A program made the translations under genes and the position numbers. Shown here one piece after another: positions 1 to 64,000 of a stretch of DNA of 64,000 nucleotides (positions are counted from its first letter, which is position 1; the number at the start of each line of letters is the position of its first letter). This stretch comes from Ferruginibacter sp. GTDB lineage: Bacteria > Bacteroidota > Bacteroidia > Chitinophagales > Chitinophagaceae. The notes beneath the pieces are model-generated. The model worked only from the letters and a program-made list of their open reading frames with translations, was not told the DNA's origin and ran no database searches. The stretch spans positions 14,699 through 78,698 of the forward strand of contig JANXXM010000036.1 in assembly GCA_025350645.1 (NCBI GenBank), in the 5' to 3' direction.

Positions 1-332
1 TTAAAAGCGGTTTTATTTTTATTTCTATTAAAAAACAATACCCCAGTTTGTATAACTGCAAATACGCCCAAAAGTGCACCCAGCAGGCGGTTCACATATT
101 CTATCCAGGTATGGTAAGCATTAAAAGTATGGTCTATATCCTGCACCCGCAGGTATTTTTCAAAGTCTGGCGGCAGTTCATTTGCATTGGTGGGGGGTAT
201 CCACATACCAAAGCATTTAGGCCAGTCCGGGCAGCCCATGCCGCTTTGTGTGGTGCGTACGATGCCGCCTGCAATAATCACTAAAAAGGTAAGAATAAAA
301 GTGGCAAGCACCCAGTTTTTTGCTGCACGCAT
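1..332 (-). CDS. ctaA: Heme A synthase (COX15/CtaA family), 5' part; runs off the left edge
   Basis: Not in the ORF track. Hand translation of the minus strand from ATG at 332 gives MRAAKNWVLATFILTFLVIIAGGIVRTTQSGMGCPDWPKCFG...HTWIEYVNRLLGALLGV. GCPDWPxC and WIEYxNR are CtaA motifs; the frame stays open to base 1. Confidence 0.9.
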   Translation of the reverse strand, partial: MRAAKNWVLATFILTFLVIIAGGIVRTTQSGMGCPDWPKCFGMWIPPTNANELPPDFEKYLRVQDIDHTFNAYHTWIEYVNRLLGALLGVFAVIQTGVLFFNRNKNKTAF

Positions 333-350
333 GTGTGTAAAAAGTTCGTA

Positions 351-358
351 CAAAGTTA
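351..358 (-). promoter_or_regulatory. Bacteroidota sigma-70 -7 element (TAACTTTG) for ctaA
   Basis: Exact TAnnTTTG match 19 nt upstream of the ctaA ATG; divergent from rnhB. Confidence 0.6.
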
Positions 359-406
359 CGCAAACATGCTGCTACATTTCGTGTAAAAAAAGGATATTTG
401 CAGTGC

Positions 407-988
407 ATGCTTTTACCCTATTTATATAAAACAAAAAAAGAGGTCGGGCTGGATGAAGCAGGGCGTGGCTGCTATGCCGGACCCGTATTTGCTGCTGCGG
501 TAATATTGCCAAAAGATTTTTATCACCCGCTGCTAAATGACAGCAAACAGGTTTCTGAAAAAAACCGGGAGTTGCTAAGACCAATTATTGAGAAAGAAAG
601 TATTGCATTTTCTGTAGCAGCTGTTTGCAATAATGAAATAGACAGTATTAATATTTTACAGGCATCTTTTAAAGCCATGCACCTTGCACTGGATGCACTG
701 AATGCCAAGCCGGATATGCTGCTTGTGGATGGAAATAGATTTAAAATATACAGGCAAGTAAAACATACCTGCATTATAAAAGGAGATGGTATTTACACCT
801 CCATTGCTGCTGCAAGTATACTGGCAAAAACCTACAGAGATGAGTATATGAAAACCATACACCAGGAATACAGCTACTACGGCTGGAACGATAATAAGGG
901 CTATGGCACTGCATTTCACAGGAATGCGATAGAAAAAAACGGGCTGAGCAGATACCATCGCAAGAGCTTTAATATTATGCCGCAATAA
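407..988 (+). CDS. rnhB: Ribonuclease HII
   Basis: GLDEAGRG..GPV.AAAV, LNDSK, DGN, KGD...SIAAASILAKTYRD and NKGYGT motifs; ATG at 407 preferred over TTG at 398. Confidence 0.95.
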   Translation: MLLPYLYKTKKEVGLDEAGRGCYAGPVFAAAVILPKDFYHPLLNDSKQVSEKNRELLRPIIEKESIAFSVAAVCNNEIDSINILQASFKAMHLALDALNAKPDMLLVDGNRFKIYRQVKHTCIIKGDGIYTSIAAASILAKTYRDEYMKTIHQEYSYYGWNDNKGYGTAFHRNAIEKNGLSRYHRKSFNIMPQ

Positions 989-1025
989 CGACCGATCACA
1001 TCAGCATAAATATCATTTTTCTATT

Positions 1026-2132
1026 TTATAATATCCACTTCAGGCAAACAGGATTGCCCACTTCTATTTTTTTTCCGGTATCGCTTATCAACCCCGTTTC
1101 TTTATCTCTTTTAAAAATGATGATGTTATCACTTTTTTGATTTGCAACCAGCAAAAAATTTCCGGTAGGGTCAAAATTGAAATTACGTGGTGCTTCGCCC
1201 AGGGTAGAGGTATTGTTTATAAATGTTAGCAATCCTGTTTTTTTATTAATGCTAAAAATCGTTATGCTGTTGCTTTCGCCCCGGTTGCTGCAGTATAAAA
1301 ATTTTCCATCCGGCGATACATGAATATCTGCACTGCCCATAAAACCAGTAAATCCTTTTGGCGCTGCACTTATATTTTGCAACAGCGAAAGTGTACCTTT
1401 TTTATATTTATATACTGCTATAGCGCCGGTAAGTTCTTCTATAAGATAAGCATATTTATTATTGGTAGAAAAATCGATATGCCGTGGTCCGGCACCAGCT
1501 TCGGCCTGTACAAAAGGTTGTTTAGCAAGAGTGAGTATACCGTTTTTTTTGTTAAAACGGTAGATCATTACTTTGTCCATACCCAAATCTGGCACAAAAA
1601 GAAATTTACCATTTTTAGAAAAATAAGTACAATGCACATGTGCTTTTTCTTGCCGCTCTTTGTTTGTGCTGCTGCCTGTGTGTTGTGTAAAAGTGCCTGT
1701 TCCCAACGAGCCGTTTTCTGCTACAGGTAATACTGCAATACTGCCACCCGTATAATTGCCTGCAGTAACCCATTTACCCGTTTTATCTATAGCCACATAG
1801 CAGGGATGATCTCCGCCGGAAGGTTGCTTGTTTATAAATGTAAGCATTCCGTTATTCTTATCAAAGCTATATGCAGCAACGCTTCCACCAATATTATTGT
1901 TGTTGCCTTCTTCATACACGGCATATACATTTTTTTGGTTTAGGCTCACCGCAAGGTATGATGGGTTAGGGCATTTTACACTGCTCAGTTTCTCAAAATC
2001 GCCGGTACTACTATTAAAATTATACACATAAATGCCTTCACTTTTACCGCTAGTATAAGTTCCAATAAGCAGTTGATGCATTTGTGCTTTGGCACCAAGT
2101 GTTATCAAAAATAATAGTGGTATAAGTTTCAT
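1026..2132 (-). CDS. pgl: 6-phosphogluconolactonase / lactonase family beta-propeller
   Basis: GTYT..SEGIY, NPSYL, HPCYV, NYTGGS, HVH, DLGMD, GPRH and PRNF motifs; signal peptide. Confidence 0.85.
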   Translation of the reverse strand: MKLIPLLFLITLGAKAQMHQLLIGTYTSGKSEGIYVYNFNSSTGDFEKLSSVKCPNPSYLAVSLNQKNVYAVYEEGNNNNIGGSVAAYSFDKNNGMLTFINKQPSGGDHPCYVAIDKTGKWVTAGNYTGGSIAVLPVAENGSLGTGTFTQHTGSSTNKERQEKAHVHCTYFSKNGKFLFVPDLGMDKVMIYRFNKKNGILTLAKQPFVQAEAGAGPRHIDFSTNNKYAYLIEELTGAIAVYKYKKGTLSLLQNISAAPKGFTGFMGSADIHVSPDGKFLYCSNRGESNSITIFSINKKTGLLTFINNTSTLGEAPRNFNFDPTGNFLLVANQKSDNIIIFKRDKETGLISDTGKKIEVGNPVCLKWIL

Positions 2133-2466
2133 ATAAAATATTTAATGGTCATTAAAAATATAATTATCGTAAAGTAATTAATAAATAACACAGAAATATT
2201 TTTATACCTAATGTTTTTGAATCACAGTGGCATTAAGGCATCATGGTCACAAGGAGATAATATTGATTTTTTTTGGTTACGTCTCTTCTTCGTTACTTAA
2301 TAGTTTAAAAAATTGTATCAAACAAAAGCAGTTAATCAAGCCCTATTTTCTCTCCACATAATTGCAGTTAAGATTTACACTGACTCTCCGGTAAAGTTTG
2401 TTTCATTAATGGAGCATTCCAATATCATCTAAATAATAAGAACCAATTGTAAAAATAATTCTTTGA

Positions 2467-4929
2467 TTATTGTTCCGCATTTGCGTTTCCGCTATTTTCT
2501 TTTTCTTCTGTTTTTTTAAATTCCAGCCTGCCAAATTTCCATGTAAAATTTATACCGATAGAGCGAAAGGGTATGCTGCGTTCGCCATTCACCGTAAAAT
2601 TGGGTCCGTATAAAATAGTTTGTTGTTTTAAATAAGTTGCAAAGGGATTGGTAGCAGTAAGTGCCACGCTGCCTTTCTTTTTCCAGAATTGTTTGCGTAT
2701 TGCCGTGCTGTAACTGGTAAAGGAAGGGTAACTGCCCTGCGCCTCTTTTCGGGGTGAATTAAAATTGCCAAACAGCTCTGCCACCAGCGTATTTGCGAAC
2801 TGGTAACTGACATTCACATTAATGCGGTAATTAAAACTATTGTTGTTAAGCCCTTTGTCAATAACGTTTATGGTATGGCGTTTAAAGAAAGCCACATTAC
2901 TTCTCAGGTTAAATTTAGAAGTAAAATGCGCATCAGCAAAAAGGTTTAAACCAAGGTTATTTTCCCGGCCAATATTTTGCCGGGTGCTTACTGCCACATT
3001 CGTAAAAGTAGAATCGCCCACAGCAAAAGAGGGATAGTAAACAATGTAGGGCTGTATATCATTTTCATTTACTCTGTAAAAAAAGTTTGCCATAAATGAA
3101 CCTGCTTTACCCAGGTTTTTGCTATACCCCAGTTCGTACCGGTAGCCCAGCTCCGGTTTTAAAAACGGGTTACCAGTGCTGAGGTTTTTAGGATCTGTTG
3201 TATTTACAAATGGGTTCAGCCCTTCATAATCCGGCCGCTCTATGCGTTTGGAAAAACTTAGTTTTATGGTTTGATTTTCATCCAGCTTTTTAGATAAAAA
3301 TACGGATGGTACAAACGTATTATAGCCAGGCACTTTTACCTGCTGCTGTGCATTGGAGTAGTACGCATTTATTGCTGTGCGCTCATATCGTCCACCCAGT
3401 TTTGCATCGAATAATTTTGTTACTTTAAAAGTAAGCTCGGCATATACAGCATATACTTGCTGCTTGTAATTTAAACTATTGGAAAGCGATTTATCTGCAT
3501 AATAATTTTTAGAAGCAGGCTGGTAGCTGCTTACATCGGCCGTGCTGCCTATATCGTACAAACTTACTTTACTGCCCACGCCCAGTTTTACATCGTTTGC
3601 AAAAGGCTGTGTATAATCAACAGCAAGCTCGCCCTGTTTAATTTTTGCAGGGTTGTAGCTCTTGGTACCAAAGTATAAAGAATCCTGTGGCTTTGCATAT
3701 TGTGCAGCAAAAGAATTACCACTGTTATTGCTATTGCCGCCTGTAATGCTTACCTCCAGTTCCTGATCTTCTTTTGCAAATTTTCTTTTATAATTAAGTG
3801 AAGCATCTATATTATTATACAAATATTTATTGCCGGAATTTATTATAGTAAGCACTCCGGGCGCACCACTATTTTTATCTAATAGTAAAGATTGGTTATT
3901 ATACCCACTGCCATCAAAAGAAAAATAATTATAGGAAATATTGCCGGAAAAACTATTTACTTTTTTCACGGTCCAGTCAAAACCCAGCCCCGTTTGAATA
4001 CCCTGCCGCTGAAAACGCCTTACAGATTGCTGGTCTAAAATGCTGGTAATATTGGCAGCATTTGTAATACGGGTATTGCTATTTAATTCATTAGAAGGTA
4101 ATCTCTTGCTGCCGCTCACAAAAGCTTTTATGCCAAAGTTATTGTTGCGCAAATTAAAATTAAAAGAACCATTTTCATTTCTTGTGCCAGCGGTTACAGA
4201 TAAGTTTCCGTTATAACCCTTGCTGTTGCTGGTTTTTAAAATAATATTGATGATACCGCCCAGCCCTTGTGCATCGTACTTTGCACCGGGGTTTGTAATT
4301 ACTTCCACCGTTTTTATCTGGCTTGCCGGTATAGATTGTAACACATCTGCCACATTACTGCCAAAGGCTGATGATGGCTTTCCATTTATTAAAAAGCGTA
4401 TACCACTATTACCGGATAGCTGCACATTGCCATCTGCATCAATAGAAACCTGTGGTATTTTTTTTAATATATCGGTGGCCACACCGCCCTGTGAGGTAAC
4501 ATCTTTTTCTGCATTAAAAATCATTTTATCAATTTTGTTTTCTATCAGTTTAGATTGTGCTACAACAGTAACACCTGCCAGCGTATTTTTTTGTGCAGTT
4601 AGCGTTATTATTTTAAGATTTGTACTGCCATCTTTTTTATCCAGTTTCACATCTGCTAAAGTATATGACTGGTAGCCCAGGTTTTCGAATAGTATATTAA
4701 AAGTGCCTGCAGGTATTTCTGTTAGTGTAAAACTGCCCTGTGCGTTTGTGGTAGTGCCTGTTACTGGCTTGCTGTTTCCTTTTATGTACACCGTTACTGT
4801 GCCATATTCCAATGGTTTTTTGGTAGCGGCATCTGTTACTATACCAGTAATGCTGTTATTACCACTAACCTGTGCAGTGGCAAAAATGTTGAGGATTATA
4901 AAAGGTACAAGTAATATTAATGTTTTCAT
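2467..4929 (-). CDS. TonB-dependent receptor (outer-membrane beta-barrel family) with carboxypeptidase-like N-terminal domain
   Basis: Signal peptide, ITG.VTD...KPLEYGTV, IENKIDK..FN, EVITNPGAKYDAQG.GGIINI plug motif, barrel ending in FTWKFG. Confidence 0.9.
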   Translation of the reverse strand: MKTLILLVPFIILNIFATAQVSGNNSITGIVTDAATKKPLEYGTVTVYIKGNSKPVTGTTTNAQGSFTLTEIPAGTFNILFENLGYQSYTLADVKLDKKDGSTNLKIITLTAQKNTLAGVTVVAQSKLIENKIDKMIFNAEKDVTSQGGVATDILKKIPQVSIDADGNVQLSGNSGIRFLINGKPSSAFGSNVADVLQSIPASQIKTVEVITNPGAKYDAQGLGGIINIILKTSNSKGYNGNLSVTAGTRNENGSFNFNLRNNNFGIKAFVSGSKRLPSNELNSNTRITNAANITSILDQQSVRRFQRQGIQTGLGFDWTVKKVNSFSGNISYNYFSFDGSGYNNQSLLLDKNSGAPGVLTIINSGNKYLYNNIDASLNYKRKFAKEDQELEVSITGGNSNNSGNSFAAQYAKPQDSLYFGTKSYNPAKIKQGELAVDYTQPFANDVKLGVGSKVSLYDIGSTADVSSYQPASKNYYADKSLSNSLNYKQQVYAVYAELTFKVTKLFDAKLGGRYERTAINAYYSNAQQQVKVPGYNTFVPSVFLSKKLDENQTIKLSFSKRIERPDYEGLNPFVNTTDPKNLSTGNPFLKPELGYRYELGYSKNLGKAGSFMANFFYRVNENDIQPYIVYYPSFAVGDSTFTNVAVSTRQNIGRENNLGLNLFADAHFTSKFNLRSNVAFFKRHTINVIDKGLNNNSFNYRINVNVSYQFANTLVAELFGNFNSPRKEAQGSYPSFTSYSTAIRKQFWKKKGSVALTATNPFATYLKQQTILYGPNFTVNGERSIPFRSIGINFTWKFGRLEFKKTEEKENSGNANAEQ

Positions 4930-5108
4930 TTACATGGTTTAAGGTCGGGCGCAAATGTCCGCAGCAATTCTGTATAAATATTGTTTTAATAAAAAAAAGT
5001 GTCATTAGTTTTTTAGATGGTATACTTGTTGGATGAATGGTTGTGTGTTGATTAAAACAGAAACGCATTTATTTTATACTTACATTTATAGCCCAAAATA
5101 TTTTAATT

Positions 5109-5453
5109 ATGAATATAGTTTACGGCACTTTTATTTTATCTAAAAATAATGACCAGTACAGTGGCGAATTTTTTAATAATAAAATGAAAGCCTTTTCCAG
5201 AGAGGAAATAAACGCTATTGAAACCCCGGATGAAGATCTTTTTGTAGGAAGATTTGATGTATACTGGCAGGAACAAAATGGTAGTGTAAGCGCACTGCTG
5301 GAAATAGATAAAGAGGGAGATGAAATGTATATGCTTACCTGGCAGGATGTGCGGCTTAATGGCGAATCGCAAACCGTAAATTTTACCGGCAGAGGTGTAA
5401 AAAGAAATGGGTTGCTGGTATGTGTATACGAAATGCACACACAAGGGCTTTAA
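5109..5453 (+). CDS. Hypothetical protein (114 aa, acidic, beta-rich)
   Basis: ATG-started ORF filling the gap between convergent/divergent neighbours; no family recognised. Confidence 0.6.
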   Translation: MNIVYGTFILSKNNDQYSGEFFNNKMKAFSREEINAIETPDEDLFVGRFDVYWQEQNGSVSALLEIDKEGDEMYMLTWQDVRLNGESQTVNFTGRGVKRNGLLVCVYEMHTQGL

Positions 5454-5456
5454 ATT

Positions 5457-6065
5457 TTATCCTTCAAATACAGCAAGTCCTTCTCTTGTTACCATCCACT
5501 CGGCTGTAGTACAATCTACAATAGTAGATGGTATCATACCGCCAATGCCACCATCTATTACGAAATCCACCTCATGTTTAAATTTTTCAAAAATTACTTC
5601 GGGGTCGGTATACTCTTCTATCATATCGCCGGGTAAAGATGCACTCAATATGGGGTGGCCCACCGCCTGTGCTAGGGCAAGGCAAATATTATTATCCGGT
5701 ATACGCAGGCCAATGGTACTTTTTTTACTTTGCAATATTTTTGGCACCTGCTTGCTTGCGGGCAGTATAAAAGTAAATGCACCAGGCAAGTGGTTTTTAA
5801 GCATTCTGTATAAAGGTGTATCTATACTTTTGGTATAATCGCTTAGGTCGCTAAGGTCTTTGCAAATAAAAGACAGTTGTGCCTTTGCAGGATCTACGCC
5901 TTTTATCCGGCAAATTTTTTCTATGGCATTTTTTTGTAAAATATCGCAGCCCATACCATAAATAGTATCGGTGGGGTAAATGATAATACCACCATCCAGC
6001 ATACACTCTGCCAGTTGTTTTATAAGCCTCGGCTGCGGGTTATCCGGGTGAATGTGTAGAAGCAT
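5457..6065 (-). CDS. Sua5/YciO/YrdC family (L-threonylcarbamoyladenylate synthase-like)
   Basis: IIYPTDTIYG.GC, LPGAFTFIL, TIGLRIPD, S.SLP, DGG.G...PSTIVD motifs. Confidence 0.9.
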   Translation of the reverse strand: MLLHIHPDNPQPRLIKQLAECMLDGGIIIYPTDTIYGMGCDILQKNAIEKICRIKGVDPAKAQLSFICKDLSDLSDYTKSIDTPLYRMLKNHLPGAFTFILPASKQVPKILQSKKSTIGLRIPDNNICLALAQAVGHPILSASLPGDMIEEYTDPEVIFEKFKHEVDFVIDGGIGGMIPSTIVDCTTAEWMVTREGLAVFEG

Positions 6066-6150
6066 AATATTGAGTATTGGGTATTAAGATATTTGAAGGG
6101 AGATACAAGACACAAAATGTTAGATACAAGATTTATCAATCAATTATTCA

Positions 6151-7908
6151 TCATTCAACATTCATCCCTCCTCCTGCTTCTGCTAAAAAATCTTTTATTC
6201 CTGCCACAATTTTATCTGCTATCTTTTGCTGAAATTCTGGATCTAAAATGAGCATTTCTTCCTCGGGGTTACTAAGAAATAATGTTTCTACCAGTGCATT
6301 GGGATATTCCGTAGGGCTGTTGAGCATAAAATTAAAAGATCCATTGTTGCCATATTCTTTTAAGCCAAGCTGCAGCATGCGAAGGTTTATAAAATAACTT
6401 AGTTTTCTAAAACCCACATAGCGGTAAAAGGTACTCGTGCCACCCGCTCTCAGCGGATCGCCGGAAGAATTTAAGTGAATGCTAATCAACAAATCCGGTG
6501 TGTTATCCCTATAAATAAGTATACGTTCTTTATTATCTACAAATTTTTCTGTGGTGCGGGTCATTAATACTTTTGCACCTTCTTGCTGCAAAGCTATTTG
6601 AAGTTTTAAGGATACTGCCAGTGCAAGATCTTTTTCGGCAACACCTGTAGGGCCACCGGCGCCGGTATTACTGCCGCCATGCCCTGCATCTACCGCCACT
6701 GTTAGGTTTCGCAGCAATAAACTTTTGGGCTGCTGTTTTATTTTTATTAGCAGATTATTGCCCCGGTAATAAATACTGTGCCCCCAGTGCTGTTGGTGTT
6801 TGAGGTAAATGCTTATACGAAATATACCATCACTCACCTGCTCATAATCTACATTTTTTATTTCTTTTACATTCTGCAACTGGCTTATCCAGTTAGTATT
6901 ATTGGTAGCGCCAAATACATCTACCACTATTTTTGAAGGGTCTGTTAACTGCATAGACTGGTAGGGTAGTTTTGCCGTAAGCCCCACGCTCACATAATCA
7001 AAATTATTATCGCCATATACCTGCCACCTGTCTGTGAGCGCATAGCCTGCAAAAGTACCTTTGGGGGCAAGGGTTACAACATCATCTGGTATATATGCAC
7101 TGCGACCCGGCGATAAAAATACTTTGTAATGCGTGCCCACTTTGCCCAATATTTTCAGTGGTATCATACTGTCTAAATAGCCCACTTTTGCTCCGCCTAG
7201 CCTGTCATCGCCCAGGCCATATTCCAGGTGGGCAAGCCTGCCTTTTGTAAAACATACATCAGAACTTAACGGAGATAAAATGGCGAATGTATTAGCAGTT
7301 TCTTTGGTAATTTTCTGTCCGTCGGCTCCTGTAATAGTTACCGGTATTCTCATGGCAGCAAAATTATCTGTAGCTTTTATAATGTACTCGCCCTGGTAAA
7401 TACCCGCCATCCCTTTTGTTTGGGTTAATGGCATTTCGTATAATGCTGCACCATTTATGGTTGCTACATTTGCTCCCGAAAAAGCTTTTACGCTAAACTG
7501 TATTTTATCGCCCACTGCCAATACCAAATTTCCTTCGGGGTAAGTTTGTATGCTTTGTATACCCAATGCCTGCACAGGTTCTTCCGGCTTTGCCTTTGTG
7601 TAAGTGTAATAAATAGTTTTACTAATTGTTTTGCCCGCCTGGCTTGTGGCAGTTATTTTAAAAGCTGTATCGCCCTCTGCTACATTTATTTCGTAAGCAA
7701 TAGCACCGGTAGGGTACACTTTTACTGGCTTTTCATTTATAAAAATTGTACAGGTTTTGCAGGTACTTCCAATTATAAACTGCCTTTTTGCAGTTACTGT
7801 ATTATTTTCTTTTAGCGGTTCTACCAGGCGTATAAAAGGGCTGCCAGTTTGTGCTTTTGCATTCCAAAAAGTACATAACAAACTAAAAATTAAAATAAAT
7901 TTATTCAT
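6151..7908 (-). CDS. N-acetylmuramoyl-L-alanine amidase (Amidase_3) with long N-terminal extension
   Basis: C-terminal VAVDAGHGG, EKD..L, MTRT, ISIHLNS and LVETLFLSN..EE zinc-amidase motifs; signal peptide. Confidence 0.9.
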   Translation of the reverse strand: MNKFILIFSLLCTFWNAKAQTGSPFIRLVEPLKENNTVTAKRQFIIGSTCKTCTIFINEKPVKVYPTGAIAYEINVAEGDTAFKITATSQAGKTISKTIYYTYTKAKPEEPVQALGIQSIQTYPEGNLVLAVGDKIQFSVKAFSGANVATINGAALYEMPLTQTKGMAGIYQGEYIIKATDNFAAMRIPVTITGADGQKITKETANTFAILSPLSSDVCFTKGRLAHLEYGLGDDRLGGAKVGYLDSMIPLKILGKVGTHYKVFLSPGRSAYIPDDVVTLAPKGTFAGYALTDRWQVYGDNNFDYVSVGLTAKLPYQSMQLTDPSKIVVDVFGATNNTNWISQLQNVKEIKNVDYEQVSDGIFRISIYLKHQQHWGHSIYYRGNNLLIKIKQQPKSLLLRNLTVAVDAGHGGSNTGAGGPTGVAEKDLALAVSLKLQIALQQEGAKVLMTRTTEKFVDNKERILIYRDNTPDLLISIHLNSSGDPLRAGGTSTFYRYVGFRKLSYFINLRMLQLGLKEYGNNGSFNFMLNSPTEYPNALVETLFLSNPEEEMLILDPEFQQKIADKIVAGIKDFLAEAGGGMNVE

Positions 7909-7977
7909 TGTATAAATATAGTTATAGGATTAATTATTTAGTTCGCAAAAGCCTATTACCAATAGCTATCATCGTAT

Positions 7978-8007
7978 TTACTTTTTTTGCTTGATCAAAA
8001 AAAGTAA
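7978..8007. repeat. Perfect 12-bp inverted repeat TTACTTTTTTTG / CAAAAAAAGTAA at the start of a putative intergenic repeat element
   Basis: Arms 7978-7989 and 7996-8007 with a 6-nt loop, read directly. Confidence 0.75.
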
Positions 8008-8276
8008 CAAAAAAATTCAATGCTTCAAAAAAAAGCTAATAATTTAAGTATTTATCTAAAATGAAATCAATTACAACATTTGTGCAAAGCCAGGCATTTG
8101 TAGGACTTACCGTCGAAGAATATTTTCCAAACATTTGTAACAATGATTTTATTACTTAACGACAAACACCAAAAAAAATTTAATGCTTTTTTTCTAAGGT
8201 CGGTCAAAGACTGTATTTTGCAAACTAACAATTAATTCTAGGGTATATATTTCTTACTTTTTTCTACCTATCCTTT

Positions 8277-10184
8277 TTAACCCCTTTCACTCAGCTCCAG
8301 CCACTGCATTTCCTTTTCATCTAGCAGGGCAATAATGGCCGTAACCCTGTCTGATACTTTTTGTAGTTCTTCGTAAGCAAGGCTGGTACTCATTTTTGCT
8401 TCCAGCTCCTGCTTTTCTTTTTGTAAAGAAGGTATTTCTTTTTCTAAATTTTCAAAAGCTGTCTTTTCTTTGAACGATAATTTTTTTATAGCCGTTGCAG
8501 TAGTTTGTACTGTAGGCTTTTCTTCTTTTTTTTCCGGTAATGATATCATGTTCATTTTACCATCATCCGTTTTTGTACCAGCTTCTATTTCCTTTACATA
8601 ATTGCGGTACTGTGTGTAATTGCCTGGATAATCTTTTATTAATCCTTCTCCTTCAAAAGCAAAAAGGTGATCAACCATCCTGTCCATAAAATACCTGTCG
8701 TGGCTCACTATTAAAATACAACCGGGAAAGTCCATTAAAAATTCTTCCAGCGTGCGCAGCGTTTGCAAGTCCAGGTCGTTGGTAGGCTCATCTAATATTA
8801 AAAAATTAGGATTTAAAAAAAGCACACTCATTAAATGAAGCCTTCTTTTTTCGCCACCACTCAGTTTGCTCAGCGGTGTAAACTGCTGCTGTGCATTAAA
8901 ACCAAATTTCTCCATAAACATGCTGGCACTAAGCTTTGTACCATCTGCCAGCGGAAAATACTCTGCCATATCTTTTACATATTCTATAGCCCGTTTATCT
9001 TCTTTGTATTGCAGCCCCTCCTGGTTAAAGTTGCCAAACACTACCGTATCGCCATGATTTATTTTACCACTATCCGGCTCTTCCTGCAGCAACGCTATTT
9101 TTAAAAAAGTAGATTTACCCACGCCGTTTTTTCCTACAATACCAATGCGCTCGCCTCTTTTAAATGTATAATCAAAGCCCTTCATAATTACTTTATCGCC
9201 ATAAGATTTATTTACTTTTTTCATTTCTAAAATCTTACCGCCCAGCCTTGTCATTTTTACCTGCAGGCTCACTTCTGCATCTTCTTTTTTAAGCGATACT
9301 CTTTCTTCTACAGCCGCAAAAGCATCCTGCCTGCTTTTGCTTTTGGTGGTGCGGGCTTTAGGTTGCTTGCGCATCCACTCCAGTTCTTTTCTAAAAATAT
9401 TTTTGTCTTTTTGCAGTTCACTCGCTACGGCTTCCTGCCGCATACTTTTCTGCTCCAGAAAATAATCATAGTCTCCTTTGTACACAAAAAGTTTTTCATC
9501 ATCCATTTCTATGATTTCATTACACACTGCATCTAAAAAATAGCGGTCATGCGTTACAAGCAGTATCGTCATCCGGTGTGTTGAAAGAAAACCTTCCAGC
9601 CATTCTATCATGCCCACATCCAGGTGGTTGGTAGGTTCATCCAGTATAAGCAAGCAACGGCCTTCGTGCAATTGTGCTTCTATAAGAGATTGTGCCAGTG
9701 CTACTCTTTTGCGCTGCCCTCCGCTAAGGGTATTCATTTTTACTTCAATATCGTGCAGGTTTAGTTTGCCCAGTATTTGTTTCAGTTCGCTTTCAAAACT
9801 CCAGGCGCTCAGTTCATCCATGCGCCCCATAATATCTGCCAGCAAGTCCATATCTTCTATGCCTTCATCCAGGTATTGCTCATAAGCGTTTACGGTTTTT
9901 ATTACGGGGTTATCCAGCCGCAGTACATTATCCCTTATGCTTTTATCTTCCATAAAGGGGGTATCCTGCTGCAGCATAATCACTTTTACATCTTTGTGTA
10001 CCCATACGGTGCCTTCATCTGCAGTATCTAAGCCGGCAAATATTTTAAGTAATGTACTTTTTCCACTGCCATTGCGGGCCACAAAGGCTATTTTATCCCC
10101 TTCTTCCACATAAAACGAAATGTTTTTAAAAAGCGTTCTTATTCCGAAAGATTTTGTAATATTTTCTACTGAAGCGTAATGCAT
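8277..10184 (-). CDS. ABC-F family ATP-binding protein (Uup-like)
   Basis: Two ABC domains (ARNGSGKST/LSGGQ/DEPTNHLD; GKNGVGKST/LSGGE/DEPTNDLD), no TM segments, C-terminal coiled coil. Confidence 0.93.
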   Translation of the reverse strand: MHYASVENITKSFGIRTLFKNISFYVEEGDKIAFVARNGSGKSTLLKIFAGLDTADEGTVWVHKDVKVIMLQQDTPFMEDKSIRDNVLRLDNPVIKTVNAYEQYLDEGIEDMDLLADIMGRMDELSAWSFESELKQILGKLNLHDIEVKMNTLSGGQRKRVALAQSLIEAQLHEGRCLLILDEPTNHLDVGMIEWLEGFLSTHRMTILLVTHDRYFLDAVCNEIIEMDDEKLFVYKGDYDYFLEQKSMRQEAVASELQKDKNIFRKELEWMRKQPKARTTKSKSRQDAFAAVEERVSLKKEDAEVSLQVKMTRLGGKILEMKKVNKSYGDKVIMKGFDYTFKRGERIGIVGKNGVGKSTFLKIALLQEEPDSGKINHGDTVVFGNFNQEGLQYKEDKRAIEYVKDMAEYFPLADGTKLSASMFMEKFGFNAQQQFTPLSKLSGGEKRRLHLMSVLFLNPNFLILDEPTNDLDLQTLRTLEEFLMDFPGCILIVSHDRYFMDRMVDHLFAFEGEGLIKDYPGNYTQYRNYVKEIEAGTKTDDGKMNMISLPEKKEEKPTVQTTATAIKKLSFKEKTAFENLEKEIPSLQKEKQELEAKMSTSLAYEELQKVSDRVTAIIALLDEKEMQWLELSERG

Positions 10185-10188
10185 GGGG

Positions 10189-10196
10189 CAAAGATA
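10189..10196 (-). promoter_or_regulatory. -7 element TATCTTTG for the ABC-F gene
   Basis: Exact TAnnTTTG match a few nt upstream of the ATG. Confidence 0.55.
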
Positions 10197-10394
10197 GGGC
10201 GGGGAGAATTGATAGCGGGTTTAGAAGTGCTACTAATACTGTTTGAGAGCCACACAATACCGTAATAGCATAAGTTTTTTCAAGTTTAAAATCTATATCT
10301 TCGCCGCCGAAAATATAAAGGAATATATAATATTTTAATAAGGGGTTATGCAGGTTTTATTGGTACTGGCACAAGTATTGAATAAAAGTGTTTA

Positions 10395-11963
10395 TTGGGA
10401 AAACTTGCGGAAATTAAGTATTTAAATAAAAGAAATAACTTGGCAAATATTAATTTGGAAAGTGGGAGCTCTAAGATGATAATTATTTTACTCTCCCGTA
10501 TTTGGGGAGCAGTTTTGTCTATCTTATTAGTACCAATATATGTAAAATTATTAGGTATAGAAAGCTATGGGCTTGTGGCTTTTTATGCAACACTATCAGG
10601 AGCTCTGGCTATTTTAGATGTAGGTTTAAGTGCATCTATAATAAGACAGGTAGCTATTTATAAAACACAAACTAATAATGAAAAAGAGTTAAAAAATTTA
10701 ATTTTTACTGTAGAAGTAATAAATTGGTTAATAGCTGTTGTACTTGGCATAAGTATAGTTTTATTGGCAAACCCAATAGCTGTAAATTGGGTAAAAGCAA
10801 ACCAAATAGATTCACAAACAATACAACAATCTATAATACTAATGGGTGTGGTTTTTGCTTTTCAATTTCCTGTTAGCGTTTATGATGGAGCACTTGTAGG
10901 ATTACAACAACAAAATGCTAATGCAATTTTAAATTTAATTTTTACAACAGTTAAAGCAGTTGGCGTACTTATTCTATTATATTTTTTAAAACCAACTATT
11001 GAATTGTATTTTATTTGGCAGGTAGTTATAACTATACTTTATACATTCGCTATGAGGGCTTTTGTTTATAAAAAAGTAAATGCCCCTCATATAAAATCAA
11101 TATTTTCAATAACTGAATTAAAAGTAATTTGGCGCTTTGCAGCAGGTATTGCTGCAACTTCAATTGTTATATTTTTTATTACACAAGTAGATAAAATTAT
11201 AGTAAGCAGAAACCTGGAGCAATTAAGTTATTACAGTTTAGCTTTTTTATTGGCTAGTGGTATTACAGCTATCATATCTCCTTTACAAACTATAATATAT
11301 CCAAAACTTACACAGTTTGTTACCACACAAAATGATAAAGCACTAATCGAATTATACCACAAGTCTTGTAAGTGGATTTCTATTATTGTTTTCCCCATAG
11401 GTTTTACGTTAATAATTTTTGCAAAAGACATTTTATTGTTATGGACAAAAAATGAATTATTGACAACTAATACTGCACCAATATTGCAAATAGTTGTGGC
11501 GGGCACAATTTGTAATTGTTTAATGATAGTTCCTTATTATTTAACGCTAGCAAAAGGAAATCCTAAATATGGTTTATATCAAAATATTATTGCTGCAATT
11601 ATTTTAGTTCCCTTATTATTAGTATGGTATAAAAAATATGGAGCTTTGGGAGCAAGTTTTGTATGGTTGGTTGTAAATGCATCCTGTCTGTTAATTTCTT
11701 TACCTATTCTTACAAAATTGTATATCAAAAATCAGTATTTACATTGGTTAAAAAATGATATAATTCAACCTTTAGTTTTTGCGATAATAATTATTTTTTT
11801 AGCAAAATTTATTCAAACAAAATTTATTCATGATTTAAACTTTCTCTTGTTTATATTACTAATAACAATTTCTTATTTAGTTTATGTTTTATCAATACCC
11901 GAAACAAGAGCGTTTTTTTACAAAAATGTAGCATTTGTCAGACAAAATATAAAAAAATATTAA
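10395..11963 (+). CDS. wzx: Wzx-type polysaccharide flippase
   Basis: Multi-TM MATE/PST-like protein with LGIESYGL, LDVGL, QVDKII and YSLA motifs; first gene of the glycan locus. Start uncertain (TTG 10395 or ATG 10476). Confidence 0.85.
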   Translation: MGKLAEIKYLNKRNNLANINLESGSSKMIIILLSRIWGAVLSILLVPIYVKLLGIESYGLVAFYATLSGALAILDVGLSASIIRQVAIYKTQTNNEKELKNLIFTVEVINWLIAVVLGISIVLLANPIAVNWVKANQIDSQTIQQSIILMGVVFAFQFPVSVYDGALVGLQQQNANAILNLIFTTVKAVGVLILLYFLKPTIELYFIWQVVITILYTFAMRAFVYKKVNAPHIKSIFSITELKVIWRFAAGIAATSIVIFFITQVDKIIVSRNLEQLSYYSLAFLLASGITAIISPLQTIIYPKLTQFVTTQNDKALIELYHKSCKWISIIVFPIGFTLIIFAKDILLLWTKNELLTTNTAPILQIVVAGTICNCLMIVPYYLTLAKGNPKYGLYQNIIAAIILVPLLLVWYKKYGALGASFVWLVVNASCLLISLPILTKLYIKNQYLHWLKNDIIQPLVFAIIIIFLAKFIQTKFIHDLNFLLFILLITISYLVYVLSIPETRAFFYKNVAFVRQNIKKY

Positions 11964-12048
11964 ATTATTAAAATTCATTTTGAACAATACTTAGAGAAAA
12001 ATTTTAAGGTATTTTAAAATCTAATTTTTTGTTCAGTAAATTTAAAAA

Positions 12049-12651
12049 ATGCTTAAACTTTTTAAAGGCTTTTGCTATCTTATTTATAAAATTGCGAAAA
12101 AATATGCTCTAGATAAACACATTGAATCTTGTAAAAGAAATGCAGAAATTCATGATGGAACGATATTAAGTCAAACTTCAAGAATTTTAAATAATCGTAA
12201 AAAAGAAAATATTTCAATTGGCGATAAGACAATTTTAAATGGGCAATTAGTTACTTTTAAACATGGTGGTGAAATAACTATAGGTGATTATTGTTTTATT
12301 GGAGAAAATTCTAGAATATGGTCTGCGAAGAAAATAACGATTGGTAATAGAGTTTTAATAGCTCATAATGTAAATATTCATGATCAAATTTCTCATCCAC
12401 TTGATTCAGTAGAAAGACATAAAGATCAAATGCATATTTTAGAAAAGGGGTTTCAAAATCCTCATTTCATACATGAGAAAGAAATTATCATTGAGGATGA
12501 TGTTTGGATAGGTTTTAATGCAACTATTCTTAAAGGTGTTAAAATAGGTAAAGGGGCAATTATTGGCGCTTGTACAATTGTAACAGAAAATGTACCTGAG
12601 TTTGCAGTTGTAGTAGGTAACCCTGCAAAAATCATAAAATATACTACTTAA
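12049..12651 (+). CDS. Sugar O-acetyltransferase (left-handed beta-helix, hexapeptide repeats)
   Basis: [49 protein letters not shown]. Confidence 0.9.
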
Positions 12652-12699
12652 TTTTTTTTGCAAAAAGCCAATTAGCTAAAATAAATCAAATAAAAATAA

Positions 12700-13626
12700 A
12701 TGGAAATAATTACAATTTGCCCTGTATGTAAAGAAAAAGATCTGAAGTTTTTATTTAATGCAAAAGATAGACATTACAACAATAAAGGAGATTATAGCCT
12801 TAACAAATGTATAAATTGTGGTGTTGTTTTTTTGAATCCAATGTATGATGATACAGAGTTAATGCATTTTTACCCTCAATCAGAATATTATGCTTATCAT
12901 ACTGATTTTGAAAACTTAGTTAATGAACCTAACACTTTAAAAAGCAAATTAAAAAAGATATTTAAAACCTCTAAGGAATATAAAGAATTATATAGCAATC
13001 CTGGAAATGTATTAGACATTGGTTGTGGTAATGGCTTTTATATAAATAAACTTAAAAATAAAGGATGGAAAGTTAAGGGTGTAGAACCAAGTAAAGTAGC
13101 CTCAGAAATCGGCAATTCAATTGGACTTAATATCTTTAATGGTAGTTTAATTGATGCTAAATATCAAGATAATGAATTTGATTTGATTTACTCGCACCAC
13201 TCTTTTGAGCACATATATAATCCTAATGAGACATTAGTAGAAATAAATAGAGTTCTTAAAAAAGATGGTAAATTATTTATTGGAATACCAAATTTTGGTG
13301 GAATGAATGCAAAAGTCTGGGGACGTTACTGGTATTATTTGGGTGCTCCAGTTCACACATTTAATTACTCCCCTAAAAATATAACTTTGCTATTAGAAAA
13401 AAATAAATTCAAAGTAGAAAAAATAAACTATGTAGGAAGTGATACAGGAATTGCAGGTTCAATAAGTATTTTTTTAAATAGAAAAAATGGAAAGATGTCT
13501 GATGAAGGAAATAGTTTTTTGAAACATAAATTTTTCTTTTATTTCTTTAGTATAACAGGTCGAATTCAGAATTTTTTTAAAATGGGTGATTGCATGGAAA
13601 TAATAGCCGTAAAGAATATTTCTTAA
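12700..13626 (+). CDS. Class I SAM-dependent methyltransferase with N-terminal Zn-ribbon
   Basis: CPVC...C.NCG, VLDIGCGNG, GVEPS, HSFEHI.NP, P.HT..Y motifs. Confidence 0.88.
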   Translation: MEIITICPVCKEKDLKFLFNAKDRHYNNKGDYSLNKCINCGVVFLNPMYDDTELMHFYPQSEYYAYHTDFENLVNEPNTLKSKLKKIFKTSKEYKELYSNPGNVLDIGCGNGFYINKLKNKGWKVKGVEPSKVASEIGNSIGLNIFNGSLIDAKYQDNEFDLIYSHHSFEHIYNPNETLVEINRVLKKDGKLFIGIPNFGGMNAKVWGRYWYYLGAPVHTFNYSPKNITLLLEKNKFKVEKINYVGSDTGIAGSISIFLNRKNGKMSDEGNSFLKHKFFFYFFSITGRIQNFFKMGDCMEIIAVKNIS

Positions 13627-13715
13627 TTAGTAATTAAAAGTTGAAATGGCATTTCAATTTTTTTCAATTTTAATAAATTACTTAAACCAAATTCAAACGA
13701 ATATCTTTCTACAAA

Positions 13716-14852
13716 ATGAAAATTTTAATCACAGGAGGTGCAGGTTTTATAGGTTCAAACTTAGCATTAGCATTAATCAAAAAAAATCATAGCATAGTTG
13801 TTTTAGATAATTTATCGAAACAAATTCATGGAACTAATGCTTTGGAAACATCGCCGCTGTACAACAGTATTAAAGATAAAGTTACATTTATAAAGGGGGA
13901 TGTTACAGAAAAACAAGATTTGCAAAAAGCTTTAATTGATGTTGATTTAGTTGTTCATTATGCAGCAGAAACGGGTACTGGTCAATCCATGTACGAAATT
14001 GAAAGATACAGCAACGTTAATGTAGGAGGGACAGCCATATTATTAGATTTATTGGCAAACGATAAAACTTTACAAGTAAAAAAGGTTATTGTAGCATCTT
14101 CCCGATCTATCTATGGCGAAGGAAAATATTTCTCTAAAGAACTTGGTGCTGTTTATCCTGAACACAGAGATGATGAATCTATGCGCAATGGCAGATTTGA
14201 GGTATTTTATGATAATGAGGATACAGCTTTGCAATTAATGGCAACAGATGAAGAATCAAAAATTCATCCCTCATCTATTTATGGAATAACGAAACAAAAC
14301 CAAGAACAAATGGTTTTGTGTGTATGCAAAACTATTGGTATAAAAGCAATTGCATTTCGTTATCAAAATGTTTATGGGCCAGGGCAATCATTAACTAACC
14401 CGTACACAGGTATTTTGTCTATTTTCTCATCGCTAATTTTAAATAATAAGCCTATTAATATTTTTGAAGATGGAAAAGAAAGTAGAGATTTTGTTTTTAT
14501 AGATGATGTTGTAAAAGCAACAATTTTAGGCATAGAAAATGATTCAATAAATAATGATGTTTTTAATGTGGGCTCAGGAGTGGCTACAGACGTACTTACT
14601 GTTGCAAAAACATTGGTGATGCAATACAATAAAAATGTACCTATAACCATAACGGGTAATTATCGCTTAGGAGATATAAGACATAATTATGCAGACCTTG
14701 TTAAAATAAATAAAGCTTTAAACTTCATACCTCTAATACCTTTTGAAGAAGGTATTACAAAATTTGCGAAATGGGTTGTCACCCAAAATATAGAAGAAAG
14801 CAAATATGATGAGAGCATTGAAGAAATGAAAAAGAAGGGATTATTTAAATAA
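13716..14852 (+). CDS. NAD-dependent epimerase/dehydratase, WbiB-like (dTDP-L-rhamnose 4-epimerase type)
   Basis: GGAGFIG, AAETGTGQSMYEI, YGITK (YxxxK), FEDG.ESRDFV, GDIRHN; the TGQSMYEI signature is recalled from the WbiB-like subfamily. Confidence 0.75.
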   Translation: MKILITGGAGFIGSNLALALIKKNHSIVVLDNLSKQIHGTNALETSPLYNSIKDKVTFIKGDVTEKQDLQKALIDVDLVVHYAAETGTGQSMYEIERYSNVNVGGTAILLDLLANDKTLQVKKVIVASSRSIYGEGKYFSKELGAVYPEHRDDESMRNGRFEVFYDNEDTALQLMATDEESKIHPSSIYGITKQNQEQMVLCVCKTIGIKAIAFRYQNVYGPGQSLTNPYTGILSIFSSLILNNKPINIFEDGKESRDFVFIDDVVKATILGIENDSINNDVFNVGSGVATDVLTVAKTLVMQYNKNVPITITGNYRLGDIRHNYADLVKINKALNFIPLIPFEEGITKFAKWVVTQNIEESKYDESIEEMKKKGLFK

Positions 14853-14857
14853 AATTT

Positions 14858-15874
14858 ATGCAACAAAAAAAAGTGCTAATTGTCGGATTAATTTTTCATG
14901 GTTACAATGAAAGTATTGAACAAGCATTTAAAAATTTGAATTACAAAACAAAAGTAATAGGGTTTACTGATGGCGCAGTTGAAAATTTAAAAGAAAAATT
15001 TCAGTTTTATTTATCCAAAACAAATAAATTTTATGAATATAAAAATAAACAGTTTAATACATTATTAGAAAAAACTTATACTGAATTTGAACCTGACATA
15101 CTTTTTATAATTAAAGGTCATCAAATAGACCCTGCTGTAATAAGCAAAATGAAAAGCAGTTTTAATATACTATGGATGATGGATTCGATTCACACTAATC
15201 CTGGCTCCATAAACATACTACCCTATATTAATAAAGTTTTTTTGTTTGAACCTACAGATATACCCTTGCTCAAAGAAAAATACACCGTTGATGGGGTATT
15301 CATGCCCTTAGCCTTAGATGAAAAAGTTTATTTTCCTATCGCTAATAAAAAGGTTATTGATATATTATTTGTTGGAGGTTTAGTGCCTGATAGAATTAGA
15401 TTACTAAATAAAATCATTAAAAATTTTCCTGATAAAAAAATATTAATATTCGGAAAGTACTATTCAAAATTTCGAAGTCCGATTCATCATTTATTCAGAA
15501 AAAATAAAAAAAATTATACCAATAAAGTTGTTTTACCATCGAAACTAAATGAATTATACAGCATATCTAAACTTTGTATTAATATACACCAAAAACAATC
15601 TGTAATAGGTGTTAATCAAAGATTTTTTGAAATATTAGGTTCCAGAAATTTACAAATTTGTGATCATAAAAACTTTATTAGTCAAAATTTTTTAAAAGAT
15701 GACTTACTCTGGTATAATAATGAACAAGAACTTTTTGATATTATTACTATGGCATTAGAAAAGTATGATGAACTAGAAAATATAATAAATAATGGTTATG
15801 AAAAAGTATTATCAAAACATACTTTTACCCATAGGATAAATGAAATTTTAGAATTAAGCCAGCTCCCACAATAA
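14858..15874 (+). CDS. CgeB-family glycosyltransferase
   Basis: W.MDS, FMPLALD..VY, ILFVG, CINIH...NQRFFEI.G, HTF.HR C-terminal motif. Confidence 0.8.
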   Translation: MQQKKVLIVGLIFHGYNESIEQAFKNLNYKTKVIGFTDGAVENLKEKFQFYLSKTNKFYEYKNKQFNTLLEKTYTEFEPDILFIIKGHQIDPAVISKMKSSFNILWMMDSIHTNPGSINILPYINKVFLFEPTDIPLLKEKYTVDGVFMPLALDEKVYFPIANKKVIDILFVGGLVPDRIRLLNKIIKNFPDKKILIFGKYYSKFRSPIHHLFRKNKKNYTNKVVLPSKLNELYSISKLCINIHQKQSVIGVNQRFFEILGSRNLQICDHKNFISQNFLKDDLLWYNNEQELFDIITMALEKYDELENIINNGYEKVLSKHTFTHRINEILELSQLPQ

Positions 15875-16002
15875 AATCAAAATTTTCAATTTTAATAAAA
15901 AAGCTTATTAATTTTTAGCTGACAAAAAAAATAACTATGACTATTAAAAAATTACAATACATAATTTTTAAAAAAGATTAATTCCAGAAATCAATATTTT
16001 TT

Positions 16003-17070
16003 TTGAAAAAAATCCTTCACATAATAAATGCAATGATCCCTGGGGGCGCAGAGGTTTTGCTTGCAAATTCATTGGCTCCCGGTGGATTGAACGAGTTCGC
16101 AGAAAACCATCTCGCATTTTTTATGGGACCATCTTACCTGCTGGATAGAGTGGATAAAAATGTAACCATTCATCATTTAAACTATAAAGGTGTTTCCGAT
16201 ATTTTGAGGCTTGTAAAACGAATAAATAAAATTATTATAGCTCATAAAATAGATATTGTACACAGCCATTTAAACCCTGCCGGGTTATACACTTACCTTG
16301 CTACCCCTAAAGCTGTAAAGCATATTCATACTTTGCATACCACGTATTCTATGGATAAAGAAACATCAAGGGCTAGGCTTTGGGCAGAAAAATACCTGTT
16401 TCTTTTAAAAAAAGATGCAAACGTTATCCTGTTATCCGATTTTATAAAGGCAGATTTTTTAAAGGCCATACCTTTTAAAGGAAAATCTTTTGTACTTAAT
16501 AATTTTATACCAGATGAGTTTTTTAATATAAAGACCCAGGATTATAATCCGCAAAAAAAAGAGCTCCGTCTTATTGCGCTAGGCACTTTAAAACCTTTAA
16601 AAAACTTTGAGTATCTCATAGAAGTTTTTAAGCATTTAAAAAATGAAAACATTAGCCTGGATATTTATGGCGAAGGCGATAAACTGCCCTATGAGCAAAG
16701 CATAAAAAAACTCGGCGTAAAAGTCCGCATGATGGGGCATGTAAAAAACATAACGGAGATTATTGGTGCTTATGATCTTTTTATTATGCCATCAAAATTT
16801 GAGGGTTTTCCCTTATCTGTTTTCGAAGCCATGGCTGCGGGCTTGCCGGTAATGCTTTCCGATATATTACCCCTTAGAAGTATTGTAAAAGAACATGCTG
16901 TTTATTTTAAGTTGGACGATGAAAAGGCTGCAGCTTTAAAACTGAAAGATATTTATTATGGTAAAACAGCCATTAATGATCAAAGCAGTAAAGCCAAGCA
17001 GTATGCCCTTACCACAGCTACAAAAGAAAAATATATAAAGGAACTTCTCAACATTTACGATAGCATTTGA
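16003..17070 (+). CDS. Glycosyltransferase family 4
   Basis: GGAE, IVHSH, G.LKPLKN, PSKFEGFPLSVFEAMAAG; TTG start. Confidence 0.9.
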   Translation: MKKILHIINAMIPGGAEVLLANSLAPGGLNEFAENHLAFFMGPSYLLDRVDKNVTIHHLNYKGVSDILRLVKRINKIIIAHKIDIVHSHLNPAGLYTYLATPKAVKHIHTLHTTYSMDKETSRARLWAEKYLFLLKKDANVILLSDFIKADFLKAIPFKGKSFVLNNFIPDEFFNIKTQDYNPQKKELRLIALGTLKPLKNFEYLIEVFKHLKNENISLDIYGEGDKLPYEQSIKKLGVKVRMMGHVKNITEIIGAYDLFIMPSKFEGFPLSVFEAMAAGLPVMLSDILPLRSIVKEHAVYFKLDDEKAAALKLKDIYYGKTAINDQSSKAKQYALTTATKEKYIKELLNIYDSI

Positions 17071-17130
17071 TAAAATGAGCTTCACAAAAAAATTTGAACT
17101 TCACCCTTTTATAAAAATATTTTCACTGCA

Positions 17131-18225
17131 ATGAAAATGCTCCACATACTCTACTCCGGCCTTGGTGGCCATGGCAATGTTTTTTTTAGCATGGTAAAAG
17201 CAGATGTAGAAAAAGCTTATGAATATGAAGCTCTTTTTTGCGGTATAGAAGATTTGAGGGAGGAATATGCCCTTCGCTGTACAAATGAAAAAATAGTATA
17301 TCACTTCATAAAAAAAGTAGCAGGTAAACATGCCGGCTTTTATTATAAAATTTTTAAGCAGATTAAACAATCTAATGCCGAAATAATTTTTTTACACGGG
17401 TCTGTACAACTACCCGCAGCATGGCTGGCAAAAATATTATTGCTAAAAAACAGAAAGCTTATAGTGAGAGAAACACAGGCCATTCATTTAAAAACAACAT
17501 TGGAAAAAATGGCCCTCAAAGTTGCCATGAAACTTGCAGATAAAATTGTTTTTTTAAGCGATGCGTATAAAGAACAGGTGCGCATAGATTTCGGAAAAAA
17601 TTACAGGCCAAAAAAATGCGTGGTTATCCCTAACGGAATTGATCTTAAAAAGTTTTCTCCGGCTGCAAACAGCCCTACCGCACAAATTAATATTGGCATG
17701 CAAAGCAGGATAGTGGCTATAAAAGATCATACCACATTACTTGCTGCCTTTAAACTTTTAAAAGCCAGACTGCCTCAGCTTGTTTTAAAATTATATATTG
17801 CCGGCGATGGAGAAAAAAAGAAAAGCCTGGAAGAAGAAACAAAAAAGCTAGAACTGGAAAACGATGTTATTTTTGAAGGAATGCTTAATGAAAATGAACT
17901 GGTATGTTTTCTGCAAAAATTAGATATTTATGTGCATGCCTCTTTTGGCGAAACAATGAGCACCGCTATAATGCAGGCGATGGCATGTGGTAAAGCCATT
18001 GTAGCTTCGGATGTGGATGGTATAAACAACATGATAACAAACCACAAAAACGGGTTACTGGTACCCATACAACAGGTAAATGAAATGGCCAGCGCACTAG
18101 ATCAAATTATTTTACAGCCTGCGCTTAAACTTCAGTTGGAAAATGAATCCCTGAAAACTGCTACAGAAAAATTTAGCGATAGAAAAATGTTCTTAAGCTA
18201 TAAAGCAATATTCGATAAATTGTAA
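17131..18225 (+). CDS. Glycosyltransferase family 4
   Basis: VIPNGID, SRIVAIKDH..LL, GDG, ETMSTAIMQAMACG. Confidence 0.9.
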   Translation: MKMLHILYSGLGGHGNVFFSMVKADVEKAYEYEALFCGIEDLREEYALRCTNEKIVYHFIKKVAGKHAGFYYKIFKQIKQSNAEIIFLHGSVQLPAAWLAKILLLKNRKLIVRETQAIHLKTTLEKMALKVAMKLADKIVFLSDAYKEQVRIDFGKNYRPKKCVVIPNGIDLKKFSPAANSPTAQINIGMQSRIVAIKDHTTLLAAFKLLKARLPQLVLKLYIAGDGEKKKSLEEETKKLELENDVIFEGMLNENELVCFLQKLDIYVHASFGETMSTAIMQAMACGKAIVASDVDGINNMITNHKNGLLVPIQQVNEMASALDQIILQPALKLQLENESLKTATEKFSDRKMFLSYKAIFDKL

Positions 18226-18226
18226 A

Positions 18227-19801
18227 ATGAAAAACATTTTCCCGCTTTTACTTATATTTATTTACCCGGCAACGGGCAAAGCACAGCAAAAAAAAGTATA
18301 CGACCTCGTAAAGGATTTTGGGGCAAAGGCCGATGGTAAAACGGACTGTTACTTTGCATTTAAACAATGCGCCAAAGCTTTATCTGATGCGGGTGGCGGC
18401 ACACTTAATATCCCCAAAGGAATGTACTATATTGGGCAATACAAAATAGCTAATGGCCCGCAAAAAAATAATGTTACAGACATTGTATTTAAAAATTGCA
18501 CAAAACTGATCATAAAAGCAAATGGCAGTACCATACTTCTAAATGGAAATTTTATAAGAACAAATGATTACAGTATTCCCAACGAAACCTATCGTTATTC
18601 TTATAAAACCACAGTGGCGCCATTTATGTTTAAAAACTGCAGTAATGTACTTTTGGAAAATGTAAGTATAGATGGCGGTGTGCGAAGTATGAAAAAAGAT
18701 GCAGTAGCAGAAGGCGAATGCTCCGGTGTAATAGTAGATGATGCCGATGATGAAAAATACAGCAGCAGTAATATCAACATCACAAACGTAACCTCATCTT
18801 ATTTTGCAACAGATGGATTTATTATACGGTCGTCCGGTAAAAATATTAATATTATTAACTGTACCGCAAAGTACAACGGCCGGCAGGGATTGAGTATCGT
18901 AAAAGGAAAAAGTATACTGGTAAACAATTGTGTTTTTGATTCTACTGGTTTTACGGGTGCTTATGGATGGCACGCACCCGGTGCCGGAGTAGATGTTGAA
19001 AACGAATTTGGAAAGGGTAATCTGCAGGATGTGGTAATAAAAAACTGCCAAATGCGCAGCAACAAAGGGTTTCAGATCGTAACAACTATATCATCAGAAA
19101 ACGTAAAAATAGATTCCTGTTTTATAGCAGATCTTACTTATGGCTTTGGCGAAGGTTTAAATGGTGTGGGAATGTATAGCTTAAATTCTACCCTATGCAA
19201 CAGCATCATTTTTGCAACAATACAGGTAGATTTAGCAGATCAGCAATACAAAGGAGAGCTGGTACAAACGTTTAAAAATAATATTATTTATTCTGGCAAC
19301 AGGGCAATGGTGAGTTCGGATTTTGCACGCCCCTGTACAATTTCCGATAATATTATTATCATGTTGCCAAAAGCAATTGTGGGTGAATATTTCCCATACA
19401 TTCAAAATTACAATTGTATTTTTAATAACAATATTATCATGATGCATGCCGGTAAAATGGCTATAGTTTCCGGGCAGGTAAGTTCTCTTGTGCAGTATGT
19501 AAAGGAAGCGAAAAACAACGTGTGGTTAATGAACGGTTATGAAAAAGAAAAAAAATTAAAAAGCAGTTATTTTTACACCACTGCCTTCAATGGCACCCGT
19601 AGTTTTGGAAACCAGTACTTTCCGGATAATGCCATAATAAAGAGTGCTAAAATTGCTGCTTTTAAAATTTTGCCCGATAGCAAAGTGGCTGCTGTAACTG
19701 CTTACCCGCTTTTTACTGCTTATACTCAAAGCAGGTATAATAAGCTTTATCTTAAACAGGCCTCAGCTATAAGGAATATGCTGGCCTCTTCCTTAAAGTA
19801 A
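18227..19801 (+). CDS. Secreted right-handed parallel beta-helix protein (pectate lyase 3-like N-terminus)
   Basis: Signal peptide; VKDFGAKADGKTD, GGGTLNIPKG.Y; repeated beta-helix turns; N.RQGLSI and PGAGVDVE. Confidence 0.75.
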   Translation: MKNIFPLLLIFIYPATGKAQQKKVYDLVKDFGAKADGKTDCYFAFKQCAKALSDAGGGTLNIPKGMYYIGQYKIANGPQKNNVTDIVFKNCTKLIIKANGSTILLNGNFIRTNDYSIPNETYRYSYKTTVAPFMFKNCSNVLLENVSIDGGVRSMKKDAVAEGECSGVIVDDADDEKYSSSNINITNVTSSYFATDGFIIRSSGKNINIINCTAKYNGRQGLSIVKGKSILVNNCVFDSTGFTGAYGWHAPGAGVDVENEFGKGNLQDVVIKNCQMRSNKGFQIVTTISSENVKIDSCFIADLTYGFGEGLNGVGMYSLNSTLCNSIIFATIQVDLADQQYKGELVQTFKNNIIYSGNRAMVSSDFARPCTISDNIIIMLPKAIVGEYFPYIQNYNCIFNNNIIMMHAGKMAIVSGQVSSLVQYVKEAKNNVWLMNGYEKEKKLKSSYFYTTAFNGTRSFGNQYFPDNAIIKSAKIAAFKILPDSKVAAVTAYPLFTAYTQSRYNKLYLKQASAIRNMLASSLK

Positions 19802-19860
19802 CTTACACTAATGCTGTAAAAGAACTGAATTTTTGTTTTACGTACAAATAGTTCTTTGCT

Positions 19861-19868
19861 TACTTTTG
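19861..19868 (+). promoter_or_regulatory. -7 element TACTTTTG for rfbB
   Basis: Exact TAnnTTTG match 16 nt before the ATG. Confidence 0.55.
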
Positions 19869-19884
19869 CCGCATAAATAAAATT

Positions 19885-20931
19885 ATGACAACCCTACTTA
19901 TTACCGGCGGTGCAGGTTTCATAGGTTCTCACCTCACCCGCCTTTTTGTAACAAAATATCCGGAGTACCATATCGTAAACCTGGATGAACTTACTTATGC
20001 AGGCAACCTAGAAAACCTGCAAGACATAGAAAACGCCCCTAACTACACTTTTGTAAAAGGAAATATTATAGATGCCGCATTACTACAGCAGCTTTTTAAT
20101 AAATATGCTTTTACAGCTGTATTACATTGTGCGGCAGAAAGCCATGTAGACAGATCTATTACCGACCCGCTGGCTTTTGTAAAAACCAATGTGCTGGGTA
20201 CAGCTACACTTTTGCAAACAGCAAAGGATAACTGGAAAAATGATTTTACCGGAAAAATTTTCTACCATATTTCTACCGATGAAGTATATGGTTCACTGGG
20301 CGACACCGGTTTTTTCTATGAGAATACAGCATACGATCCACGCAGCCCATACTCTGCATCTAAAGCCTCATCCGATCATTTTGTGCGGGCATTTTACCAT
20401 ACCTATGGGCTTCCGGTAAAAATTTCTAACTGTAGCAATAATTATGGTCCTTTTCATTTTCCAGAGAAATTAATTCCACTTTGTATTCATAATATCATCA
20501 ACAACAAACCGCTGCCTATTTATGGCAAAGGAGAAAACGTGCGGGACTGGCTCTTTGTAGAAGATCATGCCAGAGCAATTGATATTATTTTTCATAAAGG
20601 AAAAACAGGCGAAACCTATAATATTGGCGGCCACAATGAATGGACAAATATTGCATTAGTAAAAGAATTGTGCAAACAAATGGATATAAAACTGAGAAGA
20701 GAACCTGGCGATTCAGCAAAATTAATCACTTATGTTACGGACAGGGCAGGCCATGATCTTAGGTATGCTATAGACGCTACAAAACTCAAAGAAGAACTTG
20801 GGTGGGTACCATCGCTACAGTTTGAAGAAGGAATAGCTAAAACAATAGACTGGTATTTAGAAAACAGTGAATGGCTGAGAGATGTAACTAGCGGTGCCTA
20901 TAAAGAATATTATGAAGGTTTGTATAAGTAA
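19885..20931 (+). CDS. rfbB: dTDP-glucose 4,6-dehydratase
   Basis: GGAGFIGS, AAESHVDRSI, HISTDEVYG, YSASKA, NNYGP, DRAGHDLRYA. Confidence 0.96.
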   Translation: MTTLLITGGAGFIGSHLTRLFVTKYPEYHIVNLDELTYAGNLENLQDIENAPNYTFVKGNIIDAALLQQLFNKYAFTAVLHCAAESHVDRSITDPLAFVKTNVLGTATLLQTAKDNWKNDFTGKIFYHISTDEVYGSLGDTGFFYENTAYDPRSPYSASKASSDHFVRAFYHTYGLPVKISNCSNNYGPFHFPEKLIPLCIHNIINNKPLPIYGKGENVRDWLFVEDHARAIDIIFHKGKTGETYNIGGHNEWTNIALVKELCKQMDIKLRREPGDSAKLITYVTDRAGHDLRYAIDATKLKEELGWVPSLQFEEGIAKTIDWYLENSEWLRDVTSGAYKEYYEGLYK

Positions 20932-20935
20932 TGGT

Positions 20936-21289
20936 TGGAATTTGTTTAAAGGGTTGAATGAAAAATTAACTGTTTTATTATATGATTTGAAAGAAAAGTT
21001 TCCTGATAAAGAAAAATTTGGTTTAACTAATAAAATGCGAAGGGCATCATTTTCTGTAGGAGCTTATATAGCAGAAGGTAGCTCAAGGTTTTCTGCAAAA
21101 GAACAAGCTCATTTTTATTCAATATCTTATGGAAATTTAATGGAATTGATGGGTCATTCATTCACATCTTCAGATCTAAAATATTTATGTAAGGTTGAAT
21201 TTAAAAAAATAAAAAGCATTGTATAGCCATTACCAGTAAAAACAAATAACTTAAGAAATACAGCATTTACAAAAAATGAAAAGAAATAG
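20936..21289 (+). pseudogene. Degraded four-helix-bundle (23S rRNA IVP / Avd-like) gene
   Basis: FPDKEKFGLTNKMRRASFSVGAYIAEGSSR motif; no clean start after rfbB. In-frame TAG at 21224-21226, after which the frame continues (PLPVKTNNLRNTAF...) to TAG 21287-21289. Confidence 0.7.
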
Positions 21290-21347
21290 TTTGCATAAAT
21301 ATCCTCTTCAACGCTTCAAAAAATATTTAACACTATAACATTTTTGT

Positions 21348-22211
21348 ATGAAAGGAATAATACTAGCAGGCGGCTCCGGTACAAGGTTATACCCTATAAC
21401 AATGGGCATAAGTAAGCAACTAATGCCCATTTATGATAAGCCTATGATCTATTACCCGCTTAGCACGCTAATGCTTGCTGGGATAAAAGATATTTTGATC
21501 ATTACCACTCCAGATGACCAGGAACAGTTTAAAAGGCTGCTCGGTACTGGGGATAAATGGGGATGCCATATTGAATATGCAAAGCAGGAGGTTCCCAACG
21601 GGCTGGCGCAGGCATTTGTTATTGGAGAAAAATTTATTGGAAACGACAGTGTGGCGCTGGTACTGGGCGATAATATTTTTTACGGCAGCGGGTTTAGTAA
21701 AATACTTAAAGAAGCATCTGAAGTAAACGGCGCCGTTATTTTTGCATACCCGGTAAGCGACCCGGAGCGATATGGCGTGGTAGATTTTGATGCAGATTTT
21801 ACCGCTTTAAGTATTGAAGAAAAGCCGGCACATCCCAAGAGTAACTATGCAGTACCAGGCCTTTACTTTTATGATAACAGTGTGGTAGAAATTGCAAAAA
21901 ATATTCCTGCAAGCCCAAGGGGAGAATATGAAATAACCGATGTAAATAAAGTATACCTGCACGCCAAAGCCCTAAAGGTAGCAGTACTGGATCGTGGTTT
22001 TGCATGGTTAGATACAGGCACTTTCGATTCATTAAGTGATGCAAGCGAATATGTACGGGTAATTGAAAAAAGGCAGGGGTTAAAAATAGGATGCCCCGAA
22101 GAAATTGCTTTTAGAAAAGGATTTATTAATAAACAACAATTGCTTGTATTGGCCAACGAACTTAAAAAAAGCGGGTACGGTGAGTATTTGTTACAACTGG
22201 CAAAAGCATAA
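21348..22211 (+). CDS. rfbA: Glucose-1-phosphate thymidylyltransferase
   Basis: [38 protein letters not shown]-like GEYEITD, WLDTGT. Confidence 0.97.
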
Positions 22212-22317
22212 AATATGCTAGAAGTGTTATATCATTTTTTGTAACAATTTGTAAAATTAATACTTTTAATATACCCTTACACACAGCATCTATACCGCAT
22301 TACAGGTTTAAAAGTGT

Positions 22318-22325
22318 TACTTTTG
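22318..22325 (+). promoter_or_regulatory. -7 element TACTTTTG for asnB
   Basis: Exact TAnnTTTG match 25 nt before the ATG. Confidence 0.5.
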
Positions 22326-22350
22326 CCCCTTCAAAAAAAAATATTAGAAC

Positions 22351-24252
22351 ATGTGTGGAATATCGGGGTTTGTAGATTTTAGGAAAGAAACGGGTATAGC
22401 TATTCTGGAAAAAATGAACAGAACAATGCTGCACAGAGGCCCCGATGGCGAAGGCTATGGAATATACAATAACGAAACCGCCACAATAGGTTTGGGGCAT
22501 AGAAGATTAAGTATTATTGACCTTACCGAGGGTGGCAGCCAGCCACAAACATTCGGCAGTTTACATATTACCTTTAATGGAGAAATTTATAACTATGCAG
22601 AAATAAAAACGGTTTTGGAAAAGAGTGGGCATACTTTTCAGAGCCATAGCGATACCGAAGTTATTCTTCATGCATACAAAGAATGGGGGAGCGATGCGCT
22701 GCAGCATTTTATAGGGATGTTCGCTTTTGTAATTTATGATGAAGCCTGCAACAAGTTATTTGCCTGCAGAGACAGGGCTGGCGTAAAACCTTTTTTTTAT
22801 TATTTTAAGGATGGATTGTTTCTATTTGCATCGGAGTTAAAAGCTATTATGCAGCATCCATCCTTTACCAGGCAAATAAATATGAATGCACTTGCTGCTT
22901 ATATGCAGTATGGCTACGTGCCTGCACCACACTGCATATTTAACGATACATTCAAATTAAATGCAGGCTATTGTTTACAATTAAATACCGTTGATGCCTC
23001 TTTAAAATTGCAGCAATACTGGAATGTATATGATGCGTATAACAAACCTCTGTTAAAAATTAATTTAACCGAGGCCATAGCAGAAACAGAAAAAATACTG
23101 ACTAAGGCTTTTCAATACCGGATGGTGAGCGATGTGCCGGTGGGTGTTTTTTTGAGTGGCGGGTACGATAGCAGTTGCGTTACGGCACTCTTGCAAAAAG
23201 ACAATACAGAAAAACTAAAAACCTTTACCATAGGATTTTCTGATAGTAACCACAATGAAGCGCCGCATGCAAAAAAAGTAGCGGATCATTTAGGTACAGA
23301 TCATACAGAATATTATTGCACACAAAAAGAAGCATTGGAGATAGTACCACAATTACCTTTTTTTTATGATGAGCCCTTTGCAGATAGCAGTGCAATACCC
23401 ACAACACTAGTAAGTAAAATTGCAAGAAAGCAAGTTACAGTTGCCCTATCTGCAGATGCGGGCGATGAGATTTTTGCCGGATATAGCCGGTATGAATATG
23501 TAATGAAATATGGTAAAAAATTACAGCAAATACCAGCCATTCTAAGAAAAAGTGCAGCCGCAGTTATGGCCGGTATACCTATTGAAAAAATACTAGTCTT
23601 TAAAAATAAACAAAATAAGTTTAATAAAGTACAGCGTTTGTTTAACGATGCGGGAGATCATAATATACTTATGAGTTTAACAAAACTGGTAAGTGAAAAG
23701 GAGATTGCAAGGCTTTTAAAAACCCCCTCAATCACTTTAAACACAGGGTTTGACAGTAAGGAACTAAAATCCGATTATTATTCCACCCTATCCTACCTCA
23801 TGTCCATAGATTACCAAACATACCTGGCAGATGATATTTTGCAAAAGGTAGACCGGGCAGGAATGAGCGTAAGTTTAGAAGGACGAGAGCCATTTTTGGA
23901 TCATAACATTATAGAATGGGCGGCGCAATTACCGCTGGAGTATAAATATAAGCAAGGCAACAAAAAGTTTATTTTAAAAGAAATAGTGCATAAATACATT
24001 CCCGAACAAATGATGAACAGGCCCAAAATGGGATTTTCGATACCTGTTTCAACCTGGCTTAAAGGAGATTTGAAAAAATATGTTGATGAATATCTTTCAG
24101 AATCATTTCTTAAGGAACAAAATATTTTTCACCTGGATGAAGTGAAACAAATCCTTCATTCGTTTTATACTCAAAAAACAGAAAGTGCAGAAAAGATCTG
24201 GTACCTGCTCATGTTCCAAATGTGGTACGATAAGTGGATAAATGGACAATAG
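22351..24252 (+). CDS. asnB: Asparagine synthase (glutamine-hydrolysing) family amidotransferase
   Basis: MCGI Ntn N-terminus, HRGPD, GHRRLSIID, FNGEIYN, RDR.GVKP, LSGGYDSS, KVDR..M..SLE.R.PFLD. Confidence 0.93.
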   Translation: MCGISGFVDFRKETGIAILEKMNRTMLHRGPDGEGYGIYNNETATIGLGHRRLSIIDLTEGGSQPQTFGSLHITFNGEIYNYAEIKTVLEKSGHTFQSHSDTEVILHAYKEWGSDALQHFIGMFAFVIYDEACNKLFACRDRAGVKPFFYYFKDGLFLFASELKAIMQHPSFTRQINMNALAAYMQYGYVPAPHCIFNDTFKLNAGYCLQLNTVDASLKLQQYWNVYDAYNKPLLKINLTEAIAETEKILTKAFQYRMVSDVPVGVFLSGGYDSSCVTALLQKDNTEKLKTFTIGFSDSNHNEAPHAKKVADHLGTDHTEYYCTQKEALEIVPQLPFFYDEPFADSSAIPTTLVSKIARKQVTVALSADAGDEIFAGYSRYEYVMKYGKKLQQIPAILRKSAAAVMAGIPIEKILVFKNKQNKFNKVQRLFNDAGDHNILMSLTKLVSEKEIARLLKTPSITLNTGFDSKELKSDYYSTLSYLMSIDYQTYLADDILQKVDRAGMSVSLEGREPFLDHNIIEWAAQLPLEYKYKQGNKKFILKEIVHKYIPEQMMNRPKMGFSIPVSTWLKGDLKKYVDEYLSESFLKEQNIFHLDEVKQILHSFYTQKTESAEKIWYLLMFQMWYDKWINGQ

Positions 24253-25444
24253 GAAAGCAGAGTTTATAAAAAACGCTAAATTTATTATGAAAAAAAGAAT
24301 TTTAGTAGATGCTACTACGGTAACATCTGTTACAGATGGCTTGTCCCAATATATTATTAACCTGATAAAAAATTTTCCCAAAGAAGCGTTTGAAATATTT
24401 GAATTATCGTTGCTGGTTAATAAAGGGATTGAGCGAAAAGAACTACAACAACTGATCGACTCAAAAAAATTTAAAATTGTAGAAACCAATATTGCGCCGA
24501 TAGGACCCAGAAGGGATATTGGTATGTACCAATTTTACAGGAAAAATAAAAATACTTTTGATGTTTTTCACAGCACATCTAACCAATACCCACTGTGTAT
24601 TAAAAATGGTATAGCCACCATACATGACATTACTTTTAAGTTTTATTTTGATAAACCATGGTGGACATTTAAGCTTGCACAGCGTTATTTAAATCTTATT
24701 ATAGCTAATTCTTTAAAAAATGCAGGCTCTGTAATATCGGTATCCGATGCTACTAAAAATATGCTCATTGATGTTTATAATCTAACTGCAAATGAAAGCA
24801 AAAAAATAGAAACTATTTATGAAGGTTGGGAACATCTCATTATAACTGAGACTGACGGTGACAGCACAGACATAAATAATAATTACGGCAGGTATCTCTT
24901 TTATGTAGGAACAACCAGGAAGCACAAGAACATGAAAAAATTGCTGTCTGCTTTCAGTATTGCTATTGAAACCCTGCCTAAAGATATTAACCTTGTACTT
25001 ACCGGCAGTGAGACTTATCTTGATGATGACGACAGGTCTAATATTAATTTAATTAATAAAAACAGCAAGCGGGTAATATTTACAGGGTATGTATCAAAAA
25101 CCGTTTTAAACACACTTTTTAAAAATGCCAGTGTATTTATTTTCCCCTCTTTGTGCGAGGGGTTTGGCATTCCTGTACTGGAATCTTTTTATTTTGATAA
25201 ACCCCTGTTATGCTCACAAACAACTTCGCTACCAGAGATTGCCGGAAATGCCGCATTGCTTTTTGACCCTGAAAACCCGAAAGATATAGCCGAAAAAATT
25301 ATTTATTTCTATACCCATCCAGAACTTACGGCATCATTAATTTTAAAAGGAAGAGAACGGCTTAAACAATTCTCGTGGAAAAAAGCAGCAAATGAAACTT
25401 TTCAATTGTATAAAAGACATTTTGAGAAAACGGGTAATAATTAG
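24242..25444 (+). CDS. Glycosyltransferase family 4 (MtfB/WbaZ-like)
   Basis: ATIHD, ISVS.AT, YVG..RKHKN, FPSLCEGFGIPVLES, FSWKK.A; start may be the second ATG (MKKRILVD). Confidence 0.9.
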   Translation: MDNRKAEFIKNAKFIMKKRILVDATTVTSVTDGLSQYIINLIKNFPKEAFEIFELSLLVNKGIERKELQQLIDSKKFKIVETNIAPIGPRRDIGMYQFYRKNKNTFDVFHSTSNQYPLCIKNGIATIHDITFKFYFDKPWWTFKLAQRYLNLIIANSLKNAGSVISVSDATKNMLIDVYNLTANESKKIETIYEGWEHLIITETDGDSTDINNNYGRYLFYVGTTRKHKNMKKLLSAFSIAIETLPKDINLVLTGSETYLDDDDRSNINLINKNSKRVIFTGYVSKTVLNTLFKNASVFIFPSLCEGFGIPVLESFYFDKPLLCSQTTSLPEIAGNAALLFDPENPKDIAEKIIYFYTHPELTASLILKGRERLKQFSWKKAANETFQLYKRHFEKTGNN

Positions 25445-25487
25445 ATTTTAAATACGAGATTTTTCTTTGTTTTTAATATGGTCCCTC

Positions 25488-27152
25488 TTATTTTCTCCGC
25501 CTTATAACTGCATCAATAATAGATAACTTTCCTGTAAAGTTTATGGTGTGAACGGCACTCAGGTCTTTTGCCCAATTAGGAAAAATAGATTGTATTTGTA
25601 CTTCCTCATATTCTTGTTTTGTAAGTTTAATAATTTCTTTTATCTGCATTCCATAGCCATAATATTTTGCACTATTTTGAGCTGGTCTGTATATCTTGTT
25701 GTTGTGTATAAAAATATTTCCGGCTGATCTTGCGCATTTTACATCAGAAATAATAGGGTTCTGAGGATGAGATATCCAGTTGCCGCTTAACAGGTCTTCG
25801 CTGTAAAAAAGAAACAATTCGTCTGTAGCTAAAGCATTTTTTTCATTTTTAATATTAGTAAAAATCCAGTAAGTATTATTATACCTAAATACTGTTGAAT
25901 CTACAGCCCTAATATTGTTTATTAACACTTTTTCAAGCTCCCAAACCAGCGGAAAGGTTGTGCATCTGTACATTTCTATCCTGTTATTCTGAGAAGTTTC
26001 CGGAATCATAAATAACACACCGCCTTCCTCCAATATAAAAGGGTAAGATAAATGATAGTCTTTTTTAAGAATCTGTTTGGGCTGCTCATACACTCCATTC
26101 TTGTCCATTTCTATCATTGATATAAAACCAACATTTTTTGATATAAGCATTTCTTCAATAAAAATATAATATTTATCATCTCTAAAGATTACGAATGGGT
26201 CAGCCCAGATTCTGTCTTTTGGCGGCATGATTCTTTTATACCTAAAAAAAGATTTGGATATTGTTTCTGTTGATTCTAACCTAAAAAGTAAAATCCACTG
26301 AGAGAAATAAAATAAATCAGCTATTTTGTTGCCGGCCTTATGCAAAAAGTTTTTTAAAAATCCTTTTAGTACTTCCCAGTTTGCAGGATCTTTATAAAGC
26401 CTGTTATAGTAAAAAAGTGTTCTCTCATTTAAATTTTTTATATCGTCTAAAAAACTATCCTGCCCTGTGCGATATAATTCGTCAAGTTTTCTTGGAATAA
26501 ATGCAGCCGCTTTCCAGTAATAATTATTTTTATTTTTTTGAACACTTAGCCTGTTTGTGCTGGAAAAAGATTCTGTAATCAATTTCCCTCCATCAAGATC
26601 CTCCGTTAAAATTTGTAAAATAACTCCCGTTTCATGCTCCGCATCAAAAACCTCCCAAAAACCTGCAGGGCCTCCTCTTTTTAATTTATAATCTCCATGG
26701 TGATAAGACCAAATTCCCAGCCTGCAGATTTTAAGTATATCGCCACGCAAAATTTTAAACCCAAGCCTTATAAAAACATCTACGCTGTAATTTTTAATTT
26801 TAGCGATATCCTCGGGTAGAACTACGTCACTAAATTTTGTTTCTATAGTGTGCACCTGCAGCTCTTCACAAAAAATAATATCCTTTAAATTTTTTATTTC
26901 AAATGCCGATGTAGAAGATTTCGTAAGATAGACATCTAATTTTGTATATAAAAAATACAACAAACTACGCCTCTTTAACCATATTTTTCGCAATATGAAA
27001 ATGCGTTCCTTTTTCTCTGCATTCCTTTTTTTTACAACTAAAGTTACTTGTGCTGAGCTTGAGTTATTAATACACTTGATCATTTCAAAAGCCCACTGTG
27101 GAATGTGGTAAGAATCTATGAGCAATCCTACTTTTATTTTTTGTGCTCTCAT
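25488..27152 (-). CDS. Formyltransferase-like domain fused to a five-bladed propeller of the GINT1 (glucosamine inositolphosphorylceramide transferase) N-terminal type
   Basis: SYHHGD...RGGPAGFWE...TGVILQ...LDGG (formyltransferase-like); WADPF, HLSYPF, IPET, HPQNPI, RPAQ...YG (propeller). Confidence 0.7.
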   Translation of the reverse strand: MRAQKIKVGLLIDSYHIPQWAFEMIKCINNSSSAQVTLVVKKRNAEKKERIFILRKIWLKRRSLLYFLYTKLDVYLTKSSTSAFEIKNLKDIIFCEELQVHTIETKFSDVVLPEDIAKIKNYSVDVFIRLGFKILRGDILKICRLGIWSYHHGDYKLKRGGPAGFWEVFDAEHETGVILQILTEDLDGGKLITESFSSTNRLSVQKNKNNYYWKAAAFIPRKLDELYRTGQDSFLDDIKNLNERTLFYYNRLYKDPANWEVLKGFLKNFLHKAGNKIADLFYFSQWILLFRLESTETISKSFFRYKRIMPPKDRIWADPFVIFRDDKYYIFIEEMLISKNVGFISMIEMDKNGVYEQPKQILKKDYHLSYPFILEEGGVLFMIPETSQNNRIEMYRCTTFPLVWELEKVLINNIRAVDSTVFRYNNTYWIFTNIKNEKNALATDELFLFYSEDLLSGNWISHPQNPIISDVKCARSAGNIFIHNNKIYRPAQNSAKYYGYGMQIKEIIKLTKQEYEEVQIQSIFPNWAKDLSAVHTINFTGKLSIIDAVIRRRK

Positions 27153-28471
27153 TTTTTATTTTTGTTACTTAACTGAATTTTAAGATTCAGCAATAATATC
27201 ATAAAAATATAAAATGGCAATAATGGCAACCTATATCTTACGAGTGTGCCAAAATTAAATGTTGTAAATCCTACAATCATAGCCATAAGTGTACAAAAAA
27301 TAAAGCAAAATAATACTGCGGGATCGGATAAAAGTATTCTGAAAAATCCGAAAAATCTGGCTTTGATAACTACGTAAAAAAACGAAAGAAACATTACCAA
27401 AGATTCCAGCGCAGATAAAAACATTATCGGCTTTTTTGCTTCCCATAAAAAAGGCCGGTATAATGTACTAAAAACGGTAACAGGCGTTGCCAAAATTATA
27501 CCTGCTGCACTAATATCAAAATTCATTGGTTTAAAACCTCCCTGGCTTTCGTCGCTCTCTGCACTGCCATAATTATCTATATTGGATTGAACCAGTAAAG
27601 CTGTTTCTGCAACTGAATTTTCGATTGTATTTATAGATGCGAAAATAAATCCTGTTATTCCGCCAATAGCGAAAAGCACCAAAAAAAAACGAGCAAGCAC
27701 ATTTTTACTTTTCTGAATTGTGTTTACAACAAAATATGCACCTCCCGCAGCAAGTGTAATGCCCACCAATGCTACCTTTATGCCGGAAAGAAAATAAAGA
27801 GATAGTAAAACAATGATGATGTTGACAACCAGTCGTTCTTTTTTTATAAACAATTTATATAACGAATAAATAAGAATACCCACAAAGCCAAGTGCTAAAG
27901 AATCTTTGCCTGCTCCGCTACCCCAGAACCAGATAGTGGGAGTAAAAATCATAGCAAACGCAAGCGGCTTTTCTATACTTCTTTTAGATATATCATTAAA
28001 AACGCAGAATAATTTCCATGTGCCAATAAAAGAAATAAATCCAAAAAAAAGTGCATTTATTAAAAAATGGCTAAAAGACAAAATAGAGAAGAATCCCATA
28101 AATTTCATTGCCGAAAGACTGGATGGTGCAAACAAATTTCCATAAGTATAGGCCGATATATCTCCGGCACCAGGTAGTTGGGTAAAACTTTCTCCCTCTA
28201 AAAAAAATACTCCTAAAAATTTGCCTGATGTAAAAACTGTTTGTTTTATAAAATGGCCTCCATCAAAATAACCAAAGGCATCGCCATAACCATAGTAGTA
28301 TTGTAACACAAGAGAGTGTATAAAACATCCTGCAATATGAATATAAAATGTATTTAGAAAATACTTTCTTAATACTGATCCTTTGTACTTTTCTGCCTTT
28401 TTTAAAACTATAAATTGTAATAAAAAAAAATAAAGAGGAAACAATAAATAATCATACAGCGTGATTACCAT
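27149..28471 (-). CDS. Multi-TM membrane protein, probable Wzy-type polysaccharide polymerase
   Basis: About 11 hydrophobic segments, YGYGDAFGY, FWGSG.GKD, LYRPF.WE, NFGTLVRYR motifs; located in a glycan locus. Confidence 0.6.
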   Translation of the reverse strand: MVITLYDYLLFPLYFFLLQFIVLKKAEKYKGSVLRKYFLNTFYIHIAGCFIHSLVLQYYYGYGDAFGYFDGGHFIKQTVFTSGKFLGVFFLEGESFTQLPGAGDISAYTYGNLFAPSSLSAMKFMGFFSILSFSHFLINALFFGFISFIGTWKLFCVFNDISKRSIEKPLAFAMIFTPTIWFWGSGAGKDSLALGFVGILIYSLYKLFIKKERLVVNIIIVLLSLYFLSGIKVALVGITLAAGGAYFVVNTIQKSKNVLARFFLVLFAIGGITGFIFASINTIENSVAETALLVQSNIDNYGSAESDESQGGFKPMNFDISAAGIILATPVTVFSTLYRPFLWEAKKPIMFLSALESLVMFLSFFYVVIKARFFGFFRILLSDPAVLFCFIFCTLMAMIVGFTTFNFGTLVRYRLPLLPFYIFMILLLNLKIQLSNKNKK

Positions 28472-28626
28472 ATTGTTTTATTTTTTTTTGTGAAAGAAAA
28501 TGCATTTGGTATGATAATTAAACAGGGATATTACAAATGTAGCAACTCCCTTTTATATGCTTTTAACTTTTTTAAAAGAAATATCGGATATTTACCCGCA
28601 ACAAATTAGGATATAAGATATACCGT

Positions 28627-29679
28627 ATGAATGTAAAGAGAAATTTGAATTTGATACAGGTGCTGAGGGGTGTTGCAAGTTTACTGGTGGTATTGTACCA
28701 TACCACTTCTCTCCTAAAAGAAAATACAAACCTAAATTTTTTGGGTGGTTTTTTTATGTTTGGGGGGGCAGGTGTAGATATTTTTTTTGTGCTAAGTGGT
28801 TTTATTATTACCTATTCCAGCAAGCAACTTATCCAAAAAAACGCTACTTTTTTTTTATTTTTAAAAAGACGATTTGTACGAATTTTTCCGGTATACTGGT
28901 TATTAATAAGCGCATTATTATTATTACAGGCACTTTTGCCATCATTTTATAAAACGCATTATGATTTTACATTCGCAAATTTGCTATCTACCTATTTTTT
29001 ATTTCCGCAACATATTATGCTTAACGGAGTAAGCTGGACATTGAGTTATGAGCTGTTTTTTTACTTTCTTTTTTCTCTAACTTTTTTAATTAAGAATAAA
29101 AATATTCTGATTGGTATGTCGTTTTTTTATTTGGCTGCAATTATTATTTTACCATTATTCGGTTTTGACTATGAAAGCGGTGGCAAATGGTATAACCTGA
29201 TTTTTTTTCCTATGAACATCGAATTTTTTATGGGAATTACTGTCGCTCTTTTAATAGCTTTTCTCCCTACAAAAATTGCAAAACCATTTATCATTATAGG
29301 TACTCTTCTATTCTTATGCGGCGGAATACTTTCTAATTATGGTATTGCACTTGCTGCCGGTCCCTTTAACAGGGTTTTATTATTTGGAATACCTTCATTT
29401 TTCTTAATTGCAGGTGTAGTAAAATTGGAGTTTGCAAAAGAAATTAAAACACATGGAATTTTCATTGCACTTGGGGAGGCCTCATATTCACTTTATCTGG
29501 TGCACCTGCCGCTCATAGCAGCTTTTTTAAAAGTAGCCGGCAAATATTTAAGCCAGTCTATTTTGTTATTGCATGCAGCAGCTTTTATTACCATTATAAT
29601 TGTAAGTATTGCCAGCATATATTTTTTCAGACTGGTAGAAAAACCTATGATTAATAAAATAAACAAGGCACTTAATTAA
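28627..29679 (+). CDS. Acyltransferase family 3 (OafA-like O-acyltransferase)
   Basis: IQVLRGVA..LVV.YH, GVDIFFVLSGF, RRFVRIFP.YW, WTLSYE..FY, LGEASYSLYL.H. Confidence 0.92.
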   Translation: MNVKRNLNLIQVLRGVASLLVVLYHTTSLLKENTNLNFLGGFFMFGGAGVDIFFVLSGFIITYSSKQLIQKNATFFLFLKRRFVRIFPVYWLLISALLLLQALLPSFYKTHYDFTFANLLSTYFLFPQHIMLNGVSWTLSYELFFYFLFSLTFLIKNKNILIGMSFFYLAAIIILPLFGFDYESGGKWYNLIFFPMNIEFFMGITVALLIAFLPTKIAKPFIIIGTLLFLCGGILSNYGIALAAGPFNRVLLFGIPSFFLIAGVVKLEFAKEIKTHGIFIALGEASYSLYLVHLPLIAAFLKVAGKYLSQSILLLHAAAFITIIIVSIASIYFFRLVEKPMINKINKALN

Positions 29680-29695
29680 TTTAAAAAAGTTCATT

Positions 29696-30859
29696 TTGTT
29701 TAATAACAACAAACTCATTCGCATAACTACTGTTCCTATGGCTCTGGCATATCCTTTAAAAGGGCAGCCTAGTTATATGCAGCAAACAGGAATGGAGGTA
29801 GTTATGATAAGTGCCGATGGAAAAGAATTGCAAATGCTATTGGCAAACGAACCCTGCAGGCATATTGTAGTGCCAATGACGAGGAAAATAACTCCTCTCC
29901 AAGATCTAAAATGTATACTGCAGCTCATTAAAATTTTTAAAAAAGAAAAGCCGGCAATTATACATACAGAAACACCCAAAGCCGGATTGCTGGGAATGAT
30001 AGCCGCAAAAATTGCTGGCATAAAAGTTAGAATTCACACTGTAGCTGGTTTGCCGCTAATGGTAGAAAAAGGAGCTAAAATGGCATTACTAAAGACTATC
30101 GAAAAACTTACCTATGCAGCTGCTACCAATGTGTGGCCAAATAGTGATTCGCTAAAAAAATATATCATAGAACATAATTTTACTGCTTCACAAAAAATAA
30201 ATATTATTGGAAATGGTTCTTCCAATGGCATAGATACCGTTAGGTACAATGCCGATAATCTTAAAGATGATTTTCTTACTGAAATAAAAAAATCAGTTTC
30301 CTATAGCGAGGCCAATACCTATCTCTTGTTTATCGGCCGCCTCGTGCTGGATAAAGGTATTGTAGAATTAGTAAATGTTTTTTCCCTATTGCAAAAAGAC
30401 TTTCCTTATTTGCGGTTAATACTTACCGGGCAGTATGAGCCTGATCTTGACCCGCTGCCTGCAGCTATTGAAGATCAGATAAAAAATAATACCGCCATTA
30501 TTCATATAAACTGGACGGATAAAGTTGAATATTACATGCACATTGCGCATTACTTTGTTTTCCCCTCCTACAGAGAAGGATTTCCAAATGTTTTGCTGGA
30601 AGCCGCCGCTATGAAATTACCCATACTATGCAGCAGGATAACAGGCAATGTGGATATTGTTACCGATAATGAAACTGGTTTAATTTTTACAAGTATGAAT
30701 GAAAAAGATTTAAAAGCTAAACTTATTATGGCGCTTAATGATTCTTTGCACATGAAGCAAATGGCCGAAACGTTATTTCATACAATTACCACAGTTTATA
30801 ATAGAGAATTATTCTGGAAAAGTATGAGAGAAGCATATCAAGATCTGCTAAATAAATAA
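29696..30859 (+). CDS. Glycosyltransferase family 4 (CapM-like)
   Basis: IHTETPKAG, RIHTVAGL, GNGSSNGID, GRLVLDKG, PSYREGFPNV.LEA; TTG start. Confidence 0.9.
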   Translation: MFNNNKLIRITTVPMALAYPLKGQPSYMQQTGMEVVMISADGKELQMLLANEPCRHIVVPMTRKITPLQDLKCILQLIKIFKKEKPAIIHTETPKAGLLGMIAAKIAGIKVRIHTVAGLPLMVEKGAKMALLKTIEKLTYAAATNVWPNSDSLKKYIIEHNFTASQKINIIGNGSSNGIDTVRYNADNLKDDFLTEIKKSVSYSEANTYLLFIGRLVLDKGIVELVNVFSLLQKDFPYLRLILTGQYEPDLDPLPAAIEDQIKNNTAIIHINWTDKVEYYMHIAHYFVFPSYREGFPNVLLEAAAMKLPILCSRITGNVDIVTDNETGLIFTSMNEKDLKAKLIMALNDSLHMKQMAETLFHTITTVYNRELFWKSMREAYQDLLNK

Positions 30860-30870
30860 ATAATTTTGAA

Positions 30871-31476
30871 ATGATAATAATTGGCTATTCTGGTCATGCA
30901 TTTGTGGTATATGCAATACTATCCGCAGCGGGCAAAAAAGTAATTGGTTACTGTGATGAAAGTATAAAAGAAAAAAATCCGTTTAACCTTTCCTACTTTG
31001 GTTCAGAAACAAGCGAAACAGCAATATCCAAACTATCCAGCCATTCATTTTTTATATCCATTGGTAATAATAAAATAAGAAGCAAGGTATATTACGATTT
31101 GCACAAAAAAGGACTTTTACCTGTAAATGCTGTTCATCCATCTGCAATTATAGACACAACAGTAAAAATACAATCTAATGGCACCATGATTGCAGCAGGA
31201 GTAATTATAAACCCGCTTGTTACAATAGGAAATGGGGTCATTTGTAATACAGGCTGTGTTATAGAACATGAATGCGTGGTTGAAGACTTTGCACATATAG
31301 GGCCGGGAGCAATATTATGTGGCAATGTACATGTAGGGCAATATACATTTATAGGTGCTGGTGCAGTAGTGAAACAGGGTATAAAAATTGGGAGCAATGT
31401 AATAGTTGGCGCTGGTGCGGTAGTCGTAAAAAATATTAATGATGGTGTTGTAGTGAAAGGATGTCCTGCCAGGTAA
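30871..31476 (+). CDS. Sugar N-acetyltransferase, PglD/NeuD family
   Basis: IGYSGHA, SIGNNKIR, VHPSAII, IEHEC...FAHIGP, G.PAR. Confidence 0.9.
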   Translation: MIIIGYSGHAFVVYAILSAAGKKVIGYCDESIKEKNPFNLSYFGSETSETAISKLSSHSFFISIGNNKIRSKVYYDLHKKGLLPVNAVHPSAIIDTTVKIQSNGTMIAAGVIINPLVTIGNGVICNTGCVIEHECVVEDFAHIGPGAILCGNVHVGQYTFIGAGAVVKQGIKIGSNVIVGAGAVVVKNINDGVVVKGCPAR

Positions 31477-31549
31477 GTTTTCAGAGAGATTTTCGTTGTT
31501 AATAAATAGTGTTTATTTACATAAAAGTGTCATTTTATGGGCAATGGTT

Positions 31550-31557
31550 TATATTTG
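31550..31557 (+). promoter_or_regulatory. -7 element TATATTTG
   Basis: Exact TAnnTTTG match 22 nt upstream of the ATG at 31580. Confidence 0.55.
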
Positions 31558-31579
31558 CACATAAAATTTTAAAAAATAT

Positions 31580-32551
31580 ATGAAAGTATTGGTAACAGGT
31601 GGCGCAGGGTATATTGGTTCTGTATTGGTTAGACAATTATTAGATAAGGGCTATAGTGTAAGGGCATTGGATAATTTAAATTTTGGTGGCGATGCATTGA
31701 TAGATATAATGCTAAACCCAAATTTTGAATTTATGAAAGGCGATGTACGCAATGCTGATGATGTAAAACTTGCATTGGAAGATATTGAAGCAGTAGCTCA
31801 CTTAGCTGCAATAGTTGGAGACCCTGCCTGTAAAAAGTACAGCGATGATGCCAACAGTACCAACTGGGATGGTAGTGTAGCATTATTTGATGCTGCAGAA
31901 GCGGCTGGTATTAAACGTTTTGTTTTTGCAAGTACCTGCAGTAACTATGGTAAAATGGCTGATCCAGATTCTTTTGTTACAGAAACATCTGAATTAAATC
32001 CTGTTTCTCTTTATGCTGAATTGAAAGTAAAGTTTGAAAAATATTTGTTGGAAGATAAAAAGGATTCCAACATGTGCAGTACAGCATTGCGTTTTAGCAC
32101 TGTATATGGCTTTAGTCCACGCATTCGTTTCGATTTAACTGTAAACGAATTTACCCGTAATGCAACCGTAAATGGTGAACAACCGATTTGGGGTGCACAA
32201 TTTTGGCGGCCGTATTGCCATGTAGATGATCTTGCCCGTGCAGTAGTATTGGTAATTGAAAGCCCAGAAGAAAAAGTACGTGCAAACGTATTTAATGTAG
32301 GCAGTACAGAAGAAAATTACAACAAAGGAATGATCATAGAAGAGGTTTGTAAAGTGGTGCCCAATGTAAAAGTTGACTATGTGGAAATGAATGAGGATCC
32401 TCGTGACTACCGTGTAAATTTTGATAAAATTAAAAATGAATTAGGTTATACCATTACTAAAACGGTACCTGATGGTGTAAAAGAAATTTATACTTTATTA
32501 AAAACAGGAATCGTTATAGATTCTTTCTCGCAAAAATTTAGAAACATCTAA
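31580..32551 (+). CDS. NAD-dependent sugar epimerase/dehydratase (extended SDR)
   Basis: GGAGYIG, HLAAIVGDPAC, ASTCSNYG, YAELK (YxxxK), RF.TVYG.SPR.RFDL.VN. Confidence 0.9.
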   Translation: MKVLVTGGAGYIGSVLVRQLLDKGYSVRALDNLNFGGDALIDIMLNPNFEFMKGDVRNADDVKLALEDIEAVAHLAAIVGDPACKKYSDDANSTNWDGSVALFDAAEAAGIKRFVFASTCSNYGKMADPDSFVTETSELNPVSLYAELKVKFEKYLLEDKKDSNMCSTALRFSTVYGFSPRIRFDLTVNEFTRNATVNGEQPIWGAQFWRPYCHVDDLARAVVLVIESPEEKVRANVFNVGSTEENYNKGMIIEEVCKVVPNVKVDYVEMNEDPRDYRVNFDKIKNELGYTITKTVPDGVKEIYTLLKTGIVIDSFSQKFRNI

Positions 32552-32570
32552 CATGCTGATAAATGTATTA

Positions 32571-32599
32571 AAAACCCCGTTCGTAAAGAACGGGGTTTT
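32571..32599 (+). terminator. Intrinsic terminator hairpin AAAACCCCGTTC-gtaaa-GAACGGGGTTTT
   Basis: 12-bp stem, extendable to about 32561-32608, directly after the epimerase stop. Confidence 0.75.
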
Positions 32600-32652
32600 A
32601 ATACATTTGCAATTTCTTTTAAGTAAACAAAGCCATTTTTAAATAATTTATT

Positions 32653-33786
32653 ATGCTTTTATTGAGTGGCCCAAACATGGGCGGTAACGAATTAAAATAC
32701 GTAACAGAATGCATAGAGACCGGATGGGTAAGCAGTGTTGGCAGCTATGTAGATAAATTTGAACAAATGAGTGCTGAATATGCAGGTACAAAATATGCCG
32801 TGGCTACCAGTAGCGGCACTACTGCCTTGCATATTTGCTTAATACTTGCTGGTGTGGGGCAAAATGATATGGTAATAGCGCCCAATATTACTTTTATAGC
32901 TACACTTAATGCAATAAAATATACAGGAGCATCACCAATATTAATAGATACTGATGCCGATAACTGGCAAATGGATTTAAATATTTTAGAAACATTTTTA
33001 CAAGCTGAAACAGTGCAGAAGGATTATGTTTGCTATCATAAATTAACAGGCAAGCGTATACCTATCATAATGCCTGTACATGTACTAGGTAATATTTGCA
33101 ATATGGACAAATTGCTTGCCTTGGCAAAGCAACATAACTTAGTAGTTATTGAAGACAGTACAGAAGCACTCGGCAGTTACTACAAAGGTAAACATGGAGG
33201 TAGCTTTGGGTTGATGGGGACTTTTAGTTACAACGGCAATAAAATAATTACTACAGGTGGTGGTGGTATGATTTTAACCAACGATGAAGCCCTTGCTAAA
33301 AGAGCTAAGCATCTTACCACTCAGGCAAAGAGCGATCCTTTTGAATATATGCATGATGAAATTGGATATAATTACCGTCTTGTAAATGTAGCGGCAGCAA
33401 TGGGTGTAGCACAAATGGAACAATTGCCTGGCTTTATTGCCCGCAAAAAAGAAATCATTGCTTTTTATAAAAAAGAATTACATGGAATAGGAGATATTAA
33501 GTTTCAACAAGTAAGTGACGATGTAACGCCTAACTGGTGGTTGCCTACTATTTTTACAATTAAGCAAAAAGAAGTTTTAAAAGCATTGAACGACAGCAAA
33601 ATGCAAAGCCGCCCATTTTGGGTGCCGATGAACCAATTGCCAATGTTTAAAAATGATTTATATATTCAAAACAATGATCGTTCAGATTTTGTATACCAAC
33701 ATTGCTTAAGTATACCTTGCAGTACTTATATTACCGATGCAGATTTAAAAACCGTTACCAACAAAATAAAAGAAGTGTTTATTTAA
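32653..33786 (+). CDS. LegC-like DegT/DnrJ/EryC1/StrS sugar aminotransferase
   Basis: GWVSSVG..V, SSGTTALH, PVHVLGN, EDSTEALG, SYNGNKIITTGGGG, GYNYR. Confidence 0.9.
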   Translation: MLLLSGPNMGGNELKYVTECIETGWVSSVGSYVDKFEQMSAEYAGTKYAVATSSGTTALHICLILAGVGQNDMVIAPNITFIATLNAIKYTGASPILIDTDADNWQMDLNILETFLQAETVQKDYVCYHKLTGKRIPIIMPVHVLGNICNMDKLLALAKQHNLVVIEDSTEALGSYYKGKHGGSFGLMGTFSYNGNKIITTGGGGMILTNDEALAKRAKHLTTQAKSDPFEYMHDEIGYNYRLVNVAAAMGVAQMEQLPGFIARKKEIIAFYKKELHGIGDIKFQQVSDDVTPNWWLPTIFTIKQKEVLKALNDSKMQSRPFWVPMNQLPMFKNDLYIQNNDRSDFVYQHCLSIPCSTYITDADLKTVTNKIKEVFI

Positions 33787-33864
33787 TGCAAATTTTATTT
33801 GCAAATTGAAAATACTTAGAGATTGTACGCTCTTAAATAAAATTTTCCTGAACTGCACTTTTGT

Positions 33865-34521
33865 ATGTATAAAATTATAAAACGTATACTCGATATTTTA
33901 ATTGCTGGTTTTGCATTTATCATTTTATCGCCCATACTTATACCTGTAATGATAATTTTAAAATTGACAGGCGAGCATGAAATATTTTATTTTCAAAAAA
34001 GACTCGGGTATAAAAATAAGCCATTCAATATTTGGAAGTTTGCCACTATGCTTAAAAACAGTCCGAGCATTGGTACCGGGGAAATTACTTTACGCAACGA
34101 CCCGCGGGTAATGCCTTTTGGTTCTTTTCTTCGTAAAACAAAAATTAACGAACTTCCACAAATCTTCAATGTTTTAAAAGGAGATATGAGTATTGTAGGC
34201 CCACGGCCATTAATGGAAGTAAGTTTTAATCAATACGAAGAAAATATCAAAAGAAATATTTACAACGCTAAACCTGGTATCACAGGCATTGGGTCATTAA
34301 TTTTTAGAGATGAAGAAAAAATAGTTTCAGAAGCTGAAGATCCTAAATTGATGTACAGTAAAATATTTCCTTTTAAGGGCGAATTGGAAATGTGGTATCA
34401 AAAAAATGCTTCTGTATTAACAGATTTCAAAATCATATTCCTTACCGCCTGGTCTATTATTTTTCCAGAAAATAAACTGGCGACTACATTTTTTAAAGAT
34501 TTGCCAGTACGAGGTTTTTAA
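33865..34521 (+). CDS. Initiating bacterial sugar (phospho)transferase, PglC-like
   Basis: IKRILD, single [43 protein letters not shown]. Confidence 0.92.
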
Positions 34522-34636
34522 TCTTCAATCCTATATTGTTTTTTCATTTATTCACTTTTCGATGAAAGGATAACCAACTATTATTTTTTAACGATTAAAT
34601 TTGTATGGTAGTGTTTTAAAAACACATCCATTTTCT

Positions 34637-36136
34637 ATGCAAAAAGTTATCATAATAGGCAGCGGATTTGCCGGATTATCTGCCGCTTCATTTTTAGCAA
34701 AAGACGGATGGGATGTAACCGTGCTAGAAAAAAACAGCATGCCAGGCGGGCGGGCACAAAAATTTACTGCCGGGGGATTTACTTTTGATATGGGGCCAAG
34801 CTGGTACTGGATGCCTGATGTATTTGACCGGTATTTTAATTGTTTTGGAAAAAAAGTAGCTGATTACTATACACTCAAAAGATTAGATCCCTCCTACTCG
34901 GTATATTATCCTGATAGAAAATTAGACATCCCCGCCGATCTTACAGCATTAAAAAAACTATTTGAATCGCTGGAAGCGGGTAGTGGCGTACAGTTAGATA
35001 AATTTTTAGCAGAGGCAGAATATAAATATGAAGTGGGTGTAAACAAACTGGTGTATAAACCCAGCTTATCTATAACCGAATTTTTAGACATTGATCTTGC
35101 AAAAGGAATTTTAAAGCTGGATGTATTTACGAATATGAAAAAGCATATCGCAAAATATTTTAAAAATCCGCTTATTGTTGAGCTGATGGAGTTTCCGGTG
35201 CTTTTTTTGGGAGCACTACCACAAAATATACCCGCTTTATACAGCCTCATGAATTATGCAGATATTAAATTGGGCACCTGGTACCCTGAGGGCGGCATGT
35301 ACAATATAGCCGATGCTATGTACAAGATTGCTGAAGAACTGGGCGTAAAATTTAAGTTTGGTCACAATGTTTCTGCCATAAACATAGCGGCTGGCAAAGC
35401 CATATCGGTATCGGCAAAGCTGTTATCTTCAAATAATTCTGAAATTAATGAAAATTTTGCGGCAGATGTTGTAATTTCGGCGGCAGACTATCATTTTACA
35501 GAAATGACATTGCTACCAGAAAAAAACAGAACTTACAGTGAACAATATTGGGATAAAAGGGTAATGGCACCTTCTTCGTTGTTATATTATGTAGGCTTAA
35601 ATAAAAAATTGCAGCATGTGACGCACCATTCCCTGTTTTTTGATGTGGATTTTGATAAGCATGGTAAAGAAATTTACGATGATCCCCAATGGCCAACAGA
35701 ACCATTGTTTTATGTAAGCGCCACATCAGTAACTGATAATACAGTAGCACCACCGGGTTGCGAGAATTTATTTTTTCTTATACCCGTAGCCGCAGGGCTG
35801 CAGGGCGATACAGAAGAACTTCGGGATAAATATTTTGATAAAATTGTTCAGCGTTTTGAAAAATATACAGGAGAAAAGATATCGGATGCAATTATTTACA
35901 AAAGAACTTATGCAGTATCCAATTTCGTAGATGATTACAATTCGTATAAAGGCAATGCTTATGGGCTAGCAAATACGCTTATGCAAACAGCCATTTTAAA
36001 ACCGGCAATGAAAAGTAAAAAAGTAAGCAATCTTTTTTATGCAGGGCAATTAACAGTACCAGGACCAGGCGTGCCACCATCACTTATAAGCGGAGAAGTA
36101 GCCGCCAAACAAATTATAAAAGAATTTAAAAAATAG
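34637..36136 (+). CDS. crtI: Phytoene desaturase
   Basis: IIGSGFAGL, PGGRA, FDMGPSWY, YPEGG, NLFYAGQLTVPGPGVPPSLISG; ATG at 34637. Confidence 0.93.
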   Translation: MQKVIIIGSGFAGLSAASFLAKDGWDVTVLEKNSMPGGRAQKFTAGGFTFDMGPSWYWMPDVFDRYFNCFGKKVADYYTLKRLDPSYSVYYPDRKLDIPADLTALKKLFESLEAGSGVQLDKFLAEAEYKYEVGVNKLVYKPSLSITEFLDIDLAKGILKLDVFTNMKKHIAKYFKNPLIVELMEFPVLFLGALPQNIPALYSLMNYADIKLGTWYPEGGMYNIADAMYKIAEELGVKFKFGHNVSAINIAAGKAISVSAKLLSSNNSEINENFAADVVISAADYHFTEMTLLPEKNRTYSEQYWDKRVMAPSSLLYYVGLNKKLQHVTHHSLFFDVDFDKHGKEIYDDPQWPTEPLFYVSATSVTDNTVAPPGCENLFFLIPVAAGLQGDTEELRDKYFDKIVQRFEKYTGEKISDAIIYKRTYAVSNFVDDYNSYKGNAYGLANTLMQTAILKPAMKSKKVSNLFYAGQLTVPGPGVPPSLISGEVAAKQIIKEFKK

Positions 36137-36972
36137 TGTTTCAAATTTTTAACGATATAAGCCACCAATGTAGCAAGCTTACCACGGAGCGTTACAGTAC
36201 TTCGTTTAGCAGCGCAATAAAATTATTGCATATAGATATTCGCGGGCCTATATATGACCTTTACGGGTTTGTTCGTTTTGCAGATGAGATTGTAGATACT
36301 TTTCATGATTATGATAAGGAAAAATTACTCTCCTCTTTTAAAAAAGAAACTTACGAAGCTATTGAAAGCGGCATCAGCCTCAATCCTATTTTGCAAAGCT
36401 TTCAAATTACGGTAAACAAATTTCTTATAGACCCCGCACTTATAGAATCTTTTTTTAACAGTATGGAAATGGATTTGGGCAATAAGCAGTATGACAGCGA
36501 AGGTTATGATAAATATATTTACGGTAGTGCAGAGGTAGTGGGTCTTATGTGCCTGTATGTTTTTTGCGATGGCGATAAAGTGATGTATGAAAAATTAAAA
36601 CCCGGCGCTCAGTCACTGGGTGCAGCTTTTCAAAAAGTAAATTTTTTGCGAGATCTTAAAGCAGATCATGAGCAACTGAACCGTACCTATTTTCCGGGTG
36701 TAAATTTTAAAAATTTTACTGAAAATGATAAACGGGAAATAGAAAAAGACATCTCTGAAGATTTAAAAAATGCATATAGCAGTATACTCCTGCTGCCTGC
36801 AAAAGCAAGGTTTGGTGTATATCTTGCTTATAAATATTATCTTACGCTTTTTAAGAAAATAAAAAAAGCACAGCCACAAATGCTGTTGCAGCAGCGGGTA
36901 AGAATAAGTAACTCGTACAAAGCCGTAATTTTGGTAAAAGCGGGTTTGCGAAGTTCGTTCAATGTATTATGA
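36136..36972 (+). CDS. crtB: Phytoene synthase
   Basis: YSTSFS, YGFVRFADEIVD, YIYGSAEVVGLMC, LG.AFQKVNFLRDL; GTG start overlapping the crtI stop. Confidence 0.93.
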   Translation: MFQIFNDISHQCSKLTTERYSTSFSSAIKLLHIDIRGPIYDLYGFVRFADEIVDTFHDYDKEKLLSSFKKETYEAIESGISLNPILQSFQITVNKFLIDPALIESFFNSMEMDLGNKQYDSEGYDKYIYGSAEVVGLMCLYVFCDGDKVMYEKLKPGAQSLGAAFQKVNFLRDLKADHEQLNRTYFPGVNFKNFTENDKREIEKDISEDLKNAYSSILLLPAKARFGVYLAYKYYLTLFKKIKKAQPQMLLQQRVRISNSYKAVILVKAGLRSSFNVL

Positions 36973-38465
36973 GTATTTCAAACAAAAAGGCAGTTATTAT
37001 TGGCAGTGGTGTAGCAGGTATGGCAACGGCTACAAGACTTACTGTGCTTGGTTTTGAAGTACATGTATATGAAAAAAACAGCTATCCCGGCGGCAAATTA
37101 TCTGCTTTTGAAAAAGATGGTTTTCAATTTGATGCTGGTCCATCGCTTTTTACTCAACCGCACAATATAGAAGCTCTTTTTGAACTGGCGGGCGAGCCAG
37201 TAGCAGAATATTTTTCTTATAAAAAACTACCCGTTGCCTGTAAATATTTTTACGAAAACGGCAAAGAAATAATTGCATATACCGATGCGGAATTGTTTGC
37301 CGCAGAACTTTTAGAAAAAACCGGCGAGCAGCCGGAAAAATTAAAAAAATATTTACAGCGGTCAAAAAATATTTATGATAATATTGCCAACGTTTTCTTA
37401 GGCCACTCGCTGCATAAAAAAAGAACATGGCTGCACAGTCGTTCCTTTAAGGCTTTGCGGTCTGCAAAATTTTCTTATATTTTTAAATCGCTGGGCAGGT
37501 ACAATGGGCAGCAGTTTGCAACAGCCGAAACGCAGCAAATTTTTAACCGCTTTGCTACCTATAACGGCAGTAATCCTTTTAAAGCACCGGCCATGCTTAG
37601 CCTTATACCGCACCTGGAGCAAAATGAAGGAGCGTTTTACCCCAAAGGCGGCATGATTAGTATTACCAATGCATTGTACCATCTTGCTGTAAAAAAAGGG
37701 GTGCAGTTTTATTTTAATGCACCTGTACAAAAAATTATTTACAACGAAAATATTACACAGGGCATTGTGGTAAATAATGAAAATATAATGGCTGATGTGG
37801 TGGTGAGCAATGGCGATGTTTATTTTACCTATAAAAATTTACTGGAAAATTTACCTAAAGCAAATAAAATTTTAAAACAGGAACGCAGCAGCAGCGCACT
37901 GGTTTTTTACTGGGGCATCAATAAAAAATTACCACAGTTAGATTTGCATAATATTTTTTTCAGCAAAAATTATGCTGCCGAGTTTGATCACATTTTTCGT
38001 TTAAAAAAACTATACAGTGATCCTACAATCTACATAAACATTACCTCTAAAATGGAGCCGGATAACTGCCCGCCGGGTAGCGAAAGCTGGTTTGTAATGA
38101 TAAATGTAGCAGCCAATACTACTTATGATGAAGACGAGTTAAAAGCTACTGCAAAAAAATATATTACAGAAAAGCTGAACCGTATATTAAAAGAAGATAT
38201 CACTCCCTATATTGTTACTGAAGAAATATTGCATCCGCAACTGATGGAAACCAAAACAGGAGCATATCTTGGCTCATTGTACGGTACAAGTTCCAATTCT
38301 AAAATGGCAGCATTTTTTCGTCATCCAAATTTTACGACGGCTATAAAAAATTTATACTTTTGTGGTGGCAGTGTGCACCCGGGTGGTGGCATACCACTTT
38401 GCCTTAGCAGTGCAAAAATTGTAAGCGATATTATAGCACATGATCAAAAAAAGAAAAGGCATTGA
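36969..38465 (+). CDS. crtD: 1-hydroxycarotenoid 3,4-desaturase
   Basis: Second CrtI-family FAD desaturase: FDAGPSLFT, RFATYNGS.P, GSLYG.SSN, GGSVHPGGGIPLCL. Confidence 0.85.
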   Translation: MSISNKKAVIIGSGVAGMATATRLTVLGFEVHVYEKNSYPGGKLSAFEKDGFQFDAGPSLFTQPHNIEALFELAGEPVAEYFSYKKLPVACKYFYENGKEIIAYTDAELFAAELLEKTGEQPEKLKKYLQRSKNIYDNIANVFLGHSLHKKRTWLHSRSFKALRSAKFSYIFKSLGRYNGQQFATAETQQIFNRFATYNGSNPFKAPAMLSLIPHLEQNEGAFYPKGGMISITNALYHLAVKKGVQFYFNAPVQKIIYNENITQGIVVNNENIMADVVVSNGDVYFTYKNLLENLPKANKILKQERSSSALVFYWGINKKLPQLDLHNIFFSKNYAAEFDHIFRLKKLYSDPTIYINITSKMEPDNCPPGSESWFVMINVAANTTYDEDELKATAKKYITEKLNRILKEDITPYIVTEEILHPQLMETKTGAYLGSLYGTSSNSKMAAFFRHPNFTTAIKNLYFCGGSVHPGGGIPLCLSSAKIVSDIIAHDQKKKRH

Positions 38466-39151
38466 AGTTTTTAAAAAATAAATATCAGGTTGCAACAGCT
38501 ATTGCGGTACTTTTTCATATTATTGGCCTTGTAGGAATTTTGTTTTTTGATGCGCCATTTTTTATTTCTATTACGCCGCTTAACCTGTTGCTTATGTTTG
38601 TACTGATATTGTACACACAGGATAAAATAAATCTCCCTTTCCTTTTATTTATGGGAGTTTGTTTTGTGGTTGGTTTTGCCGCAGAAGTTGCAGGTACCTC
38701 TACCGGCTTGCTTTTTGGGCAATATGCGTATGGCAAAACCCTGGGGTCAGGTTTTAAAAATGTACCGTTTGTAATTGGTATAAACTGGTTTGTTATTATG
38801 TATTGCTGTGGTGCTACGGTGCATTTACTTTTAGAAAAAATATCTGCAAAACTTACCCAAATAACGGGCGCACCAGCCCCAGCCATTCGTTTTTTTTCTA
38901 TAATGAGCGATGGTGCTATGCTGGCCGTTTTTTTTGATTGGGTAATGGAACCTGCTGCCGTAAAACTGGGTTACTGGCAATGGCTGGGTACAGGAGAAAT
39001 ACCGACATATAATTATTTAACATGGTTTATCATCAGCGCATTAATAATGACAGTTTTCCATTGCTTAAATTTTAATAAAAAAAATATTTTCGCCGTAAAT
39101 TTGCTAATGATTATGATGATGTTTTTCATGCTCATAAGAACCTTTTTATGA
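38462..39151 (+). CDS. cruF: Carotenoid 1,2-hydratase, CruF/DUF422 family
   Basis: E..G..TG..FG.Y.Y..LG, VP..I..NW, D..MEP.A...GYW.W, P.YNY..W. Confidence 0.8.
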   Translation: MKFLKNKYQVATAIAVLFHIIGLVGILFFDAPFFISITPLNLLLMFVLILYTQDKINLPFLLFMGVCFVVGFAAEVAGTSTGLLFGQYAYGKTLGSGFKNVPFVIGINWFVIMYCCGATVHLLLEKISAKLTQITGAPAPAIRFFSIMSDGAMLAVFFDWVMEPAAVKLGYWQWLGTGEIPTYNYLTWFIISALIMTVFHCLNFNKKNIFAVNLLMIMMMFFMLIRTFL

Positions 39152-39624
39152 ATCTACTTTTCTTTATATCAATTACACTGGGTACATTCTTTTTAATGGA
39201 AGGAATTACCTGGGCTACACATAAGTTTGTAATGCATGGTTTTTTATGGTATTTGCACGAAGATCATCACCAGCCCAAAGGGTATGCTTTTGAAAAAAAC
39301 GATGCATTCTTCCTCATTTTTGCTATACCTAGCTGGCTTTGCATTATGCTTGGTTTAGAACATAAAAATTATATAGCTGCCGCCATTGGCTTTGGTATAG
39401 CACTATATGGATTTGCTTATTTTTTGGTGCATGATGTAATTATTCACCAGCGGTTTAAATGGTTTACCCGCAGCAGCAATGTGTATATACGCACTATACG
39501 ATGGGCGCATAAAATGCACCACAAACAAATGGGCAAAGAACGTGGCGAAAGTTTTGGAATGCTGTATGTTGCAAAAAAATACTGGGAAAAAGTGAAGGCA
39601 GATAAAATGAGAAAAGTTTTTTAA
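39148..39624 (+). CDS. crtZ: Beta-carotene 3-hydroxylase
   Basis: Histidine boxes HKFVMHG, LHEDHH, VHD..IHQR, HKMHH; ends in SFG.L. Confidence 0.92.
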   Translation: MNLLFFISITLGTFFLMEGITWATHKFVMHGFLWYLHEDHHQPKGYAFEKNDAFFLIFAIPSWLCIMLGLEHKNYIAAAIGFGIALYGFAYFLVHDVIIHQRFKWFTRSSNVYIRTIRWAHKMHHKQMGKERGESFGMLYVAKKYWEKVKADKMRKVF

Positions 39625-39723
39625 ATGCCTCACAGAATTGTCTCACGGTTTGAAGCTTCTTTTATACATTAACGTATTTATTATAAAATATGAAACTGAA
39701 GTACGCACTCCTCTTATTAGTTT

Positions 39724-39909
39724 TTTGTGGCAATTAAAAAAAATTTATTGCAACAAAATGATTAAAAATTTTAAATGAAAGAAATTAAAGAAAGGCTTAG
39801 TGAGGATGATGTGCAATTAAACCAGATTTATGATGCAATGGAAAATTTATTAGATAAAAAATGGCGCAAAAAATGGGAAGACAGGCAAAGAATAGGTTTT
39901 AATAAATAA
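39724..39909 (+). pseudogene. C-terminal remnant of an ORF6N-domain-like gene
   Basis: Frame reads FVAIKKNLLQQND*KF*MKEIKERLSEDDVQLNQIYDAMENLLDKKWRKKWEDRQRIGFNK*. The D.QLNQIYDA.ENLL...RIGF tail is recalled from Bacteroidota ORF6N proteins; two in-frame stops. Confidence 0.6.
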
Positions 39910-39918
39910 TTAAACTAC

Positions 39919-40614
39919 TTGAATACCCACTACACATATTTTCTTATACTTGCTTGCTCCCTTGCCGGTCCGCTGGCACTTAGCTTCGATCGTAAAGTAG
40001 CTTTTTATACAAAATGGAAATACGTTTTGCCTGCAATGGTTTTGCCTGCGTTATTTTATATTATTTGGGATGCATGGTTTACCTCAATACATGTTTGGTC
40101 ATTTAACCCAGGTTATATTTCCGGTATTCATATTCTTAATTTACCAGTAGAAGAAGTGCTGTTCTTTTTTATAGTGCCGTACAATTGCACTTTTATTTAT
40201 GAATGCATTCGTTGCTATTTTCCAAAGCTGCAAAGCACTATTCTATCAGAAAAAATATTATTTACAATTGGCTTGTTTCTTTTTATAATATCCATCTTTT
40301 TTAACCAGCATAAATACAGTTTTTATACAGCCATTTTTTGTGCAGCATTTATTTTCCTTTTTTTTATTTTCCGCAAAAATATATTATCATTTAACAGCTC
40401 CGTATTTTTAATAAGTTATGCCATCATTCTTATTCCTTTTTTGCTGGTAAATGGTTTTCTTACAGCAATACCGGTAGTTTTATATAACGATGCAGAAAAT
40501 CTTTCTCTTCGCATATACAGCATACCAGTAGAAGATATTTTTTACGGCATGCTGCTGGTACTCATGAATATTGTGCTGTTTGAAAAATGGAGAGAACCCA
40601 GAGTAAAAATTTAA
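39919..40614 (+). CDS. crtY: Lycopene cyclase, membrane-bound fused CrtYc/d type
   Basis: Two repeated domains WD......WSFN...LP.EE..FF...PY and NG.LT....Y.....R...IP.ED..YG; TTG start. Confidence 0.88.
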   Translation: MNTHYTYFLILACSLAGPLALSFDRKVAFYTKWKYVLPAMVLPALFYIIWDAWFTSIHVWSFNPGYISGIHILNLPVEEVLFFFIVPYNCTFIYECIRCYFPKLQSTILSEKILFTIGLFLFIISIFFNQHKYSFYTAIFCAAFIFLFFIFRKNILSFNSSVFLISYAIILIPFLLVNGFLTAIPVVLYNDAENLSLRIYSIPVEDIFYGMLLVLMNIVLFEKWREPRVKI

Positions 40615-40616
40615 CT

Positions 40617-41527
40617 ATGGAATTTGGAAGAGTAGAAAAAAATGAATTGAACAAAATAGATTTCTCGCTGCCTGCAGAGCCTGCATTCAATAAAAAATAT
40701 TGAAAGGTAAAGCCGTAAAGCATCCTGTAGTTTATATGGGTTGTGCAAAATGGGGACGACCGGAGTGGGTAGGTAAAATTTACCCGCTAAAAACAAAAGA
40801 AAAAGATTTTTTAGACCATTATGTACAACACTACAACAGCATAGAATTAAATGCCACACATTATAAAGTGTACGGGCCGGATGCTATAAAAAAATGGGCG
40901 GATAAGGCAGAAGGAAAAGATTTTAAATTCTGTCCAAAAATGTACAAAGGTATTACCCATTTTGGAAAACTTACGGGGAAAGATTTTATACAAGACGAAT
41001 TTTTAAAAGGAATTATTGCATTTAAAGAACACTTAGGTCCTGTTTTTATACAGGTGAGCGAATCCTTTTCTCCTAAAAGAAAAAACGAATTGTTTGAGTA
41101 CCTAAAATCTTTACCCGAAGATGTACAATTCTTTTTAGAAGTGCGCCATACAGAATGGTTTAGCAACAATGATATTGCAGCCGAATTATATAACACCCTA
41201 AAAAAATTAAATATCGGCATTGTAATTACAGATACGGCCGGCCGCAGAGATTGTGCACACATGCACTTAACAATTCCAAAAACCTTTATTCGTTATGTAG
41301 GCAACAGTTTGCACAAATCTGATTATACCCGTATAAATGCATGGGTAGAAAGAATACATTACTGGTTACAAAATGGGCTTAAAGAACTGTATTTTTTTAT
41401 GCACATGCATGAGGAAGCTACCTCGCCAGAACTCAGCATTTACCTTGCTGATAAATTATACAAAGTATGCGGCCTGAATGTGCAAAAGCCTGTTTTTGTT
41501 ACAAATCAAAAAGGGTTGTTTGAGTAG
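40617..41527 (+). pseudogene. DUF72 family protein, frameshifted at an A6 run
   Basis: ATG 40617 MEFGRVEKNELNKIDFSLPAEPAFNKK runs into TGA 40701. The main frame (GCAKWG, IELNAT.Y, FCPK, EVRH, TDTAGRRD, DY.RI..W) continues in the -1 frame; one extra A at 40692-40697 would join them. Confidence 0.75.
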
Positions 41528-41719
41528 TATATAATTTATCCTCTTATTCATTCGCTGTTATCCCTGTTTCGCTTTGTGAAACTTCTTGTTGACCCGCCAT
41601 TATAAATATTTCTTCGTTTGAAACCTTTTTGACTCAACATTTTTGCTGTCAAATTAATTTGAGCCAACATTTTATGGTATCAAATAATGATTTGCAGCTA
41701 CAGATCCATCAGTGCAATC

Positions 41720-41727
41720 TACTTTTG
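41720..41727 (+). promoter_or_regulatory. -7 element TACTTTTG for the TBDR
   Basis: Exact match; supports the ATG at 41751 as the start. Confidence 0.55.
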
Positions 41728-41750
41728 AGAAACAAATCAAAACCAACACA

Positions 41751-44267
41751 ATGAAACCATTTATCAGCATCAGCCTTTTTTTTATAGCCCTTGCGGTAAA
41801 AGCGCAACTGGTTACATATACTCCACTTAATGCCGATTTTGAAACAACGATTACCGTACAGTTTAACCTGAACCTTGCACAGGGTGCAAAAGCAAATGGC
41901 CTGCTGGGCAAAACAGATGGGTTGTATATATGGGCAGGTGCCGGTACAGCACATGGCGATCTTTTTGAATTTTCTCCCAAAGGGCAAATAAATTTTAATG
42001 GAGCGGTGGCAGAAGGTAAACTTACTTCGCTTGGCAGCAACCGCTGGGAAATAACCTTAAACCCCCGCACTTATTTTAAAGTACCATCTGGTAAAAAAAT
42101 TGCCACACTTGCCTTTATTGTAAAAAATGAAAATGGTTCTGCACAAACAGAAGATATTATTTTAAAACAAGGTTCATCAAAAGATTTAGCTGCCGTGCTG
42201 ATTACTTCTAAAAAACCATTTATAGAACAGCAGATAGATAAAACAGTAGTAAATGTACAGGCAGATATTAATGCTATAGGAAGCAGCGCCTTTGAAATTT
42301 TACAAAAAGCACCCGGTATAAATATTACCGGCGAAGATGTAATAAACATGAGTGGCAAAGCGGGCGTAAACGTGATGATAGATGGTCGTCCCACACAAAT
42401 GGGCAGTAAAGAACTGGCAAATTTTTTACGCAGTATGCCCGGCAGCAGTATAGAAAAAATTGAACTCATTACAAACCCTTCTTCCCGTTTTGATGCGCAG
42501 GGCAATGCGGGCATTATAAACATACGCCTAAAGAAAAACAGGATAAAAGGCACCAATGGCAATGTGGGCGCAGGTTATACCCAAAGCACACATTACCGCA
42601 GCAATGCATCCTTTAGTATCAATCGCCGTGCAGGAAAAATAAATAGTTTCTTCAACATTAATGCAGATAACAACCTGCAGCATACCAATGGTTTTATAAA
42701 CAGGAATGTAGATGTAAACGGCGCTACCAAAAACTTTTACAATGCTACCATAGATAAAGACAGAAGCAAAAGATATAACCTGAGAACGGGTATAGATTTT
42801 TTTGCAAATAAAAAAAGCACTTTTGGTTTTTTGTTTAATACTGATGCTAACCAAAATCCTTTTAACACACCCGGCAATACGGCCATAAGCAGCAATGCTA
42901 TTCTTGACTCTTCGCTGGCAACCACAAACGATAACCTATACAAAAACCGCCGCTACAATACCAACCTCAATTATAAATTTGAAGATACCCTTGGTAATGA
43001 ACTGAACATTGATGCTGATTATACCTATTTTAAAAACACTAACCTTACCAACCTTACTACATCCTACTTAGACAGGAACAACAGCAAATATAATTTTACG
43101 GCAAACGACCTTGATGTGGCTACCACCATAAATATTTACGCCCTTAAAGCAGATTACAGCAGGCAACTAAAAAAACTACATGCAAAAATAGAAACCGGCA
43201 TAAAGGCAAGTAATGTAAACACCGATAATAATTTATTTGCTACCACACTTGCAGGCAATACAATGAAAGCTGATACCGGCAGAAGCAATGTATTTTCTTA
43301 CAAAGAAAATATTTATGCTGCCTATTTTAACTTTGGGCAGCAGGTAAAAAAGTTTGAGTACCAGGTGGGCCTGCGTGTAGAAAATTCCGTGGTAAAAGGC
43401 CACTCTACAGATTTAAGAAAAACCAGCATCAATAATCCTGATACAAATTATGTAAATGTTTTTCCCACAGCATTTGTAAGCTATAAAATGAATGATAAAA
43501 ACAGGATTGCGCTCTCGTACAGCAAGCGCATCAACAGGCCCGATTATCAATCCCTGAACCCCTTTGAAACCATTTATGATATTTACACCAGCGAAAAAGG
43601 AAACCCGTTTTTAAAACCACAGTACAGTAACAACACAGAATTTAAATACACCTACAGGGATGCTATCAGCGTTTCGCTGGGATACAACCACACAAAGGAT
43701 TACAGCCAAACCATATCTCAGCAAAAAGGACAGCTAACAAGTGCTACGCAGGATAATATTGGCACGCTGGATAATGGCTACATAAACATAAGTGCACCCC
43801 TGCCCATTGCAAAATGGTGGGAAGGGTATGTAAACATTACCAGCTTTGTAAATCATTACAAAGGCATGCTGCCAGATGGTATTTTGAACAAAAAAGTATT
43901 GGGTATGAACTATTATATACAGCAAAATTTTAAACCAGGTAAAGGCTGGACACTGCAGCTAAGCAGTTGGTTTAATGCTGCCACAACAGAAGCAATTTTT
44001 AAAGCAAAATCACTGGGTAGCCTGGATTTTGGAATAAAGAAAACAATATTAAAATCCCGGGCATCTGTAAACCTTGCTGTAAATGATATTTTTAATACAC
44101 AACGCTGGAGCCAGAGTGTACAATTCGCCAACCAGAATTTTACTTACCAGCGCAAGTGGGAAAGCCGTGGTATAAGGTTGCAATTAAATTACAGCTTTGG
44201 TAAAACAAAATTTAGCGCAAGAGAAAGAGAAACCAATGCAGATGGCAACAGGATAAAAGTGAAGTAG
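41751..44267 (+). CDS. TonB-dependent receptor (outer-membrane beta-barrel family) with atypical N-terminal domain
   Basis: Signal peptide, KKPFIEQQIDKTVVNV, IELITNPSSRFDAQG.AGIINI plug, barrel ending LNYSFG. Confidence 0.88.
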   Translation: MKPFISISLFFIALAVKAQLVTYTPLNADFETTITVQFNLNLAQGAKANGLLGKTDGLYIWAGAGTAHGDLFEFSPKGQINFNGAVAEGKLTSLGSNRWEITLNPRTYFKVPSGKKIATLAFIVKNENGSAQTEDIILKQGSSKDLAAVLITSKKPFIEQQIDKTVVNVQADINAIGSSAFEILQKAPGINITGEDVINMSGKAGVNVMIDGRPTQMGSKELANFLRSMPGSSIEKIELITNPSSRFDAQGNAGIINIRLKKNRIKGTNGNVGAGYTQSTHYRSNASFSINRRAGKINSFFNINADNNLQHTNGFINRNVDVNGATKNFYNATIDKDRSKRYNLRTGIDFFANKKSTFGFLFNTDANQNPFNTPGNTAISSNAILDSSLATTNDNLYKNRRYNTNLNYKFEDTLGNELNIDADYTYFKNTNLTNLTTSYLDRNNSKYNFTANDLDVATTINIYALKADYSRQLKKLHAKIETGIKASNVNTDNNLFATTLAGNTMKADTGRSNVFSYKENIYAAYFNFGQQVKKFEYQVGLRVENSVVKGHSTDLRKTSINNPDTNYVNVFPTAFVSYKMNDKNRIALSYSKRINRPDYQSLNPFETIYDIYTSEKGNPFLKPQYSNNTEFKYTYRDAISVSLGYNHTKDYSQTISQQKGQLTSATQDNIGTLDNGYINISAPLPIAKWWEGYVNITSFVNHYKGMLPDGILNKKVLGMNYYIQQNFKPGKGWTLQLSSWFNAATTEAIFKAKSLGSLDFGIKKTILKSRASVNLAVNDIFNTQRWSQSVQFANQNFTYQRKWESRGIRLQLNYSFGKTKFSARERETNADGNRIKVK

Positions 44268-44338
44268 GAGTTTGTTTTATGCAAAGGAACAAAATAAAAG
44301 AATTGCGAATAAAAAAATTTTTACGCCGTTGTTATTAT

Positions 44339-44612
44339 TGCTTCGCTGTGTAAAATTCTTAATACAAGAAGGCGCAAAAGAAGGATGCAGCAAAAGATTT
44401 ATTTATTGCTCTGCTATTATCGCAACTTCGCTGCGTGAAACTATTTTAATTACACGCAAAGAAGCAAAGCAAAATAAGCACGCATAAGAAGAATTTTGTT
44501 TTGTTGTAATCGCTGCTTCGCTGTGTAAAATTCTTAATACAAGAAGGCGCAAAGGCAGCAAGCAGCACAAAGATTTTTTTGTTCCGTTGTTATCGTTGTT
44601 TCGTTTCGTGAA
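44339..44612. repeat. REP-like intergenic array, ~85-90 bp period, with a perfect 40-bp direct repeat
   Basis: TGCTTCGCTGTGTAAAATTCTTAATACAAGAAGGCGCAAA at 44339-44378 and 44514-44553; related CTTCGCTG.GTGAAA units at 44426 and ~44599. Confidence 0.8.
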
Positions 44613-44638
44613 CACCAAAACTTGTTTACCTTCAAACA

Positions 44639-45328
44639 ATGAACGAGAAATTAAAAGATGCATTGATAAGAAACCGGCCAACGTTTCATAAAGTAGTAAC
44701 ATTTGATGACAAAAGAGATTCATTACTGCCCTTTAATTTTACAGAAAGTAATGTAGAAATTACAGCTGCACTCGTTGCTGATACCAATCATTTTTCTGCA
44801 TGGGTAAATAAAAAATTAATTGATGCAGGGGCTACTTATGGTATAGGTGGCTACAACGAAAACCGCACTTTATACAAACGCAGTACATTATTTTCCGGCA
44901 TAGAAGAAAGAAGCCTGCATTTAGGTACAGATATATGGGCGCCTGCAGCAACAGCAGTATTTGCGCCACTTGGCGGTATGGTGCATAGCTTTGCCTACAA
45001 TAATAATTTTGGAGATTATGGTGCAACAATCATTTTGCAGCACCAGTTAGATACTGTTGCTTTTTATACTTTGTACGGGCATCTTTCTCTTGCAGATTTG
45101 GTAGATATGCGCAAAGGAAAATTTCTTACAAGAGGAGAAGTTATTGGACATTTAGGCAAGCCAGAAGAAAATGGTAACTGGCCGCCGCACCTGCATTTTC
45201 AGATAATAGAAGATATTAGTTTTAATGAGGGCAATTACCCGGGCGTATGCAGCCTGCAGGATGCAGAAAAATATCTGTATAATTCGCCAGACCCAGATTT
45301 TATATTAAAGATGAATTCTTTTATTTAA
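44639..45328 (+). CDS. M23 family metallopeptidase
   Basis: LHLGTDIW (HxGxD), DYG.TIILQH, YTLYGHL, PPHLHFQ (HxH). Confidence 0.88.
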   Translation: MNEKLKDALIRNRPTFHKVVTFDDKRDSLLPFNFTESNVEITAALVADTNHFSAWVNKKLIDAGATYGIGGYNENRTLYKRSTLFSGIEERSLHLGTDIWAPAATAVFAPLGGMVHSFAYNNNFGDYGATIILQHQLDTVAFYTLYGHLSLADLVDMRKGKFLTRGEVIGHLGKPEENGNWPPHLHFQIIEDISFNEGNYPGVCSLQDAEKYLYNSPDPDFILKMNSFI

Positions 45329-45606
45329 TGCATTGCGCCCATTCTAAAATTTGAAGTGCAGGTGGCAAAACCAATAAGCATTAATAAACCGCCACTTATA
45401 AAAAAGCCCTGCGCATATCTTTTATCTTTTGCAAACAATAAAATAAGGCCAACAAATAACTGCAGCAGGCCGCCAAAAAAACCTACACTTCCTATAAATA
45501 CAAAAAAATCTTCGCTGCTATGCCCACCATTTGCAACAGCGAGTAATGCGCCAAATAAAAAAACAACAGCAAAACTGTATAATATTATTTTGGGTATTAA
45601 TTTCAT
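45325..45606 (-). CDS. Small 3-TM membrane protein with a single C-terminal Cys (paralog B)
   Basis: 93 aa; ...GLILLFAKDKRYAQGFFISGGLLMLIGFATCTSNFRMGAMH; clear paralog of 45645-45920. Confidence 0.8.
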   Translation of the reverse strand: MKLIPKIILYSFAVVFLFGALLAVANGGHSSEDFFVFIGSVGFFGGLLQLFVGLILLFAKDKRYAQGFFISGGLLMLIGFATCTSNFRMGAMH

Positions 45607-45644
45607 TGTATAAATTTATTATTTACTTTTTATTTTTTAAGATA

Positions 45645-45920
45645 TTATATTTTAGTTGCGCTGCATACGGCAAAACCCAGCATTATCATTGTGCCTGCGC
45701 TTAATAAAAAACCCTGGGCATAACGTTTATCTTCTTTAAATAATAAAAATAATCCGATTATTAAATCTACTACTCCGCCAAAAATATTTACTAAGCCAAA
45801 TGCAATTGAAAGATTTTGATACGAAAATGATGAAGATCCGCTTATCGTAGATGAAACCATTAAACTAAAAAAAAGTGCAATTCCAATATTTATCAGTAAA
45901 ATTTTTACAGGTAGTTTCAT
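45645..45920 (-). CDS. Small 3-TM membrane protein with a single C-terminal Cys (paralog A)
   Basis: 91 aa; ...GLFLLFKEDKRYAQGFLLSAGTMIMLGFAVCSATKI. Confidence 0.8.
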   Translation of the reverse strand: MKLPVKILLINIGIALFFSLMVSSTISGSSSFSYQNLSIAFGLVNIFGGVVDLIIGLFLLFKEDKRYAQGFLLSAGTMIMLGFAVCSATKI

Positions 45921-46012
45921 GTGCTCATTTTATTATATTTTTCTTAGTCTGCAATTTGCCGAATTATTCCTTTTATTTTGTTTTAATGTAGCTCATTTGT
46001 AAGTACAAAAAT

Positions 46013-47419
46013 TTAAACTGGCACATGGCTTCTTTCTGCCTGCAGTACTTTTAAGTATTCTTCTTTATCATCCCTGTAAAATAAATTCATGGTTTCAAAA
46101 GGAATAATGCGCCCGTCCTTATGCACGATATGCACACAGCTTTTTTTAATAGACCTTACATCAAAATCGTACGCATCTATAAACCGCATAATAATAATGC
46201 GAAAAAGATTATCGTAACCCAGACCTGGCGCTTCAATTTGTGGTAAACAGCAAAGGAGTTGTTTCATATTTTCCTCTACCCTGTCTACCGAAATTCCTGT
46301 ACTAAAAATATCAATCATCTGTTCCTTTAACGCATCGTCCTGCTCGTACACAATGGTATTTTTGCTATTGTCTAAAAGCTGTACAGGATCTACATATCTC
46401 GTAAGCGGAAAAACTTTACCATTTACTTTTAATGCGTAACCCATTGCCAGCGCATCTGGGTTGCAGGGCACAGGAATAATATCATTTGGTTCAAAAATAT
46501 TGGTTTGCTCTAATATTTTTCTGCGTACATCGGTAAGCGTAATACGGTCCGTTGCGGGGTTAAAATTATCTGTACGTCCTGCTACCTGCGTGGGTTGAAA
46601 AGTAACCCCTCTTACACATTTTTGCTGTAAAGCAAATTCAATTATTTTTCCTATCTCCTCATCGTTTACTCCCTGCTGCAAGGTTACTACTAAAGTTGTG
46701 GCCAGGTTTAACGCATTCAAATGTTCCAGTGCTTTCATTCTTGTTGCCGTAAGATCTTTGCCCCGCAAGGCTTCTAGCGCATCGGGTTTAAATGAATCGA
46801 ACTGTAAATAAATTTCAAAATCGGGGGCATAAGTGGCAAGTTGCTTTGTAAATTCGAAGTCTTTAGCAATTCGTATTCCGTTTGTATTAAGCATTAAATG
46901 CTTTATCGGTTTTTTCTTTGCTATATCCATTATGGCAAAAAAATCCGGATGCACTGTTGGTTCGCCGCCGCTTATTTGCACCACATCTGGCGTGCCTTCA
47001 TTTGCCACAATAATATCCAGCATTTTTTCTACTTCTTCAACCGTTCTGTGCCTGCCGTAATGCGGGCTGCTCATGGCATAGCAGGTAGGGCATTGAAGAT
47101 TGCAGCGGTCTGTAATTTCTATAACAGTAAGGCAACTGTGCTGCTCATGATCTGCACATAAACCACAATCGTACGGGCAGCCATAATGTGTTTTTGTATT
47201 AAAATGCAATGGCGTTTCTGATGGCTTATTGTAATTGCGAATATTTTTATAATACTCAATATCTGTTGCTATTAACACTTTTTCAAACCCATGCTGCACG
47301 CAATTCTTAAGCATGTACACGTTGGCATTTTCAAAAACAATTTTAGCATCTACCCTGCGAAGGCAGGTGCTGCAAATACTAAGTGTGAAGTCGTAATAAG
47401 TGTATGGGCGTTCGGGCAT
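46013..47419 (-). CDS. Radical SAM enzyme of the Tes/GDGT-MAS (MJ0619, COG1964)-like family
   Basis: N-terminal CSTC...CVQH metal site, GCPYDCGLC..H...C auxiliary motif, CNLQCPTC radical SAM motif, SGGEPT, NTNG, YLQFD, C-terminal SCVH...GRIIPF. Confidence 0.85.
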   Translation of the reverse strand: MPERPYTYYDFTLSICSTCLRRVDAKIVFENANVYMLKNCVQHGFEKVLIATDIEYYKNIRNYNKPSETPLHFNTKTHYGCPYDCGLCADHEQHSCLTVIEITDRCNLQCPTCYAMSSPHYGRHRTVEEVEKMLDIIVANEGTPDVVQISGGEPTVHPDFFAIMDIAKKKPIKHLMLNTNGIRIAKDFEFTKQLATYAPDFEIYLQFDSFKPDALEALRGKDLTATRMKALEHLNALNLATTLVVTLQQGVNDEEIGKIIEFALQQKCVRGVTFQPTQVAGRTDNFNPATDRITLTDVRRKILEQTNIFEPNDIIPVPCNPDALAMGYALKVNGKVFPLTRYVDPVQLLDNSKNTIVYEQDDALKEQMIDIFSTGISVDRVEENMKQLLCCLPQIEAPGLGYDNLFRIIIMRFIDAYDFDVRSIKKSCVHIVHKDGRIIPFETMNLFYRDDKEEYLKVLQAERSHVPV

Positions 47420-47449
47420 GGTATTCGTTTTTATATTTGGATTTAGTTC

Positions 47450-47649
47450 TTATTCAAAATCTAATTTTGATAAACCAGACTGTCTACCTATCGAATTAAA
47501 AGTTGCTGTAGGCATTTCTTTCTCCCAGCAGGAATTATAACAGTCTATACCGGATTGCCCATTTTTCTTTATTAAACATGACTTCCATCTTGAGCCACAA
47601 AATATTTATCTTCTTTCTAAACGATATGTTGAGGTGTACTATTTTGCAT
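47450..47649 (-). pseudogene. Collapsed hicB-hicA toxin-antitoxin remnant
   Basis: MQNSTPQHIV*KEDKYFVAQ (HicB-like start, TAG where Trp is expected) fused in frame to DGSHV**...TVIIPAGR/KEMPTATFNSIGRQSGLSKLDFE* (HicA-like GSH motif and C-terminus, one frameshift). Confidence 0.65.
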
Positions 47650-47653
47650 AAAA

Positions 47654-48406
47654 TTATTTTCTCAAATATAATTTTTTTTTGCTAAAGTAAAGTGCTGCAT
47701 AATATCCAACCCCTGCTAAACAAGTAACCTGAATAGTAGATAATCCAACCTGCCAGGTATAATGCGGTTTTATAAAATCAATCAAAAAACGAAAACTGAT
47801 ATAAGCCATCATAAATATTTTGAATCGCATACCAGGTGGCAATATCCTGTGCTTTTCCACCTGCACAATACTTATCCAAAGCAATATCAAAAAAAGAATT
47901 TCGTACAGCGTTACGGGGTGCCGCAGGGTACCATCTCCCAAATTCATTCCTGTAAAAAACCCAGTAACAATACCGTAAGTTTCTTCATACACACCCATGC
48001 TAAAACAGCCTACTCTTCCTATTATTAACCCAAGTATCATAGGGTAAGTAAATAAATCGCCGCTGCTATTTTTTTCTTTAATAATTTTTTTGATCAGTTC
48101 TACGCCACACAATCCACCTAAAAAACCGCCAAGCACCGTTTTATTTTGATAGAAATACAATAATTTATTTGGTGCGGAAACCATCTCCGGAAAATTTTCT
48201 AATCCACCGATAAGCCTGCTTCCTATTATGGCACCAAATATGGCACCGATAATAATCCATGTTCTGTTTTCAGACTCAATAAGATCTTGTTGTTTTTTTC
48301 TTAAGAAAATAAAATAACGGAAAGCCACAAAAAAAGCAAGAAACTCAAAAATGCTATGCAGTGTAAAGTAATATTGGCCTGCAGATATAGTAATAGGAAA
48401 TGGCAT
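47654..48406 (-). CDS. Divergent prolipoprotein diacylglyceryl transferase (Lgt) family protein
   Basis: 7-TM; KTVLGGFLGG, IGRVGCF...YG, RHPVTLYE, YISFRFLIDFIK; ATG at 48406 (MPFPITI) preferred. Confidence 0.85.
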   Translation of the reverse strand: MPFPITISAGQYYFTLHSIFEFLAFFVAFRYFIFLRKKQQDLIESENRTWIIIGAIFGAIIGSRLIGGLENFPEMVSAPNKLLYFYQNKTVLGGFLGGLCGVELIKKIIKEKNSSGDLFTYPMILGLIIGRVGCFSMGVYEETYGIVTGFFTGMNLGDGTLRHPVTLYEILFLILLWISIVQVEKHRILPPGMRFKIFMMAYISFRFLIDFIKPHYTWQVGLSTIQVTCLAGVGYYAALYFSKKKLYLRK

Positions 48407-48413
48407 ACTTATC

Positions 48414-48421
48414 CAAATATA
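48414..48421 (-). promoter_or_regulatory. -7 element TATATTTG heading the lgt-like/radical SAM unit
   Basis: Exact TAnnTTTG match 7 nt upstream of ATG 48406. Confidence 0.55.
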
Positions 48422-48601
48422 ATTGTTATAAAAGGATGGCAAAGAATTTGCAGATAATTTTGCTTCTAACCAATATCCCTGAAATACCAAAACAGCACAC
48501 AAAAAATATTATTCTACGATCCATAATTGATATAACCACATTATGGTATTGCTACCTATTTAATCTATACCTACTTTTAACTTTCTTAAAAACTACCGCA
48601 C

Positions 48602-49138
48602 ATGCATCAATTACTTAAATGCCTTGCAGCCACAATTATTGTTTGTTTTACCACAACTGCTTTTGCACAAAAAAAAACCGATACCGAATTTAGAAAGGGA
48701 TATATTTTACTGCTTAAAATAAATAACGCCGTTGTTACAAATTTTCACTCAGCACCAGATTTGTATGCCGGTGGGCTTGCACTTAACCCGCAGTTTGTAG
48801 TAGCAGAGCATGTACTACGGCTCGGTGCCAATGCAGGTTTCGTGTATACCAATAAAAAATTATCGGGCATATTTGGGCCTATGCTGGCACTTAAAATAAA
48901 AAACTTTGATCTTAAAAACCTGGCAGGGCTTGCAAATCTTCAACTCATTGCAGAGGCAAACTGGGGCACAGATAAACAACAAATGGCGGGTGGCGGGCTG
49001 GCACTGGAAGTGTTACAAAAAGCACAGCTCAGTTTTACAGTGCAGCGAGATTATAATTTAAACAGTTGGTGGCTGCAAACGCATATCGGTATAAAACTAA
49101 ATAAGAAGAAAAAAACAACCCCAATTTTTAATCAGTAA
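48602..49138 (+). CDS. Hypothetical exported protein (alternating beta-strand pattern, possible small outer-membrane barrel)
   Basis: Signal peptide ending AFA-Q; amphipathic strands. Confidence 0.7.
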   Translation: MHQLLKCLAATIIVCFTTTAFAQKKTDTEFRKGYILLLKINNAVVTNFHSAPDLYAGGLALNPQFVVAEHVLRLGANAGFVYTNKKLSGIFGPMLALKIKNFDLKNLAGLANLQLIAEANWGTDKQQMAGGGLALEVLQKAQLSFTVQRDYNLNSWWLQTHIGIKLNKKKKTTPIFNQ

Positions 49139-49182
49139 AGAAATAATTTGTTGCATCATTTTTATTTATAAAAAATTTATTT

Positions 49183-50220
49183 ATGAAAAAAGCATTGGTA
49201 ATAAGCGGCGGTGGCTCTAAAGGTGCATTTGCAGTAGGTGTAATAAAACAACTGGTGCAAAACTTTCCTATTGATTTTGATATGGTGGTGGGTACCAGCA
49301 CAGGCTCGTTAATAGCTCCACTGGCAGCACTCGGCAAAATTGATGATCTGCAAAAATTATATACTACCATTACCAACGATGATATAATTATTAAAGACAA
49401 CATTGGTAACCGGCTGGATGAAAATTCAATATTTGACGCCTCTCCTTTATTTGAAAAAATTTCGCAGATTTATACTGATGCTTTTTTTGATGAACTAAAT
49501 ACATCGGGCAAAGAAATTTATTTGAATACCGTGTGTTTGCAAACAGAAGAACTGGTGGTATTTACCAATGCGGTAAATCCTGTGCAATCAAAATTTTACA
49601 CTACTACAAAACTTACAAATGGCGATCATTTTAGAAAAGCTATACTCGCCTCTGCCTGCCAGCCTATTTTTATGAACCCGGTAAAAGTAAACCTGCATGT
49701 AGCTGGCGAAGCAAGACCAAATGATCAGTTTGTAGATGGTGGTGTAAGGGAGTATGCTGGCGTACAAGTAGCCATAGATGCAGATGCAAAGGAAATTTTT
49801 ACGATATTACTCTCTGCTAAAAATGGGGAGGTAAATAATACAGATTATACTACCATGTTCCCTATACTGGAGCAGACCATTGCCATTTTTACGACAGATG
49901 TTGGTAAGAACGATCTTATCATCCCTTTTCAATACAATGATGCATTAAAATATATAGATGCCGTAAAAAAGAAAATGAAAAGAGAAGGTCTTGCTATGGA
50001 TGATATCAACAGATATTTTACCATACAAGGCAAGGAAAGTCCGTTTGAAGATAAAGTACCTTTAAAAATTCATATTATACAGCCGGAAACAGCATTGGGC
50101 GGCGGTACTGGCGGGTTGGAATTTATACCTGCAGATATGAAAAAAATGCTGGCAAAAGGTGTGGCTGCTGCGGGGGATTTTGTGGCGTCATTAAAACCCG
50201 GGGAGGTAGACTGGGCCTAG
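49183..50220 (+). CDS. Patatin-like phospholipase
   Basis: GGGSKG oxyanion loop, GTSTG nucleophile, DGG catalytic Asp. Confidence 0.92.
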   Translation: MKKALVISGGGSKGAFAVGVIKQLVQNFPIDFDMVVGTSTGSLIAPLAALGKIDDLQKLYTTITNDDIIIKDNIGNRLDENSIFDASPLFEKISQIYTDAFFDELNTSGKEIYLNTVCLQTEELVVFTNAVNPVQSKFYTTTKLTNGDHFRKAILASACQPIFMNPVKVNLHVAGEARPNDQFVDGGVREYAGVQVAIDADAKEIFTILLSAKNGEVNNTDYTTMFPILEQTIAIFTTDVGKNDLIIPFQYNDALKYIDAVKKKMKREGLAMDDINRYFTIQGKESPFEDKVPLKIHIIQPETALGGGTGGLEFIPADMKKMLAKGVAAAGDFVASLKPGEVDWA

Positions 50221-50230
50221 GGTTTTACTA

Positions 50231-50480
50231 TTAAGATTATTTTTTTACTATTAAGAGCATTAAGCTTTTCCTCCACTTCTTTATTTTTTACTATTTATTC
50301 TTAATCATCTTAACTTCTTAATGATCTTAATGGTCATTTCTTAACAATCTAAATTTCTTAATCATCTTAATTTCTTAATAATCTTAACTTCTTAATAATC
50401 CCATTCTTCCCCTTTAACCATCTTAATTTCTTAATGCTTATTCCTTAATACTCCCTTTTTTAACAATCTTACTGTTCTTA
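50231..50480. repeat. Tandem 17-bp repeat (TCTTAAnnATCTTAAnT) between convergent genes
   Basis: Units at 50299, 50316, 50339, 50356, 50373, 50390 and more degenerate ones to ~50480; inverted TTAAG halves at 50231-50264. Confidence 0.75.
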
Positions 50481-51518
50481 ACCTATCGTCCATGTTTCCC
50501 TTCCCTTCAGCAATTTATCCAAATTTCCAGGGCCATTTTTAGCCAGTGCCTCTTCCATTTGCATCGCCATTACATCTTCGTAACATGCCCTATCTGCCTG
50601 GTAAAAAACACCAAATGGTCTGGGCAAATGCCCCTGCAGTGCCGGGTCATCAAACATACGAATGAGGATCTGGGCTTTATAAATATCATTTTCATCATGT
50701 ATCCAAAGATCATCATGGCTTGTGCCTTCCTCCAAATTAACTAGAGTAGGTTTAAAACCATCCAGCTTAATCCCTTTATTTTGAGCAGCTCCAAATACAA
50801 GCGGCTTTCCTTGTTCTAAAAACAAAGCCTCTTCTGGTTTGCTGCTTTTTTCTGTAAAAATTTCAAAAGCACCATCATTAAAAATATTACAGTTTTGGTA
50901 AATTTCTAAAAAAGAAGATCCTTTATGTGCCTGCGATCTCAAAAGCATTGCCTGCAGGTGTTTAGGATCTCTATCCATAGTACGGGCAATAAAACTTGCA
51001 TCTGCACCCATGGCAAGCGCCAGCGGGTTAAAGGGATGATCTATGCTGCCCATTGGCGTACTTTTTGTAATCTTTTTTTCTTCAGATGTGGGAGAATACT
51101 GTCCCTTTGTTAAACCATAAATTTGGTTATTAAACAATAAAATATTCACATCAAAATTTCTGCGCAGCAGGTGTATGGTATGGTTACCACCAATGCTCAA
51201 CCCATCTCCATCGCCCGTTACAATCCATACACTTAGCTCTGGTCTTGCAGCCTTAAGCCCGCTGGCTACTGCTGTTGCACGCCCATGTATACTGTGCATA
51301 CCATAAGTATTCATATAATATGGAAAGCGGCTGCTACAGCCAATGCCGCTTACAATTACTATATTTTCTTTAGGAATACCCAGTGTAGGCATTATTTTTT
51401 GTACTTGTGCCAATATCGAGTAATCGCCGCAACCCGGGCACCAGCGCACTTCCTGGTCTGTAGCAAAATCTTTTGCGGTTAAAATTTGTTGGGGGGCAAG
51501 TGTTGCTGCATCACTCAT
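50478..51518 (-). CDS. 2-oxoacid:ferredoxin oxidoreductase subunit beta
   Basis: WCPGCGD, SGIGCSSR, HSIHGR, GDGD..SIGGNH, NN.IYGLTKGQ.SPT, Q.C..FN. Confidence 0.95.
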   Translation of the reverse strand: MSDAATLAPQQILTAKDFATDQEVRWCPGCGDYSILAQVQKIMPTLGIPKENIVIVSGIGCSSRFPYYMNTYGMHSIHGRATAVASGLKAARPELSVWIVTGDGDGLSIGGNHTIHLLRRNFDVNILLFNNQIYGLTKGQYSPTSEEKKITKSTPMGSIDHPFNPLALAMGADASFIARTMDRDPKHLQAMLLRSQAHKGSSFLEIYQNCNIFNDGAFEIFTEKSSKPEEALFLEQGKPLVFGAAQNKGIKLDGFKPTLVNLEEGTSHDDLWIHDENDIYKAQILIRMFDDPALQGHLPRPFGVFYQADRACYEDVMAMQMEEALAKNGPGNLDKLLKGRETWTIG

Positions 51519-51539
51519 AAATACATTTTAATAAGAACA

Positions 51540-51547
51540 CAAAGTTA
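51540..51547 (-). promoter_or_regulatory. -7 element TAACTTTG for the oxidoreductase beta gene
   Basis: Exact match 21 nt upstream of the ATG. Confidence 0.55.
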
Positions 51548-51859
51548 TTGATTGGATAGTAAAATTTAAAATTAACTCCATACAATGTATGAGACAGATT
51601 ATTTTTATAGAAGCTACATTAAAAGATGATAGTTAAAAATCCGTTATTCTCAATAACTTTTCGGAGCCAAATAATTGTTTCAAAGAGATTATAAAGAAAC
51701 AAAATGCTTTAACAATAACACATGATACCTTACCGTATCAATGAAATAAAATTTTTACTCTATTCTTATCAACTTTACATTTTATTTTAAACAAAGTTTC
51801 AGTTTAACGATATTGTTAATTGTAAAAGTTTTATTTTCACATTCAAACCAAAATTAAAT

Positions 51860-52375
51860 ATGAAAAAAATTATTTTATCTTTTTTAGCATCAATATGTAT
51901 GCTTTTTTCTTTTGCACAAAAAAATGATTTGATGTTAAAGCATTCTGGAGAAAAGCTGGATGTAAAAATTATTAAAGTAGGGGAAACTACTATTTCTTAC
52001 AAATACCCTGGCGAAGATGCCGAGCAGACCATTGGAAAATTTGCTATAGCATCTATTACTTATGGTACAAGCGGTCGTAAAGAACAGGTATCTGAAAAAA
52101 TTGAAGTTTCGGGAAAAGGTGATTGGGAAAAAGTAGAAATACTTACAGATGCAAGCCAGGTTATTGGTTTAAAAAAGGGAGAAGAAATAAGGGGCAAAAC
52201 CTCTGGTTTGTTAAGTTATAATACTGCAGGCTCTGCTGATAAAAAAGCTACCAAAAGAATTAAAGAAGCGGCGGCAGAAAATAATGCTCCTTTTATTTTA
52301 ATGATATCTGATAAAAGTGACGGGTTTGGCGTAAAGCAATCTATTAAAAAAGGGGTTGGGTACTCTTATAAATAG
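51860..52375 (+). CDS. Hypothetical exported protein
   Basis: Signal peptide SFA-Q; D..LKHSGEK..VKIIKV N-terminus typical of small Bacteroidota exported proteins. Confidence 0.75.
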   Translation: MKKIILSFLASICMLFSFAQKNDLMLKHSGEKLDVKIIKVGETTISYKYPGEDAEQTIGKFAIASITYGTSGRKEQVSEKIEVSGKGDWEKVEILTDASQVIGLKKGEEIRGKTSGLLSYNTAGSADKKATKRIKEAAAENNAPFILMISDKSDGFGVKQSIKKGVGYSYK

Positions 52376-52393
52376 TTTAAACAATATTTACTT

Positions 52394-52436
52394 ATAATAC
52401 AACAGGCTGTCTCCAAAAGACAGCCTGTTGTATTAT
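52394..52436 (+). terminator. Perfect 19-bp hairpin, likely bidirectional terminator
   Basis: ATAATACAACAGGCTGTCT-ccaaa-AGACAGCCTGTTGTATTAT. Confidence 0.8.
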
Positions 52437-52474
52437 TTACAAAAAAATATTTGGCCAGTCATGCACTTTCTTAA

Positions 52475-52628
52475 AATATAAAAGCCATTCCGATAAATCA
52501 GAATGGCTTCGGCTGTCATAGCAGCCGCAGAATGTTATTTGTGGAGCACCTCAGCAGGACTTAAAAACCCGCTGCCGGCATCCATGAATTATCTGTAGAC
52601 ATGTATACCTCCTTTTTCTTTGGTGAAT
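52475..52628 (-). ncRNA. Candidate structured small RNA (or 13-codon small-ORF mRNA)
   Basis: Near-consensus -7 TAACTTTA (52631-52638), AAGGAGG + ATG 52602 to TAA 52561, three hairpins, and a terminal U-tailed hairpin (52482-52509) whose U-G pair favours the minus strand. Confidence 0.55.
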
Positions 52629-52732
52629 TGTAAAGTTATGAAGGAAATAGGTAAACAATTAAAGAAGTGTTATTAAAAAGTTTAGGATTTTTAAGCAGAA
52701 AGATATTTGTTTCAATAACAATCAAAAATAAT

Positions 52733-53080
52733 TTACCCTGCATTCAATTCTTCCCAATACTCAGCAGCCCTGCGTGTATGCGGTACTACTATCGTTCCTC
52801 CCACCATATTTGCTATAGCAAATACTTCATATAATTCTGCTGTACTTACCTTTTCTTCGTATGCTTTTCCTAAATGATATTTTATACAATCATCGCACCG
52901 CAATACCATGCTTGCTACAAGCCCGAGCATTTCTTTTGTTTTTACATTTATTGCACCGGTAGCATAAGTGTTGGTATCAAGATTCCATAATCTTTTTATT
53001 ACCAGATTATCTTTTGCCATTATAACATCGTTCATTTTTGTACGATATTCATTAAATTCTTTTACAAGATTACTCATCAT
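52733..53080 (-). CDS. Carboxymuconolactone decarboxylase (AhpD-like) family protein
   Basis: KTKEMLGLVASMVLRCDDCIKYH (CxxC). Confidence 0.9.
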   Translation of the reverse strand: MMSNLVKEFNEYRTKMNDVIMAKDNLVIKRLWNLDTNTYATGAINVKTKEMLGLVASMVLRCDDCIKYHLGKAYEEKVSTAELYEVFAIANMVGGTIVVPHTRRAAEYWEELNAG

Positions 53081-53428
53081 ATTTTTTTGTAAAGATAATG
53101 AGCAAGTTTCTTTTAAAATTCTAAGGAATAAGTAGAAGCGAGACTATTACATAAAATTTTAGGAAAAACTTTATAGCAACTAAGGCATGTTTACCTCAAA
53201 TGGTTATTAATTTCGATAGAATAAAATATTGTTTTTTATTTTATTTTAAATGAAAATAAAATTTATAAAAGCAAATAACTTTTTATTTTATAAACAACAA
53301 TACCGCTAGGTTTTCGTTATAAAACTATATCGTTTAAATAATCGTTAATGAAAAATATAAATAGCGTGTGTAGAATTTTTAAGAGCGACCGCCGGTTAAT
53401 TTTTATTATTAGATAAAATTAGTTTCTA

Positions 53429-54805
53429 ATGTTGTTGATTTCTGGTTTAAAGCTATTCCGAAAAAAAATTATGTCTATCGGTGTACACCGGGATCTGGAT
53501 ATTATTACCAAGAGAAAATTATACGTATTTAACCAAATCAATTTTCTTGGGTTAATAACGGGTATTGCCATACCGCTGGCTGCATTTTTAAATGATGGTT
53601 ATTTACCGCCCATTGCATGGGTTGTAGCTATATCCCCTGCCTTTATAAGTTTTAGTGTTTTACTTTGTAATTATTATAGAAAGTATGAGCAATCAATGCT
53701 TATATACTTTACCCTTTACCCCCTTACCACTGCTCTTGTGTATGCAGGTAATATTGATGTGGGTATAGAATTATTTTTCATTTTGTATGGTGTGCTGTCT
53801 GTATTTTTCCTGCAAAATATACGCTATATCGTTCTTGCCTTTTGCCTTTCATCAATATGCTATATGGCGGTGTACATTCTTCATAAAAATTATACCTACA
53901 AAATGGCAGATGTAAATTTTGGTTTTTATGTAGCTAATCATTTGCTCGCCATAATATTTATTTTTGTTGGTTTATTTATGACAAAAAGAGAAAATACTAC
54001 CTACCAGGAAAACATTCTCCGAAAAAATAAAAAACTTAAATTCAGTTATGGAAAAATATCTGCCCAGGCTACAGAAATAAAAGACAAAGCTATGTTGCTG
54101 GAACATAAAACAACAGAGCTAACAGCGCTGAATAGCCTAAAGGATAAATTATTTTCCATAATATCTCACGATCTTAAAACACCTATTTACAGCCTTAGAA
54201 ATTTGTTTACCAATATGCACAGGTATGATGTGCCGCCAGAAGAAATAAAAATATTATTGCCGGATATTTTAGCAGATCTTAATTATACTACCGGCCTTAT
54301 GGAGAACCTGCTGCACTGGGCAAAGAGCCAAATGAAAGGAGCTACCATAAATATGCAGCTCCTTGAAGTAACAGAACTGGTAAATGAGGTAAAAAATTTA
54401 CTGCGCCTGCAGGCAGAGGCAAAAAAGATTTATCTGAACAGTAAGCTAGATCCTGCGGTGTACATATATGCAGATAAAGATATGATGAACCTGGTGCTAA
54501 GAAACCTGGTATCCAACGCTATAAAATTTACGCCGGAAAATGGTGAGGTAAATGTTGGTGCAAGGCAAACTAATACTGGTGTGGAGTTATTTGTAGAAGA
54601 CACCGGCACCGGCATGACCGAAGAAAATGCAGGCAAACTTTTTGGCGATGATTTTTTTACTACACATGGCACTTCTAATGAATCCGGCACAGGACTCGGT
54701 CTTATTTTATGCAAAGAGTTTTTGAAAAAAAACGGAGGAAATATATCTGTACAAACCTATTTGGGTAAAGGAAGTACATTTACCTGCAGCCTTCCTATTC
54801 CTTAA
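53429..54805 (+). CDS. Membrane-bound sensor histidine kinase
   Basis: About 6 TM helices, FSIISHDLK.P H-box, NLVSNAIKFT, VED.G.GM, GTGLGL..C; start may be ATG 53471. Confidence 0.92.
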   Translation: MLLISGLKLFRKKIMSIGVHRDLDIITKRKLYVFNQINFLGLITGIAIPLAAFLNDGYLPPIAWVVAISPAFISFSVLLCNYYRKYEQSMLIYFTLYPLTTALVYAGNIDVGIELFFILYGVLSVFFLQNIRYIVLAFCLSSICYMAVYILHKNYTYKMADVNFGFYVANHLLAIIFIFVGLFMTKRENTTYQENILRKNKKLKFSYGKISAQATEIKDKAMLLEHKTTELTALNSLKDKLFSIISHDLKTPIYSLRNLFTNMHRYDVPPEEIKILLPDILADLNYTTGLMENLLHWAKSQMKGATINMQLLEVTELVNEVKNLLRLQAEAKKIYLNSKLDPAVYIYADKDMMNLVLRNLVSNAIKFTPENGEVNVGARQTNTGVELFVEDTGTGMTEENAGKLFGDDFFTTHGTSNESGTGLGLILCKEFLKKNGGNISVQTYLGKGSTFTCSLPIP

Positions 54806-55054
54806 ATAATGTAGGTATAACTTATATTCCGATTGTTTTATTTTTACTTACAGTCAAAAACCACCACATACTCAAGTAGCAATACCAGTTACACAATCCA
54901 CACTCAAAACTTCTTTTTTGCAAAATACCTTTATAAAACATTATCTCTGCAAATTTAAATAACAGCAATTAACGAAACAACCTTTTCTGCTTAAGGCCTT
55001 ATTTATTTGCGGTTTCCATAAAAAATATAATAATCATTTTTTAAAGAAACCAAA

Positions 55055-56299
55055 ATGGACAGTGCTGCTTTTTACCGAAAACTTCTTCTTACAATATTCA
55101 TTATTCTACCCAATATATTTGTGTATGCACAGGCAAAACTTATTATTAATGGCGGCGCCATCCAACTGAAAAACGGCGCTGCCTTAATAATAGATAACCC
55201 GGATAATACCGCAATAACAAGCATTGCAGGTGGGTACATACAAAGCGAAGAAGAAACTAACCGAGTAATATGGATAATTGGATCTGGCGGGGGCAATACC
55301 TATACCATCCCTTTTGGTAATCCTGCAAACCTACTGACACTAAGCTTTACGGCAGTAAATGGTGCTGGCATTATAGGTCAAATTATTTGCAGCACCTACC
55401 CCACACCCACCTGGAAGAACAGCGATTTTTTACCCGCAGGCGTAACTAATGTAAACAGCAACGGTAACGATAATTCTGCAAAAATTATAGACCGGTTCTG
55501 GCAGATAAACCCACAAGGGTACAGCACTAAGCCAGACCTAAGCAATGTGATTTTTACATATTCCGATGATGAATACAATGCACCCAATACACTTACCGAA
55601 GCCAATCTTTTTGCACAGCGATGGAACAGCACACTCCAAAAATGGAATGATTTTTTTTCGGCCTCTACTATAAATACAACTGCTAATACTATTCAAATTG
55701 CAAACGTACCTGGCAGCCAGTTATACGATTGGTGGACGATGACAGATATTACATCTCCACTGCCGGTAACGCTTGTTTATTTTAATGCCCTATTAAATAA
55801 CAAACAGGTAAATACTTACTGGCAAACCGCTACAGAGCAAAATAGCAACCGCTTTGAAGTGTGGCGAAGCAAAGATGCAATACAGTTTATCCTCGTAGGA
55901 GCCAGGCCTGCAGCAGGTTTTAGCAGCAGTATAAAAAATTACAGCTATACAGATGTTACGCCATTTACCGGGACCAGTTACTATCGTTTAAAAAGTATTG
56001 ACAATGATGGCAGCTTTAGCTTTTCGCCCATTGTAAAAATAAAAACAGCTGATGCAGAAAACATTTTTATTTACCCAAACCCTGCCACAGATTATGCCAT
56101 TATAAAAAGTAGCAGTGCACTTATAAACAAAAAGCCAATAGCAAAACTCTACGATGCCAAAGGAGGTTTAATTAAAACATTTGTACTAACTGATGCTGAA
56201 CAAAAAATAAATACGTTGCTGTTGCCTGCAGGTAGTTATCACATCGGCATCGGGTATAATAATAATTTACTAAAAACACTATTCTTCATAAAAAAATAA
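55055..56299 (+). CDS. T9SS-secreted protein (type A CTD)
   Basis: Signal peptide; PLPVTLVYF...W.TATEQN..RFEV.RS.D Ig-like linker; IYPNPA...K CTD. Confidence 0.85.
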   Translation: MDSAAFYRKLLLTIFIILPNIFVYAQAKLIINGGAIQLKNGAALIIDNPDNTAITSIAGGYIQSEEETNRVIWIIGSGGGNTYTIPFGNPANLLTLSFTAVNGAGIIGQIICSTYPTPTWKNSDFLPAGVTNVNSNGNDNSAKIIDRFWQINPQGYSTKPDLSNVIFTYSDDEYNAPNTLTEANLFAQRWNSTLQKWNDFFSASTINTTANTIQIANVPGSQLYDWWTMTDITSPLPVTLVYFNALLNNKQVNTYWQTATEQNSNRFEVWRSKDAIQFILVGARPAAGFSSSIKNYSYTDVTPFTGTSYYRLKSIDNDGSFSFSPIVKIKTADAENIFIYPNPATDYAIIKSSSALINKKPIAKLYDAKGGLIKTFVLTDAEQKINTLLLPAGSYHIGIGYNNNLLKTLFFIKK

Positions 56300-56307
56300 T
56301 TTAACAA

Positions 56308-56985
56308 ATGAAAAAAATAATTTTTCTCTTTATCATTATACTTGCTGCACTGCAAAAAACACCAGCACAAAATGTTGGTATAAATGCTACAGGCACTATA
56401 CCAGATGCAAGCGCCATGCTGGATATAAGCAGTACCAGCAAAGGATTACTTATACCAAGAATGACGCTGGCAGAAAAGAATGCCATTGCTTTGCCAGTTA
56501 CCGGTTTAATGATTTACCAGACAGATGCACCAGCCGGCTTTTGTTATTTTGATGGTACCAACTGGAATGCTATGAGCACAGCAGCACCGGGTGCCATAAA
56601 TTTTAGATACATCGCAAGCACAAGCCAGGCTATAAATGCCAACGTAAATATTAAAGTAAATTTTGGTACACAAACCTTTTTAAACAACGCAACTTTTAGC
56701 AACAGCACATTTATTGTTCCCGCCACAGGTATTTATCATTGTAGTGTTTATCTGTTTATGTTTTCCAACGCTATTACCACCATGGGTGTTTCTATACTGG
56801 CTAATACTGTGGCAAAATCTTCCGTTTCATATAATGTACGCAGCAGTATTTTTCAGCAAATAGGTTTTTCAGATAATGTAATGCTAGCGGCCGGAGATGT
56901 AGTATCTGTGCAGCTTAACGTAAATTCATTTTCTACGGTCATCACCGGTAACTCTAGTTATTTTACTGCATTTAAAATAAATTAA
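56308..56985 (+). CDS. Fibre-type exported protein with C-terminal C1q/TNF-like domain, no CTD
   Basis: QNVGIN...PDASAMLDISSTSKGLLIPRM...P..GLMIYQTD...YFDG..W; then F.....TF.VP.TGIYH.S...L.AGD.VSV...FTAFK C1q-like pattern. Confidence 0.7.
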   Translation: MKKIIFLFIIILAALQKTPAQNVGINATGTIPDASAMLDISSTSKGLLIPRMTLAEKNAIALPVTGLMIYQTDAPAGFCYFDGTNWNAMSTAAPGAINFRYIASTSQAINANVNIKVNFGTQTFLNNATFSNSTFIVPATGIYHCSVYLFMFSNAITTMGVSILANTVAKSSVSYNVRSSIFQQIGFSDNVMLAAGDVVSVQLNVNSFSTVITGNSSYFTAFKIN

Positions 56986-57017
56986 AATACCAAAAAGTAG
57001 TCGCCTAAAAAATAAAC

Positions 57018-58919
57018 ATGATGAAAATATATTCACCCAAAAAATTTAAAATTATCAGCCTGTTGATTTTGATTTTCCTTCTACTTTCTGCATTACTACC
57101 TGCACAGGTTATTCAAAAATTAAAAGATTTAAGAACGGGCAATTCTTTCCCTTTTGATTTTACCATATCTGGTACCAAACTTTTTTTTATTGCCAACGAT
57201 GATATTAATGTTGGGCTTTGGATTACCAATGGCACTACAGCAGGTACAATCAAACTTACCCCGACTACCGGCCCGGCAAATACAAGTTTTGATATTGCTG
57301 CATATAACGACAAAGTTTACTTTTCTTACAACGATGGCGTAAACGGTTATGAAATGTGGGTAAGCGATGGCACGGTAGCAGGTACTGTGTTATTTAAAGA
57401 TTTGTATACCGGCAGCAATAATGCTTACCCAAGATATTTTACAGTGGCCAATAATAAATTATTTTTTGTTGCAGATGATGCAAGTGGCGCACAGCATTTG
57501 TTTGTGAGCGATGGTACTGCAGCAGGAACTGTTGTAATTAAAAATTATGCAACGCTTTTTAATGGGCTGACCACTTTCGCCATTTTAAATAATGATATTT
57601 ATTTTACGGGTGATGATGGAACAGGCGTTGGCTACGGGTTGTGGAAGAGTAATGGATCGCTTGCGGGTACGGTATTATTGAGGCCAAATATCAGCAGTAG
57701 TTCTGGTGCCAACTATACAGTATTGGGCAATACTTTATTTTTTGACAGCAACGATGGTATCAATGGATCAGAATTGTGGACAACAGATGGTACGCCTGCA
57801 GGTACGAATATGGTCATCAACTTACGGGCAGATGGCGGCGGCATAATGTACAGCGGCGCACCTTTTAATTTTATTACCTACAACAGCAAAGTTTACTTTA
57901 CCGCATCAGATGATGCACATGGTGCAGAATTATTTTCATCTGACGGTACTGCCGCAGGTACGCAAATTGTAAAAGATATACAACCCGGCGCCGAAGGAAG
58001 TATACCGCAGCAAAGCGTAATTTATAACGGCAACTTGTATTTTTCCTGCTATAATGGTGCGGCTACCGGCTTATGGAAATCTGATGGTACAGCGGCGGGA
58101 ACAGTTTTAATAAAACAGGGCGGTGGTGGCGATCCTTTTTTACGAGATACAAGATTTGCTCCCGTATTTAATAGCAAGCTTTATTTTATAGTAAACGATA
58201 TGCAGTTTTATCCGCTGTGGGAAACTGATGGAAGCGTTGCTGGTACAAAACCGGCAACTTTTCAAAATACAGCCAGCCCCGCATTTAGTACTCCGGTACT
58301 GGGAGACTTTAGCTTTACCTTATACAACAACGAACTTTATTTTGGAGGCAAGTGTGGTACCATCAGCCCGGATATAGAACCCTGCAAAATAACCACCGGC
58401 GTGCTTCCTGTAACATGGCTTGGCCTGCAGGCACAATGGGAAAATACTACTACCGCAAAAATAAGCTGGCAGGTGGCCAACCAAATAAATGTAAAAGATT
58501 ACACCGTACAACATAGTACGGATGCCATACATTTTACAAATGCATGCGTAGTAAATGCATCTGCAAATACCAACTATTTCTGCAATATCCCTACTGATAA
58601 TATTAATACGCATTATTACAAAATAAAACAGCAGGATGCAGATGGAAACCCTCACTATAGCAATACAGTTGTTTTAAAAGAGGCTCCCCAAAAATTGATG
58701 GTTGCATACCCCAACCCCGCAACAGATAAATTATATGTACAAGGATTAACAGCGGTTGCCAATATAAAAATTACCGATGCAGCAGGAAAAGAAATTAGAA
58801 ATTTGATTTTAAAAAATACAACAGATTTTATTGATGTGAGCAGGCTCGGGAGCGGAACTTATTTTGCCAGGATTTTGACAAAGGATAACACTCAAACGAT
58901 AACATTTATAAAGAAATAA
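57018..58919 (+). CDS. ELWxxDGT-repeat beta-propeller protein with T9SS CTD
   Basis: Eight GLW/ELW/ELF..DGT-type repeats; VLPVTW Ig-like linker; YPNPAT CTD. Confidence 0.88.
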   Translation: MMKIYSPKKFKIISLLILIFLLLSALLPAQVIQKLKDLRTGNSFPFDFTISGTKLFFIANDDINVGLWITNGTTAGTIKLTPTTGPANTSFDIAAYNDKVYFSYNDGVNGYEMWVSDGTVAGTVLFKDLYTGSNNAYPRYFTVANNKLFFVADDASGAQHLFVSDGTAAGTVVIKNYATLFNGLTTFAILNNDIYFTGDDGTGVGYGLWKSNGSLAGTVLLRPNISSSSGANYTVLGNTLFFDSNDGINGSELWTTDGTPAGTNMVINLRADGGGIMYSGAPFNFITYNSKVYFTASDDAHGAELFSSDGTAAGTQIVKDIQPGAEGSIPQQSVIYNGNLYFSCYNGAATGLWKSDGTAAGTVLIKQGGGGDPFLRDTRFAPVFNSKLYFIVNDMQFYPLWETDGSVAGTKPATFQNTASPAFSTPVLGDFSFTLYNNELYFGGKCGTISPDIEPCKITTGVLPVTWLGLQAQWENTTTAKISWQVANQINVKDYTVQHSTDAIHFTNACVVNASANTNYFCNIPTDNINTHYYKIKQQDADGNPHYSNTVVLKEAPQKLMVAYPNPATDKLYVQGLTAVANIKITDAAGKEIRNLILKNTTDFIDVSRLGSGTYFARILTKDNTQTITFIKK

Positions 58920-58929
58920 ATTTTTACCC

Positions 58930-59412
58930 ATGAAAAATTATTTAACGGTTTTTATAGTCATTTTATTTTTTACATCCTGTAATAATAGTACAAGCCATAC
59001 AAAAAACACTTTTTCAAATCCTACTGAAACAATCGCCAATACTACACCTTCAATAAAAGCTGAAGGAACGATGACAGCCAAAATAAATGGTAAACAATGG
59101 GCGGCCACATCTCTTATGCCGCCAGAAACAGCGGGAAGAATTGTTGGCTATTCTGGTAAAGAATATATTGACCTGCCTTACAGCAAACAGTACATGAAAG
59201 CTGGTAAAAAAATAATACTGGGGGAAGATGAAGCCGCAGATATTTTTTTTACCGGGGTGGGGTTATGCGTTACAAAAAGCGGAGAGATGGAAATTATAAA
59301 AGTAGATGAACATACTGCAGATGGTAAGTTCTATTTTACAGCTATAGAAAATGCATCCGGTAAAAGCATTGAAGTAACCAATGGTTTTTTTAAAATTTTT
59401 TTAGATAAATAA
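58930..59412 (+). CDS. Lipoprotein of unknown function
   Basis: Lipobox FTS-C; MTAKINGKQW and G.FYFTA...I.VTNGFF pattern. Confidence 0.75.
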   Translation: MKNYLTVFIVILFFTSCNNSTSHTKNTFSNPTETIANTTPSIKAEGTMTAKINGKQWAATSLMPPETAGRIVGYSGKEYIDLPYSKQYMKAGKKIILGEDEAADIFFTGVGLCVTKSGEMEIIKVDEHTADGKFYFTAIENASGKSIEVTNGFFKIFLDK

Positions 59413-59425
59413 ATTAAAAGCAAGC

Positions 59426-59935
59426 GTGAAAATTATATTATTATTAAGTTTTTCTTTTATCCCTGTTAGCATTATTGCGCAGCAAATAACTACTGTGCAG
59501 GCTGCAAGCGCTACAGCATCGCAAGGTACTGCGGGTAATTTTATAATAAGCTATACCATTGGCGAAATGCCCGCTGTGCAAAGCTTACAGCGAAACGGAC
59601 TATTAATTACACAAGGCATTTTACAGCCCACTACTTCTATAGCGGCAGCTTTTGAGTGCTTTAGCAGTACCGAAGTAAATGTTTATCCAAATCCATCTTC
59701 CGGTATTTTTACCTTACAGCTAAGCATACTAAAAAAAGGAAAAATACAAACGCAATTATTGGATGCAGGTGGCAGGCTCATCCAAAAAGAAGCATTTGAT
59801 TACAGTAGTTTCCTATCTAAAAATTACAACATCAGCCGCTTGGCAGCCGGGCATTACTTGCTGGTAGTTTGGTTTACAGAAGCCGGGCAAACGACAATAA
59901 AAAAATGCACTTACAACATTCGAAAACTAAACTGA
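59426..59935 (+). CDS. Small T9SS-CTD protein
   Basis: GTG start; ISYTIGE...LITQG.LQP then VYPNPSSG..CTD; almost entirely CTD plus a short domain. Confidence 0.8.
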   Translation: MKIILLLSFSFIPVSIIAQQITTVQAASATASQGTAGNFIISYTIGEMPAVQSLQRNGLLITQGILQPTTSIAAAFECFSSTEVNVYPNPSSGIFTLQLSILKKGKIQTQLLDAGGRLIQKEAFDYSSFLSKNYNISRLAAGHYLLVVWFTEAGQTTIKKCTYNIRKLN

Positions 59936-59940
59936 TTATA

Positions 59941-62319
59941 ATGAAAAAGTATTTTCTTCTGGTGCTTATCTTTCTATGTTCAGCGCCGGCCTTTGCGCAG
60001 GTACCCAACAAATTTAATTACCAAGCGGTGGCACGCAATGCAGCAGGGCAGGGCATTACCAACGCAAGCATTCGAATTCGCATTACCATTTTAGATGGTG
60101 GCGGTACTGGTACAAATGTGTATAGCGAAACCCGGCAGGCCACAACAAACCAGCTTGGTTTATTTACTCTTGCCATAGGCAGCACAGGGGCACTAAGCAG
60201 CACAGGAAACTTTGCGGCAGTAAACTGGAGTTCGGGAAATAAGTTTATAAAAGTGGAAGCTGATCCGCTGGGAGGAAACAACTTTACGGAGCTTGGCAAC
60301 ACAGAATTACTAAGTGTGCCTTATGCCTTGTACACCGTAAATGGCAGGCCCGGTGTACAAGGCCCGCAGGGATTGCAAGGCCCGCAGGGTGTTACAGGCG
60401 CACAAGGGTTACCGGGGTTATTAGGACCGGCAGGTGCAACGGGCCCCGCCGGAAACATAGGGCCAGCAGGAGTTACAGGCGCACAAGGACCGCAAGGGTT
60501 AGCAGGAGCAACGGGTGCAACTGGCCCTGTAGGAAATACAGGACTAGCTGGTCCGCAAGGTGCACAGGGTATTGCCGGTGCTAAAAGTCTTGTAAAAACT
60601 ACAACAGAACCTGCGGGCACAAATTGCGTAAATGGCGGACAAAAAATGGAGACTGGCCTGGATGCAAACAACAATAATATTTTAGACCCTGCTGAAATTA
60701 CTGCAACAAATTATACTTGCAATGGTGCAAATGGTACAGCAATAAATGCATGGAACATTGGCGGAAACACCGCTACCAACCCCGCTGCAAATTTTATAGG
60801 AACAGCAGATAACCAACCGCTACGTTTTAGAATAAATAATTTAAATGCCGGCATCATTGATAGTAGTCTCTCCAATACAGCTATCGGGTTTCGGGCTATG
60901 GATGCGGCACCAACCGGTACTTCCAATACTGCCTTCGGCTATAAAAGTTTACTGTCAAATGCCGGCGGTTCGCTTAATACAGCAATAGGTGTAAGTGCGC
61001 TGCGGCAAAACAATGCAGGAAAATATAATGTAGCGGTGGGCGGTGGTGCGCTGCAAAGCAATACCACCGGCGATTTCAATACAGCTACCGGCACAATCTC
61101 ACTAAGTGCAAACACTACAGGCAGCGAAAATACCGCTGTTGGAAACACCACATTGTATTACAATACCACCGGCAATTACAATACCGCAGCTGGCGTATCA
61201 TCCTTATATTTTAACGTTAATGGAAATTACAACACCGGCAGCGGTTACCAAACGCTCTCAAATAATATCAGCGGAAGCAACAATGCGGCCTCCGGTGCAA
61301 AATCACTTTTTGCTAATAGCACAGGCAGTTTTAATACCGCAAATGGAGCCAATGCTTTGGGCTCAAATACAATCGGCTCCTACAATACAGCCATTGGCGA
61401 AACTTCGCTGAATTTAAATACTACCGGTATTCAAAATACGGCAAGCGGTTATCAATCTCTTTATAATAACAGCATTGGCGAAGGCAATACAGCAAGCGGG
61501 TTTAAAACACTTTTCTCAAACAGCACCGGGGTAAGAAATATCGCTACCGGGTACAGTACGCTTTTTAAAAATAGCAGCGGTCAAAGTAATGTTGCTATCG
61601 GAGAACTTACAATGTATGATAACACCGTTGGCGAATTTAATACTGCCCTTGGTTCCTTTGCTCTTTTTACCAACATCAACGGAAATAATAATACCGCCAT
61701 TGGTGTAGAGGCTATGCAGTATTTAAAGGGGGGCACAAAAAATATTGCCATAGGTAGTAATGCCGGTACAGCAATTGGTTCGCCCAATGTAAACAATACC
61801 ATAAGCATAGGTAATGAAAGTATTTTAAATGGTGCAAGCAACCAGGTTATTCTGGGCAACCCCAGTTCTACCGGCTACTATTCCAATAACCCATGGGCCA
61901 CTTTTTCTGATGCGAGGATAAAAAACAATATTAAAGAAGAAGTGAAAGGTCTCGAATTTATTATGCGCCTAAGGCCGGTTACCTATTATAAAAGTATTAA
62001 CCAGATGCTGGCAATTACGGGTAACAAACAAACAAAAGATTTCCCAGGGAAACTTGATATGGAAAAAATAAAATACTCCGGGTTTCTTGCGCAAGAAGTG
62101 GAGCAAGCGGCTAGAGAAACCGGCTATGATTTTAGTGGCATTCATACACCCACTACTAACAATGAGCTTTATGCTTTAAGCTATGAAACATTTGTAGTGC
62201 CACTTGTGAAAGCCATGCAGGAACAGCAAAAAATTATTGAAACGCAAAACAAAACGATAGAAAAATTAAATGAACGGCTGCTGAACCTGGAAGAAAAACA
62301 GAATACAATTAAACAGTAG
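59941..62319 (+). CDS. Collagen-like / beta-roll fibre protein with C-terminal peptidase S74 intramolecular chaperone
   Basis: AQVP.KFNYQAVAR N-domain; 27 GXY triplets (60343-60585); E.AG.NC..GG...G.D.N...C.G module; 17 copies of a 17-aa NTAxGxxxLxxNTTGxx repeat; SDARIKNNI...GLEFIMRLRPVTY...GFLAQEV S74 domain; terminal coiled coil. Confidence 0.88.
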   Translation: MKKYFLLVLIFLCSAPAFAQVPNKFNYQAVARNAAGQGITNASIRIRITILDGGGTGTNVYSETRQATTNQLGLFTLAIGSTGALSSTGNFAAVNWSSGNKFIKVEADPLGGNNFTELGNTELLSVPYALYTVNGRPGVQGPQGLQGPQGVTGAQGLPGLLGPAGATGPAGNIGPAGVTGAQGPQGLAGATGATGPVGNTGLAGPQGAQGIAGAKSLVKTTTEPAGTNCVNGGQKMETGLDANNNNILDPAEITATNYTCNGANGTAINAWNIGGNTATNPAANFIGTADNQPLRFRINNLNAGIIDSSLSNTAIGFRAMDAAPTGTSNTAFGYKSLLSNAGGSLNTAIGVSALRQNNAGKYNVAVGGGALQSNTTGDFNTATGTISLSANTTGSENTAVGNTTLYYNTTGNYNTAAGVSSLYFNVNGNYNTGSGYQTLSNNISGSNNAASGAKSLFANSTGSFNTANGANALGSNTIGSYNTAIGETSLNLNTTGIQNTASGYQSLYNNSIGEGNTASGFKTLFSNSTGVRNIATGYSTLFKNSSGQSNVAIGELTMYDNTVGEFNTALGSFALFTNINGNNNTAIGVEAMQYLKGGTKNIAIGSNAGTAIGSPNVNNTISIGNESILNGASNQVILGNPSSTGYYSNNPWATFSDARIKNNIKEEVKGLEFIMRLRPVTYYKSINQMLAITGNKQTKDFPGKLDMEKIKYSGFLAQEVEQAARETGYDFSGIHTPTTNNELYALSYETFVVPLVKAMQEQQKIIETQNKTIEKLNERLLNLEEKQNTIKQ

Positions 62320-62401
62320 CTCCACACAGAAGACGAATTCATAAAATTAGGGTTTACATCTTCTTAAGCAATAAAAAATTAAACATCAGTAAATATTCAT
62401 T

Positions 62402-62971
62402 ATGAAACGAAATTCATTTTTAAAACTCTGTATTATTGCAGCAGCGGGCATTGTAGCACCGATAAAATTATTTGCACAAAAAATAAAAAAAATTACCAAA
62501 GGTTTTAAAGTAGCCGCAGGCAAAAACCGTTTTGATAATCCTATTTCATTATTTGAAGGCGATACCTTTACAACAAAAGTATCGTCTAAAGATAATGATG
62601 GGGATATTTATATGTTTGAAAGTGTTCGCATAAAAAACGGTGGCCCGCCCTTGCATTACCATCCGGAGCAGGATGAATGGTGGTATGTATTATCCGGCGA
62701 ATTCTTAATAAAAATAGGGGAAGAAACTTATACGGCAAAAGCCGGAGATAGTGTATATGGCCCAAGAAATATACCGCATGCTTTTGCAAAAACGAATGAA
62801 GGGGAAGCTAAATTATTAATGTTTTTTCAGCCTGCCGGCAGGATGGAAGAATGGTTTACTTTGGTAAGCAGCGGTACTTTTAAACATTTATCCGAAACGG
62901 AATTAAACGCTAAAAGAAAAGAATATGGCTTTGTTGTAACAGGCCCTGCCCTTACCCATTTAAAACAATAA
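62402..62971 (+). CDS. Cupin domain protein with Tat-like leader
   Basis: MKRNSFLK leader; GPPLHYHPEQDEWWYVL.GE, GPRNIPHAF. Confidence 0.85.
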   Translation: MKRNSFLKLCIIAAAGIVAPIKLFAQKIKKITKGFKVAAGKNRFDNPISLFEGDTFTTKVSSKDNDGDIYMFESVRIKNGGPPLHYHPEQDEWWYVLSGEFLIKIGEETYTAKAGDSVYGPRNIPHAFAKTNEGEAKLLMFFQPAGRMEEWFTLVSSGTFKHLSETELNAKRKEYGFVVTGPALTHLKQ

Positions 62972-63193
62972 AACAGCATCATTACCCGGTAAAAAATTGT
63001 ATATCCTCAAACGCTTTGTCATTTTATGTTTCTGGCTCCTGCAGTTGAACTTGTGCCGGCTTTTAGAGAAGGCCTGTCACTGATTTTTTTGGAGAGTATG
63101 GGTAAGGCCTTTTACATTACAACCCTAAGTGCGCCTTTTAGTTAGTAAATTTATTAAACAGCAAATATTTCTTGTGCATCATTAAACAATAAG

Positions 63194-64000
63194 ATGCTAT
63201 TTAAAAATAAACTTTTTTTTATACCGTTGCCCTGCAAATTTATTTTATTCACTGTTACTACTTTGTGCGTTTTTTGTAGCTATGCCGCTGCACAAAAAAA
63301 AAATTATTTTCTCCGTCATCTCACCCAGCAAAACGGGCTTGCGCACAATAATGTTTTTGATATAACACAGGATGCAAAGGGGTTTATATGGGTGGCAACA
63401 GCAAATGGCCTGCAACGATATGATGGCAGCCGGTTTGTATCTTACACTGAAATGCTTAACAGCCCAAATGCAGCAATAACAACTGCTGCATCAATATATA
63501 CCGATAAAGAAAAAAATATTATCTGGATCGCAAAGGACAATATTTTTGAGAAATTTGATCCTGTAATAAACCTGTTTAGTATATTAAAGCCCGGCAAATT
63601 AATAAATAATACAGATTTTTCTTTTGAAAAATATACTGATGAGAACAACCAAACATGGTTACTAAATAACAAAACCCTATTAAGGCTGGACAGCACTGGT
63701 AAAAATATTATGTGGCAGGATATTAATCCTCGTCCTTTTAATAATAAAGCAAGTAATTATTTTATAACAGATAGTGCTGCGGGGCTTACCTGGCTAAGGA
63801 TGTTTACTTCCGGGCTGTTGTTGTTTGATCACAGCACAAAGAAAGTTTACTCCCGCAATTACAATCCAGTAAATAATATAATGCTTCAGGAATTTGGTAA
63901 ACTGGCTGCGGATAAATTGTTTAAAAGTATTAAAAATATTATGCAGGACAGCCAGGGAAACTTTTGGACAACCACCTGGGGCGATGTTTTTTATAAATAT
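63194..64000 (+). CDS. Two-component-regulator propeller (Reg_prop) sensor protein, 5' part; runs off the right edge
   Basis: Not in the ORF track. Open frame from ATG 63194 to the end: HLTQQNGLAHNNVFDITQDAKGFIWVATANGLQRYDG; later QDSQGNFW. Confidence 0.88.
   Translation, partial: MLFKNKLFFIPLPCKFILFTVTTLCVFCSYAAAQKKNYFLRHLTQQNGLAHNNVFDITQDAKGFIWVATANGLQRYDGSRFVSYTEMLNSPNAAITTAASIYTDKEKNIIWIAKDNIFEKFDPVINLFSILKPGKLINNTDFSFEKYTDENNQTWLLNNKTLLRLDSTGKNIMWQDINPRPFNNKASNYFITDSAAGLTWLRMFTSGLLLFDHSTKKVYSRNYNPVNNIMLQEFGKLAADKLFKSIKNIMQDSQGNFWTTTWGDVFYKY

Follow-up and report, generated by a model that had tools for sequence, protein, structure and literature searches.

A conserved bacterial module of an Lgt paralog, a Tes-like radical SAM enzyme and small cysteine-bearing proteins, with a possible role in making a lipid-linked protein

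The phosphatidylglycerol:prolipoprotein diacylglyceryl transferase Lgt (E. coli; PDB 5AZB/5AZC; PF01790, TIGR00544) catalyses the first step of the Lgt-LspA-Lnt lipoprotein pathway, which lacks a radical SAM enzyme; this step is the transfer of diacylglyceryl from phosphatidylglycerol (PG) to the Cys of a lipobox, [LVI][ASTVI][GAS]C. Its H103-G-G-L motif is the proposed site of the lipobox peptide and Y26 contacts PG, and both H103 and Y26 are essential in E. coli (Mao 2016, PMC4728403). The archaeal tetraether lipid synthase Tes, or GDGT-MAS (MJ0619; PDB 7TOL/7TOM; NF045702), is a radical SAM enzyme that couples the terminal carbons of two lipid tails, its C-terminal cluster carrying the lipid intermediate. 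The NCBIfam model TrsS (NF045646) describes a radical SAM (seleno)protein named in Haft & Tolstoy 2025 (mSystems). Bacteria also possess Mss, the membrane-spanning lipid synthase of Thermotoga and Thermoanaerobacter (Sahonero-Canavesi 2022), which couples fatty-acyl tails and so offers a functional analogy for a tail-coupling step, but belongs to a different radical SAM family, found in anaerobes, with no Lgt partner and no protein substrate (PMC13159169). In eukaryotes, CaaX-type processing places a lipid on a Cys a few residues from the C-terminus; it is an analogy only, as the enzymes are unrelated to those considered here, the chemistry is prenyl rather than glyceride, and the reaction takes place on the cytosolic side.

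We examined a 64,000-nucleotide stretch (hereafter the window) of a Ferruginibacter sp. genome (GCA_025350645.1 JANXXM010000036.1:14699-78698), in which a preliminary description had noted four co-oriented genes and proposed that they form a new lipidation system. The observation itself is confirmed: all four genes lie on the minus strand where they had been placed, in the order Lgt paralog, decayed hicBA remnant, radical SAM gene and two paralogous small proteins. No published description of the module was found in the papers that could be searched, among which the paper naming TrsS, the nearest NCBIfam model, was not included.

The Lgt paralog, LgtL (47654-48406, minus strand), begins with an ATG at 48406 that gives a protein of 250 amino acids, the length of its homologs. 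It matches PF01790 with E=1.6e-18 (67.6 bits) but scores only 43.2 bits on TIGR00544, far below the equivalog cut-off of 118.9. A separate, better-scoring housekeeping lgt lies on another contig of the genome (C87) and reaches 117.5 bits on PF01790. LgtL is predicted to adopt the seven-TM Lgt fold: its AF2 model has a pLDDT of 94.4 and a pTM of 0.89, the only significant Foldseek hit is 5AZB (E=3.7e-7, TM 0.58), and the family profile matches 5AZB with E=5.4e-15. The equivalents of E. coli R143, H196, Y235, R239, E243 and R246 are kept (here R131, H163, Y202, R206, D210 and K213). Across 137 LgtL sequences R131, R206 and Y202 are invariant and D/E210 is conserved; over the sets of 137 and 79 sequences examined, the essential Lgt arginines and the residues of the H-bond network are invariant in LgtL. 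In contrast, Y26 is replaced by an invariant His17, H103 of the HGGL motif aligns to Val/Leu (V-[VL]-G-G, Val in the window's protein) preceded by an invariant K89-T90, and N146, also required in E. coli, aligns to an invariant Cys134. The last change is compatible with Lgt function in Bacteroidota, since the housekeeping Lgt of this genome also carries GRIGC. The periplasmic head of LgtL is shorter as well. LgtL therefore looks like an active enzyme with a changed specificity, although activity is inferred from sequence alone and, with H103 and Y26 absent, is not guaranteed.

Between LgtL and the radical SAM gene lies the 234-bp remnant (47420-47653, minus strand) that the preliminary description had called a hicBA scar, correctly as it turns out. 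Three related loci (L043, L045 and L062) carry at the same spot an intact HicB-like gene plus HicA (PF07927, E=9e-17), and the window's gap aligns to both ends of that pair, with about 210 bp deleted and stop codons present; neither reading frame is intact. In most relatives the two enzyme genes are 2-14 bp apart or overlap. The sequence TATATTTG at 48414-48421 (minus strand), 8 nt upstream of the LgtL ATG, matches the Bacteroidota -7 promoter consensus TAnnTTTG. However, this motif is not enriched in the window (100 found against 120 expected), so that the site is only a candidate and transcription from one promoter, as had been claimed, is plausible but not shown. A second match at 47663-47670 precedes the scar. 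No terminator-like site lies between the genes.

The radical SAM gene (46013-47419, minus strand) encodes 468 amino acids and has no in-frame TGA. It matches PF04055 and PF23545, and GDGT-MAS (7TOL) over its full length with E=1.5e-65. It scores 280.9 bits on the NCBIfam Tes model against a cut-off of 450, and 328.1 bits over the full length on TrsS, the best-scoring NCBIfam model, against a cut-off of 490. The rubredoxin-like site (C16, C19, C40, H43), the N-terminal [4Fe-4S] site (C81, C85, C88, H91) and the radical SAM motif (C106, C110, C113) of the Tes family are all present. At the C-terminal cluster, whose GDGT-MAS Cys ligands were assigned by sequence position rather than read from the structure, column conservation over 85 representatives shows that the equivalents of Met439 and C456 are kept (M411, C428), while those of C438, C455 and C470 are Ile, Ser and Glu. 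New invariant Cys appear at 96, 319 and 390/391, of which C319 and C390/C391 could replace the missing ligands. The chemistry may therefore differ from C-C coupling. Unlike the archaeal enzyme, this one resides in a bacterium with ester lipids. Pfam detects only Radical_SAM, Zn_ribbon_HMPTM and Fer4_12 in it, with no SPASM, twitch or peptide-recognition domain, and the SPASM-family NCBIfam models match only the radical SAM core, at E=1e-9 to 1e-17.

The two small genes, small1 (45645-45920) and small2 (45325-45606), both on the minus strand, encode predicted three-helix membrane proteins of 91 and 93 amino acids that are 38-40% identical and match no Pfam or NCBIfam family. Each has exactly one Cys, near its C-terminus: small1 ends in KEDKRYAQ-GFLLSAGTMIMLGFAV-C-SATKI and small2 in AKDKRYAQ-GFFISGGLLMLIGFAT-C-TSNFRMGAMH. 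The AF2 model of small2 (pLDDT 74) has helices at 4-25, 31-58 and 62-90. The C-terminal His of small2 recurs in 53 of 168 family motifs (32%). The description of these proteins as single-Cys holds for the window's pair but not for the family, many members of which have two or more Cys with only one position invariant. That Cys is the only invariant column besides Met1 in 87 sequences.

The association of the two enzyme genes is conserved. In 80 loci fetched with the radical SAM protein alone, 77 of 78 assessable have the Lgt paralog directly upstream. Over both sets of loci LgtL lies upstream on the same strand in 148 of 155 assessable cases, but it must be noted that the second set was fetched with a fusion protein as query, which favours loci that hold both enzymes. 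Natural fusions of LGT, Zn-ribbon and radical SAM domains exist in the proteins P0122 (733 aa) and P0260 (671 aa), and four loci (L121, L122, L126 and L190) show open frames running from one domain into the other. The pair occurs in at least a dozen phyla, including Acidobacteriota (Terriglobales, Vicinamibacteria).

Small proteins with a common C-terminal layout follow the enzyme genes: a positive loop, an uncharged stretch of 18.2 +/- 2.4 residues, G-x-x-x-C and a tail of 3-14 residues. A motif ORF is found within 1.5 kb downstream in 124 of 153 loci, and 171 of 922 nearby ORFs carry the motif against 29 of 7879 control ORFs, a 50-fold enrichment. Because the motif filter required a K/R before the helix, the positive-loop statistic is partly built in. 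A relaxed scan finds further copies upstream of the pair, or between the two enzyme genes, in other phyla, whereas about ten loci from other phyla showed no Cys-motif ORF within the fetched flanks. In 121 genomes (120 genera) of the family, 19 carry the radical SAM gene and at least 17 of these have a Cys-motif ORF next to it. In one genome (G064) the small-protein hit lies on another contig, and in another (G112) both genes sit on short separate contigs. Only one radical-SAM-negative genome, 74% complete, gave a credible, if doubtful, small-protein hit. HMM hits, which reach E=5e-31 for small1 in the window's own genome and extend down to E=1e-14 in other genera, otherwise fall only beside the radical SAM gene. 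The small proteins behave as dedicated partners of the enzymes: copy number varies from 1 to 4 and the sequences diverge fast, features that fit substrates better than fixed subunits. Despite the resemblance of their layout to the n- and h-regions of a lipoprotein precursor, none of 168 motifs matches the canonical lipobox; the residue before Cys is V, T, I or L in 72% of them and G, A or S in only 20%. No other conserved partner was found among 149 neighbouring ORFs, no protease recurs there, and no CaaX protease or ICMT-like family was among their 25 most frequent families.

These results lead us to view the locus as a dedicated three-part membrane module. In this model the small proteins insert with their last helix running from the cytoplasm outward, preceded by a K/R-rich loop as in a lipoprotein signal peptide, which would place the conserved G-x-x-x-C at the outer face of the cytoplasmic membrane. 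LgtL, whose active site would face the same side, would transfer a glyceride-type lipid, most simply diacylglyceryl from a glycerophospholipid, onto that Cys as a thioether. The non-canonical acceptor motif fits the changes at the HGGL site and Y26. The Tes-like enzyme, which is fused to LgtL in some taxa and would be docked on its cytoplasmic C-terminus, would use 5'-deoxyadenosyl radicals and its auxiliary cluster to functionalise or couple unactivated acyl-tail carbons, either of the donor lipid or of the lipid-protein adduct. The product would be a protein-linked lipid that is macrocyclic, membrane-spanning or otherwise tail-modified. What the analysis demonstrates is the gene order, its conservation, the fusions, the co-occurrence, the fold and residue conservation, and the motif; membrane topology, donor, acceptor, order of steps, product and the catalytic activities themselves are inferred. 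We consider this reading about as likely as not. One difficulty is that the radical SAM enzyme is cytoplasmic while the Cys is predicted at the outer face, so that direct action on the Cys is unlikely and the model does not explain how lipid tails would reach the active site.

The interpretation given in the preliminary description is thus partly supported. Two conditions set there beforehand as able to refute it, lack of a conserved neighbourhood and absence of any other lgt in the genome, were examined and neither refuted the idea. Its proposal that the Lgt paralog lipidates the lone Cys and that the radical SAM enzyme cross-links or otherwise modifies the acyl tails remains inference. Its alternative of a cleaved lipopeptide is weakened by the absence of a canonical lipobox and by the presence of a single LspA in the genome.

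Other explanations can be entertained. The LgtL-radical SAM pair might make a rare free lipid, such as a macrocyclic or membrane-spanning diacid glycerolipid built from iso-branched tails, with LgtL only binding or handing over phospholipid and the small proteins acting as structural or regulatory subunits that occupy the peptide cleft. This would agree with the full-length homology to a lipid-tail coupling enzyme, with the proposal that bacterial Tes homologs make brGDGT-type lipids (Zeng 2022, PMC8941075), with the occurrence of the pair in Acidobacteriota, with the loci that show no small Cys protein and with the lack of any other conserved partner. However, published data show that bacterial Tes homologs do not track bulk membrane-spanning lipid production, being found in none of the diabolic-acid producers and in 3 of 14 iso-diabolic-acid Acidobacteria (PMC13159169). 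Moreover, the near-strict co-occurrence, variable copy number and single invariant Cys of the small proteins are not expected of a passive subunit, and LgtL keeps the catalytic arginines of a transferase. We regard this possibility as unlikely, though it is the strongest of the rivals.

Less likely still is a RiPP-like chemistry, in which the radical SAM enzyme would modify the small protein itself, for example on a cytoplasmic loop or before membrane insertion, after which LgtL would lipidate it and a protease release a short lipopeptide. Several fast-evolving, precursor-like genes do follow a radical SAM gene, and the tail after Cys is short and variable with a recurrent C-terminal His. On the other hand, the best matches of the enzyme are lipid enzymes, it lacks SPASM and RiPP-recognition domains in Pfam and NCBIfam, no residue outside the Cys is invariant that could serve as a second modification site, the motif does not fit LspA cleavage rules, and no protease recurs nearby. 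Finally, short hydrophobic ORFs arise easily in AT-rich DNA, so the small ORFs might be unrelated or non-coding and LgtL a spare housekeeping Lgt that happens to lie next to a radical SAM gene. This is already contradicted by the motif enrichment, the location of the HMM hits, the natural fusions, the arrangement conserved across phyla and the low equivalog score of LgtL beside a better lgt elsewhere, and appears very improbable.

A more specific version of the favoured model, possible but less likely than not, is that ribosomally made membrane peptides are S-lipidated on a Cys close to the C-terminus by a dedicated Lgt paralog, the acyl tails of that lipid then being carbon-carbon coupled by a Tes-like radical SAM enzyme bound to the same complex. 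The product would be a protein covalently tied to a macrocyclic or membrane-spanning lipid. If so, it would represent a new post-translational modification, and the first assigned role for the hundreds of bacterial Tes homologs.

Four co-oriented genes occupy positions 45325-48406 of the minus strand of the window. The first, lgtL (47654-48406), starts at an ATG at 48406 that gives a 250-aa product, the length of its homologs. It is followed by a 234-bp gap (47420-47653), the gene of a 468-aa radical SAM enzyme (46013-47419) and two small ORFs, small1 (45645-45920, 91 aa) and small2 (45325-45606, 93 aa). The observation made in the preliminary description thus holds at the level of the genes. 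A TATATTTG match to the Bacteroidota -7 box lies at 48414-48421, 8 nt before the ATG of lgtL. However, the motif is no more frequent in the window than chance allows (100 found, 120 expected), so that it is only a candidate promoter. No terminator-like site separates the genes. Names on homologs and loci place the organism in Chitinophagaceae, close to Ferruginibacter.

In most relatives, lgtL and the radical SAM gene are 2-14 bp apart or overlap. In contrast, three related loci (L043, L045 and L062) carry about 460 bp at this position, encoding a HicB-like protein and a HicA toxin (PF07927, E=9e-17). The gap in the window aligns to both ends of that insert, lacks about 210 bp of its middle and contains stops. 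The claim of the preliminary description that this gap is a hicBA scar is therefore correct. It is an incidental insertion and not part of the system.

The convergent M23-like gene and the patatin gene near the module are synteny within the family or genus only. On the plus strand, an M23-peptidase-domain protein with no signal peptide or TM segment (44639-45328) converges on small2 and overlaps it by 4 bp. It is a frequent neighbour within Chitinophagaceae but not in other phyla, which probably indicates synteny rather than function. Between this gene and that of a TonB-dependent receptor, the intergenic region at 44281-44612 contains two to three direct copies of a unit of about 175 bp (a 124-nt core at 76% identity, and a 44-nt core in three copies). 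Divergent from lgtL (48602-50220, plus strand) lie genes for a 178-aa protein with no family match and for a patatin-like phospholipase with weak similarity to CBASS and anti-phage lipases (E=1e-12 to 1e-13, far below cut-offs). Both are also next to lgtL in one same-genus relative (locus L037) only. A fourth conserved partner was sought among 149 ORFs lying within 1.5 kb of the module in 32 loci from outside the family. Only generic class-I methyltransferases recurred (4 members), and no ICMT, CaaX protease or peptidase was among the 25 most frequent families.

LgtL matches Pfam LGT (E=1.6e-18) but reaches only 43 bits on the Lgt equivalog model, whose cut-off is 119. The genome has another lgt, on contig C87 (13547-14509), that scores 117.5 bits on Pfam LGT (PF01790), against 67.6 for LgtL. 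A profile of 79 LgtL sequences matches E. coli Lgt (5AZB) at E=5.4e-15. The AF2 model of LgtL is confident (pLDDT 94.4, pTM 0.89), and its only significant Foldseek hit is 5AZB. Across 137 LgtL sequences from many phyla, the equivalents of E. coli R143, H196, Y235 and R239 are invariant or nearly so, while those of E243 and R246 are conservatively kept. Other positions with roles assigned in E. coli Lgt (PMC4728403) are changed. Y26, which H-bonds the sn-2 ester of bound phosphatidylglycerol, is an invariant His in LgtL, and H103 of the HGGL motif, the proposed lipobox-peptide site, is Val or Leu. N146 is an invariant Cys. We considered this last substitution as a special feature of the paralog but rejected it as unique, since the housekeeping Lgt of this genome also reads GRIGC where E. 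coli has GRLGN; a Cys at position 146 does not by itself argue against activity. The housekeeping Lgt is a long Bacteroidota-type form that also reads FYGG where E. coli has FHGG, and PTPFYE where E. coli has RHPSQLYE. At the RHP motif, the paralog is closer to the E. coli sequence than the housekeeping copy is. From its hydrophobic segments and charged loops, LgtL is inferred to have seven TM helices with the N-terminus outside and the C-terminus inside. This reading of the sequence agrees with the helices of the model and with the positively charged cytoplasmic face described for E. coli Lgt (PMC4728403).

The radical SAM enzyme aligns over its full length with GDGT-MAS (7TOL, E=1.5e-65). 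With the ligand numbering of Lloyd et al. (PMC9433317), three sites are kept: the rubredoxin-like site (C16, C19, C40, H43), the N-terminal cluster (C81, C85, C88, H91) and the radical SAM motif (C106, C110, C113). In the C-terminal cluster region, with the GDGT-MAS Cys ligands assigned by sequence position, only the equivalents of Met439 and C456 remain (M411, C428), whereas the positions of C438, C455 and C470 are Ile, Ser and Glu. The subfamily has its own conserved Cys at 96, 319 and 390/391. Representatives fall into two types: type A is that of the window, while type B has CC at 427/428 plus C442. A natural Lgt fusion exists in each type. The enzyme scores below the NCBIfam cut-offs for both Tes (281 against 450) and TrsS (328 against 490). 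The models adjacent in accession to TrsS, NF045645 (DVU_1557_fam, 60 positions) and NF045647 (alr0857_fam, 121 positions), are named after locus tags and may be curated partner proteins of TrsS-type systems. Neither matches the genome.

The two enzymes are linked both physically and genomically. A search of 1.8 billion cluster representatives returned P0122 (733 aa) and P0260 (671 aa), two single proteins with LGT, Zn-ribbon and radical SAM domains in that order. This order places the radical SAM domain on the C-terminus, predicted to be cytoplasmic, of the Lgt domain. Another representative, P0242 (688 aa), is a Tes-like radical SAM protein fused to DUF5714 at its C-terminus, a different fusion partner within the same superfamily. 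Retrieval with the radical SAM alignment alone gave more than 516 loci. The best 80 span many Chitinophagaceae genera and one Sphingobacteriaceae, and LgtL lies directly upstream in 77 of the 78 that can be assessed. Retrieval with the fusion protein gave at least 600 loci, which include Acidobacteriota, Verrucomicrobiota, Cyanobacteria, Melainabacteria, Planctomycetota, Gemmatimonadota, Alpha- and Gammaproteobacteria, Elusimicrobiota, Omnitrophota, Fibrobacteria and several Bacteroidota families. It must be noted that this second set is biased toward loci holding both genes, because the query contained both.

Downstream of the radical SAM gene, almost every locus has 1-4 small hydrophobic ORFs. 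Their products share one architecture: a K/R-rich loop, an uncharged stretch of 18.2 +/- 2.4 residues, the consensus L-L-[ILV]-G-[FL]-[SG]-[VTIL]-C-[SG], and a tail of 3-14 residues, which ends in His in 53 of 168 sequences. One-, two- and three-helix versions exist, the shortest being 38 aa. With a strict filter, 124 of 153 loci have such an ORF within 1.5 kb downstream on the same strand, and 171 of 922 nearby ORFs match the filter, against 29 of 7879 control ORFs. The strict filter missed true members that have a Glu in the helix (in loci L053, L055, L062 and L106); these were recovered by a relaxed scan, which also found further copies upstream of the pair or between the two enzyme genes. 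About ten loci from other phyla showed no Cys-motif ORF within the retrieved flanks. In five Planctomycetota loci (L147, L152, L165, L174 and L197), extra genes lie between lgtL and the radical SAM gene. They encode, among others, Cys-motif proteins with an N-terminal CxxC...CxxC zinc ribbon, predicted to be cytoplasmic, a conserved multi-TM protein (fused to LgtL in L147), and several paralogous proteins with a canonical L-x-G-C lipobox.

In an alignment of 87 small-protein sequences, the Cys is the only invariant column besides Met1. None of 168 sequences matches the canonical lipobox, and the residue before the Cys is G, A or S in only 20%. AF2 models small2 as three helices at moderate confidence. 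Searches of Pfam and NCBIfam gave nothing significant for the two proteins of the window or for ten from other phyla.

Of 121 genomes of the family (120 genera), 19 have the radical SAM gene. An HMM built from eight small proteins hits 16 genomes at E<=1e-4, and 15 of these are radical-SAM-positive. In 13 of the 15, the hit lies beside the radical SAM gene. In the genome designated G112, both genes sit on short separate contigs. In that designated G064, the radical SAM gene sits on contig C7 with no LgtL upstream in the 2 kb retrieved, while the small-protein homolog lies on contig C1 (loci L205 and L206); this may be a split module. The other four radical-SAM-positive genomes carry a motif ORF directly downstream, as read from the sequence. 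The one credible hit in a negative genome is in an assembly that is 74% complete. Since the genomes are related to one another, these counts do not amount to a formal statistical test, but the patchy distribution still implies repeated joint gain or loss.

The gene order, the natural fusions, the conserved residues and the co-occurrence come directly from the sequences and show a three-part module, with the small proteins as dedicated partners. That the two enzymes act as one membrane complex is our reading of the fusions and the linkage. The membrane topology, the activities of both enzymes, the lipid donor, the acceptor Cys and the nature of the product are inferred, in the absence of experimental evidence of any kind. 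The interpretation offered in the preliminary description is partly supported. In the view we favour, which we hold about as likely as not, LgtL would put a glyceride lipid on the outward-facing Cys, and the Tes-like enzyme on the cytoplasmic side would modify the hydrocarbon tails of the donor lipid or of the adduct. The altered HGGL and Y26 sites of LgtL fit a non-canonical acceptor and perhaps a non-canonical donor, and variable copy number with fast divergence around one fixed Cys fits substrates. On the other hand, the cytoplasmic enzyme and the outward-facing Cys would be separated by the membrane, and the C-terminal cluster site appears to be rewired, both of which weaken this model.

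The main alternative, which we regard as unlikely though not dismissed, assumes a lipid-only synthase with the small proteins as subunits. Published data count against a bulk-lipid role, because Tes homologs do not track producers of membrane-spanning lipids (PMC13159169). The preliminary description also considered that a lipopeptide is released by cleavage. This variant is less likely, given the residue before the Cys and the single LspA in the genome.

Full-text literature searches found no description of an Lgt/Tes-like pairing, although it cannot be excluded that the paper naming TrsS (Haft & Tolstoy 2025, mSystems 10:e01417-24) mentions a related neighbourhood. Bacterial homologs of the archaeal tetraether synthase have been known only from sequence searches, and a 2026 review still lists them as bioinformatic detections only. 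They have been discussed only as possible makers of brGDGT climate-proxy lipids (PMC8941075; 2026 review PMC13459092). This locus and its relatives show that one large clade of them is tied, often physically, to an Lgt paralog and to Cys-bearing mini-proteins, which points to a protein-linked product rather than a bulk membrane lipid. If confirmed, this would provide a defined three-gene cassette, with cultured carriers (candidates are Chitinophaga rupis DSM 21039, Niabella pedocola JCM 31011, Segetibacter aerophilus NBRC 106135 and Hymenobacter norwichensis DSM 15439), that is open to direct testing. It would also explain why Tes homologs do not track brGDGT or diabolic-acid production, and it would add a third kind of chemistry to bacterial protein lipidation.

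Follow-up and report, generated by a model that had tools for sequence, protein, structure and literature searches.

The question raised by this locus is why two small membrane proteins, each with one cysteine close to its C-terminus, are encoded next to a radical SAM enzyme and a second protein of the Lgt family. We analysed a stretch of 64,000 nucleotides from Ferruginibacter sp. (hereafter the window; GenBank assembly GCA_025350645.1, contig JANXXM010000036.1, positions 14,699 to 78,698 of the forward strand), and the evidence presented below indicates that the two small proteins, A and B, most likely serve as targets of protein lipidation, in a system so far undescribed, and not as precursors of secreted peptides. 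The trio of genes was not described in any publication found by our literature search. To our knowledge, the bacterial homologs of Tes, the family to which the radical SAM enzyme is most closely related, are known from genome searches only. They have been proposed as sources of the membrane-spanning lipids that are used as climate proxies (PMC8941075), and about 1300 genomes are reported to contain a second lgt gene with no role assigned to it (10.1101/2025.03.27.645668). The Cys-tailed microproteins join both enzymes in one conserved module and thus offer a concrete candidate substrate.

Two Cys-tailed paralogs at the end of an enzyme module

A and B are the last genes of a module that also comprises the Lgt paralog, a HicAB remnant and the radical SAM gene:

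45325-45606, minus strand: small protein A, 93 aa (ORF list, BLASTP, family alignment, AlphaFold2)
45645-45920, minus strand: small protein B, 91 aa, paralog of A (ORF list, BLASTP, alignment)
46013-47419, minus strand: Tes/GDGT-MAS-like radical SAM enzyme, 468 aa (Pfam, NCBIfam, homology to 7TOL)
47420-47653, minus strand: degraded HicB-like/HicA pair (tblastn against the intact pair of the related locus L003)
47654-48406, minus strand: Lgt paralog, 250 aa from the ATG at 48406 (Pfam, NCBIfam)

The original prediction, made from the letters of the window, had placed tandem paralogous membrane proteins at 45325-45920. Both reading frames are present there, on the minus strand, and BLASTP bore out the paralogy (35 identities in 89 positions, 39%, E 5e-18). 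The shared motif string that it gave was right except for one spacing, because five residues and not four separate the two conserved parts of S.G.....GFA.C. Its description of a single Cys behind a DKRY patch and a helix of about 18 residues, followed by a tail of 5-10 residues, also stood. In both proteins the invariant loop DKRYAQGF leads into an 18-residue hydrophobic stretch and then into the only Cys, which is Cys83 in A (codon 45358-45360, within GFATC, followed by the 10-residue tail TSNFRMGAMH) and Cys86 in B (codon 45663-45665, within GFAVC, followed by the 5-residue tail SATKI). Three membrane helices are predicted in each protein, and an AlphaFold2 model of A built on a 21-sequence alignment (mean pLDDT 84) has helices at residues 3-25, 31-58 and 62-91. 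The source genome contains only these two copies of the family. Pfam and NCBIfam scans of A and B returned no significant family, and the matches of the small proteins to DoxX_3 (E 0.025) and DUF973 (E 0.09) were rejected as noise. In the databases, the small genes appear as hypothetical proteins where they are annotated at all.

The cysteine is invariant and the rest of the protein evolves fast

Orthologs are conserved for A and for B separately, and the family profile matched 800 cluster representatives among 1.84 billion proteins (E<=1e-3), all of about 80-100 aa; the pattern common to A and B is therefore more than chance. The expectation that the Cys would be kept among homologs was confirmed, since no other residue of the family is invariant. 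The Cys is present throughout all three family alignments and in 148 of the 148 best library representatives, where it lies 2-13 residues from the C-terminus. Among locus proteins and library representatives the tail after the Cys measures 1-13 residues, with one exception of 29. A few paralogs lacking the Cys, for example one ending in ...FLPQY, stand beside Cys-bearing copies in some loci. The element common to the family consists of a basic patch, a membrane helix, the motif G-[F/L/Y]-[S/G/A]-x-C and a short tail, and the Gly at -4 from the Cys is 85% conserved. Lys and Arg are enriched at -24 to -17, and about 16 hydrophobic residues then lead to the Cys. On average, 2.4 Lys and Arg residues occur in the 11 residues before the last helix against 0.29 in the tail, so that by the positive-inside rule the Cys is predicted to lie at the outer side of the last helix, as in Lgt substrates, which supports the topology originally proposed. 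The proposal that the protein ends in a signal peptidase II-like site fared worse. Position -1 is V, I, L or T in most family members (T in A, V in B), and Gly, Ala or Ser occupies it in 23% of the 123 proteins from the loci and in 20% of the 148 representatives from the library, compared with 64% of 288 N-terminal lipoprotein candidates of the same genome. Cleavage by signal peptidase II is thus unlikely.

The last helix is the best-conserved part of the protein (pairwise identity 0.77-0.87 versus 0.50-0.55 for the N-terminal part), and one or two helices, varying between members, precede it. Variable tails, also part of the original prediction, were found in the 91-aa group only (identity 0.17 versus 0.55-0.77 elsewhere in the protein); in the 93-aa group the tail is not hypervariable and is as conserved as the N-terminal part (0.48 versus 0.50). 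His is the last residue of 40% of tails, in the form N-[FMIL]-H; B and most subgroups lack it. The small proteins diverge much faster than the enzymes encoded beside them: where the radical SAM enzymes are 90% identical, the Lgt paralogs share 65% and the small proteins 40% identity, and beyond about 72% radical SAM identity the small proteins can no longer be aligned. The number of small-protein copies per locus ranges from 1 to 4.

The radical SAM enzyme and the Lgt paralog

The radical SAM enzyme contains only the Pfam domains Zn_ribbon_HMPTM, Radical_SAM and Fer4_12, and is homologous to 7TOL over its full length (E 1.5e-65, query residues 11-319 and 333-458). Its matches to the TrsS and Tes models are strong (E 1e-98 and 1e-83, respectively), with scores below the NCBIfam cut-offs (328.1 versus 490 bits and 280.9 versus 450 bits, respectively), while peptide-maturase models cover the radical SAM core only (E 1e-11 to 1e-17); neither Pfam nor NCBIfam gave a SPASM or RRE match. 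We take the enzyme to be cytoplasmic because it has neither a signal peptide nor a membrane helix. A large protein search with this enzyme returned 8000 candidates that were saturated by relatives more than 88% identical, and so carries no information on distant phyla or gene fusions. An NCBIfam TrsS search of control genomes was likewise uninformative, as 13 of 14 were positive through the generic radical SAM core. The gene is often misannotated as a pterin dimethyltransferase.

The Lgt paralog is the second, compact Lgt-family gene of the genome, in which a distinct housekeeping Lgt and a single LspA are also encoded. The reading frame of the paralog is open further upstream to a TTG at 48502. 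The protein scores above the gathering cut-off of PF01790 (67.4 versus 24.9 bits) and below the cut-off of TIGR00544 (43.2 versus 118.9 bits). Because phmmer found no match among PDB sequences at E<=0.01, the solved Lgt structures included, its residues were read through an alignment with the housekeeping Lgt of the same genome and the published list of the 13-residue Lgt motif (10.1101/2025.03.27.645668). The paralog has the GRxG and RHPxxLYE motifs, which correspond to R143, R239 and E243 in E. coli numbering, and departs from the list at Y26 (His), H103 (Leu), N146 (Cys) and probably also at the Y235 position. The housekeeping Lgt likewise has Cys at N146, and this substitution is therefore no marker of the paralog. 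The HicAB remnant, which carries stops and a frameshift, lies between the two enzyme genes; in most relatives these overlap.

The three gene families occur together

We compared 111 related Bacteroidota loci and clustered all neighbouring genes in 80 loci, and the only conserved neighbours were the two enzyme genes, for the radical SAM protein and the Lgt paralog, and 1-4 small proteins. In 99 of 105 loci an upstream Lgt paralog shares the strand, and 105 of 109 loci have a small hydrophobic ORF downstream. In one family the small gene is placed between the two enzyme genes, so that the trio stays together although the gene order differs. Across 151 genomes of the Chitinophagaceae, 23 matched the small-protein profile and 23 carried the radical SAM gene; the two coincided in 22 genomes and were both missing from 127, and the two genomes with one but not the other have assembly explanations. 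Cultured carriers include strains of Ferruginibacter paludis, Niabella and Segetibacter. Homologs of A and B thus do not occur apart from the two enzymes, as the original prediction implied. A plasmid of Mycobacterium branderi extends the trio to a second phylum, again with two tandem Cys-tailed paralogs. A radical SAM protein on a Mycolicibacterium vanbaalenii plasmid (37% identity) was rejected as a further trio because its context is different: genes for a methyltransferase, CcdA and a disulfide oxidoreductase surround it, and none there is annotated as Lgt.

The small genes and the radical SAM gene frequently share a start-stop overlap of 3-7 nt and so are often translationally coupled. 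A promoter and terminator scan, run with a tool that has no Bacteroidota promoter model, gave counts that did not exceed those of shuffled sequence and placed no terminator between the module genes; the terminator-free gaps are compatible with one transcript but do not prove it. No protease or exporter is conserved nearby in the 80 clustered loci. The M23 peptidase gene that converges on gene A with a 4-nt overlap is conserved in the related locus L005, but was rejected as a tail protease, being absent from the conserved neighbours of the 80 loci, and a patatin-like phospholipase was rejected as a module member since it is no conserved neighbour either. Near the module type of the window, no ICMT-family gene or tail protease is conserved. 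More distant clusters from two other families of the phylum (L033, L034) have the gene of an ICMT-family methyltransferase inserted between those of the two enzymes, together with a DUF4395 membrane protein ending in Cys-rich tails.

What the small proteins may be

Our favoured reading, to which we give about even credence on sequence comparison, is that A and B are uncleaved substrates of the dedicated Lgt paralog. They would be inner-membrane microproteins that function through their C-terminal module, made up of the basic cytoplasmic patch, the last helix, the G-F-A-x-Cys motif at the outer face and the short tail. The Lgt paralog would move diacylglyceryl from phosphatidylglycerol onto the Cys thiol to form a thioether, no signal peptidase II cut would follow, and the lipid-bearing microprotein would remain in the membrane. 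The cytoplasmic Tes-like enzyme may then act on the hydrocarbon tails of the Cys-linked lipid, by analogy with Tes through C-C coupling to another tail. As the Cys is predicted to be periplasmic and the radical SAM enzyme cytoplasmic, the two could meet only through the lipid tails. The fullest form of this scheme, in which the Cys of a C-terminal "reverse lipobox" in an uncleaved microprotein is S-diacylglycerylated by the dedicated Lgt paralog and the Tes-like enzyme welds its acyl tails to a lipid of the opposite leaflet, we regard as unlikely; if true, it would mean a protein-linked membrane-spanning lipid in bacteria and a new kind of lipoprotein. The fast divergence of the small proteins and their variation between one and four copies fit substrates better than fixed subunits. 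The strict linkage of the trio, its presence in a second phylum, the invariant Cys with its predicted outer location, the conserved last helix and the catalytic motifs kept by the Lgt paralog, alongside a housekeeping Lgt encoded elsewhere, also speak for substrates. Several observations count against the substrate reading, namely the predicted position of the Cys on the periplasmic side and of the radical SAM enzyme in the cytoplasm, the persistence of Cys-less paralogs, and the motif departures of the Lgt paralog with its TIGR00544 score below the cut-off and no phmmer match to solved Lgt structures. Moreover, the purpose of a lipidated protein that has no domain beyond its anchor is not obvious.

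The small proteins might instead be membrane subunits or adaptors that dock the soluble Tes-like enzyme on both the membrane and the Lgt paralog, with a free membrane lipid as the substrate and a Cys that is structural, redox-active or a transient carrier and no permanent lipid site. We consider this possible but doubtful. The start-stop coupling fits a stoichiometric subunit as well, because it suggests equal dosage with the radical SAM enzyme; the conserved basic loop DKRYAQGF is a plausible docking surface, the Cys-less copies would be easily accommodated, and in the variant clusters different membrane proteins (ICMT-family, DUF4395) accompany the two enzymes. Yet a subunit would not be expected to evolve much faster than either enzyme, to vary in both copy and helix number, or to keep its one invariant residue on the membrane side away from the radical SAM enzyme, and no such partner of the archaeal Tes/GDGT-MAS was found in the literature. 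An outer-face thiol with only an indirect link to Lgt is far less probable still, and we give it very little weight: the single Cys at the outer membrane boundary could form an intermolecular disulfide, for example in an A-B dimer, as tandem paralogs could pair together, or could bind a metal with the C-terminal His that ends 40% of members. That His is missing from B and most subgroups, however, and neither idea explains why the family is so strictly tied to an Lgt-family enzyme and to a radical SAM enzyme of the lipid type.

The remaining alternatives concern the tail. In a CaaX-like variant of the favoured reading, the Cys would carry a thioether lipid, the tail would be trimmed, and the now C-terminal lipid-Cys might be carboxyl-methylated. 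All members have the Cys within 2-13 residues of the end, and the distant clusters with their ICMT-family methyltransferase and Cys-rich-tailed DUF4395 protein point the same way. We nevertheless judge this variant improbable, as the module type of the window has neither enzyme as a conserved neighbour, including the convergent M23 peptidase, and the conservation of tails in the 93-aa group together with the frequent terminal His suggests that the tail is kept. The original prediction had instead seen the logic of a RiPP precursor. According to this view, a three-helix leader would be processed by Lgt and signal peptidase II at the Cys, releasing a diacylglyceryl-Cys lipopeptide or a radical-SAM-modified RiPP. 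Tandem paralogs do adjoin a radical SAM gene, no other part of the 91-aa group is as poorly conserved as the tail, and the n-h-Cys layout is present in a genome with one LspA. Against this stand the rarity of small residues at -1 relative to the genome's own lipoprotein candidates and a cleavage product of only 2-13 residues, with tails down to 2; the supposed leader, moreover, is the conserved, membrane-embedded bulk of the protein. Because the radical SAM enzyme is homologous to GDGT-MAS over its full length and has no maturase-type domains, and no protease or exporter accompanies the module, the RiPP view is weak, and precursors of either kind are in our opinion quite improbable.

Returning to lipidation by the Lgt paralog, current rules for recognizing lipoproteins call for a signal at the N-terminus together with a lipobox that can be cleaved. 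If lipid is attached to the Cys, these rules would need extending, and the bacterial Tes-like enzymes would be tailoring enzymes of protein-linked lipids and not bulk-lipid synthases.

Comparison with known systems

The small proteins resemble bacterial prolipoproteins of the Lgt/signal peptidase II pathway (PROSITE PS51257) in their basic patch, hydrophobic helix, outer-face Cys and associated Lgt-family gene, and in the lipobox-like residues at -3 (F/L/Y) and -2 (S/G/A). Unlike in prolipoproteins, the n-h-Cys module is C-terminal and follows one or two helices, -1 is mostly V/I/L/T with a Gly at -4, no mature domain follows the Cys, and the Lgt involved is a dedicated paralog. Small tandem genes beside a radical SAM gene and a conserved near-C-terminal Cys also recall the precursors of radical SAM RiPPs such as sactipeptides and SCIFF, but these microproteins are membrane-embedded with three helices, the enzyme is of the lipid type, and the "core" shrinks to as few as 2 residues. 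In eukaryotic CaaX processing, a thioether lipid is placed on a Cys near the C-terminus, the tail is removed and ICMT methylates the end. The presumed lipidation site a few residues from the C-terminus and the ICMT-family gene of the variant clusters are reminiscent of this pathway, whereas the predicted donor and enzyme are of the Lgt and not the prenyl transferase type, the Cys is predicted on the outer face, and the window's module lacks ICMT and a tail protease. The closest relative of the radical SAM enzyme is Tes/GDGT-MAS (MJ0619; PDB 7TOL, 7TOM), with homology that extends from the N-terminal zinc ribbon through the radical SAM core to the C-terminal domain. In contrast to this archaeal enzyme, the module enzyme is bacterial, reads IIPFE where the former has a C-terminal IIPFC, and has an Lgt paralog and Cys-tailed microproteins coupled to it, for which no archaeal counterpart was found in the literature. 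The Lgt paralog itself has a parallel in the second Lgt homolog of M. smegmatis, MSMEG_5408, which, compared through the published residue list, shares with it the His at Y26 and the Cys at N146 (reported as Y26H and N146C; 10.1101/2025.03.27.645668).

Genomic context of the two small proteins

The genes of the two small proteins share the minus strand with those of a radical SAM enzyme and an Lgt-family protein, and the region is arranged as follows.

44639-45328, plus strand: M23 peptidase, convergent with A, the gene ends overlapping by 4 nt
45325-45606, minus strand: open reading frame of small protein A, 93 aa
45645-45920, minus strand: open reading frame of small protein B, 91 aa
46013-47419, minus strand: radical SAM protein, 468 aa, with an HMPTM-type zinc ribbon, upstream of A and B
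47420-47653, minus strand: decayed HicB-like/HicA pair, filling the 234-nt gap between the radical SAM gene and the Lgt paralog
47654-48406, minus strand: Lgt-family protein (Lgt paralog), 250 aa (PF01790, 67 bits), further upstream than the radical SAM gene
48602-49138, plus strand: 178-aa protein without a family, divergent from the module
49183-50220, plus strand: patatin-like phospholipase (PF01734, E 3e-26), divergent from the module

A and B are separated by 38 nt and are paralogs (35/89 identities, E 5e-18), each with a single Cys, namely Cys83 in A (codon 45358-45360) and Cys86 in B (codon 45663-45665). Ahead of this Cys, both carry the loop DKRYAQGF and then an 18-residue hydrophobic stretch ending GFA[T/V], and the residues after it are TSNFRMGAMH in A and SATKI in B; the original prediction had described the pair correctly, apart from one spacing slip in its motif string. 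AlphaFold2, run with a 21-sequence alignment, modelled A as three helices (3-25, 31-58 and 62-91) with a mean pLDDT of 84, lower in the tail. From the charges, the N-terminus (MKLIPK) and the KDKRY loop are predicted to lie inside, and the first loop and the C-terminus outside.

The site of the decayed HicB-like/HicA pair holds an intact pair in L003, a locus from a relative; the remnants match it in tblastn at 65% identity for residues 1-20 of the antitoxin-like protein and at 44% for 61 residues of HicA, with in-frame stops and a frameshift. The M23 peptidase and the patatin-like phospholipase were considered as module genes and rejected, as clustering at 80 named loci did not show them to be conserved neighbours; the 178-aa protein is not a conserved neighbour either. 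An M23 peptidase convergent with the small gene also occurs in locus L005 but is not general. NCBIfam models of anti-phage and CBASS phospholipases match the patatin-like protein weakly.

Conservation of the module

Linkage was counted at 111 loci whose radical SAM gene is a close homolog. They include 30 drawn from 401 sampled genomes of the phylum, 31 of which carry the gene, and 80 further loci from named genomes, mostly Chitinophagaceae (e.g. Ferruginibacter, Niabella, Segetibacter and Puia). Of the 105 loci having enough flank, 99 had the Lgt paralog upstream in the same orientation, and a small hydrophobic ORF followed the radical SAM gene in 105/109. The strict pattern of hydrophobic run, Cys and tail was satisfied in 94/109, most misses being failures of the regular expression, as with LVEILIGYSVCSNMNFH. 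Besides the small proteins, only the radical SAM gene (80/80) and the Lgt paralog (77/80) emerged as conserved module genes when all neighbours at the 80 named loci were clustered. Two contigs encoding homologs have the order Lgt-family gene, (HicAB), radical SAM gene, small proteins. The end of the Lgt paralog reaches 8 or 29 nt into the radical SAM gene in most relatives, and the start of the first small gene is at most a few bases away from the stop of the radical SAM gene. One family has its Cys-tailed small gene between the two enzyme genes, and thus the trio survives an altered gene order. In 16/80 loci (e.g. L051:2537-3238), the gene next upstream of the Lgt paralog, in the same orientation, encodes a predicted lipoprotein of roughly 210 aa (…CKQSCSKTVSCPAY…WFPYD…), which has no Pfam match and is absent from the window.

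A set of 151 Chitinophagaceae genomes, sampled at nearly one per genus, had matches to the small-protein profile in 23 and to the radical SAM protein in 23, with both in 22 and neither in 127. Both exceptions have assembly explanations, one genome being 74% complete and the other having its radical SAM gene 458 nt from a contig end. Homologs are thus not independent of the lgt and radical SAM genes, in agreement with the tie originally proposed. One sampled genome, G403, is the only one without adjacency, with the small-protein match on contig 1 and the radical SAM gene on contig 7.

The trio is present in Actinomycetota as well as in Bacteroidota. On a replicon of Mycobacterium branderi, found by tblastn among plasmid records, a radical SAM homolog with 30% identity is annotated after, in this order, an Lgt-family protein and hypotheticals of 151 and 118 aa. 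These hypotheticals are tandem paralogs ending RKPWSVGVGLGLIIGWALASILSGGLCTGLNPADYAG and RRKPSTKALGIGLMIGWALTSIITVGVCTGLNPAMYTGA, with a basic patch, helix, Cys and short tail as in A and B. A Mycolicibacterium vanbaalenii plasmid (L120, 1806-5836) offers a different context for the same enzyme family: here a methyltransferase follows the Tes-like radical SAM gene (37% identical), genes for CcdA and a protein disulfide oxidoreductase lie divergently before it, and no Lgt is annotated. In two distant clusters (L033:2853-4352 and L034:2868-3936; radical SAM 40-44% identical), the radical SAM gene is followed by an ICMT-family methyltransferase (PF04140), a DUF4395 membrane protein and then an Lgt paralog, the last seen in L033 only, as L034 stops short of that position. 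Their DUF4395 proteins end in Cys-rich tails (…TCCVIKKK…, …SCCTILKKR), and the clusters are without a Cys-tailed microprotein.

Literature searches found no published description of the trio or of the small-protein family. In public annotation the small genes are "hypothetical", and the label of the radical SAM gene is "radical SAM protein" or else the mistaken pterin dimethyltransferase; most close homologs bear the JGI label "7,8-dihydro-6-hydroxymethylpterin dimethyltransferase", which stems from an earlier assignment of MJ0619, since solved as GDGT-MAS.

Conserved and variable parts of the small proteins

Word-indexed searches gave 24 and 18 clusters for the two paralogs. As predicted, the Cys is invariant in both group alignments. 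Mean pairwise identities were as follows.

Mean pairwise identity within the paralog groups
Group A: N-terminal part 0.50; 22 residues before Cys 0.87; tail 0.48
Group B: N-terminal part 0.55; 22 residues before Cys 0.77; tail 0.17

The loop and last helix are therefore the best-conserved element. The expected variability of the tails holds for group B, whose tails differ in sequence and length, but not for group A, whose tail (0.48) is as conserved as its N-terminal part and retains a recognisable form (CTANFSMNMH and variants). Against 1.84 billion cluster representatives, a 48-sequence profile had 800 matches with E<=1e-3, 169 of them with E<=1e-10; the matches were all about 80-100 aa long, and the Cys stood 2-13 residues from the C-terminus in 148/148 retrieved sequences. 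Loci contain 1-4 small genes, some encoding two helices only (64-69 aa). A few paralogs lack the Cys, each adjoining a Cys-bearing copy in the loci examined (L005:5643-5984, also L044, L055, L056 and L068); they retain a KDK-type loop and the last helix and end ...FLPQY, ...LNKY, ...LRQY or ...LQQY.

Residues around the Cys in 123 distinct locus proteins
-24 to -17: K/R-rich
-10: G 67%
-4: G 85%
-3: F/L/Y/V
-2: S/G/A
-1: V 34, I 27, A 16, L 14, T 13, S 12
+1: S/G/T/A 94%
Tail: median 8 residues, last residue His in 40%

The small proteins diverge fast. At a radical SAM identity of ~90%, Lgt paralogs are ~65% identical and the best small-protein match ~40%; at ~84%, the values are 63% and 33%; and at ~72%, only 2/20 loci have an alignable small protein.

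The two enzymes

Among NCBIfam models, the radical SAM protein matches TrsS best, at 328 bits (cut-off 490), followed by tetraether synthase Tes at 281 bits (cut-off 450). Its alignment with 7TOL, a solved structure of GDGT-MAS, spans the whole protein (E 1.5e-65).

The start of the Lgt paralog was judged to be the ATG at 48406, from the MxFP start conserved in homologs. The genome encodes one LspA and, on another contig, a separate housekeeping Lgt (117 bits). Aligned with this enzyme and five paralogs from other loci, the compact Lgt paralog is without the housekeeping enzyme's long insertions and retains the GG, GRxGC and P..LYE motifs, the last as RHPVTLYE. Of the reported 13-residue Lgt motif (Y26, H103, G104, G142, R143, G145, N146, E151, G154, Y235, R239, E243, R246; 10.1101/2025.03.27.645668), it keeps G104, G142, R143, G145, R239 and E243, and has His, Leu and Cys at Y26, H103 and N146. 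According to the same study, Y26H and N146C occur in MSMEG_5408, the second homolog of M. smegmatis, and about 1300 genomes carry two lgt genes (10.1101/2025.03.27.645668). The N146C and H103 changes alone do not mark the paralog, because the housekeeping Lgt (L116:1162-2487) itself departs from the GRxGN and HGG motifs of E. coli Lgt, reading GRIGC and FYGG at these sites.

Possible function

Iso-branched fatty acids are typical of Bacteroidota. The most economical reading, to which we give about an even chance, takes A and B as substrates that the dedicated Lgt paralog modifies and that remain uncleaved. The paralog would put diacylglycerol on their outer-face Cys; by analogy, the Tes-like enzyme may then act on lipid tails from the cytoplasmic side. 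Tes acts on archaeal lipid tails in this manner (PMC8941075; PMC13459092), and Zeng et al. noted the tail structure of the iso-branched type as equivalent to phytanyl ends. The fast divergence, copy-number turnover, variable helix number and invariant C-terminal module suggest that a substrate-type recognition element fits better than a fixed subunit. The main rival makes the small proteins adaptors in a complex that modifies bulk lipids; we consider it unlikely but well ahead of the remaining alternatives. A CaaX-like variant draws slight support from the distant clusters of radical SAM gene, ICMT-family methyltransferase, DUF4395 and Lgt paralog, and is improbable; a disulfide or metal role of the Cys ranks last, as very improbable.

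The lipobox is [LVI][ASTVI][GAS]C, and signal peptidase II needs the G/A/S at -1. The original prediction saw a signal peptidase II-like end together with the logic of a RiPP precursor, a weak possibility that we place slightly below the CaaX-like variant: cleavage at the Cys would release a product of just 2-13 residues, and G/A/S stands at -1 in only 23% of the 123 locus proteins and 20% of 148 library representatives. In a crude screen of the same genome, 64% of 288 candidate N-terminal n-h-Cys sequences had G/A/S at this position (111 of the 288 had S), and K/N followed the Cys. This comparison argues against a signal peptidase II-like end. Thus, the small proteins share the layout of a lipoprotein signal, but the residue required by signal peptidase II is mostly missing in them.

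Follow-up and report, generated by a model that had tools for sequence, protein, structure and literature searches.

Gene content of the locus

The window analysed is a stretch of 64,000 nucleotides of a Ferruginibacter sp. contig (JANXXM010000036.1). It contains an open reading frame for a radical SAM protein of 468 aa, which forms the middle of a gene trio with an Lgt paralogue upstream and two genes for small membrane proteins downstream (Table 1). The translated enzyme matches Pfam Radical_SAM (96.5 bits, E 2.6e-27) and, over residues 8–51, Pfam Zn_ribbon_HMPTM (PF23545, E 7.8e-17), and HMMER aligns it with GDGT-MAS (7TOL) at E 1.5e-65 and 29% identity. The Pfam and 7TOL matches are far beyond chance.

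The same arrangement recurs in other genomes. In 18 of 19 Bacteroidota loci the Lgt paralogue immediately precedes the radical SAM gene, and the two genes share a strand in 77 of 80 loci from many phyla; where they are unlinked, the Lgt paralogue is present elsewhere in the same genome. In two proteins, Lgt and the radical SAM enzyme are fused. The number of small proteins per locus varies from one to four, and equivalents of small protein 2 occur across phyla in at least 63 of the 80 loci. Among genes of at least 90 aa, conservation across the loci is limited to the radical SAM and Lgt-like genes, and no further conserved neighbours beyond the trio were found in the compared loci. The adjoining genes for an M23 peptidase and a patatin are lineage-specific. 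The cassette of a neighbouring clade (L104) carries an extra ICMT-family methyltransferase; no ICMT was found in the query genome. The trio is widespread, and no published description of it was found in the CC-licensed PMC and bioRxiv literature.

The Lgt-like and radical SAM genes are separated by a 234-nt spacer that resembles a HicA remnant. A conserved peptide gene within it was considered and rejected, both for this reason and because the two genes adjoin directly or overlap elsewhere. A defence system was dropped as well: in PADLOC the enzyme showed only generic viperin-core similarity, and the remaining genes of the cassette had no match. A scan of positions 45100–48800 for sigma-70 promoters and terminators, which did not include Bacteroidota promoters, gave no more sites than shuffled sequences.

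Table 1. Features of the trio, with positions in the window
Feature	Position	Strand	Basis and remarks
Tes/GDGT-MAS-fold radical SAM enzyme	46013..47419	-	468 aa; profile, structure-model and tree evidence
Rubredoxin-like CX2C...CX2H site, CSTC...CVQH (C16, C19, C40, H43)	47291..47374	-	translation; Zn_ribbon_HMPTM
N-terminal auxiliary [4Fe-4S] motif, C81-X3-C85-X2-C88-X2-H91, with H94 and C96	47132..47179	-	translation; GDGT-MAS comparison
Radical SAM cluster motif, C106-X3-C110-X2-C113 (CNLQCPTC)	47081..47104	-	translation; Radical_SAM; alignment
C319 in VPCNP, invariant	46463..46465	-	alignment; Ser at the GDGT-MAS position
C390-C391-L392-P393, invariant	46241..46252	-	within low-confidence segment 352–398; no GDGT-MAS counterpart
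C-terminal block, S427-C428-V-H430 ... I439-P-F-E442-T-M-N445	46085..46138	-	alignment; of the Tes Cys set, C428 alone remains
IPFETMN, residues 439–445	46085..46105	-	
Lgt paralogue	47654..48406	-	250 aa; Pfam LGT; fold; conserved ATG start at 48406
Small membrane protein 1	45645..45920	-	91 aa, three predicted TM; ORF call
C86, single Cys of protein 1	45663..45665	-	after KEDKRYAQG and a 16-residue uncharged stretch; tail SATKI
Small membrane protein 2	45325..45606	-	93 aa; ORF call
C83, single Cys of protein 2	45358..45360	-	after KDKRYAQG and an uncharged stretch; tail TSNFRMGAMH

N-terminal metal sites and overall fold

GDGT-MAS has a rubredoxin-like site (C9X2C12X20C33X2H36), an N-terminal auxiliary site formed by C73, C77, C80 and a histidine, and the CX3CX2C motif (PMC9433317). 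The query has a counterpart of each, so that the three features of Tes/GDGT-MAS membership in this part of the protein are all present. The residues C16, C19, C40 and H43 of the rubredoxin-like site are kept in 98–99% of 81 orthologues. The auxiliary motif lies in the segment CPYDCGLCADHEQHSC, in which C81, C85, C88 and H91 align with C73, C77, C80 and the histidine of MJ0619 and are kept in 99–100% of the orthologues; H94 and C96 in the same segment are family-specific and invariant. C106, C110 and C113 of the radical SAM motif are likewise invariant across the 81 orthologues. The sequence-only reading had placed these three sites in the same order as in GDGT-MAS, and both identity and order agree with the published description (PMC9433317); every motif that it quoted is present in the translation.

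The AF2 model of the enzyme (pLDDT 83, pTM 0.87) is of low confidence in residues 352–398, the segment with the CC motif (pLDDT <50). The only full-length matches in Foldseek are 7TOM and 7TOL (TM 0.80/0.75), the former at E 1.3e-37 over 502 columns. The next matches, SkfB and MoaA, are confined to the radical SAM core with TM scores of about 0.4. A comparison of the model with the GDGT-MAS structure had been proposed earlier, with clustering with MoaA as the result that would speak against the relationship. The folds agree over their full length, and because SkfB and MoaA match in the core only while 7TOM and 7TOL match throughout, grouping with MoaA is not seen.

Relationship to Tes and TrsS

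Despite the agreement in fold, the enzyme is set apart from Tes by profile models and phylogeny. The Tes model NF045702 gives 281 bits against a cut-off of 450 and aligns only over model positions 2–312 of 486; the search at genome level gave 249 bits and the same positions. The archaeal controls M. jannaschii, S. acidocaldarius and M. acetivorans pass this model. Of 401 Bacteroidota genomes, 31 have a match, and a single genome (G169) has one that is full-length and above the cut-off. In an unrooted maximum-likelihood tree of 94 sequences, obtained by a quick search and weak in its deep forks, the query falls in a clade of 25 rows (SH-aLRT 100) apart from MJ0619 and the Tes of G169. On this profile and tree evidence the enzyme is a bacterial cousin of Tes and not a Tes orthologue, because its score is below the cut-off, its match to the Tes model is confined to the first two-thirds, and its clade is separate. 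The bacterial clade of the enzyme spans at least eight phyla at 56–92% identity, and includes orthologues in Acidobacteriota.

The best-scoring curated model is instead TrsS (NF045646), with 328 bits against a cut-off of 490 that none of 17 relatives scanned reached. Here residues 12–453 align with model positions 3–438 of 441, and because this alignment runs end to end, the C-terminal domain resembles TrsS more than Tes. Unlike TrsS, the query contains no selenocysteine. No account of the function of TrsS or of the site of its Sec was found in the CC-licensed PMC and bioRxiv literature, and the comparison therefore does not bear on function.

The C-terminal cysteine set

The differences from GDGT-MAS are concentrated in cysteines of the C-terminal domain. 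In MJ0619, we infer that C438, C455/C456 and C470 serve as ligands of the C-terminal cluster, since they are the only four cysteines in the examined parts of this domain. In the query, as throughout the 81 orthologues, C438, C455, C470 and Y459 correspond to I410, S427, E442 and I431, and the cluster cysteine set and Tyr459 that count as a membership feature of Tes are thus absent as a set. What is still present is C428 (equivalent to C456) and M411 (equivalent to M439), and the latter, which aligns with the labile Met439 of MJ0619, is kept in 83% of the orthologues. The sequence-only reading had given IPFC for archaeal members, where the query has no Cys. This is borne out by the HMMER alignment, in which the 20-residue stretch of 7TOL bearing IPFC aligns with KSCVHIVHKDGRIIPFETMN of the query, and IPFC faces IPFE.

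Four other cysteines, C319, C390, C391 and C428, are invariant in the 81 orthologues, which represent at least eight phyla. Since three C-terminal cysteines and the tyrosine have been exchanged family-wide while these four are invariant, the earlier suggestion of a different auxiliary cluster or substrate is well founded. In comparison with GDGT-MAS/Tes (MJ0619, 7TOL/7TOM), the query thus shares the four-domain architecture and the DAY(D/N)FD and IPF motifs, whereas its clade has gained invariant C319, C390, C391, H94 and C96.

The Lgt paralogue and the small membrane proteins

The mechanical ORF of the Lgt paralogue runs to a TTG at 48502, upstream of the conserved start. The protein matches Pfam LGT (PF01790) with 67.4 bits, cut-off 24.9, over model positions 2–236 of 240, and scores 43.2 bits with the TIGR00544 equivalog, below the cut-off of 118.9. 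A housekeeping Lgt is encoded elsewhere in the genome (contig C87, 117 bits). In its AF2 model (pLDDT 92) the paralogue is a seven-helix membrane transferase without the periplasmic head insert seen in E. coli Lgt, and E. coli Lgt (5AZB) is its only significant PDB match (E 1.5e-7, TM 0.58). In 71 family members, R143, G154, Y235, R239 and H196 are invariant, and E243 is Glu or Asp. We take R143 and R239, together with Y235, G154 and E243, to be essential residues of E. coli Lgt. At the position of E. coli Lgt H103 the 71 members have Val, Met, Leu or Ile, and at that of N146 they have Cys; the housekeeping Lgt of the query organism also lacks the His and also has this Cys. Retention of the catalytic arginines R143 and R239 argues that the paralogue is an active transferase.

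Small membrane proteins 1 and 2 are paralogues with 39–40% identity. Protein 1 has no match in Pfam, NCBIfam or PADLOC, and on a RefSeq plasmid one small-protein gene is annotated as a CDS by PGAP. At their C-terminal ends, the proteins have a basic patch followed by about 16 uncharged residues, a single Cys and a final tail of 3–14 aa. In a set of 80 small proteins, the 12 residues ahead of the uncharged stretch hold on average 3.35 Lys and Arg, the median uncharged stretch is 16 residues and the median tail 7, and 36 of the proteins have a single Cys overall. The sequences diverge rapidly, being 29–33% identical where the enzyme is about 90% identical, and dN/dS values of 0.26–0.56 with saturated dS lend weak support to purifying selection on the small genes. 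The C-terminus looks like a lipobox-like signal, and the positive-inside rule predicts that the Cys is located in the outer leaflet.

Comparison with other lipid-modifying systems

The presumed acceptor resembles a type II signal peptide in its basic patch, hydrophobic stretch of ~16 residues and Cys. In contrast to substrates with an N-terminal lipobox, the mini-protein is polytopic and carries the Cys at its C-terminal end, with only 3–14 residues beyond it. The paralogue shares with E. coli Lgt of the Lgt-LspA-Lnt pathway the fold as well as R143, R239, Y235, G154 and E243 (E/D), but it is a second, divergent copy without the head insert and with H103 replaced, and the trio has a radical SAM partner and no dedicated signal peptidase. 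CaaX processing is similar in that the presumed lipid would be carried by a Cys near the C-terminus, and in that a related cassette clade has an ICMT-family enzyme; the trio differs by the absence of a prenyltransferase and a CaaX protease, and the donor lipid and membrane side probably differ as well.

With respect to the radical SAM enzyme, Mss of Thermotoga and Thermoanaerobacter is similar in being proposed to couple inert acyl-tail carbons, a comparison based on the published description. According to its discoverers, Mss is remotely related to Tes and restricted to anaerobes (PMC13159169). The only true Bacteroidota Tes found, that of G169, differs from the query in having neither an Lgt paralogue nor Cys-tailed mini-proteins adjoining it; that genome has no close Lgt paralogue, the match found there being weak (25% identity, E 2.1e-7).

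Possible function

We consider the chances about even that the trio constitutes a dedicated module for protein lipidation and lipid tailoring. Because the enzyme forms a trio with an Lgt paralogue and Cys-tailed membrane proteins, its substrate is likely a protein-bound lipid and not bulk branched-chain lipids. In such a module, the last helix of the small protein would mimic a lipoprotein signal peptide, with a basic patch on the cytoplasmic side, ~16 uncharged residues and a Cys close to the outer leaflet. The Lgt paralogue would then transfer, probably, a diacylglyceryl or related lipid from a phospholipid onto the Cys thiol. The radical SAM enzyme, which in some organisms is fused to the Lgt paralogue, may dock at the C-terminus of the paralogue on the cytoplasmic side. 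It would cleave SAM and abstract a hydrogen from an inert acyl-tail carbon, either in the protein anchor or in the donor lipid before transfer. In Tes, the mechanism involves a lipid C–S intermediate on the [Fe4S4]C cluster (PMC9433317; PMC13459092). A C–S or C–C bond could be made in the query at a site with C319, C390, C391 and C428 that would replace this cluster. This would yield a small membrane protein whose lipid anchor has been tailored and may be cross-linked, macrocyclic or membrane-spanning. More tentatively, and with the balance against it, the trio may perform a new post-translational modification, in which a private Lgt S-lipidates the C-terminal Cys and the Tes-derived enzyme subsequently cross-links the acyl end. 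The partner in the cross-link would be a second chain, a lipid of the opposite leaflet or sulfur, giving a macrocyclic or membrane-spanning anchor.

Some observations are difficult to reconcile with the lipidation module. Direct access to the Cys is topologically awkward because the enzyme is cytoplasmic and the Cys is placed in the outer leaflet, although access to the end of the tail is plausible. The replacement of E. coli Lgt H103 by a hydrophobic residue in the paralogue also speaks against the module. ICMT enzymes work on the cytoplasmic side of the membrane, which is hard to square with a Cys in the outer leaflet in the five-gene variant, and no ICMT was found in the query genome. The CC motif, a part of the proposed cysteine site, also lies in a segment that is modelled at low confidence.

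Alternative explanations

The enzyme might instead be a RiPP-like peptide maturase that acts directly on the Cys or tail of the small proteins, forming for example a thioether or other cross-link, with the Lgt paralogue as a membrane scaffold or a later lipidating step. The small proteins are precursor-like in their fast-evolving body and conserved Cys end, the enzyme core is similar to SkfB, SuiB and anSME, and the invariant CC and C428/H430 could handle a thiol. A SPASM or twitch domain is nevertheless lacking, as there is no Pfam SPASM match and the maturase models cover only residues about 92–290, and by Foldseek the C-terminal domain is of the lipid-enzyme type. The predicted outer-leaflet position of the Cys, away from the cytoplasmic enzyme, and the catalytic arginines retained in the Lgt paralogue also count against a maturase, which we regard as rather unlikely. 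Still less probable is a genuine synthase of membrane-spanning lipids that joins the iso-branched tails of two bulk lipids, as in iso-diabolic acid or brGDGT precursors, with the Lgt paralogue and small proteins as accessories. The enzyme shares its fold and three of four metal sites with GDGT-MAS, orthologues occur in Acidobacteriota, and iso-branched tails end like phytanyl chains, such a role having been proposed for bacterial homologues (Zeng et al., PMC8941075). Against this, the Tes model fails over the whole C-terminal domain and the clade is separate, three of four cysteines are gone from the domain with [Fe4S4]C, the carrier of the lipid intermediate, and a tyrosine invariant among archaeal homologues has been exchanged. 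The coupling to the Lgt paralogue in 77 of 80 loci, and to Cys-tailed proteins, is also unexpected for a bulk-lipid enzyme. To our knowledge, membrane-spanning lipids have not been reported from the well-studied aerobic hosts Chryseobacterium, Pedobacter and Paenibacillus. Furthermore, Tes homologues do not track the producers of iso-diabolic acid, being present in none of the DA/iso-DA producers outside Acidobacteria and in 3 of 14 acidobacteria (PMC13159169).

Many orthologues carry the JGI name 7,8-dihydro-6-hydroxymethylpterin dimethyltransferase, a function that we consider next to impossible for the enzyme. It is suggested only by this inherited name and by the title of PF23545, “HMPTM zinc ribbon”. 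We know of no methanopterin pathway in these bacteria, and the gene surroundings relate to membrane and lipid. The name traces back to the first assignment of MJ0619, which the authors of the GDGT-MAS structure were unable to corroborate, showing instead that the protein is a lipid enzyme (PMC9433317).

Implications

Hundreds of bacterial “Tes homologues” are being taken as markers of possible producers of brGDGTs or membrane-spanning lipids (PMC8941075; bioRxiv 10.1101/2024.06.25.600576). Because most cysteines of the C-terminal domain are missing and a protein-lipidation gene is linked, members of the query clade, including those in Acidobacteriota and Planctomycetota, should be counted as Tes only after testing. 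Tes can be recognized by a full-length match to the Tes model together with “CC..IPFC”, and the query clade by “SC..IPF[ED]” and CCLP together with a neighbouring Lgt gene.

The hosts of the trio include the culturable aerobes Chryseobacterium, Pedobacter, Sphingobacterium and Paenibacillus, and one copy is found on a plasmid. Since the trio is compact and available in these organisms and on a plasmid, the proposal is directly testable. If the trio does act as a lipidation and tailoring module, it would represent a second, substrate-dedicated branch of lipoprotein biogenesis with a C-terminal lipobox and radical chemistry on the anchor, and would be an example of re-use of the Tes scaffold.

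Fold and metal sites of the radical SAM enzyme

Pfam assigns a full radical SAM domain (E 2.6e-27) and an 'HMPTM N-terminal zinc ribbon' (E 7.8e-17) to the enzyme, and its closest solved structure is the tetraether synthase Tes of M. jannaschii, GDGT-MAS (MJ0619; PDB codes 7TOL/7TOM, E 1.5e-65). The sequence-only reading had proposed metal sites in the Tes order, and translation of the ORF confirms all the motifs that it quoted. The published GDGT-MAS motifs, C9X2C12X20C33X2H36, C73/C77/C80 plus a His, and CX3CX2C (PMC9433317), correspond one-to-one with the N-terminal half of the query, which bears out that order. The archaeal sequence 'RCCIHY...IIPFCTYN' aligns over 'KSCVHI...IIPFETMN' in the query, and the IPFC that the sequence-only reading gave for archaeal members was thus correct. 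An AlphaFold2 model based on 45 orthologues reached pLDDT 83 and pTM 0.87, low confidence being confined to residues 352–398, and Foldseek against the PDB matched 7TOM/7TOL along the entire model (TM 0.80/0.75, E 1e-37). The other matches (SkfB, MoaA, SuiB and viperins) span the radical SAM core only, at TM about 0.4, and the earlier proviso that the protein might cluster with MoaA or unrelated families therefore fails.

Coordinates of the features discussed (residue numbers refer to the radical SAM enzyme; motif coordinates verified by translation)
Feature	Position	Strand	Remarks
Radical SAM enzyme	46013–47419	-	Uninterrupted ORF, 468 aa
N-terminal pair	C16-X2-C19 ... C40-X2-H43
Second Cys motif	C81-X3-C85-X2-C88-X2-H91, then H94 and C96
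Third Cys motif	C106-X3-C110-X2-C113
C-terminal motif	I439-P-F-E-T-M-N445
Lgt paralogue	47654–48406	-	250 aa; directly upstream of enzyme gene, same strand; Pfam LGT, 67 bits
Small membrane protein	45645–45920	-	91 aa; directly downstream of enzyme gene
Small membrane protein	45325–45606	-	93 aa; directly downstream; paralogue of 91-aa protein
Spacer, Lgt paralogue to enzyme	47420–47653	-	234 nt
Patatin-like phospholipase	49183–50220	+	About 680 nt from Lgt paralogue
Low-G+C stretch	10001–16000		G+C 0.27–0.29, about 0.36 elsewhere in window

Relation to Tes

Score, genome sample, tree and C-terminal residues each place the enzyme outside Tes. It reaches 281 bits against the NCBIfam Tes equivalog model (NF045702, cut-off 450), aligning with positions 2–312 of 486 only; three archaeal controls exceed the cut-off. 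The top-scoring model is that of the radical SAM (seleno)protein family TrsS (NF045646), at 328 bits against a cut-off of 490; nothing on TrsS beyond a table entry was found in the openly licensed PMC/bioRxiv literature. The Tes model was matched in 31 of 401 sampled Bacteroidota genomes, and in 30 of these, including that of the window, the match covers the first two-thirds of the model only (143–282 bits). The remaining genome (G169) holds a bona fide Tes (loci L107/L110, G169:C91:56878-58299) that matches at full length with 494 bits and reads 'KCCVYY...IPFCTYN', a candidate for a real tetraether or macrocycle synthase of Bacteroidota. In a 94-sequence tree (quick search, unrooted, weak deep forks), the query and its orthologues fall in a 25-row clade (SH-aLRT 100), and MJ0619 and the G169 protein belong to a different branch. 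No Lgt paralogue lies near the G169 gene, and the match to the paralogue in that genome is weak (25% identity, E 2.1e-7), therefore no closely related copy is present. P0242 (688 aa), a Tes-side relative found among representative proteins, is fused C-terminally to DUF5714 (183 bits), which is another partner of this radical SAM superfamily.

Next to the labile Met439, four cysteines are visible in the C-terminal domain of GDGT-MAS (C438, C455, C456 and C470), the cluster ligands being deduced from the cysteines present in MJ0619 and not taken from the structure. Only C456 has a counterpart in the query, C428; C438, C455 and C470 are replaced by I410, S427 and E442. Tyr459, reported to be fully conserved across 1000 archaeal homologues (PMC9433317), corresponds to I431. 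Instead, none of C319, C390 and C391 (invariant CCLP motif) and C428/H430 varies among 81 orthologues, and the site is therefore re-wired, not simply lost. In Tes, the cluster in this domain traps the lipid radical as a C–S intermediate (PMC9433317; PMC13459092).

Conservation of the three-gene unit

By tblastn, the Lgt paralogue is directly upstream of the enzyme gene in 18 of 19 other Bacteroidota genomes. For the two loci without an adjacent copy, it is located elsewhere in the genome. A wider survey of 80 loci in named genomes, with enzymes 56–92% identical to the query, took in Bacteroidota, Bacillota (e.g., Paenibacillus and Heyndrickxia), Acidobacteriota, Planctomycetota, Pseudomonadota, Cyanobacteria, Gemmatimonadota and Myxococcota. 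A same-strand Lgt paralogue is present at 77 of them, almost always abutting the enzyme gene. The enzyme and Lgt-paralogue genes are the only conserved neighbourhood genes of at least 90 aa, and in two natural proteins, of 733 and 671 aa, Lgt is fused to the radical SAM enzyme. One to four small-protein genes accompany the pair at 63 or more of the 80 loci, with more on manual inspection (simple detection rules, a few false positives removed by eye).

In at least one complete genome the trio is carried by a plasmid, a RefSeq replicon of Chondrinema litorale (L109, NZ_CP111057.1, 52134–59519), where PGAP lists a 'prolipoprotein diacylglyceryl transferase family protein', a 'radical SAM protein' and a hypothetical protein of 64 aa with the C-terminus ...GAGVCGSFF. 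Persicobacter psychrovividus also has it on a replicon of 1.07 Mb. These locations and the patchy occurrence of the trio (e.g., one of four genomes of the genus to which the window belongs) are consistent with horizontal transfer. The spacer in the window is unusual, since the two genes abut or overlap in other genomes; by eye it resembles the decayed remnant of a HicA-like toxin gene, with QDGSHV before two stops, then TVIIPAGRK, and EMPTATFNSIGRQSGLSKLDFE with a further stop one frame over. The patatin-like phospholipase, on the opposite strand, matches anti-phage/CBASS phospholipase models weakly, far under the cut-offs, and is not conserved beside the cassette in other genomes. The low-G+C stretch may be a foreign-DNA island.

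The Lgt paralogue and the small proteins

A housekeeping Lgt is encoded elsewhere in the same genome. When the paralogue family (71 members) is aligned with this protein and E. coli Lgt, R143, G154, Y235, R239 and H196 are kept, E243 is Glu or Asp, and R246 is replaced by Lys. The H103 position is hydrophobic and the N146 position is Cys, but since the housekeeping Lgt itself has Tyr and Cys there, neither change marks the paralogue as inactive. The paralogue is without the long periplasmic insert, and E. coli Lgt (5AZB) is the one significant structural neighbour of its model (pLDDT 92). We read it as a putative active transferase with a private acceptor.

Both small proteins in the window contain just one Cys, located six residues from the end in the 91-aa protein and eleven in the 93-aa protein; a single Cys is found in 36 of 80 small proteins. 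Their sequences diverge fast, with 29–33% identity where the enzyme is ~90% identical, but the end is constant: 12 residues with a mean of 3.35 K+R, an uncharged stretch (median 16 residues, n = 80), the Cys, whose context is [GS]-x-[GSA]-[AIVT]-C for Bacteroidota members and LNA[AS]C[FY]G for those of other phyla, and an uncharged tail of 3–14 residues. The tail is His-terminated in 20 of 80, often as N-x-H (..MNMH, ..VNFH, ..GAMH), a second conserved feature after the Cys (tails at L023–L102 and in the 93-aa protein). These ends are organized like a type II signal peptide, with n-region, h-region and lipobox, but stand at the C-terminus of a mini-protein of two or three helices. The active site of E. 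coli Lgt works towards the outer leaflet, and by the positive-inside rule the small-protein Cys would be oriented towards the same leaflet.

Lgt paralogues and Cys-tailed proteins also accompany radical SAM enzymes of more distant clades. The order in genome G144 is Lgt paralogue, a 140-aa protein ending ...SGGMCIFLPQPL, and radical SAM enzyme. A five-gene variant in G031 (L104, G031:C25:35000-46400, genes at 4981–8451) comprises a radical SAM enzyme of the 'KECVH..IPFS' type, an ICMT-family methyltransferase (PF04140, 49 bits), a membrane protein of the DUF4395 family that has CxxxxxxC and CC motifs, an Lgt paralogue and a protein of 76 aa whose sequence ends ...IVGGCLLII. The methyltransferase recalls CaaX-protein processing of a lipidated C-terminal Cys, and it may be speculated that the DUF4395 CC motif supplies in trans what CCLP gives the query clade in cis. 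A related cassette in G178 combines a radical SAM enzyme, DUF4395 and an Lgt paralogue with a Cys-tailed protein of 123 aa; no ICMT gene was detected there. The window's genome has one ordinary LspA, and no ICMT homologue was found in it.

Proposed function

No paper linking an Lgt-type transferase to a radical SAM enzyme was found in the openly licensed PMC/bioRxiv literature. The inherited pterin-methylase annotation is extremely improbable. The GDGT-MAS fold would suit a true bulk-lipid coupling enzyme, and published work regards bacterial Tes homologues as candidates for brGDGT synthases, a role that it does not test by experiment (PMC8941075; bioRxiv 10.1101/2024.06.25.600576). Such homologues do not track iso-diabolic acid producers (PMC13159169), and with the query placed outside Tes we consider this role quite unlikely. 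A peptide maturase working on the small-protein Cys or tail itself, to which the constant ends could point, is somewhat less improbable, though still doubtful.

That the three genes act together is very likely, and an even chance is given to a dedicated lipidation and lipid-tailoring module. In such a module, the Lgt paralogue would attach a diacylglyceryl-type lipid to the single Cys of the small protein. The radical SAM enzyme, at the cytoplasmic face and docked on the Lgt-paralogue C-terminus, would abstract a hydrogen from an inert acyl-tail carbon of the Cys-bound anchor or the donor lipid, and a C–S or C–C bond would then be made at the site of C319, C390, C391 and C428.

Follow-up and report, generated by a model that had tools for sequence, protein, structure and literature searches.

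An Lgt-like membrane protein encoded beside a Tes-like radical SAM enzyme in Ferruginibacter sp.

The locus

The window analyzed here is a stretch of 64,000 nucleotides from Ferruginibacter sp. (contig JANXXM010000036.1), and on its minus strand it carries four genes which we treat together as a cassette:

47654..48406 (-), an Lgt-like protein of 250 aa, a predicted membrane transferase with seven TM helices and a reduced periplasmic head
46013..47419 (-), a Tes/TrsS-like radical SAM enzyme of 468 aa, with an N-terminal Zn-ribbon of the HMPTM type, a Cys-rich cluster motif and a CxxxCxxC radical SAM core
45645..45920 (-), small membrane protein A, 91 aa, with three predicted TM helices and a single Cys at the outer end of the last helix (...MLGFAVC-SATKI), a candidate substrate
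45325..45606 (-), small membrane protein B, 93 aa, a paralogue of A (shared KDKRYAQGF loop), with a single Cys at the end of the last helix (...LIGFATC-TSNFRMGAMH)

The Lgt-like open reading frame is real. It starts at an ATG (MPFPIT...); a longer reading from a TTG at 48502, 32 codons upstream, is not supported, because homologues begin at M-x-F-P. A preliminary description, made from the sequence alone, had proposed that this is an Lgt paralog lacking the catalytic histidine of the HGG motif, and each of the strings on which it relied is present: NKTVLGGFLGG, GRVGCFSMGVYEETYG, RHPVTLYE and YISFRFLIDFIKP. The observation was correct, in that the protein reads KTVLGG where E. coli Lgt has SFHGG and GRVGCF where E. 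coli has GRLGNF.

Family membership and predicted fold

The protein matches the Pfam family of Lgt (PF01790) nearly end to end, with 67.4 bits against a gathering score of 24.9 and coverage of profile positions 2-236 of 240, whereas the NCBIfam equivalog model for housekeeping Lgt (EC 2.5.1.145; TIGR00544) is missed by a wide margin, at 43.2 bits against a cut-off of 118.9. NCBIfam has no dedicated model for this Lgt-like family. An AlphaFold2 model built on 97 family sequences is very confident (pLDDT 96, pTM 0.91) and shows an N-terminal hairpin, seven TM helices, arm-2 and only a small beta element in place of the periplasmic head, the stretch between TM4 and TM5 being about 29 residues against about 43 in E. 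coli Lgt. A Foldseek search at E<=0.001 found only E. coli Lgt (PDB 5AZB, E 8.7e-8), and a structural search against representatives (VIA) gave 5AZC at Z 13.0 with an rmsd of 4.7 over 233 aligned residues, the next, unrelated chain reaching Z 7.7. The predicted active-site level is near the outer leaflet, as in Lgt.

Residue correspondences were taken from a MAFFT alignment of E. coli Lgt with 108 family representatives at 50% identity or less and, independently, from a family profile aligned to 5AZB; a smaller alignment agreed with both. E. coli residues are given first, then those of the query, then those of the 108 representatives:

Y26: His17; His in 105/108, the other three being gapped
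H103: Leu92; V 91, L 8, I 4, A 3, M 1, and never H, Y, W or F
G142, R143, G145: Gly130, Arg131, Gly133; kept, R143 in 108/108
N146: Cys134; Cys in 108/108
Y235: Tyr202; kept
R239: Arg206; kept in 107/108
E243: Asp210; Asp or Glu
R246: Lys213; Lys

The RHP-x-QLYE motif is also kept. Family-wide invariant positions are H17, G93, R131, G133, C134, G145, Y202 and R206, and the RHP-x-x-LYE and GDG motifs are near-invariant. The replacements are therefore traits of a clade and reflect neither chance nor sequencing error. Two of them, the invariant His at the Y26 position and the Lys at R246, had not been seen in the preliminary description.

The missing histidine as evidence

The absence of a histidine at position 103 is weak evidence by itself. 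In E. coli, Y26, H103 and N146 are each essential; the substitutions H103A/N/Q/R/Y are all inactive, and the HGGL motif has been proposed as part of the site that binds the lipobox peptide (Mao et al., PMC4728403). However, a 2026 study (PMC13251419) calls H103 “essential but poorly conserved,” being replaced by Y in Firmicutes, W in Actinobacteria and sometimes by F, and finds N146 replaced by C in distant Lgts. A profile search with PF01790 found exactly two loci in the genome that provided the window. The second, on another contig, is a 441-aa long form and the presumed housekeeping Lgt; it reads LTFYGG and GRIGCQ (GRIGCQVAGDGDWG), with Phe at position 26 and Asn at 235, and it too falls short of the equivalog cut-off (88.8 bits), because of a large insertion. 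A search for a canonical HGG-bearing lgt, which had been put forward beforehand as a test, thus came back negative in this genome, although other Bacteroidota families do have textbook HGG/GNFINGE Lgts. Only the aliphatic residue at 103 and the His at 26 set the paralog apart, Cys at 146 being shared with the long Lgt, and the comparison with E. coli alone would have been misleading.

Neither alignment places a His at the 103 position. The invariant His17, however, lies at the position of Y26, which in the E. coli structure contacts the sn-2 ester of PG, the same ester as is contacted by the arm-2 residue M100 (PMC4728403), and a relocated His cannot be excluded. Of the published Lgt homologues we found, only the second homologue of Mycobacterium smegmatis, MSMEG_5408, is described with the same pair of replacements, Y26H and N146C; it is said to have presumed low Lgt activity beside a major Lgt (PMC13251419).

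A clade distinct from housekeeping Lgt

In a quick maximum-likelihood tree, ten canonical Lgts (that of E. coli, the 441-aa Lgt of this genome and eight from other Bacteroidota) were separated from 36 members of the family by a branch with SH-aLRT 98; the 36 included the query, a Thalassarchaeaceae-named protein, an Opitutaceae-type protein and a fusion protein. The diagnostic residues of the query (His at 26, aliphatic at 103, Cys at 146, Lys at 246) are the same in the Thalassarchaeaceae-named, Opitutaceae and fused members. In a sample of 201 Bacteroidota genomes, the 441-aa type was found in 12/12 genomes of the family to which Ferruginibacter belongs, as expected of a core gene, whereas the paralog was found in 5/12, was missing from one genome of the same genus, and occurred in 20/201 overall.

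Coupling to a Tes-like radical SAM enzyme

Directly downstream of the Lgt-like gene, on the same strand and 234 bp away, lies the radical SAM gene. Its product scores 96.5 bits for the Pfam Radical_SAM family and 61 bits for Zn_ribbon_HMPTM, and shares the Zn-ribbon plus radical SAM architecture with the tetraether lipid synthase Tes (GDGT-MAS; MJ0619; NCBIfam NF045702) and with TrsS (NF045646); it scores below the cut-off for both, with 281 bits against 450 for Tes and 328 against 490 for TrsS. Archaeal Tes works without an Lgt-like partner.

Linkage was examined from both sides. Among 80 Bacteroidota loci retrieved with an alignment of the radical SAM enzyme alone, an Lgt-like gene lies upstream in all 77 that have enough upstream sequence, mostly 2-30 bp away or overlapping. 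Among 80 metagenome loci retrieved with a single archaeal-type Lgt-like protein, 66 of the 67 with more than about 900 bp downstream carry the radical SAM gene. Over the 201 genomes, 20 have the paralog and 20 have the radical SAM enzyme, with 19 having both, one only the paralog (G035 in our numbering of the sample) and one only the radical SAM enzyme; kinship inflates any statistic here, but gains and losses clearly go together. In two genomes (G040 and G094) the two enzyme genes are on different contigs. The radical SAM enzyme is much better conserved (60-84% identity) than the Lgt-like protein (33-65%).

The two are also found as natural fusions of 700-825 aa. Of 62 long homologues of the Lgt-like domain, 54 protein clusters are single polypeptides with PF01790, the zinc ribbon and the radical SAM domain (PF01790+PF23545+PF04055); they are 38-100% identical to each other, and their source names include Verrucomicrobiota and Tepidisphaerales. 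The radical SAM enzyme is attached through a Pro/Ala-rich linker to the C-terminal end of the Lgt-like domain, which should be cytoplasmic by analogy with Lgt. An AlphaFold2 model of one natural fusion protein has pLDDT 80.8 and pTM 0.71 with a disordered linker (248-262), and establishes no docking geometry.

Small membrane proteins with a cysteine at the end of the last helix

In both small proteins of the window, a basic loop is followed by a last hydrophobic helix that ends in the only Cys. Open reading frames of this kind are present in 72/77 Bacteroidota loci, with the motif [L/I]-[I/L/V]-[G/S]-[F/L/G]-[G/S/A]-[I/V/T/A]-C-[G/S] and a median of 7 residues after the Cys. With a lenient, frame-based filter and matched control zones on the same strand, the cassette zone was positive in 60/61 Bacteroidota loci against 7/61 and 7/61 in the controls, and in 15/17 loci from other phyla against 2/17 and 2/17; a few loci (L109, L128, L153, L163 and L169 in our numbering of the retrieved loci) show no such reading frame by our filter. 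In Chryseobacterium and Sphingobacterium the small genes lie between the two enzyme genes and not after them, so the trio survives rearrangement. In marine loci matching Thalassarchaeaceae-named proteins the partner is larger (150-370 aa, with an EF-hand-like N-terminal part) but ends in the same way (...LLFGFCMLMMGSGGKL). A search for fusions of the Lgt-like protein to the small Cys proteins found none: the C-terminal extensions of five family members are unrelated, and a sixth is a read-through into the radical SAM gene.

A probable dedicated membrane enzyme

The preliminary description had concluded, from the altered motifs, that the protein has altered chemistry or specificity, such as a dedicated substrate, and is not the housekeeping Lgt. 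This interpretation is partly supported: the conclusion of a dedicated enzyme is well supported, but by evidence that was not then at hand (the second Lgt in the genome, the accessory phyletic pattern, the near-obligate linkage and frequent fusion to a Tes-like enzyme, and the cassette-encoded Cys-tailed proteins), and the reasoning from E. coli residues is weak.

We consider that the gene encodes the membrane subunit of a conserved two-enzyme module and is not the general Lgt of the cell, and put the probability of this reading, including the mechanism below, at roughly 0.55. What our analysis shows directly is that the protein has the predicted Lgt fold and keeps the equivalents of the phospholipid-binding and gating arginines (R143 and R239), Y235 and the GR-x-G core of the signature motif; that it belongs to a separate clade with its own invariant residues; that it is inherited, placed and often covalently fused with a Tes-like radical SAM enzyme; and that small membrane proteins ending in a hydrophobic helix plus one Cys come with the pair. 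Each further step, including donor, acceptor and catalysis itself, is inferred from sequence and models, without biochemical data for any member. That the protein is a dedicated enzyme working with the radical SAM partner seems to us very likely, while the specific acceptor is about as likely as not.

In this view, which is the most economical one, the Lgt-like protein would, like Lgt, take the diacylglyceryl group from a membrane glycerophospholipid at the level of the outer leaflet and transfer it as a thioether to the conserved Cys of the small proteins of the cassette. By the positive-inside rule, this Cys is placed at the outer end of the last TM helix, which is the geometry of a lipobox Cys at the end of a signal peptide and the level of the Lgt active site; the likely acceptor Cys is, however, at the C-terminal end of a protein, where that of Lgt follows an N-terminal signal peptide. 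The retained arginines, Tyr and GR-x-G core argue that a glycerophospholipid is still bound and processed, and the invariant His17 and Cys134 argue for a selected but altered active site, but with Y26, H103 and N146 all replaced Lgt-type transfer may not be retained. The changed HGG site may reflect the non-canonical motif [G/S]-[F/L/G]-[G/S/A]-[I/V/T/A]-C, with its bulky residue at -1; the bottom of the central cavity in E. coli Lgt is hydrophobic (PMC4728403). The radical SAM enzyme, tethered at the cytoplasmic C-terminus of the Lgt-like protein, would then act on the acyl-tail ends that reach the bilayer midplane, as Tes does with phytanyl tails, and this could be a C-C coupling that yields a protein-anchored, tail-modified or membrane-spanning lipid. 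Since the radical SAM enzyme is cytoplasmic and the Cys is predicted on the outer side, the two enzymes cannot both touch the Cys, and the order of events is a guess.

The boldest form of this reading, which we regard as unlikely although it is not excluded, is a prokaryotic system for C-terminal cysteine lipidation, in which the Tes-like enzyme welds the acyl-tail ends to other tails and so ties a protein covalently to a membrane-spanning lipid, the system being spread across Bacteroidota, Verrucomicrobiota, Planctomycetota and marine group II archaea. By analogy only, a thioether lipid on a Cys a few residues from the C-terminus recalls CaaX-type lipidation in eukaryotes, but the enzymes are unrelated, the lipid donor differs, and no ICMT gene lies in the cassette of the window.

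Alternative explanations

The main rival, possible but less likely, is a lipid-only pathway, in which the Lgt-like protein binds a glycerophospholipid, or moves its diacylglyceryl group to a non-protein acceptor, and presents the tails to the Tes-like enzyme; this enzyme would make membrane-spanning or macrocyclic lipids, for example by tail-to-tail coupling of iso-C15 chains as proposed for bacterial Tes homologues, and the small proteins would be regulators or assembly factors. Consistent with this are the tight coupling and fusion to a lipid-tail enzyme, the retained PG-binding arginines, the loci without an obvious Cys-tailed reading frame, and the proposal that bacterial Tes homologues make brGDGT-type lipids, in which context it was noted that iso-branched acyl ends resemble phytanyl ends (Zeng et al., 2022; PMC8941075). 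However, the one feature conserved in the otherwise very divergent small proteins is a single Cys at the predicted outer end of the last helix, specifically enriched at the cassette; archaeal Tes needs no Lgt-like partner; and Bacteroidota are not known to make diabolic-acid or brGDGT lipids.

It is unlikely that the small proteins are precursors in a RiPP-like lipopeptide pathway, in which after Cys lipidation the helix would be cut off and a short lipidated C-terminal peptide (Cys plus about 3-18 residues) released or displayed. The helix before the Cys does look like an internal signal peptide, with a basic loop, a hydrophobic stretch and a small-residue motif, the tails after the Cys are short and variable, and there are tandem paralogous copies, as with RiPP precursors. 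No protease or exporter is conserved in the cassette, however, the -1 residue is mostly I/V/T, unlike signal peptidase II sites, and the Cys-tailed protein of the marine archaeal-type loci is 150-370 aa with its EF-hand-like part. Somewhat less likely still is a catalytically inactive scaffold that only anchors the radical SAM enzyme to the membrane and guides lipid tails to it: the replacement of three residues essential in E. coli and the C-terminal fusion would suit this, but polar cavity residues (His17, Arg131, Cys134, Tyr202, Arg206) and the RHP-x-x-LYE and GDG motifs are invariant or nearly so across about 30% sequence identity, a pattern that points to a selected active site. A redundant or back-up Lgt acting on ordinary lipoproteins is very improbable, for although the Pfam membership and fold are shared and about 1,300 genomes are reported to carry two lgt copies (PMC13251419), the paralog forms a separate, patchily distributed clade, is almost never without the radical SAM enzyme, and has an altered peptide-site motif in all members.

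Distribution and annotation

The family is large, with 2,048 representatives at E<=1e-3 in a library clustered at 50% identity and 5,852 hits at E<=1e-20 for an Opitutaceae-type query. The cassette is found in Bacteroidota, in Opitutaceae and in contigs matching proteins named Ca. Thalassarchaeaceae, and the family occurs in Bacteroidota, Verrucomicrobiota, Planctomycetota and, by NCBI naming, marine group II archaea. The archaeal assignment rests on NCBI names only, since the genes flanking one such locus (L165), encoding IcmF, an acyl-CoA ligase, an RhtB-type exporter and YbaK, are not diagnostic. The literature states that Lgt is absent from archaea and that MG-II lack Tes homologues. Our searches for Lgt together with Tes or a radical SAM enzyme found no paper linking the two or describing this family, within a literature set that leaves out most subscription journals.

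Lgt is regarded as a single-purpose, universally conserved enzyme and as an antibiotic target; a sister family of thousands of members, with its own invariant residues and an obligatory radical SAM partner, would show that the Lgt fold has been reused for a second, unknown membrane chemistry. The family also offers a concrete handle on what the many bacterial Tes homologues do, these being discussed at present only as candidate brGDGT synthases (PMC8941075): homologues that come with an Lgt-like gene and Cys-tailed proteins may have nothing to do with tetraether lipids, which matters for reading lipid palaeo-proxies from gene surveys.

Databases name the Lgt-like proteins “prolipoprotein diacylglyceryl transferase,” which should not be done by default, and the fusions “7,8-dihydro-6-hydroxymethylpterin dimethyltransferase.” The other genes next to the cassette in the window, encoding a patatin, a 178-aa protein and an M23 protein, are not conserved with it, apart from M23 in one genome of the same genus.

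Gene order within and around the cassette

Two features lie in the region separating the Lgt-like gene from the radical SAM gene and in the sequence upstream of the Lgt-like gene:
47420-47653, minus strand: gap between the Lgt-like and radical SAM genes
49183-50220, plus strand: gene for a patatin-like phospholipase

The gap is 234 bp here, against 2-30 bp in most relatives, and it holds short broken reading frames resembling HicB (..KEDKYFVAQDGSH..) and the C-terminal end of HicA (..PTATFNSIGRQSGLSKLDFE). This has the appearance of a decayed toxin-antitoxin remnant inserted into the cassette, a reading that the preliminary description had also given. The patatin-like phospholipase lies about 800 bp upstream of the Lgt-like gene and is transcribed away from it; the protein gave only weak matches to anti-phage and CBASS phospholipase models (49 and 45 bits, far below cut-offs), and the gene is not conserved next to the cassette in other genomes. 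In loci from Lewinella and Hymenobacter (L091, L112, L115, and L116), one to three extra genes lie between the Lgt-like and radical SAM genes; these include a 283-351 aa protein with an N-terminal signal peptide (MAKSW.LFLSLL...), and may be lineage-specific additions to the cassette.

Diversity of Lgt and Lgt-like proteins

Two further observations concern sequences outside the window:
Contig C87 of the same genome, locus L001, 1162-2487, plus strand: the only other Lgt gene of the genome
Locus L165, 7001-9809, on a metagenome contig of 322,520 bp, and loci L135-L149: Lgt-like gene, Tes-like radical SAM gene and gene for a Cys-tailed EF-hand membrane protein, sitting together

The only other Lgt of the genome is a 441-aa long form with an insertion of roughly 70-100 aa in the head region, and it has Phe26, Tyr103, Cys146, and Asn235 in E. 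coli numbering. This type is found in all 12 sampled genomes of the family, whereas other Bacteroidota families have textbook HGG/GNFINGE Lgts.

The Lgt-like protein from the metagenome loci is 100% identical to proteins that NCBI names Ca. Thalassarchaeaceae (marine group II archaea). The flanking genes did not settle the origin of the contig. Published papers state that Lgt is absent from archaea, and that MG-II lack Tes homologs.

Among the fused forms, a divergent subgroup (proteins P0463, P0466, P0467, and P0468), about 35% identical to the others, reads GRL[AG]CF..GC--CYG in the signature motif, with extra cysteines, and keeps Arg at the R246 position, suggesting a second subtype of the module.
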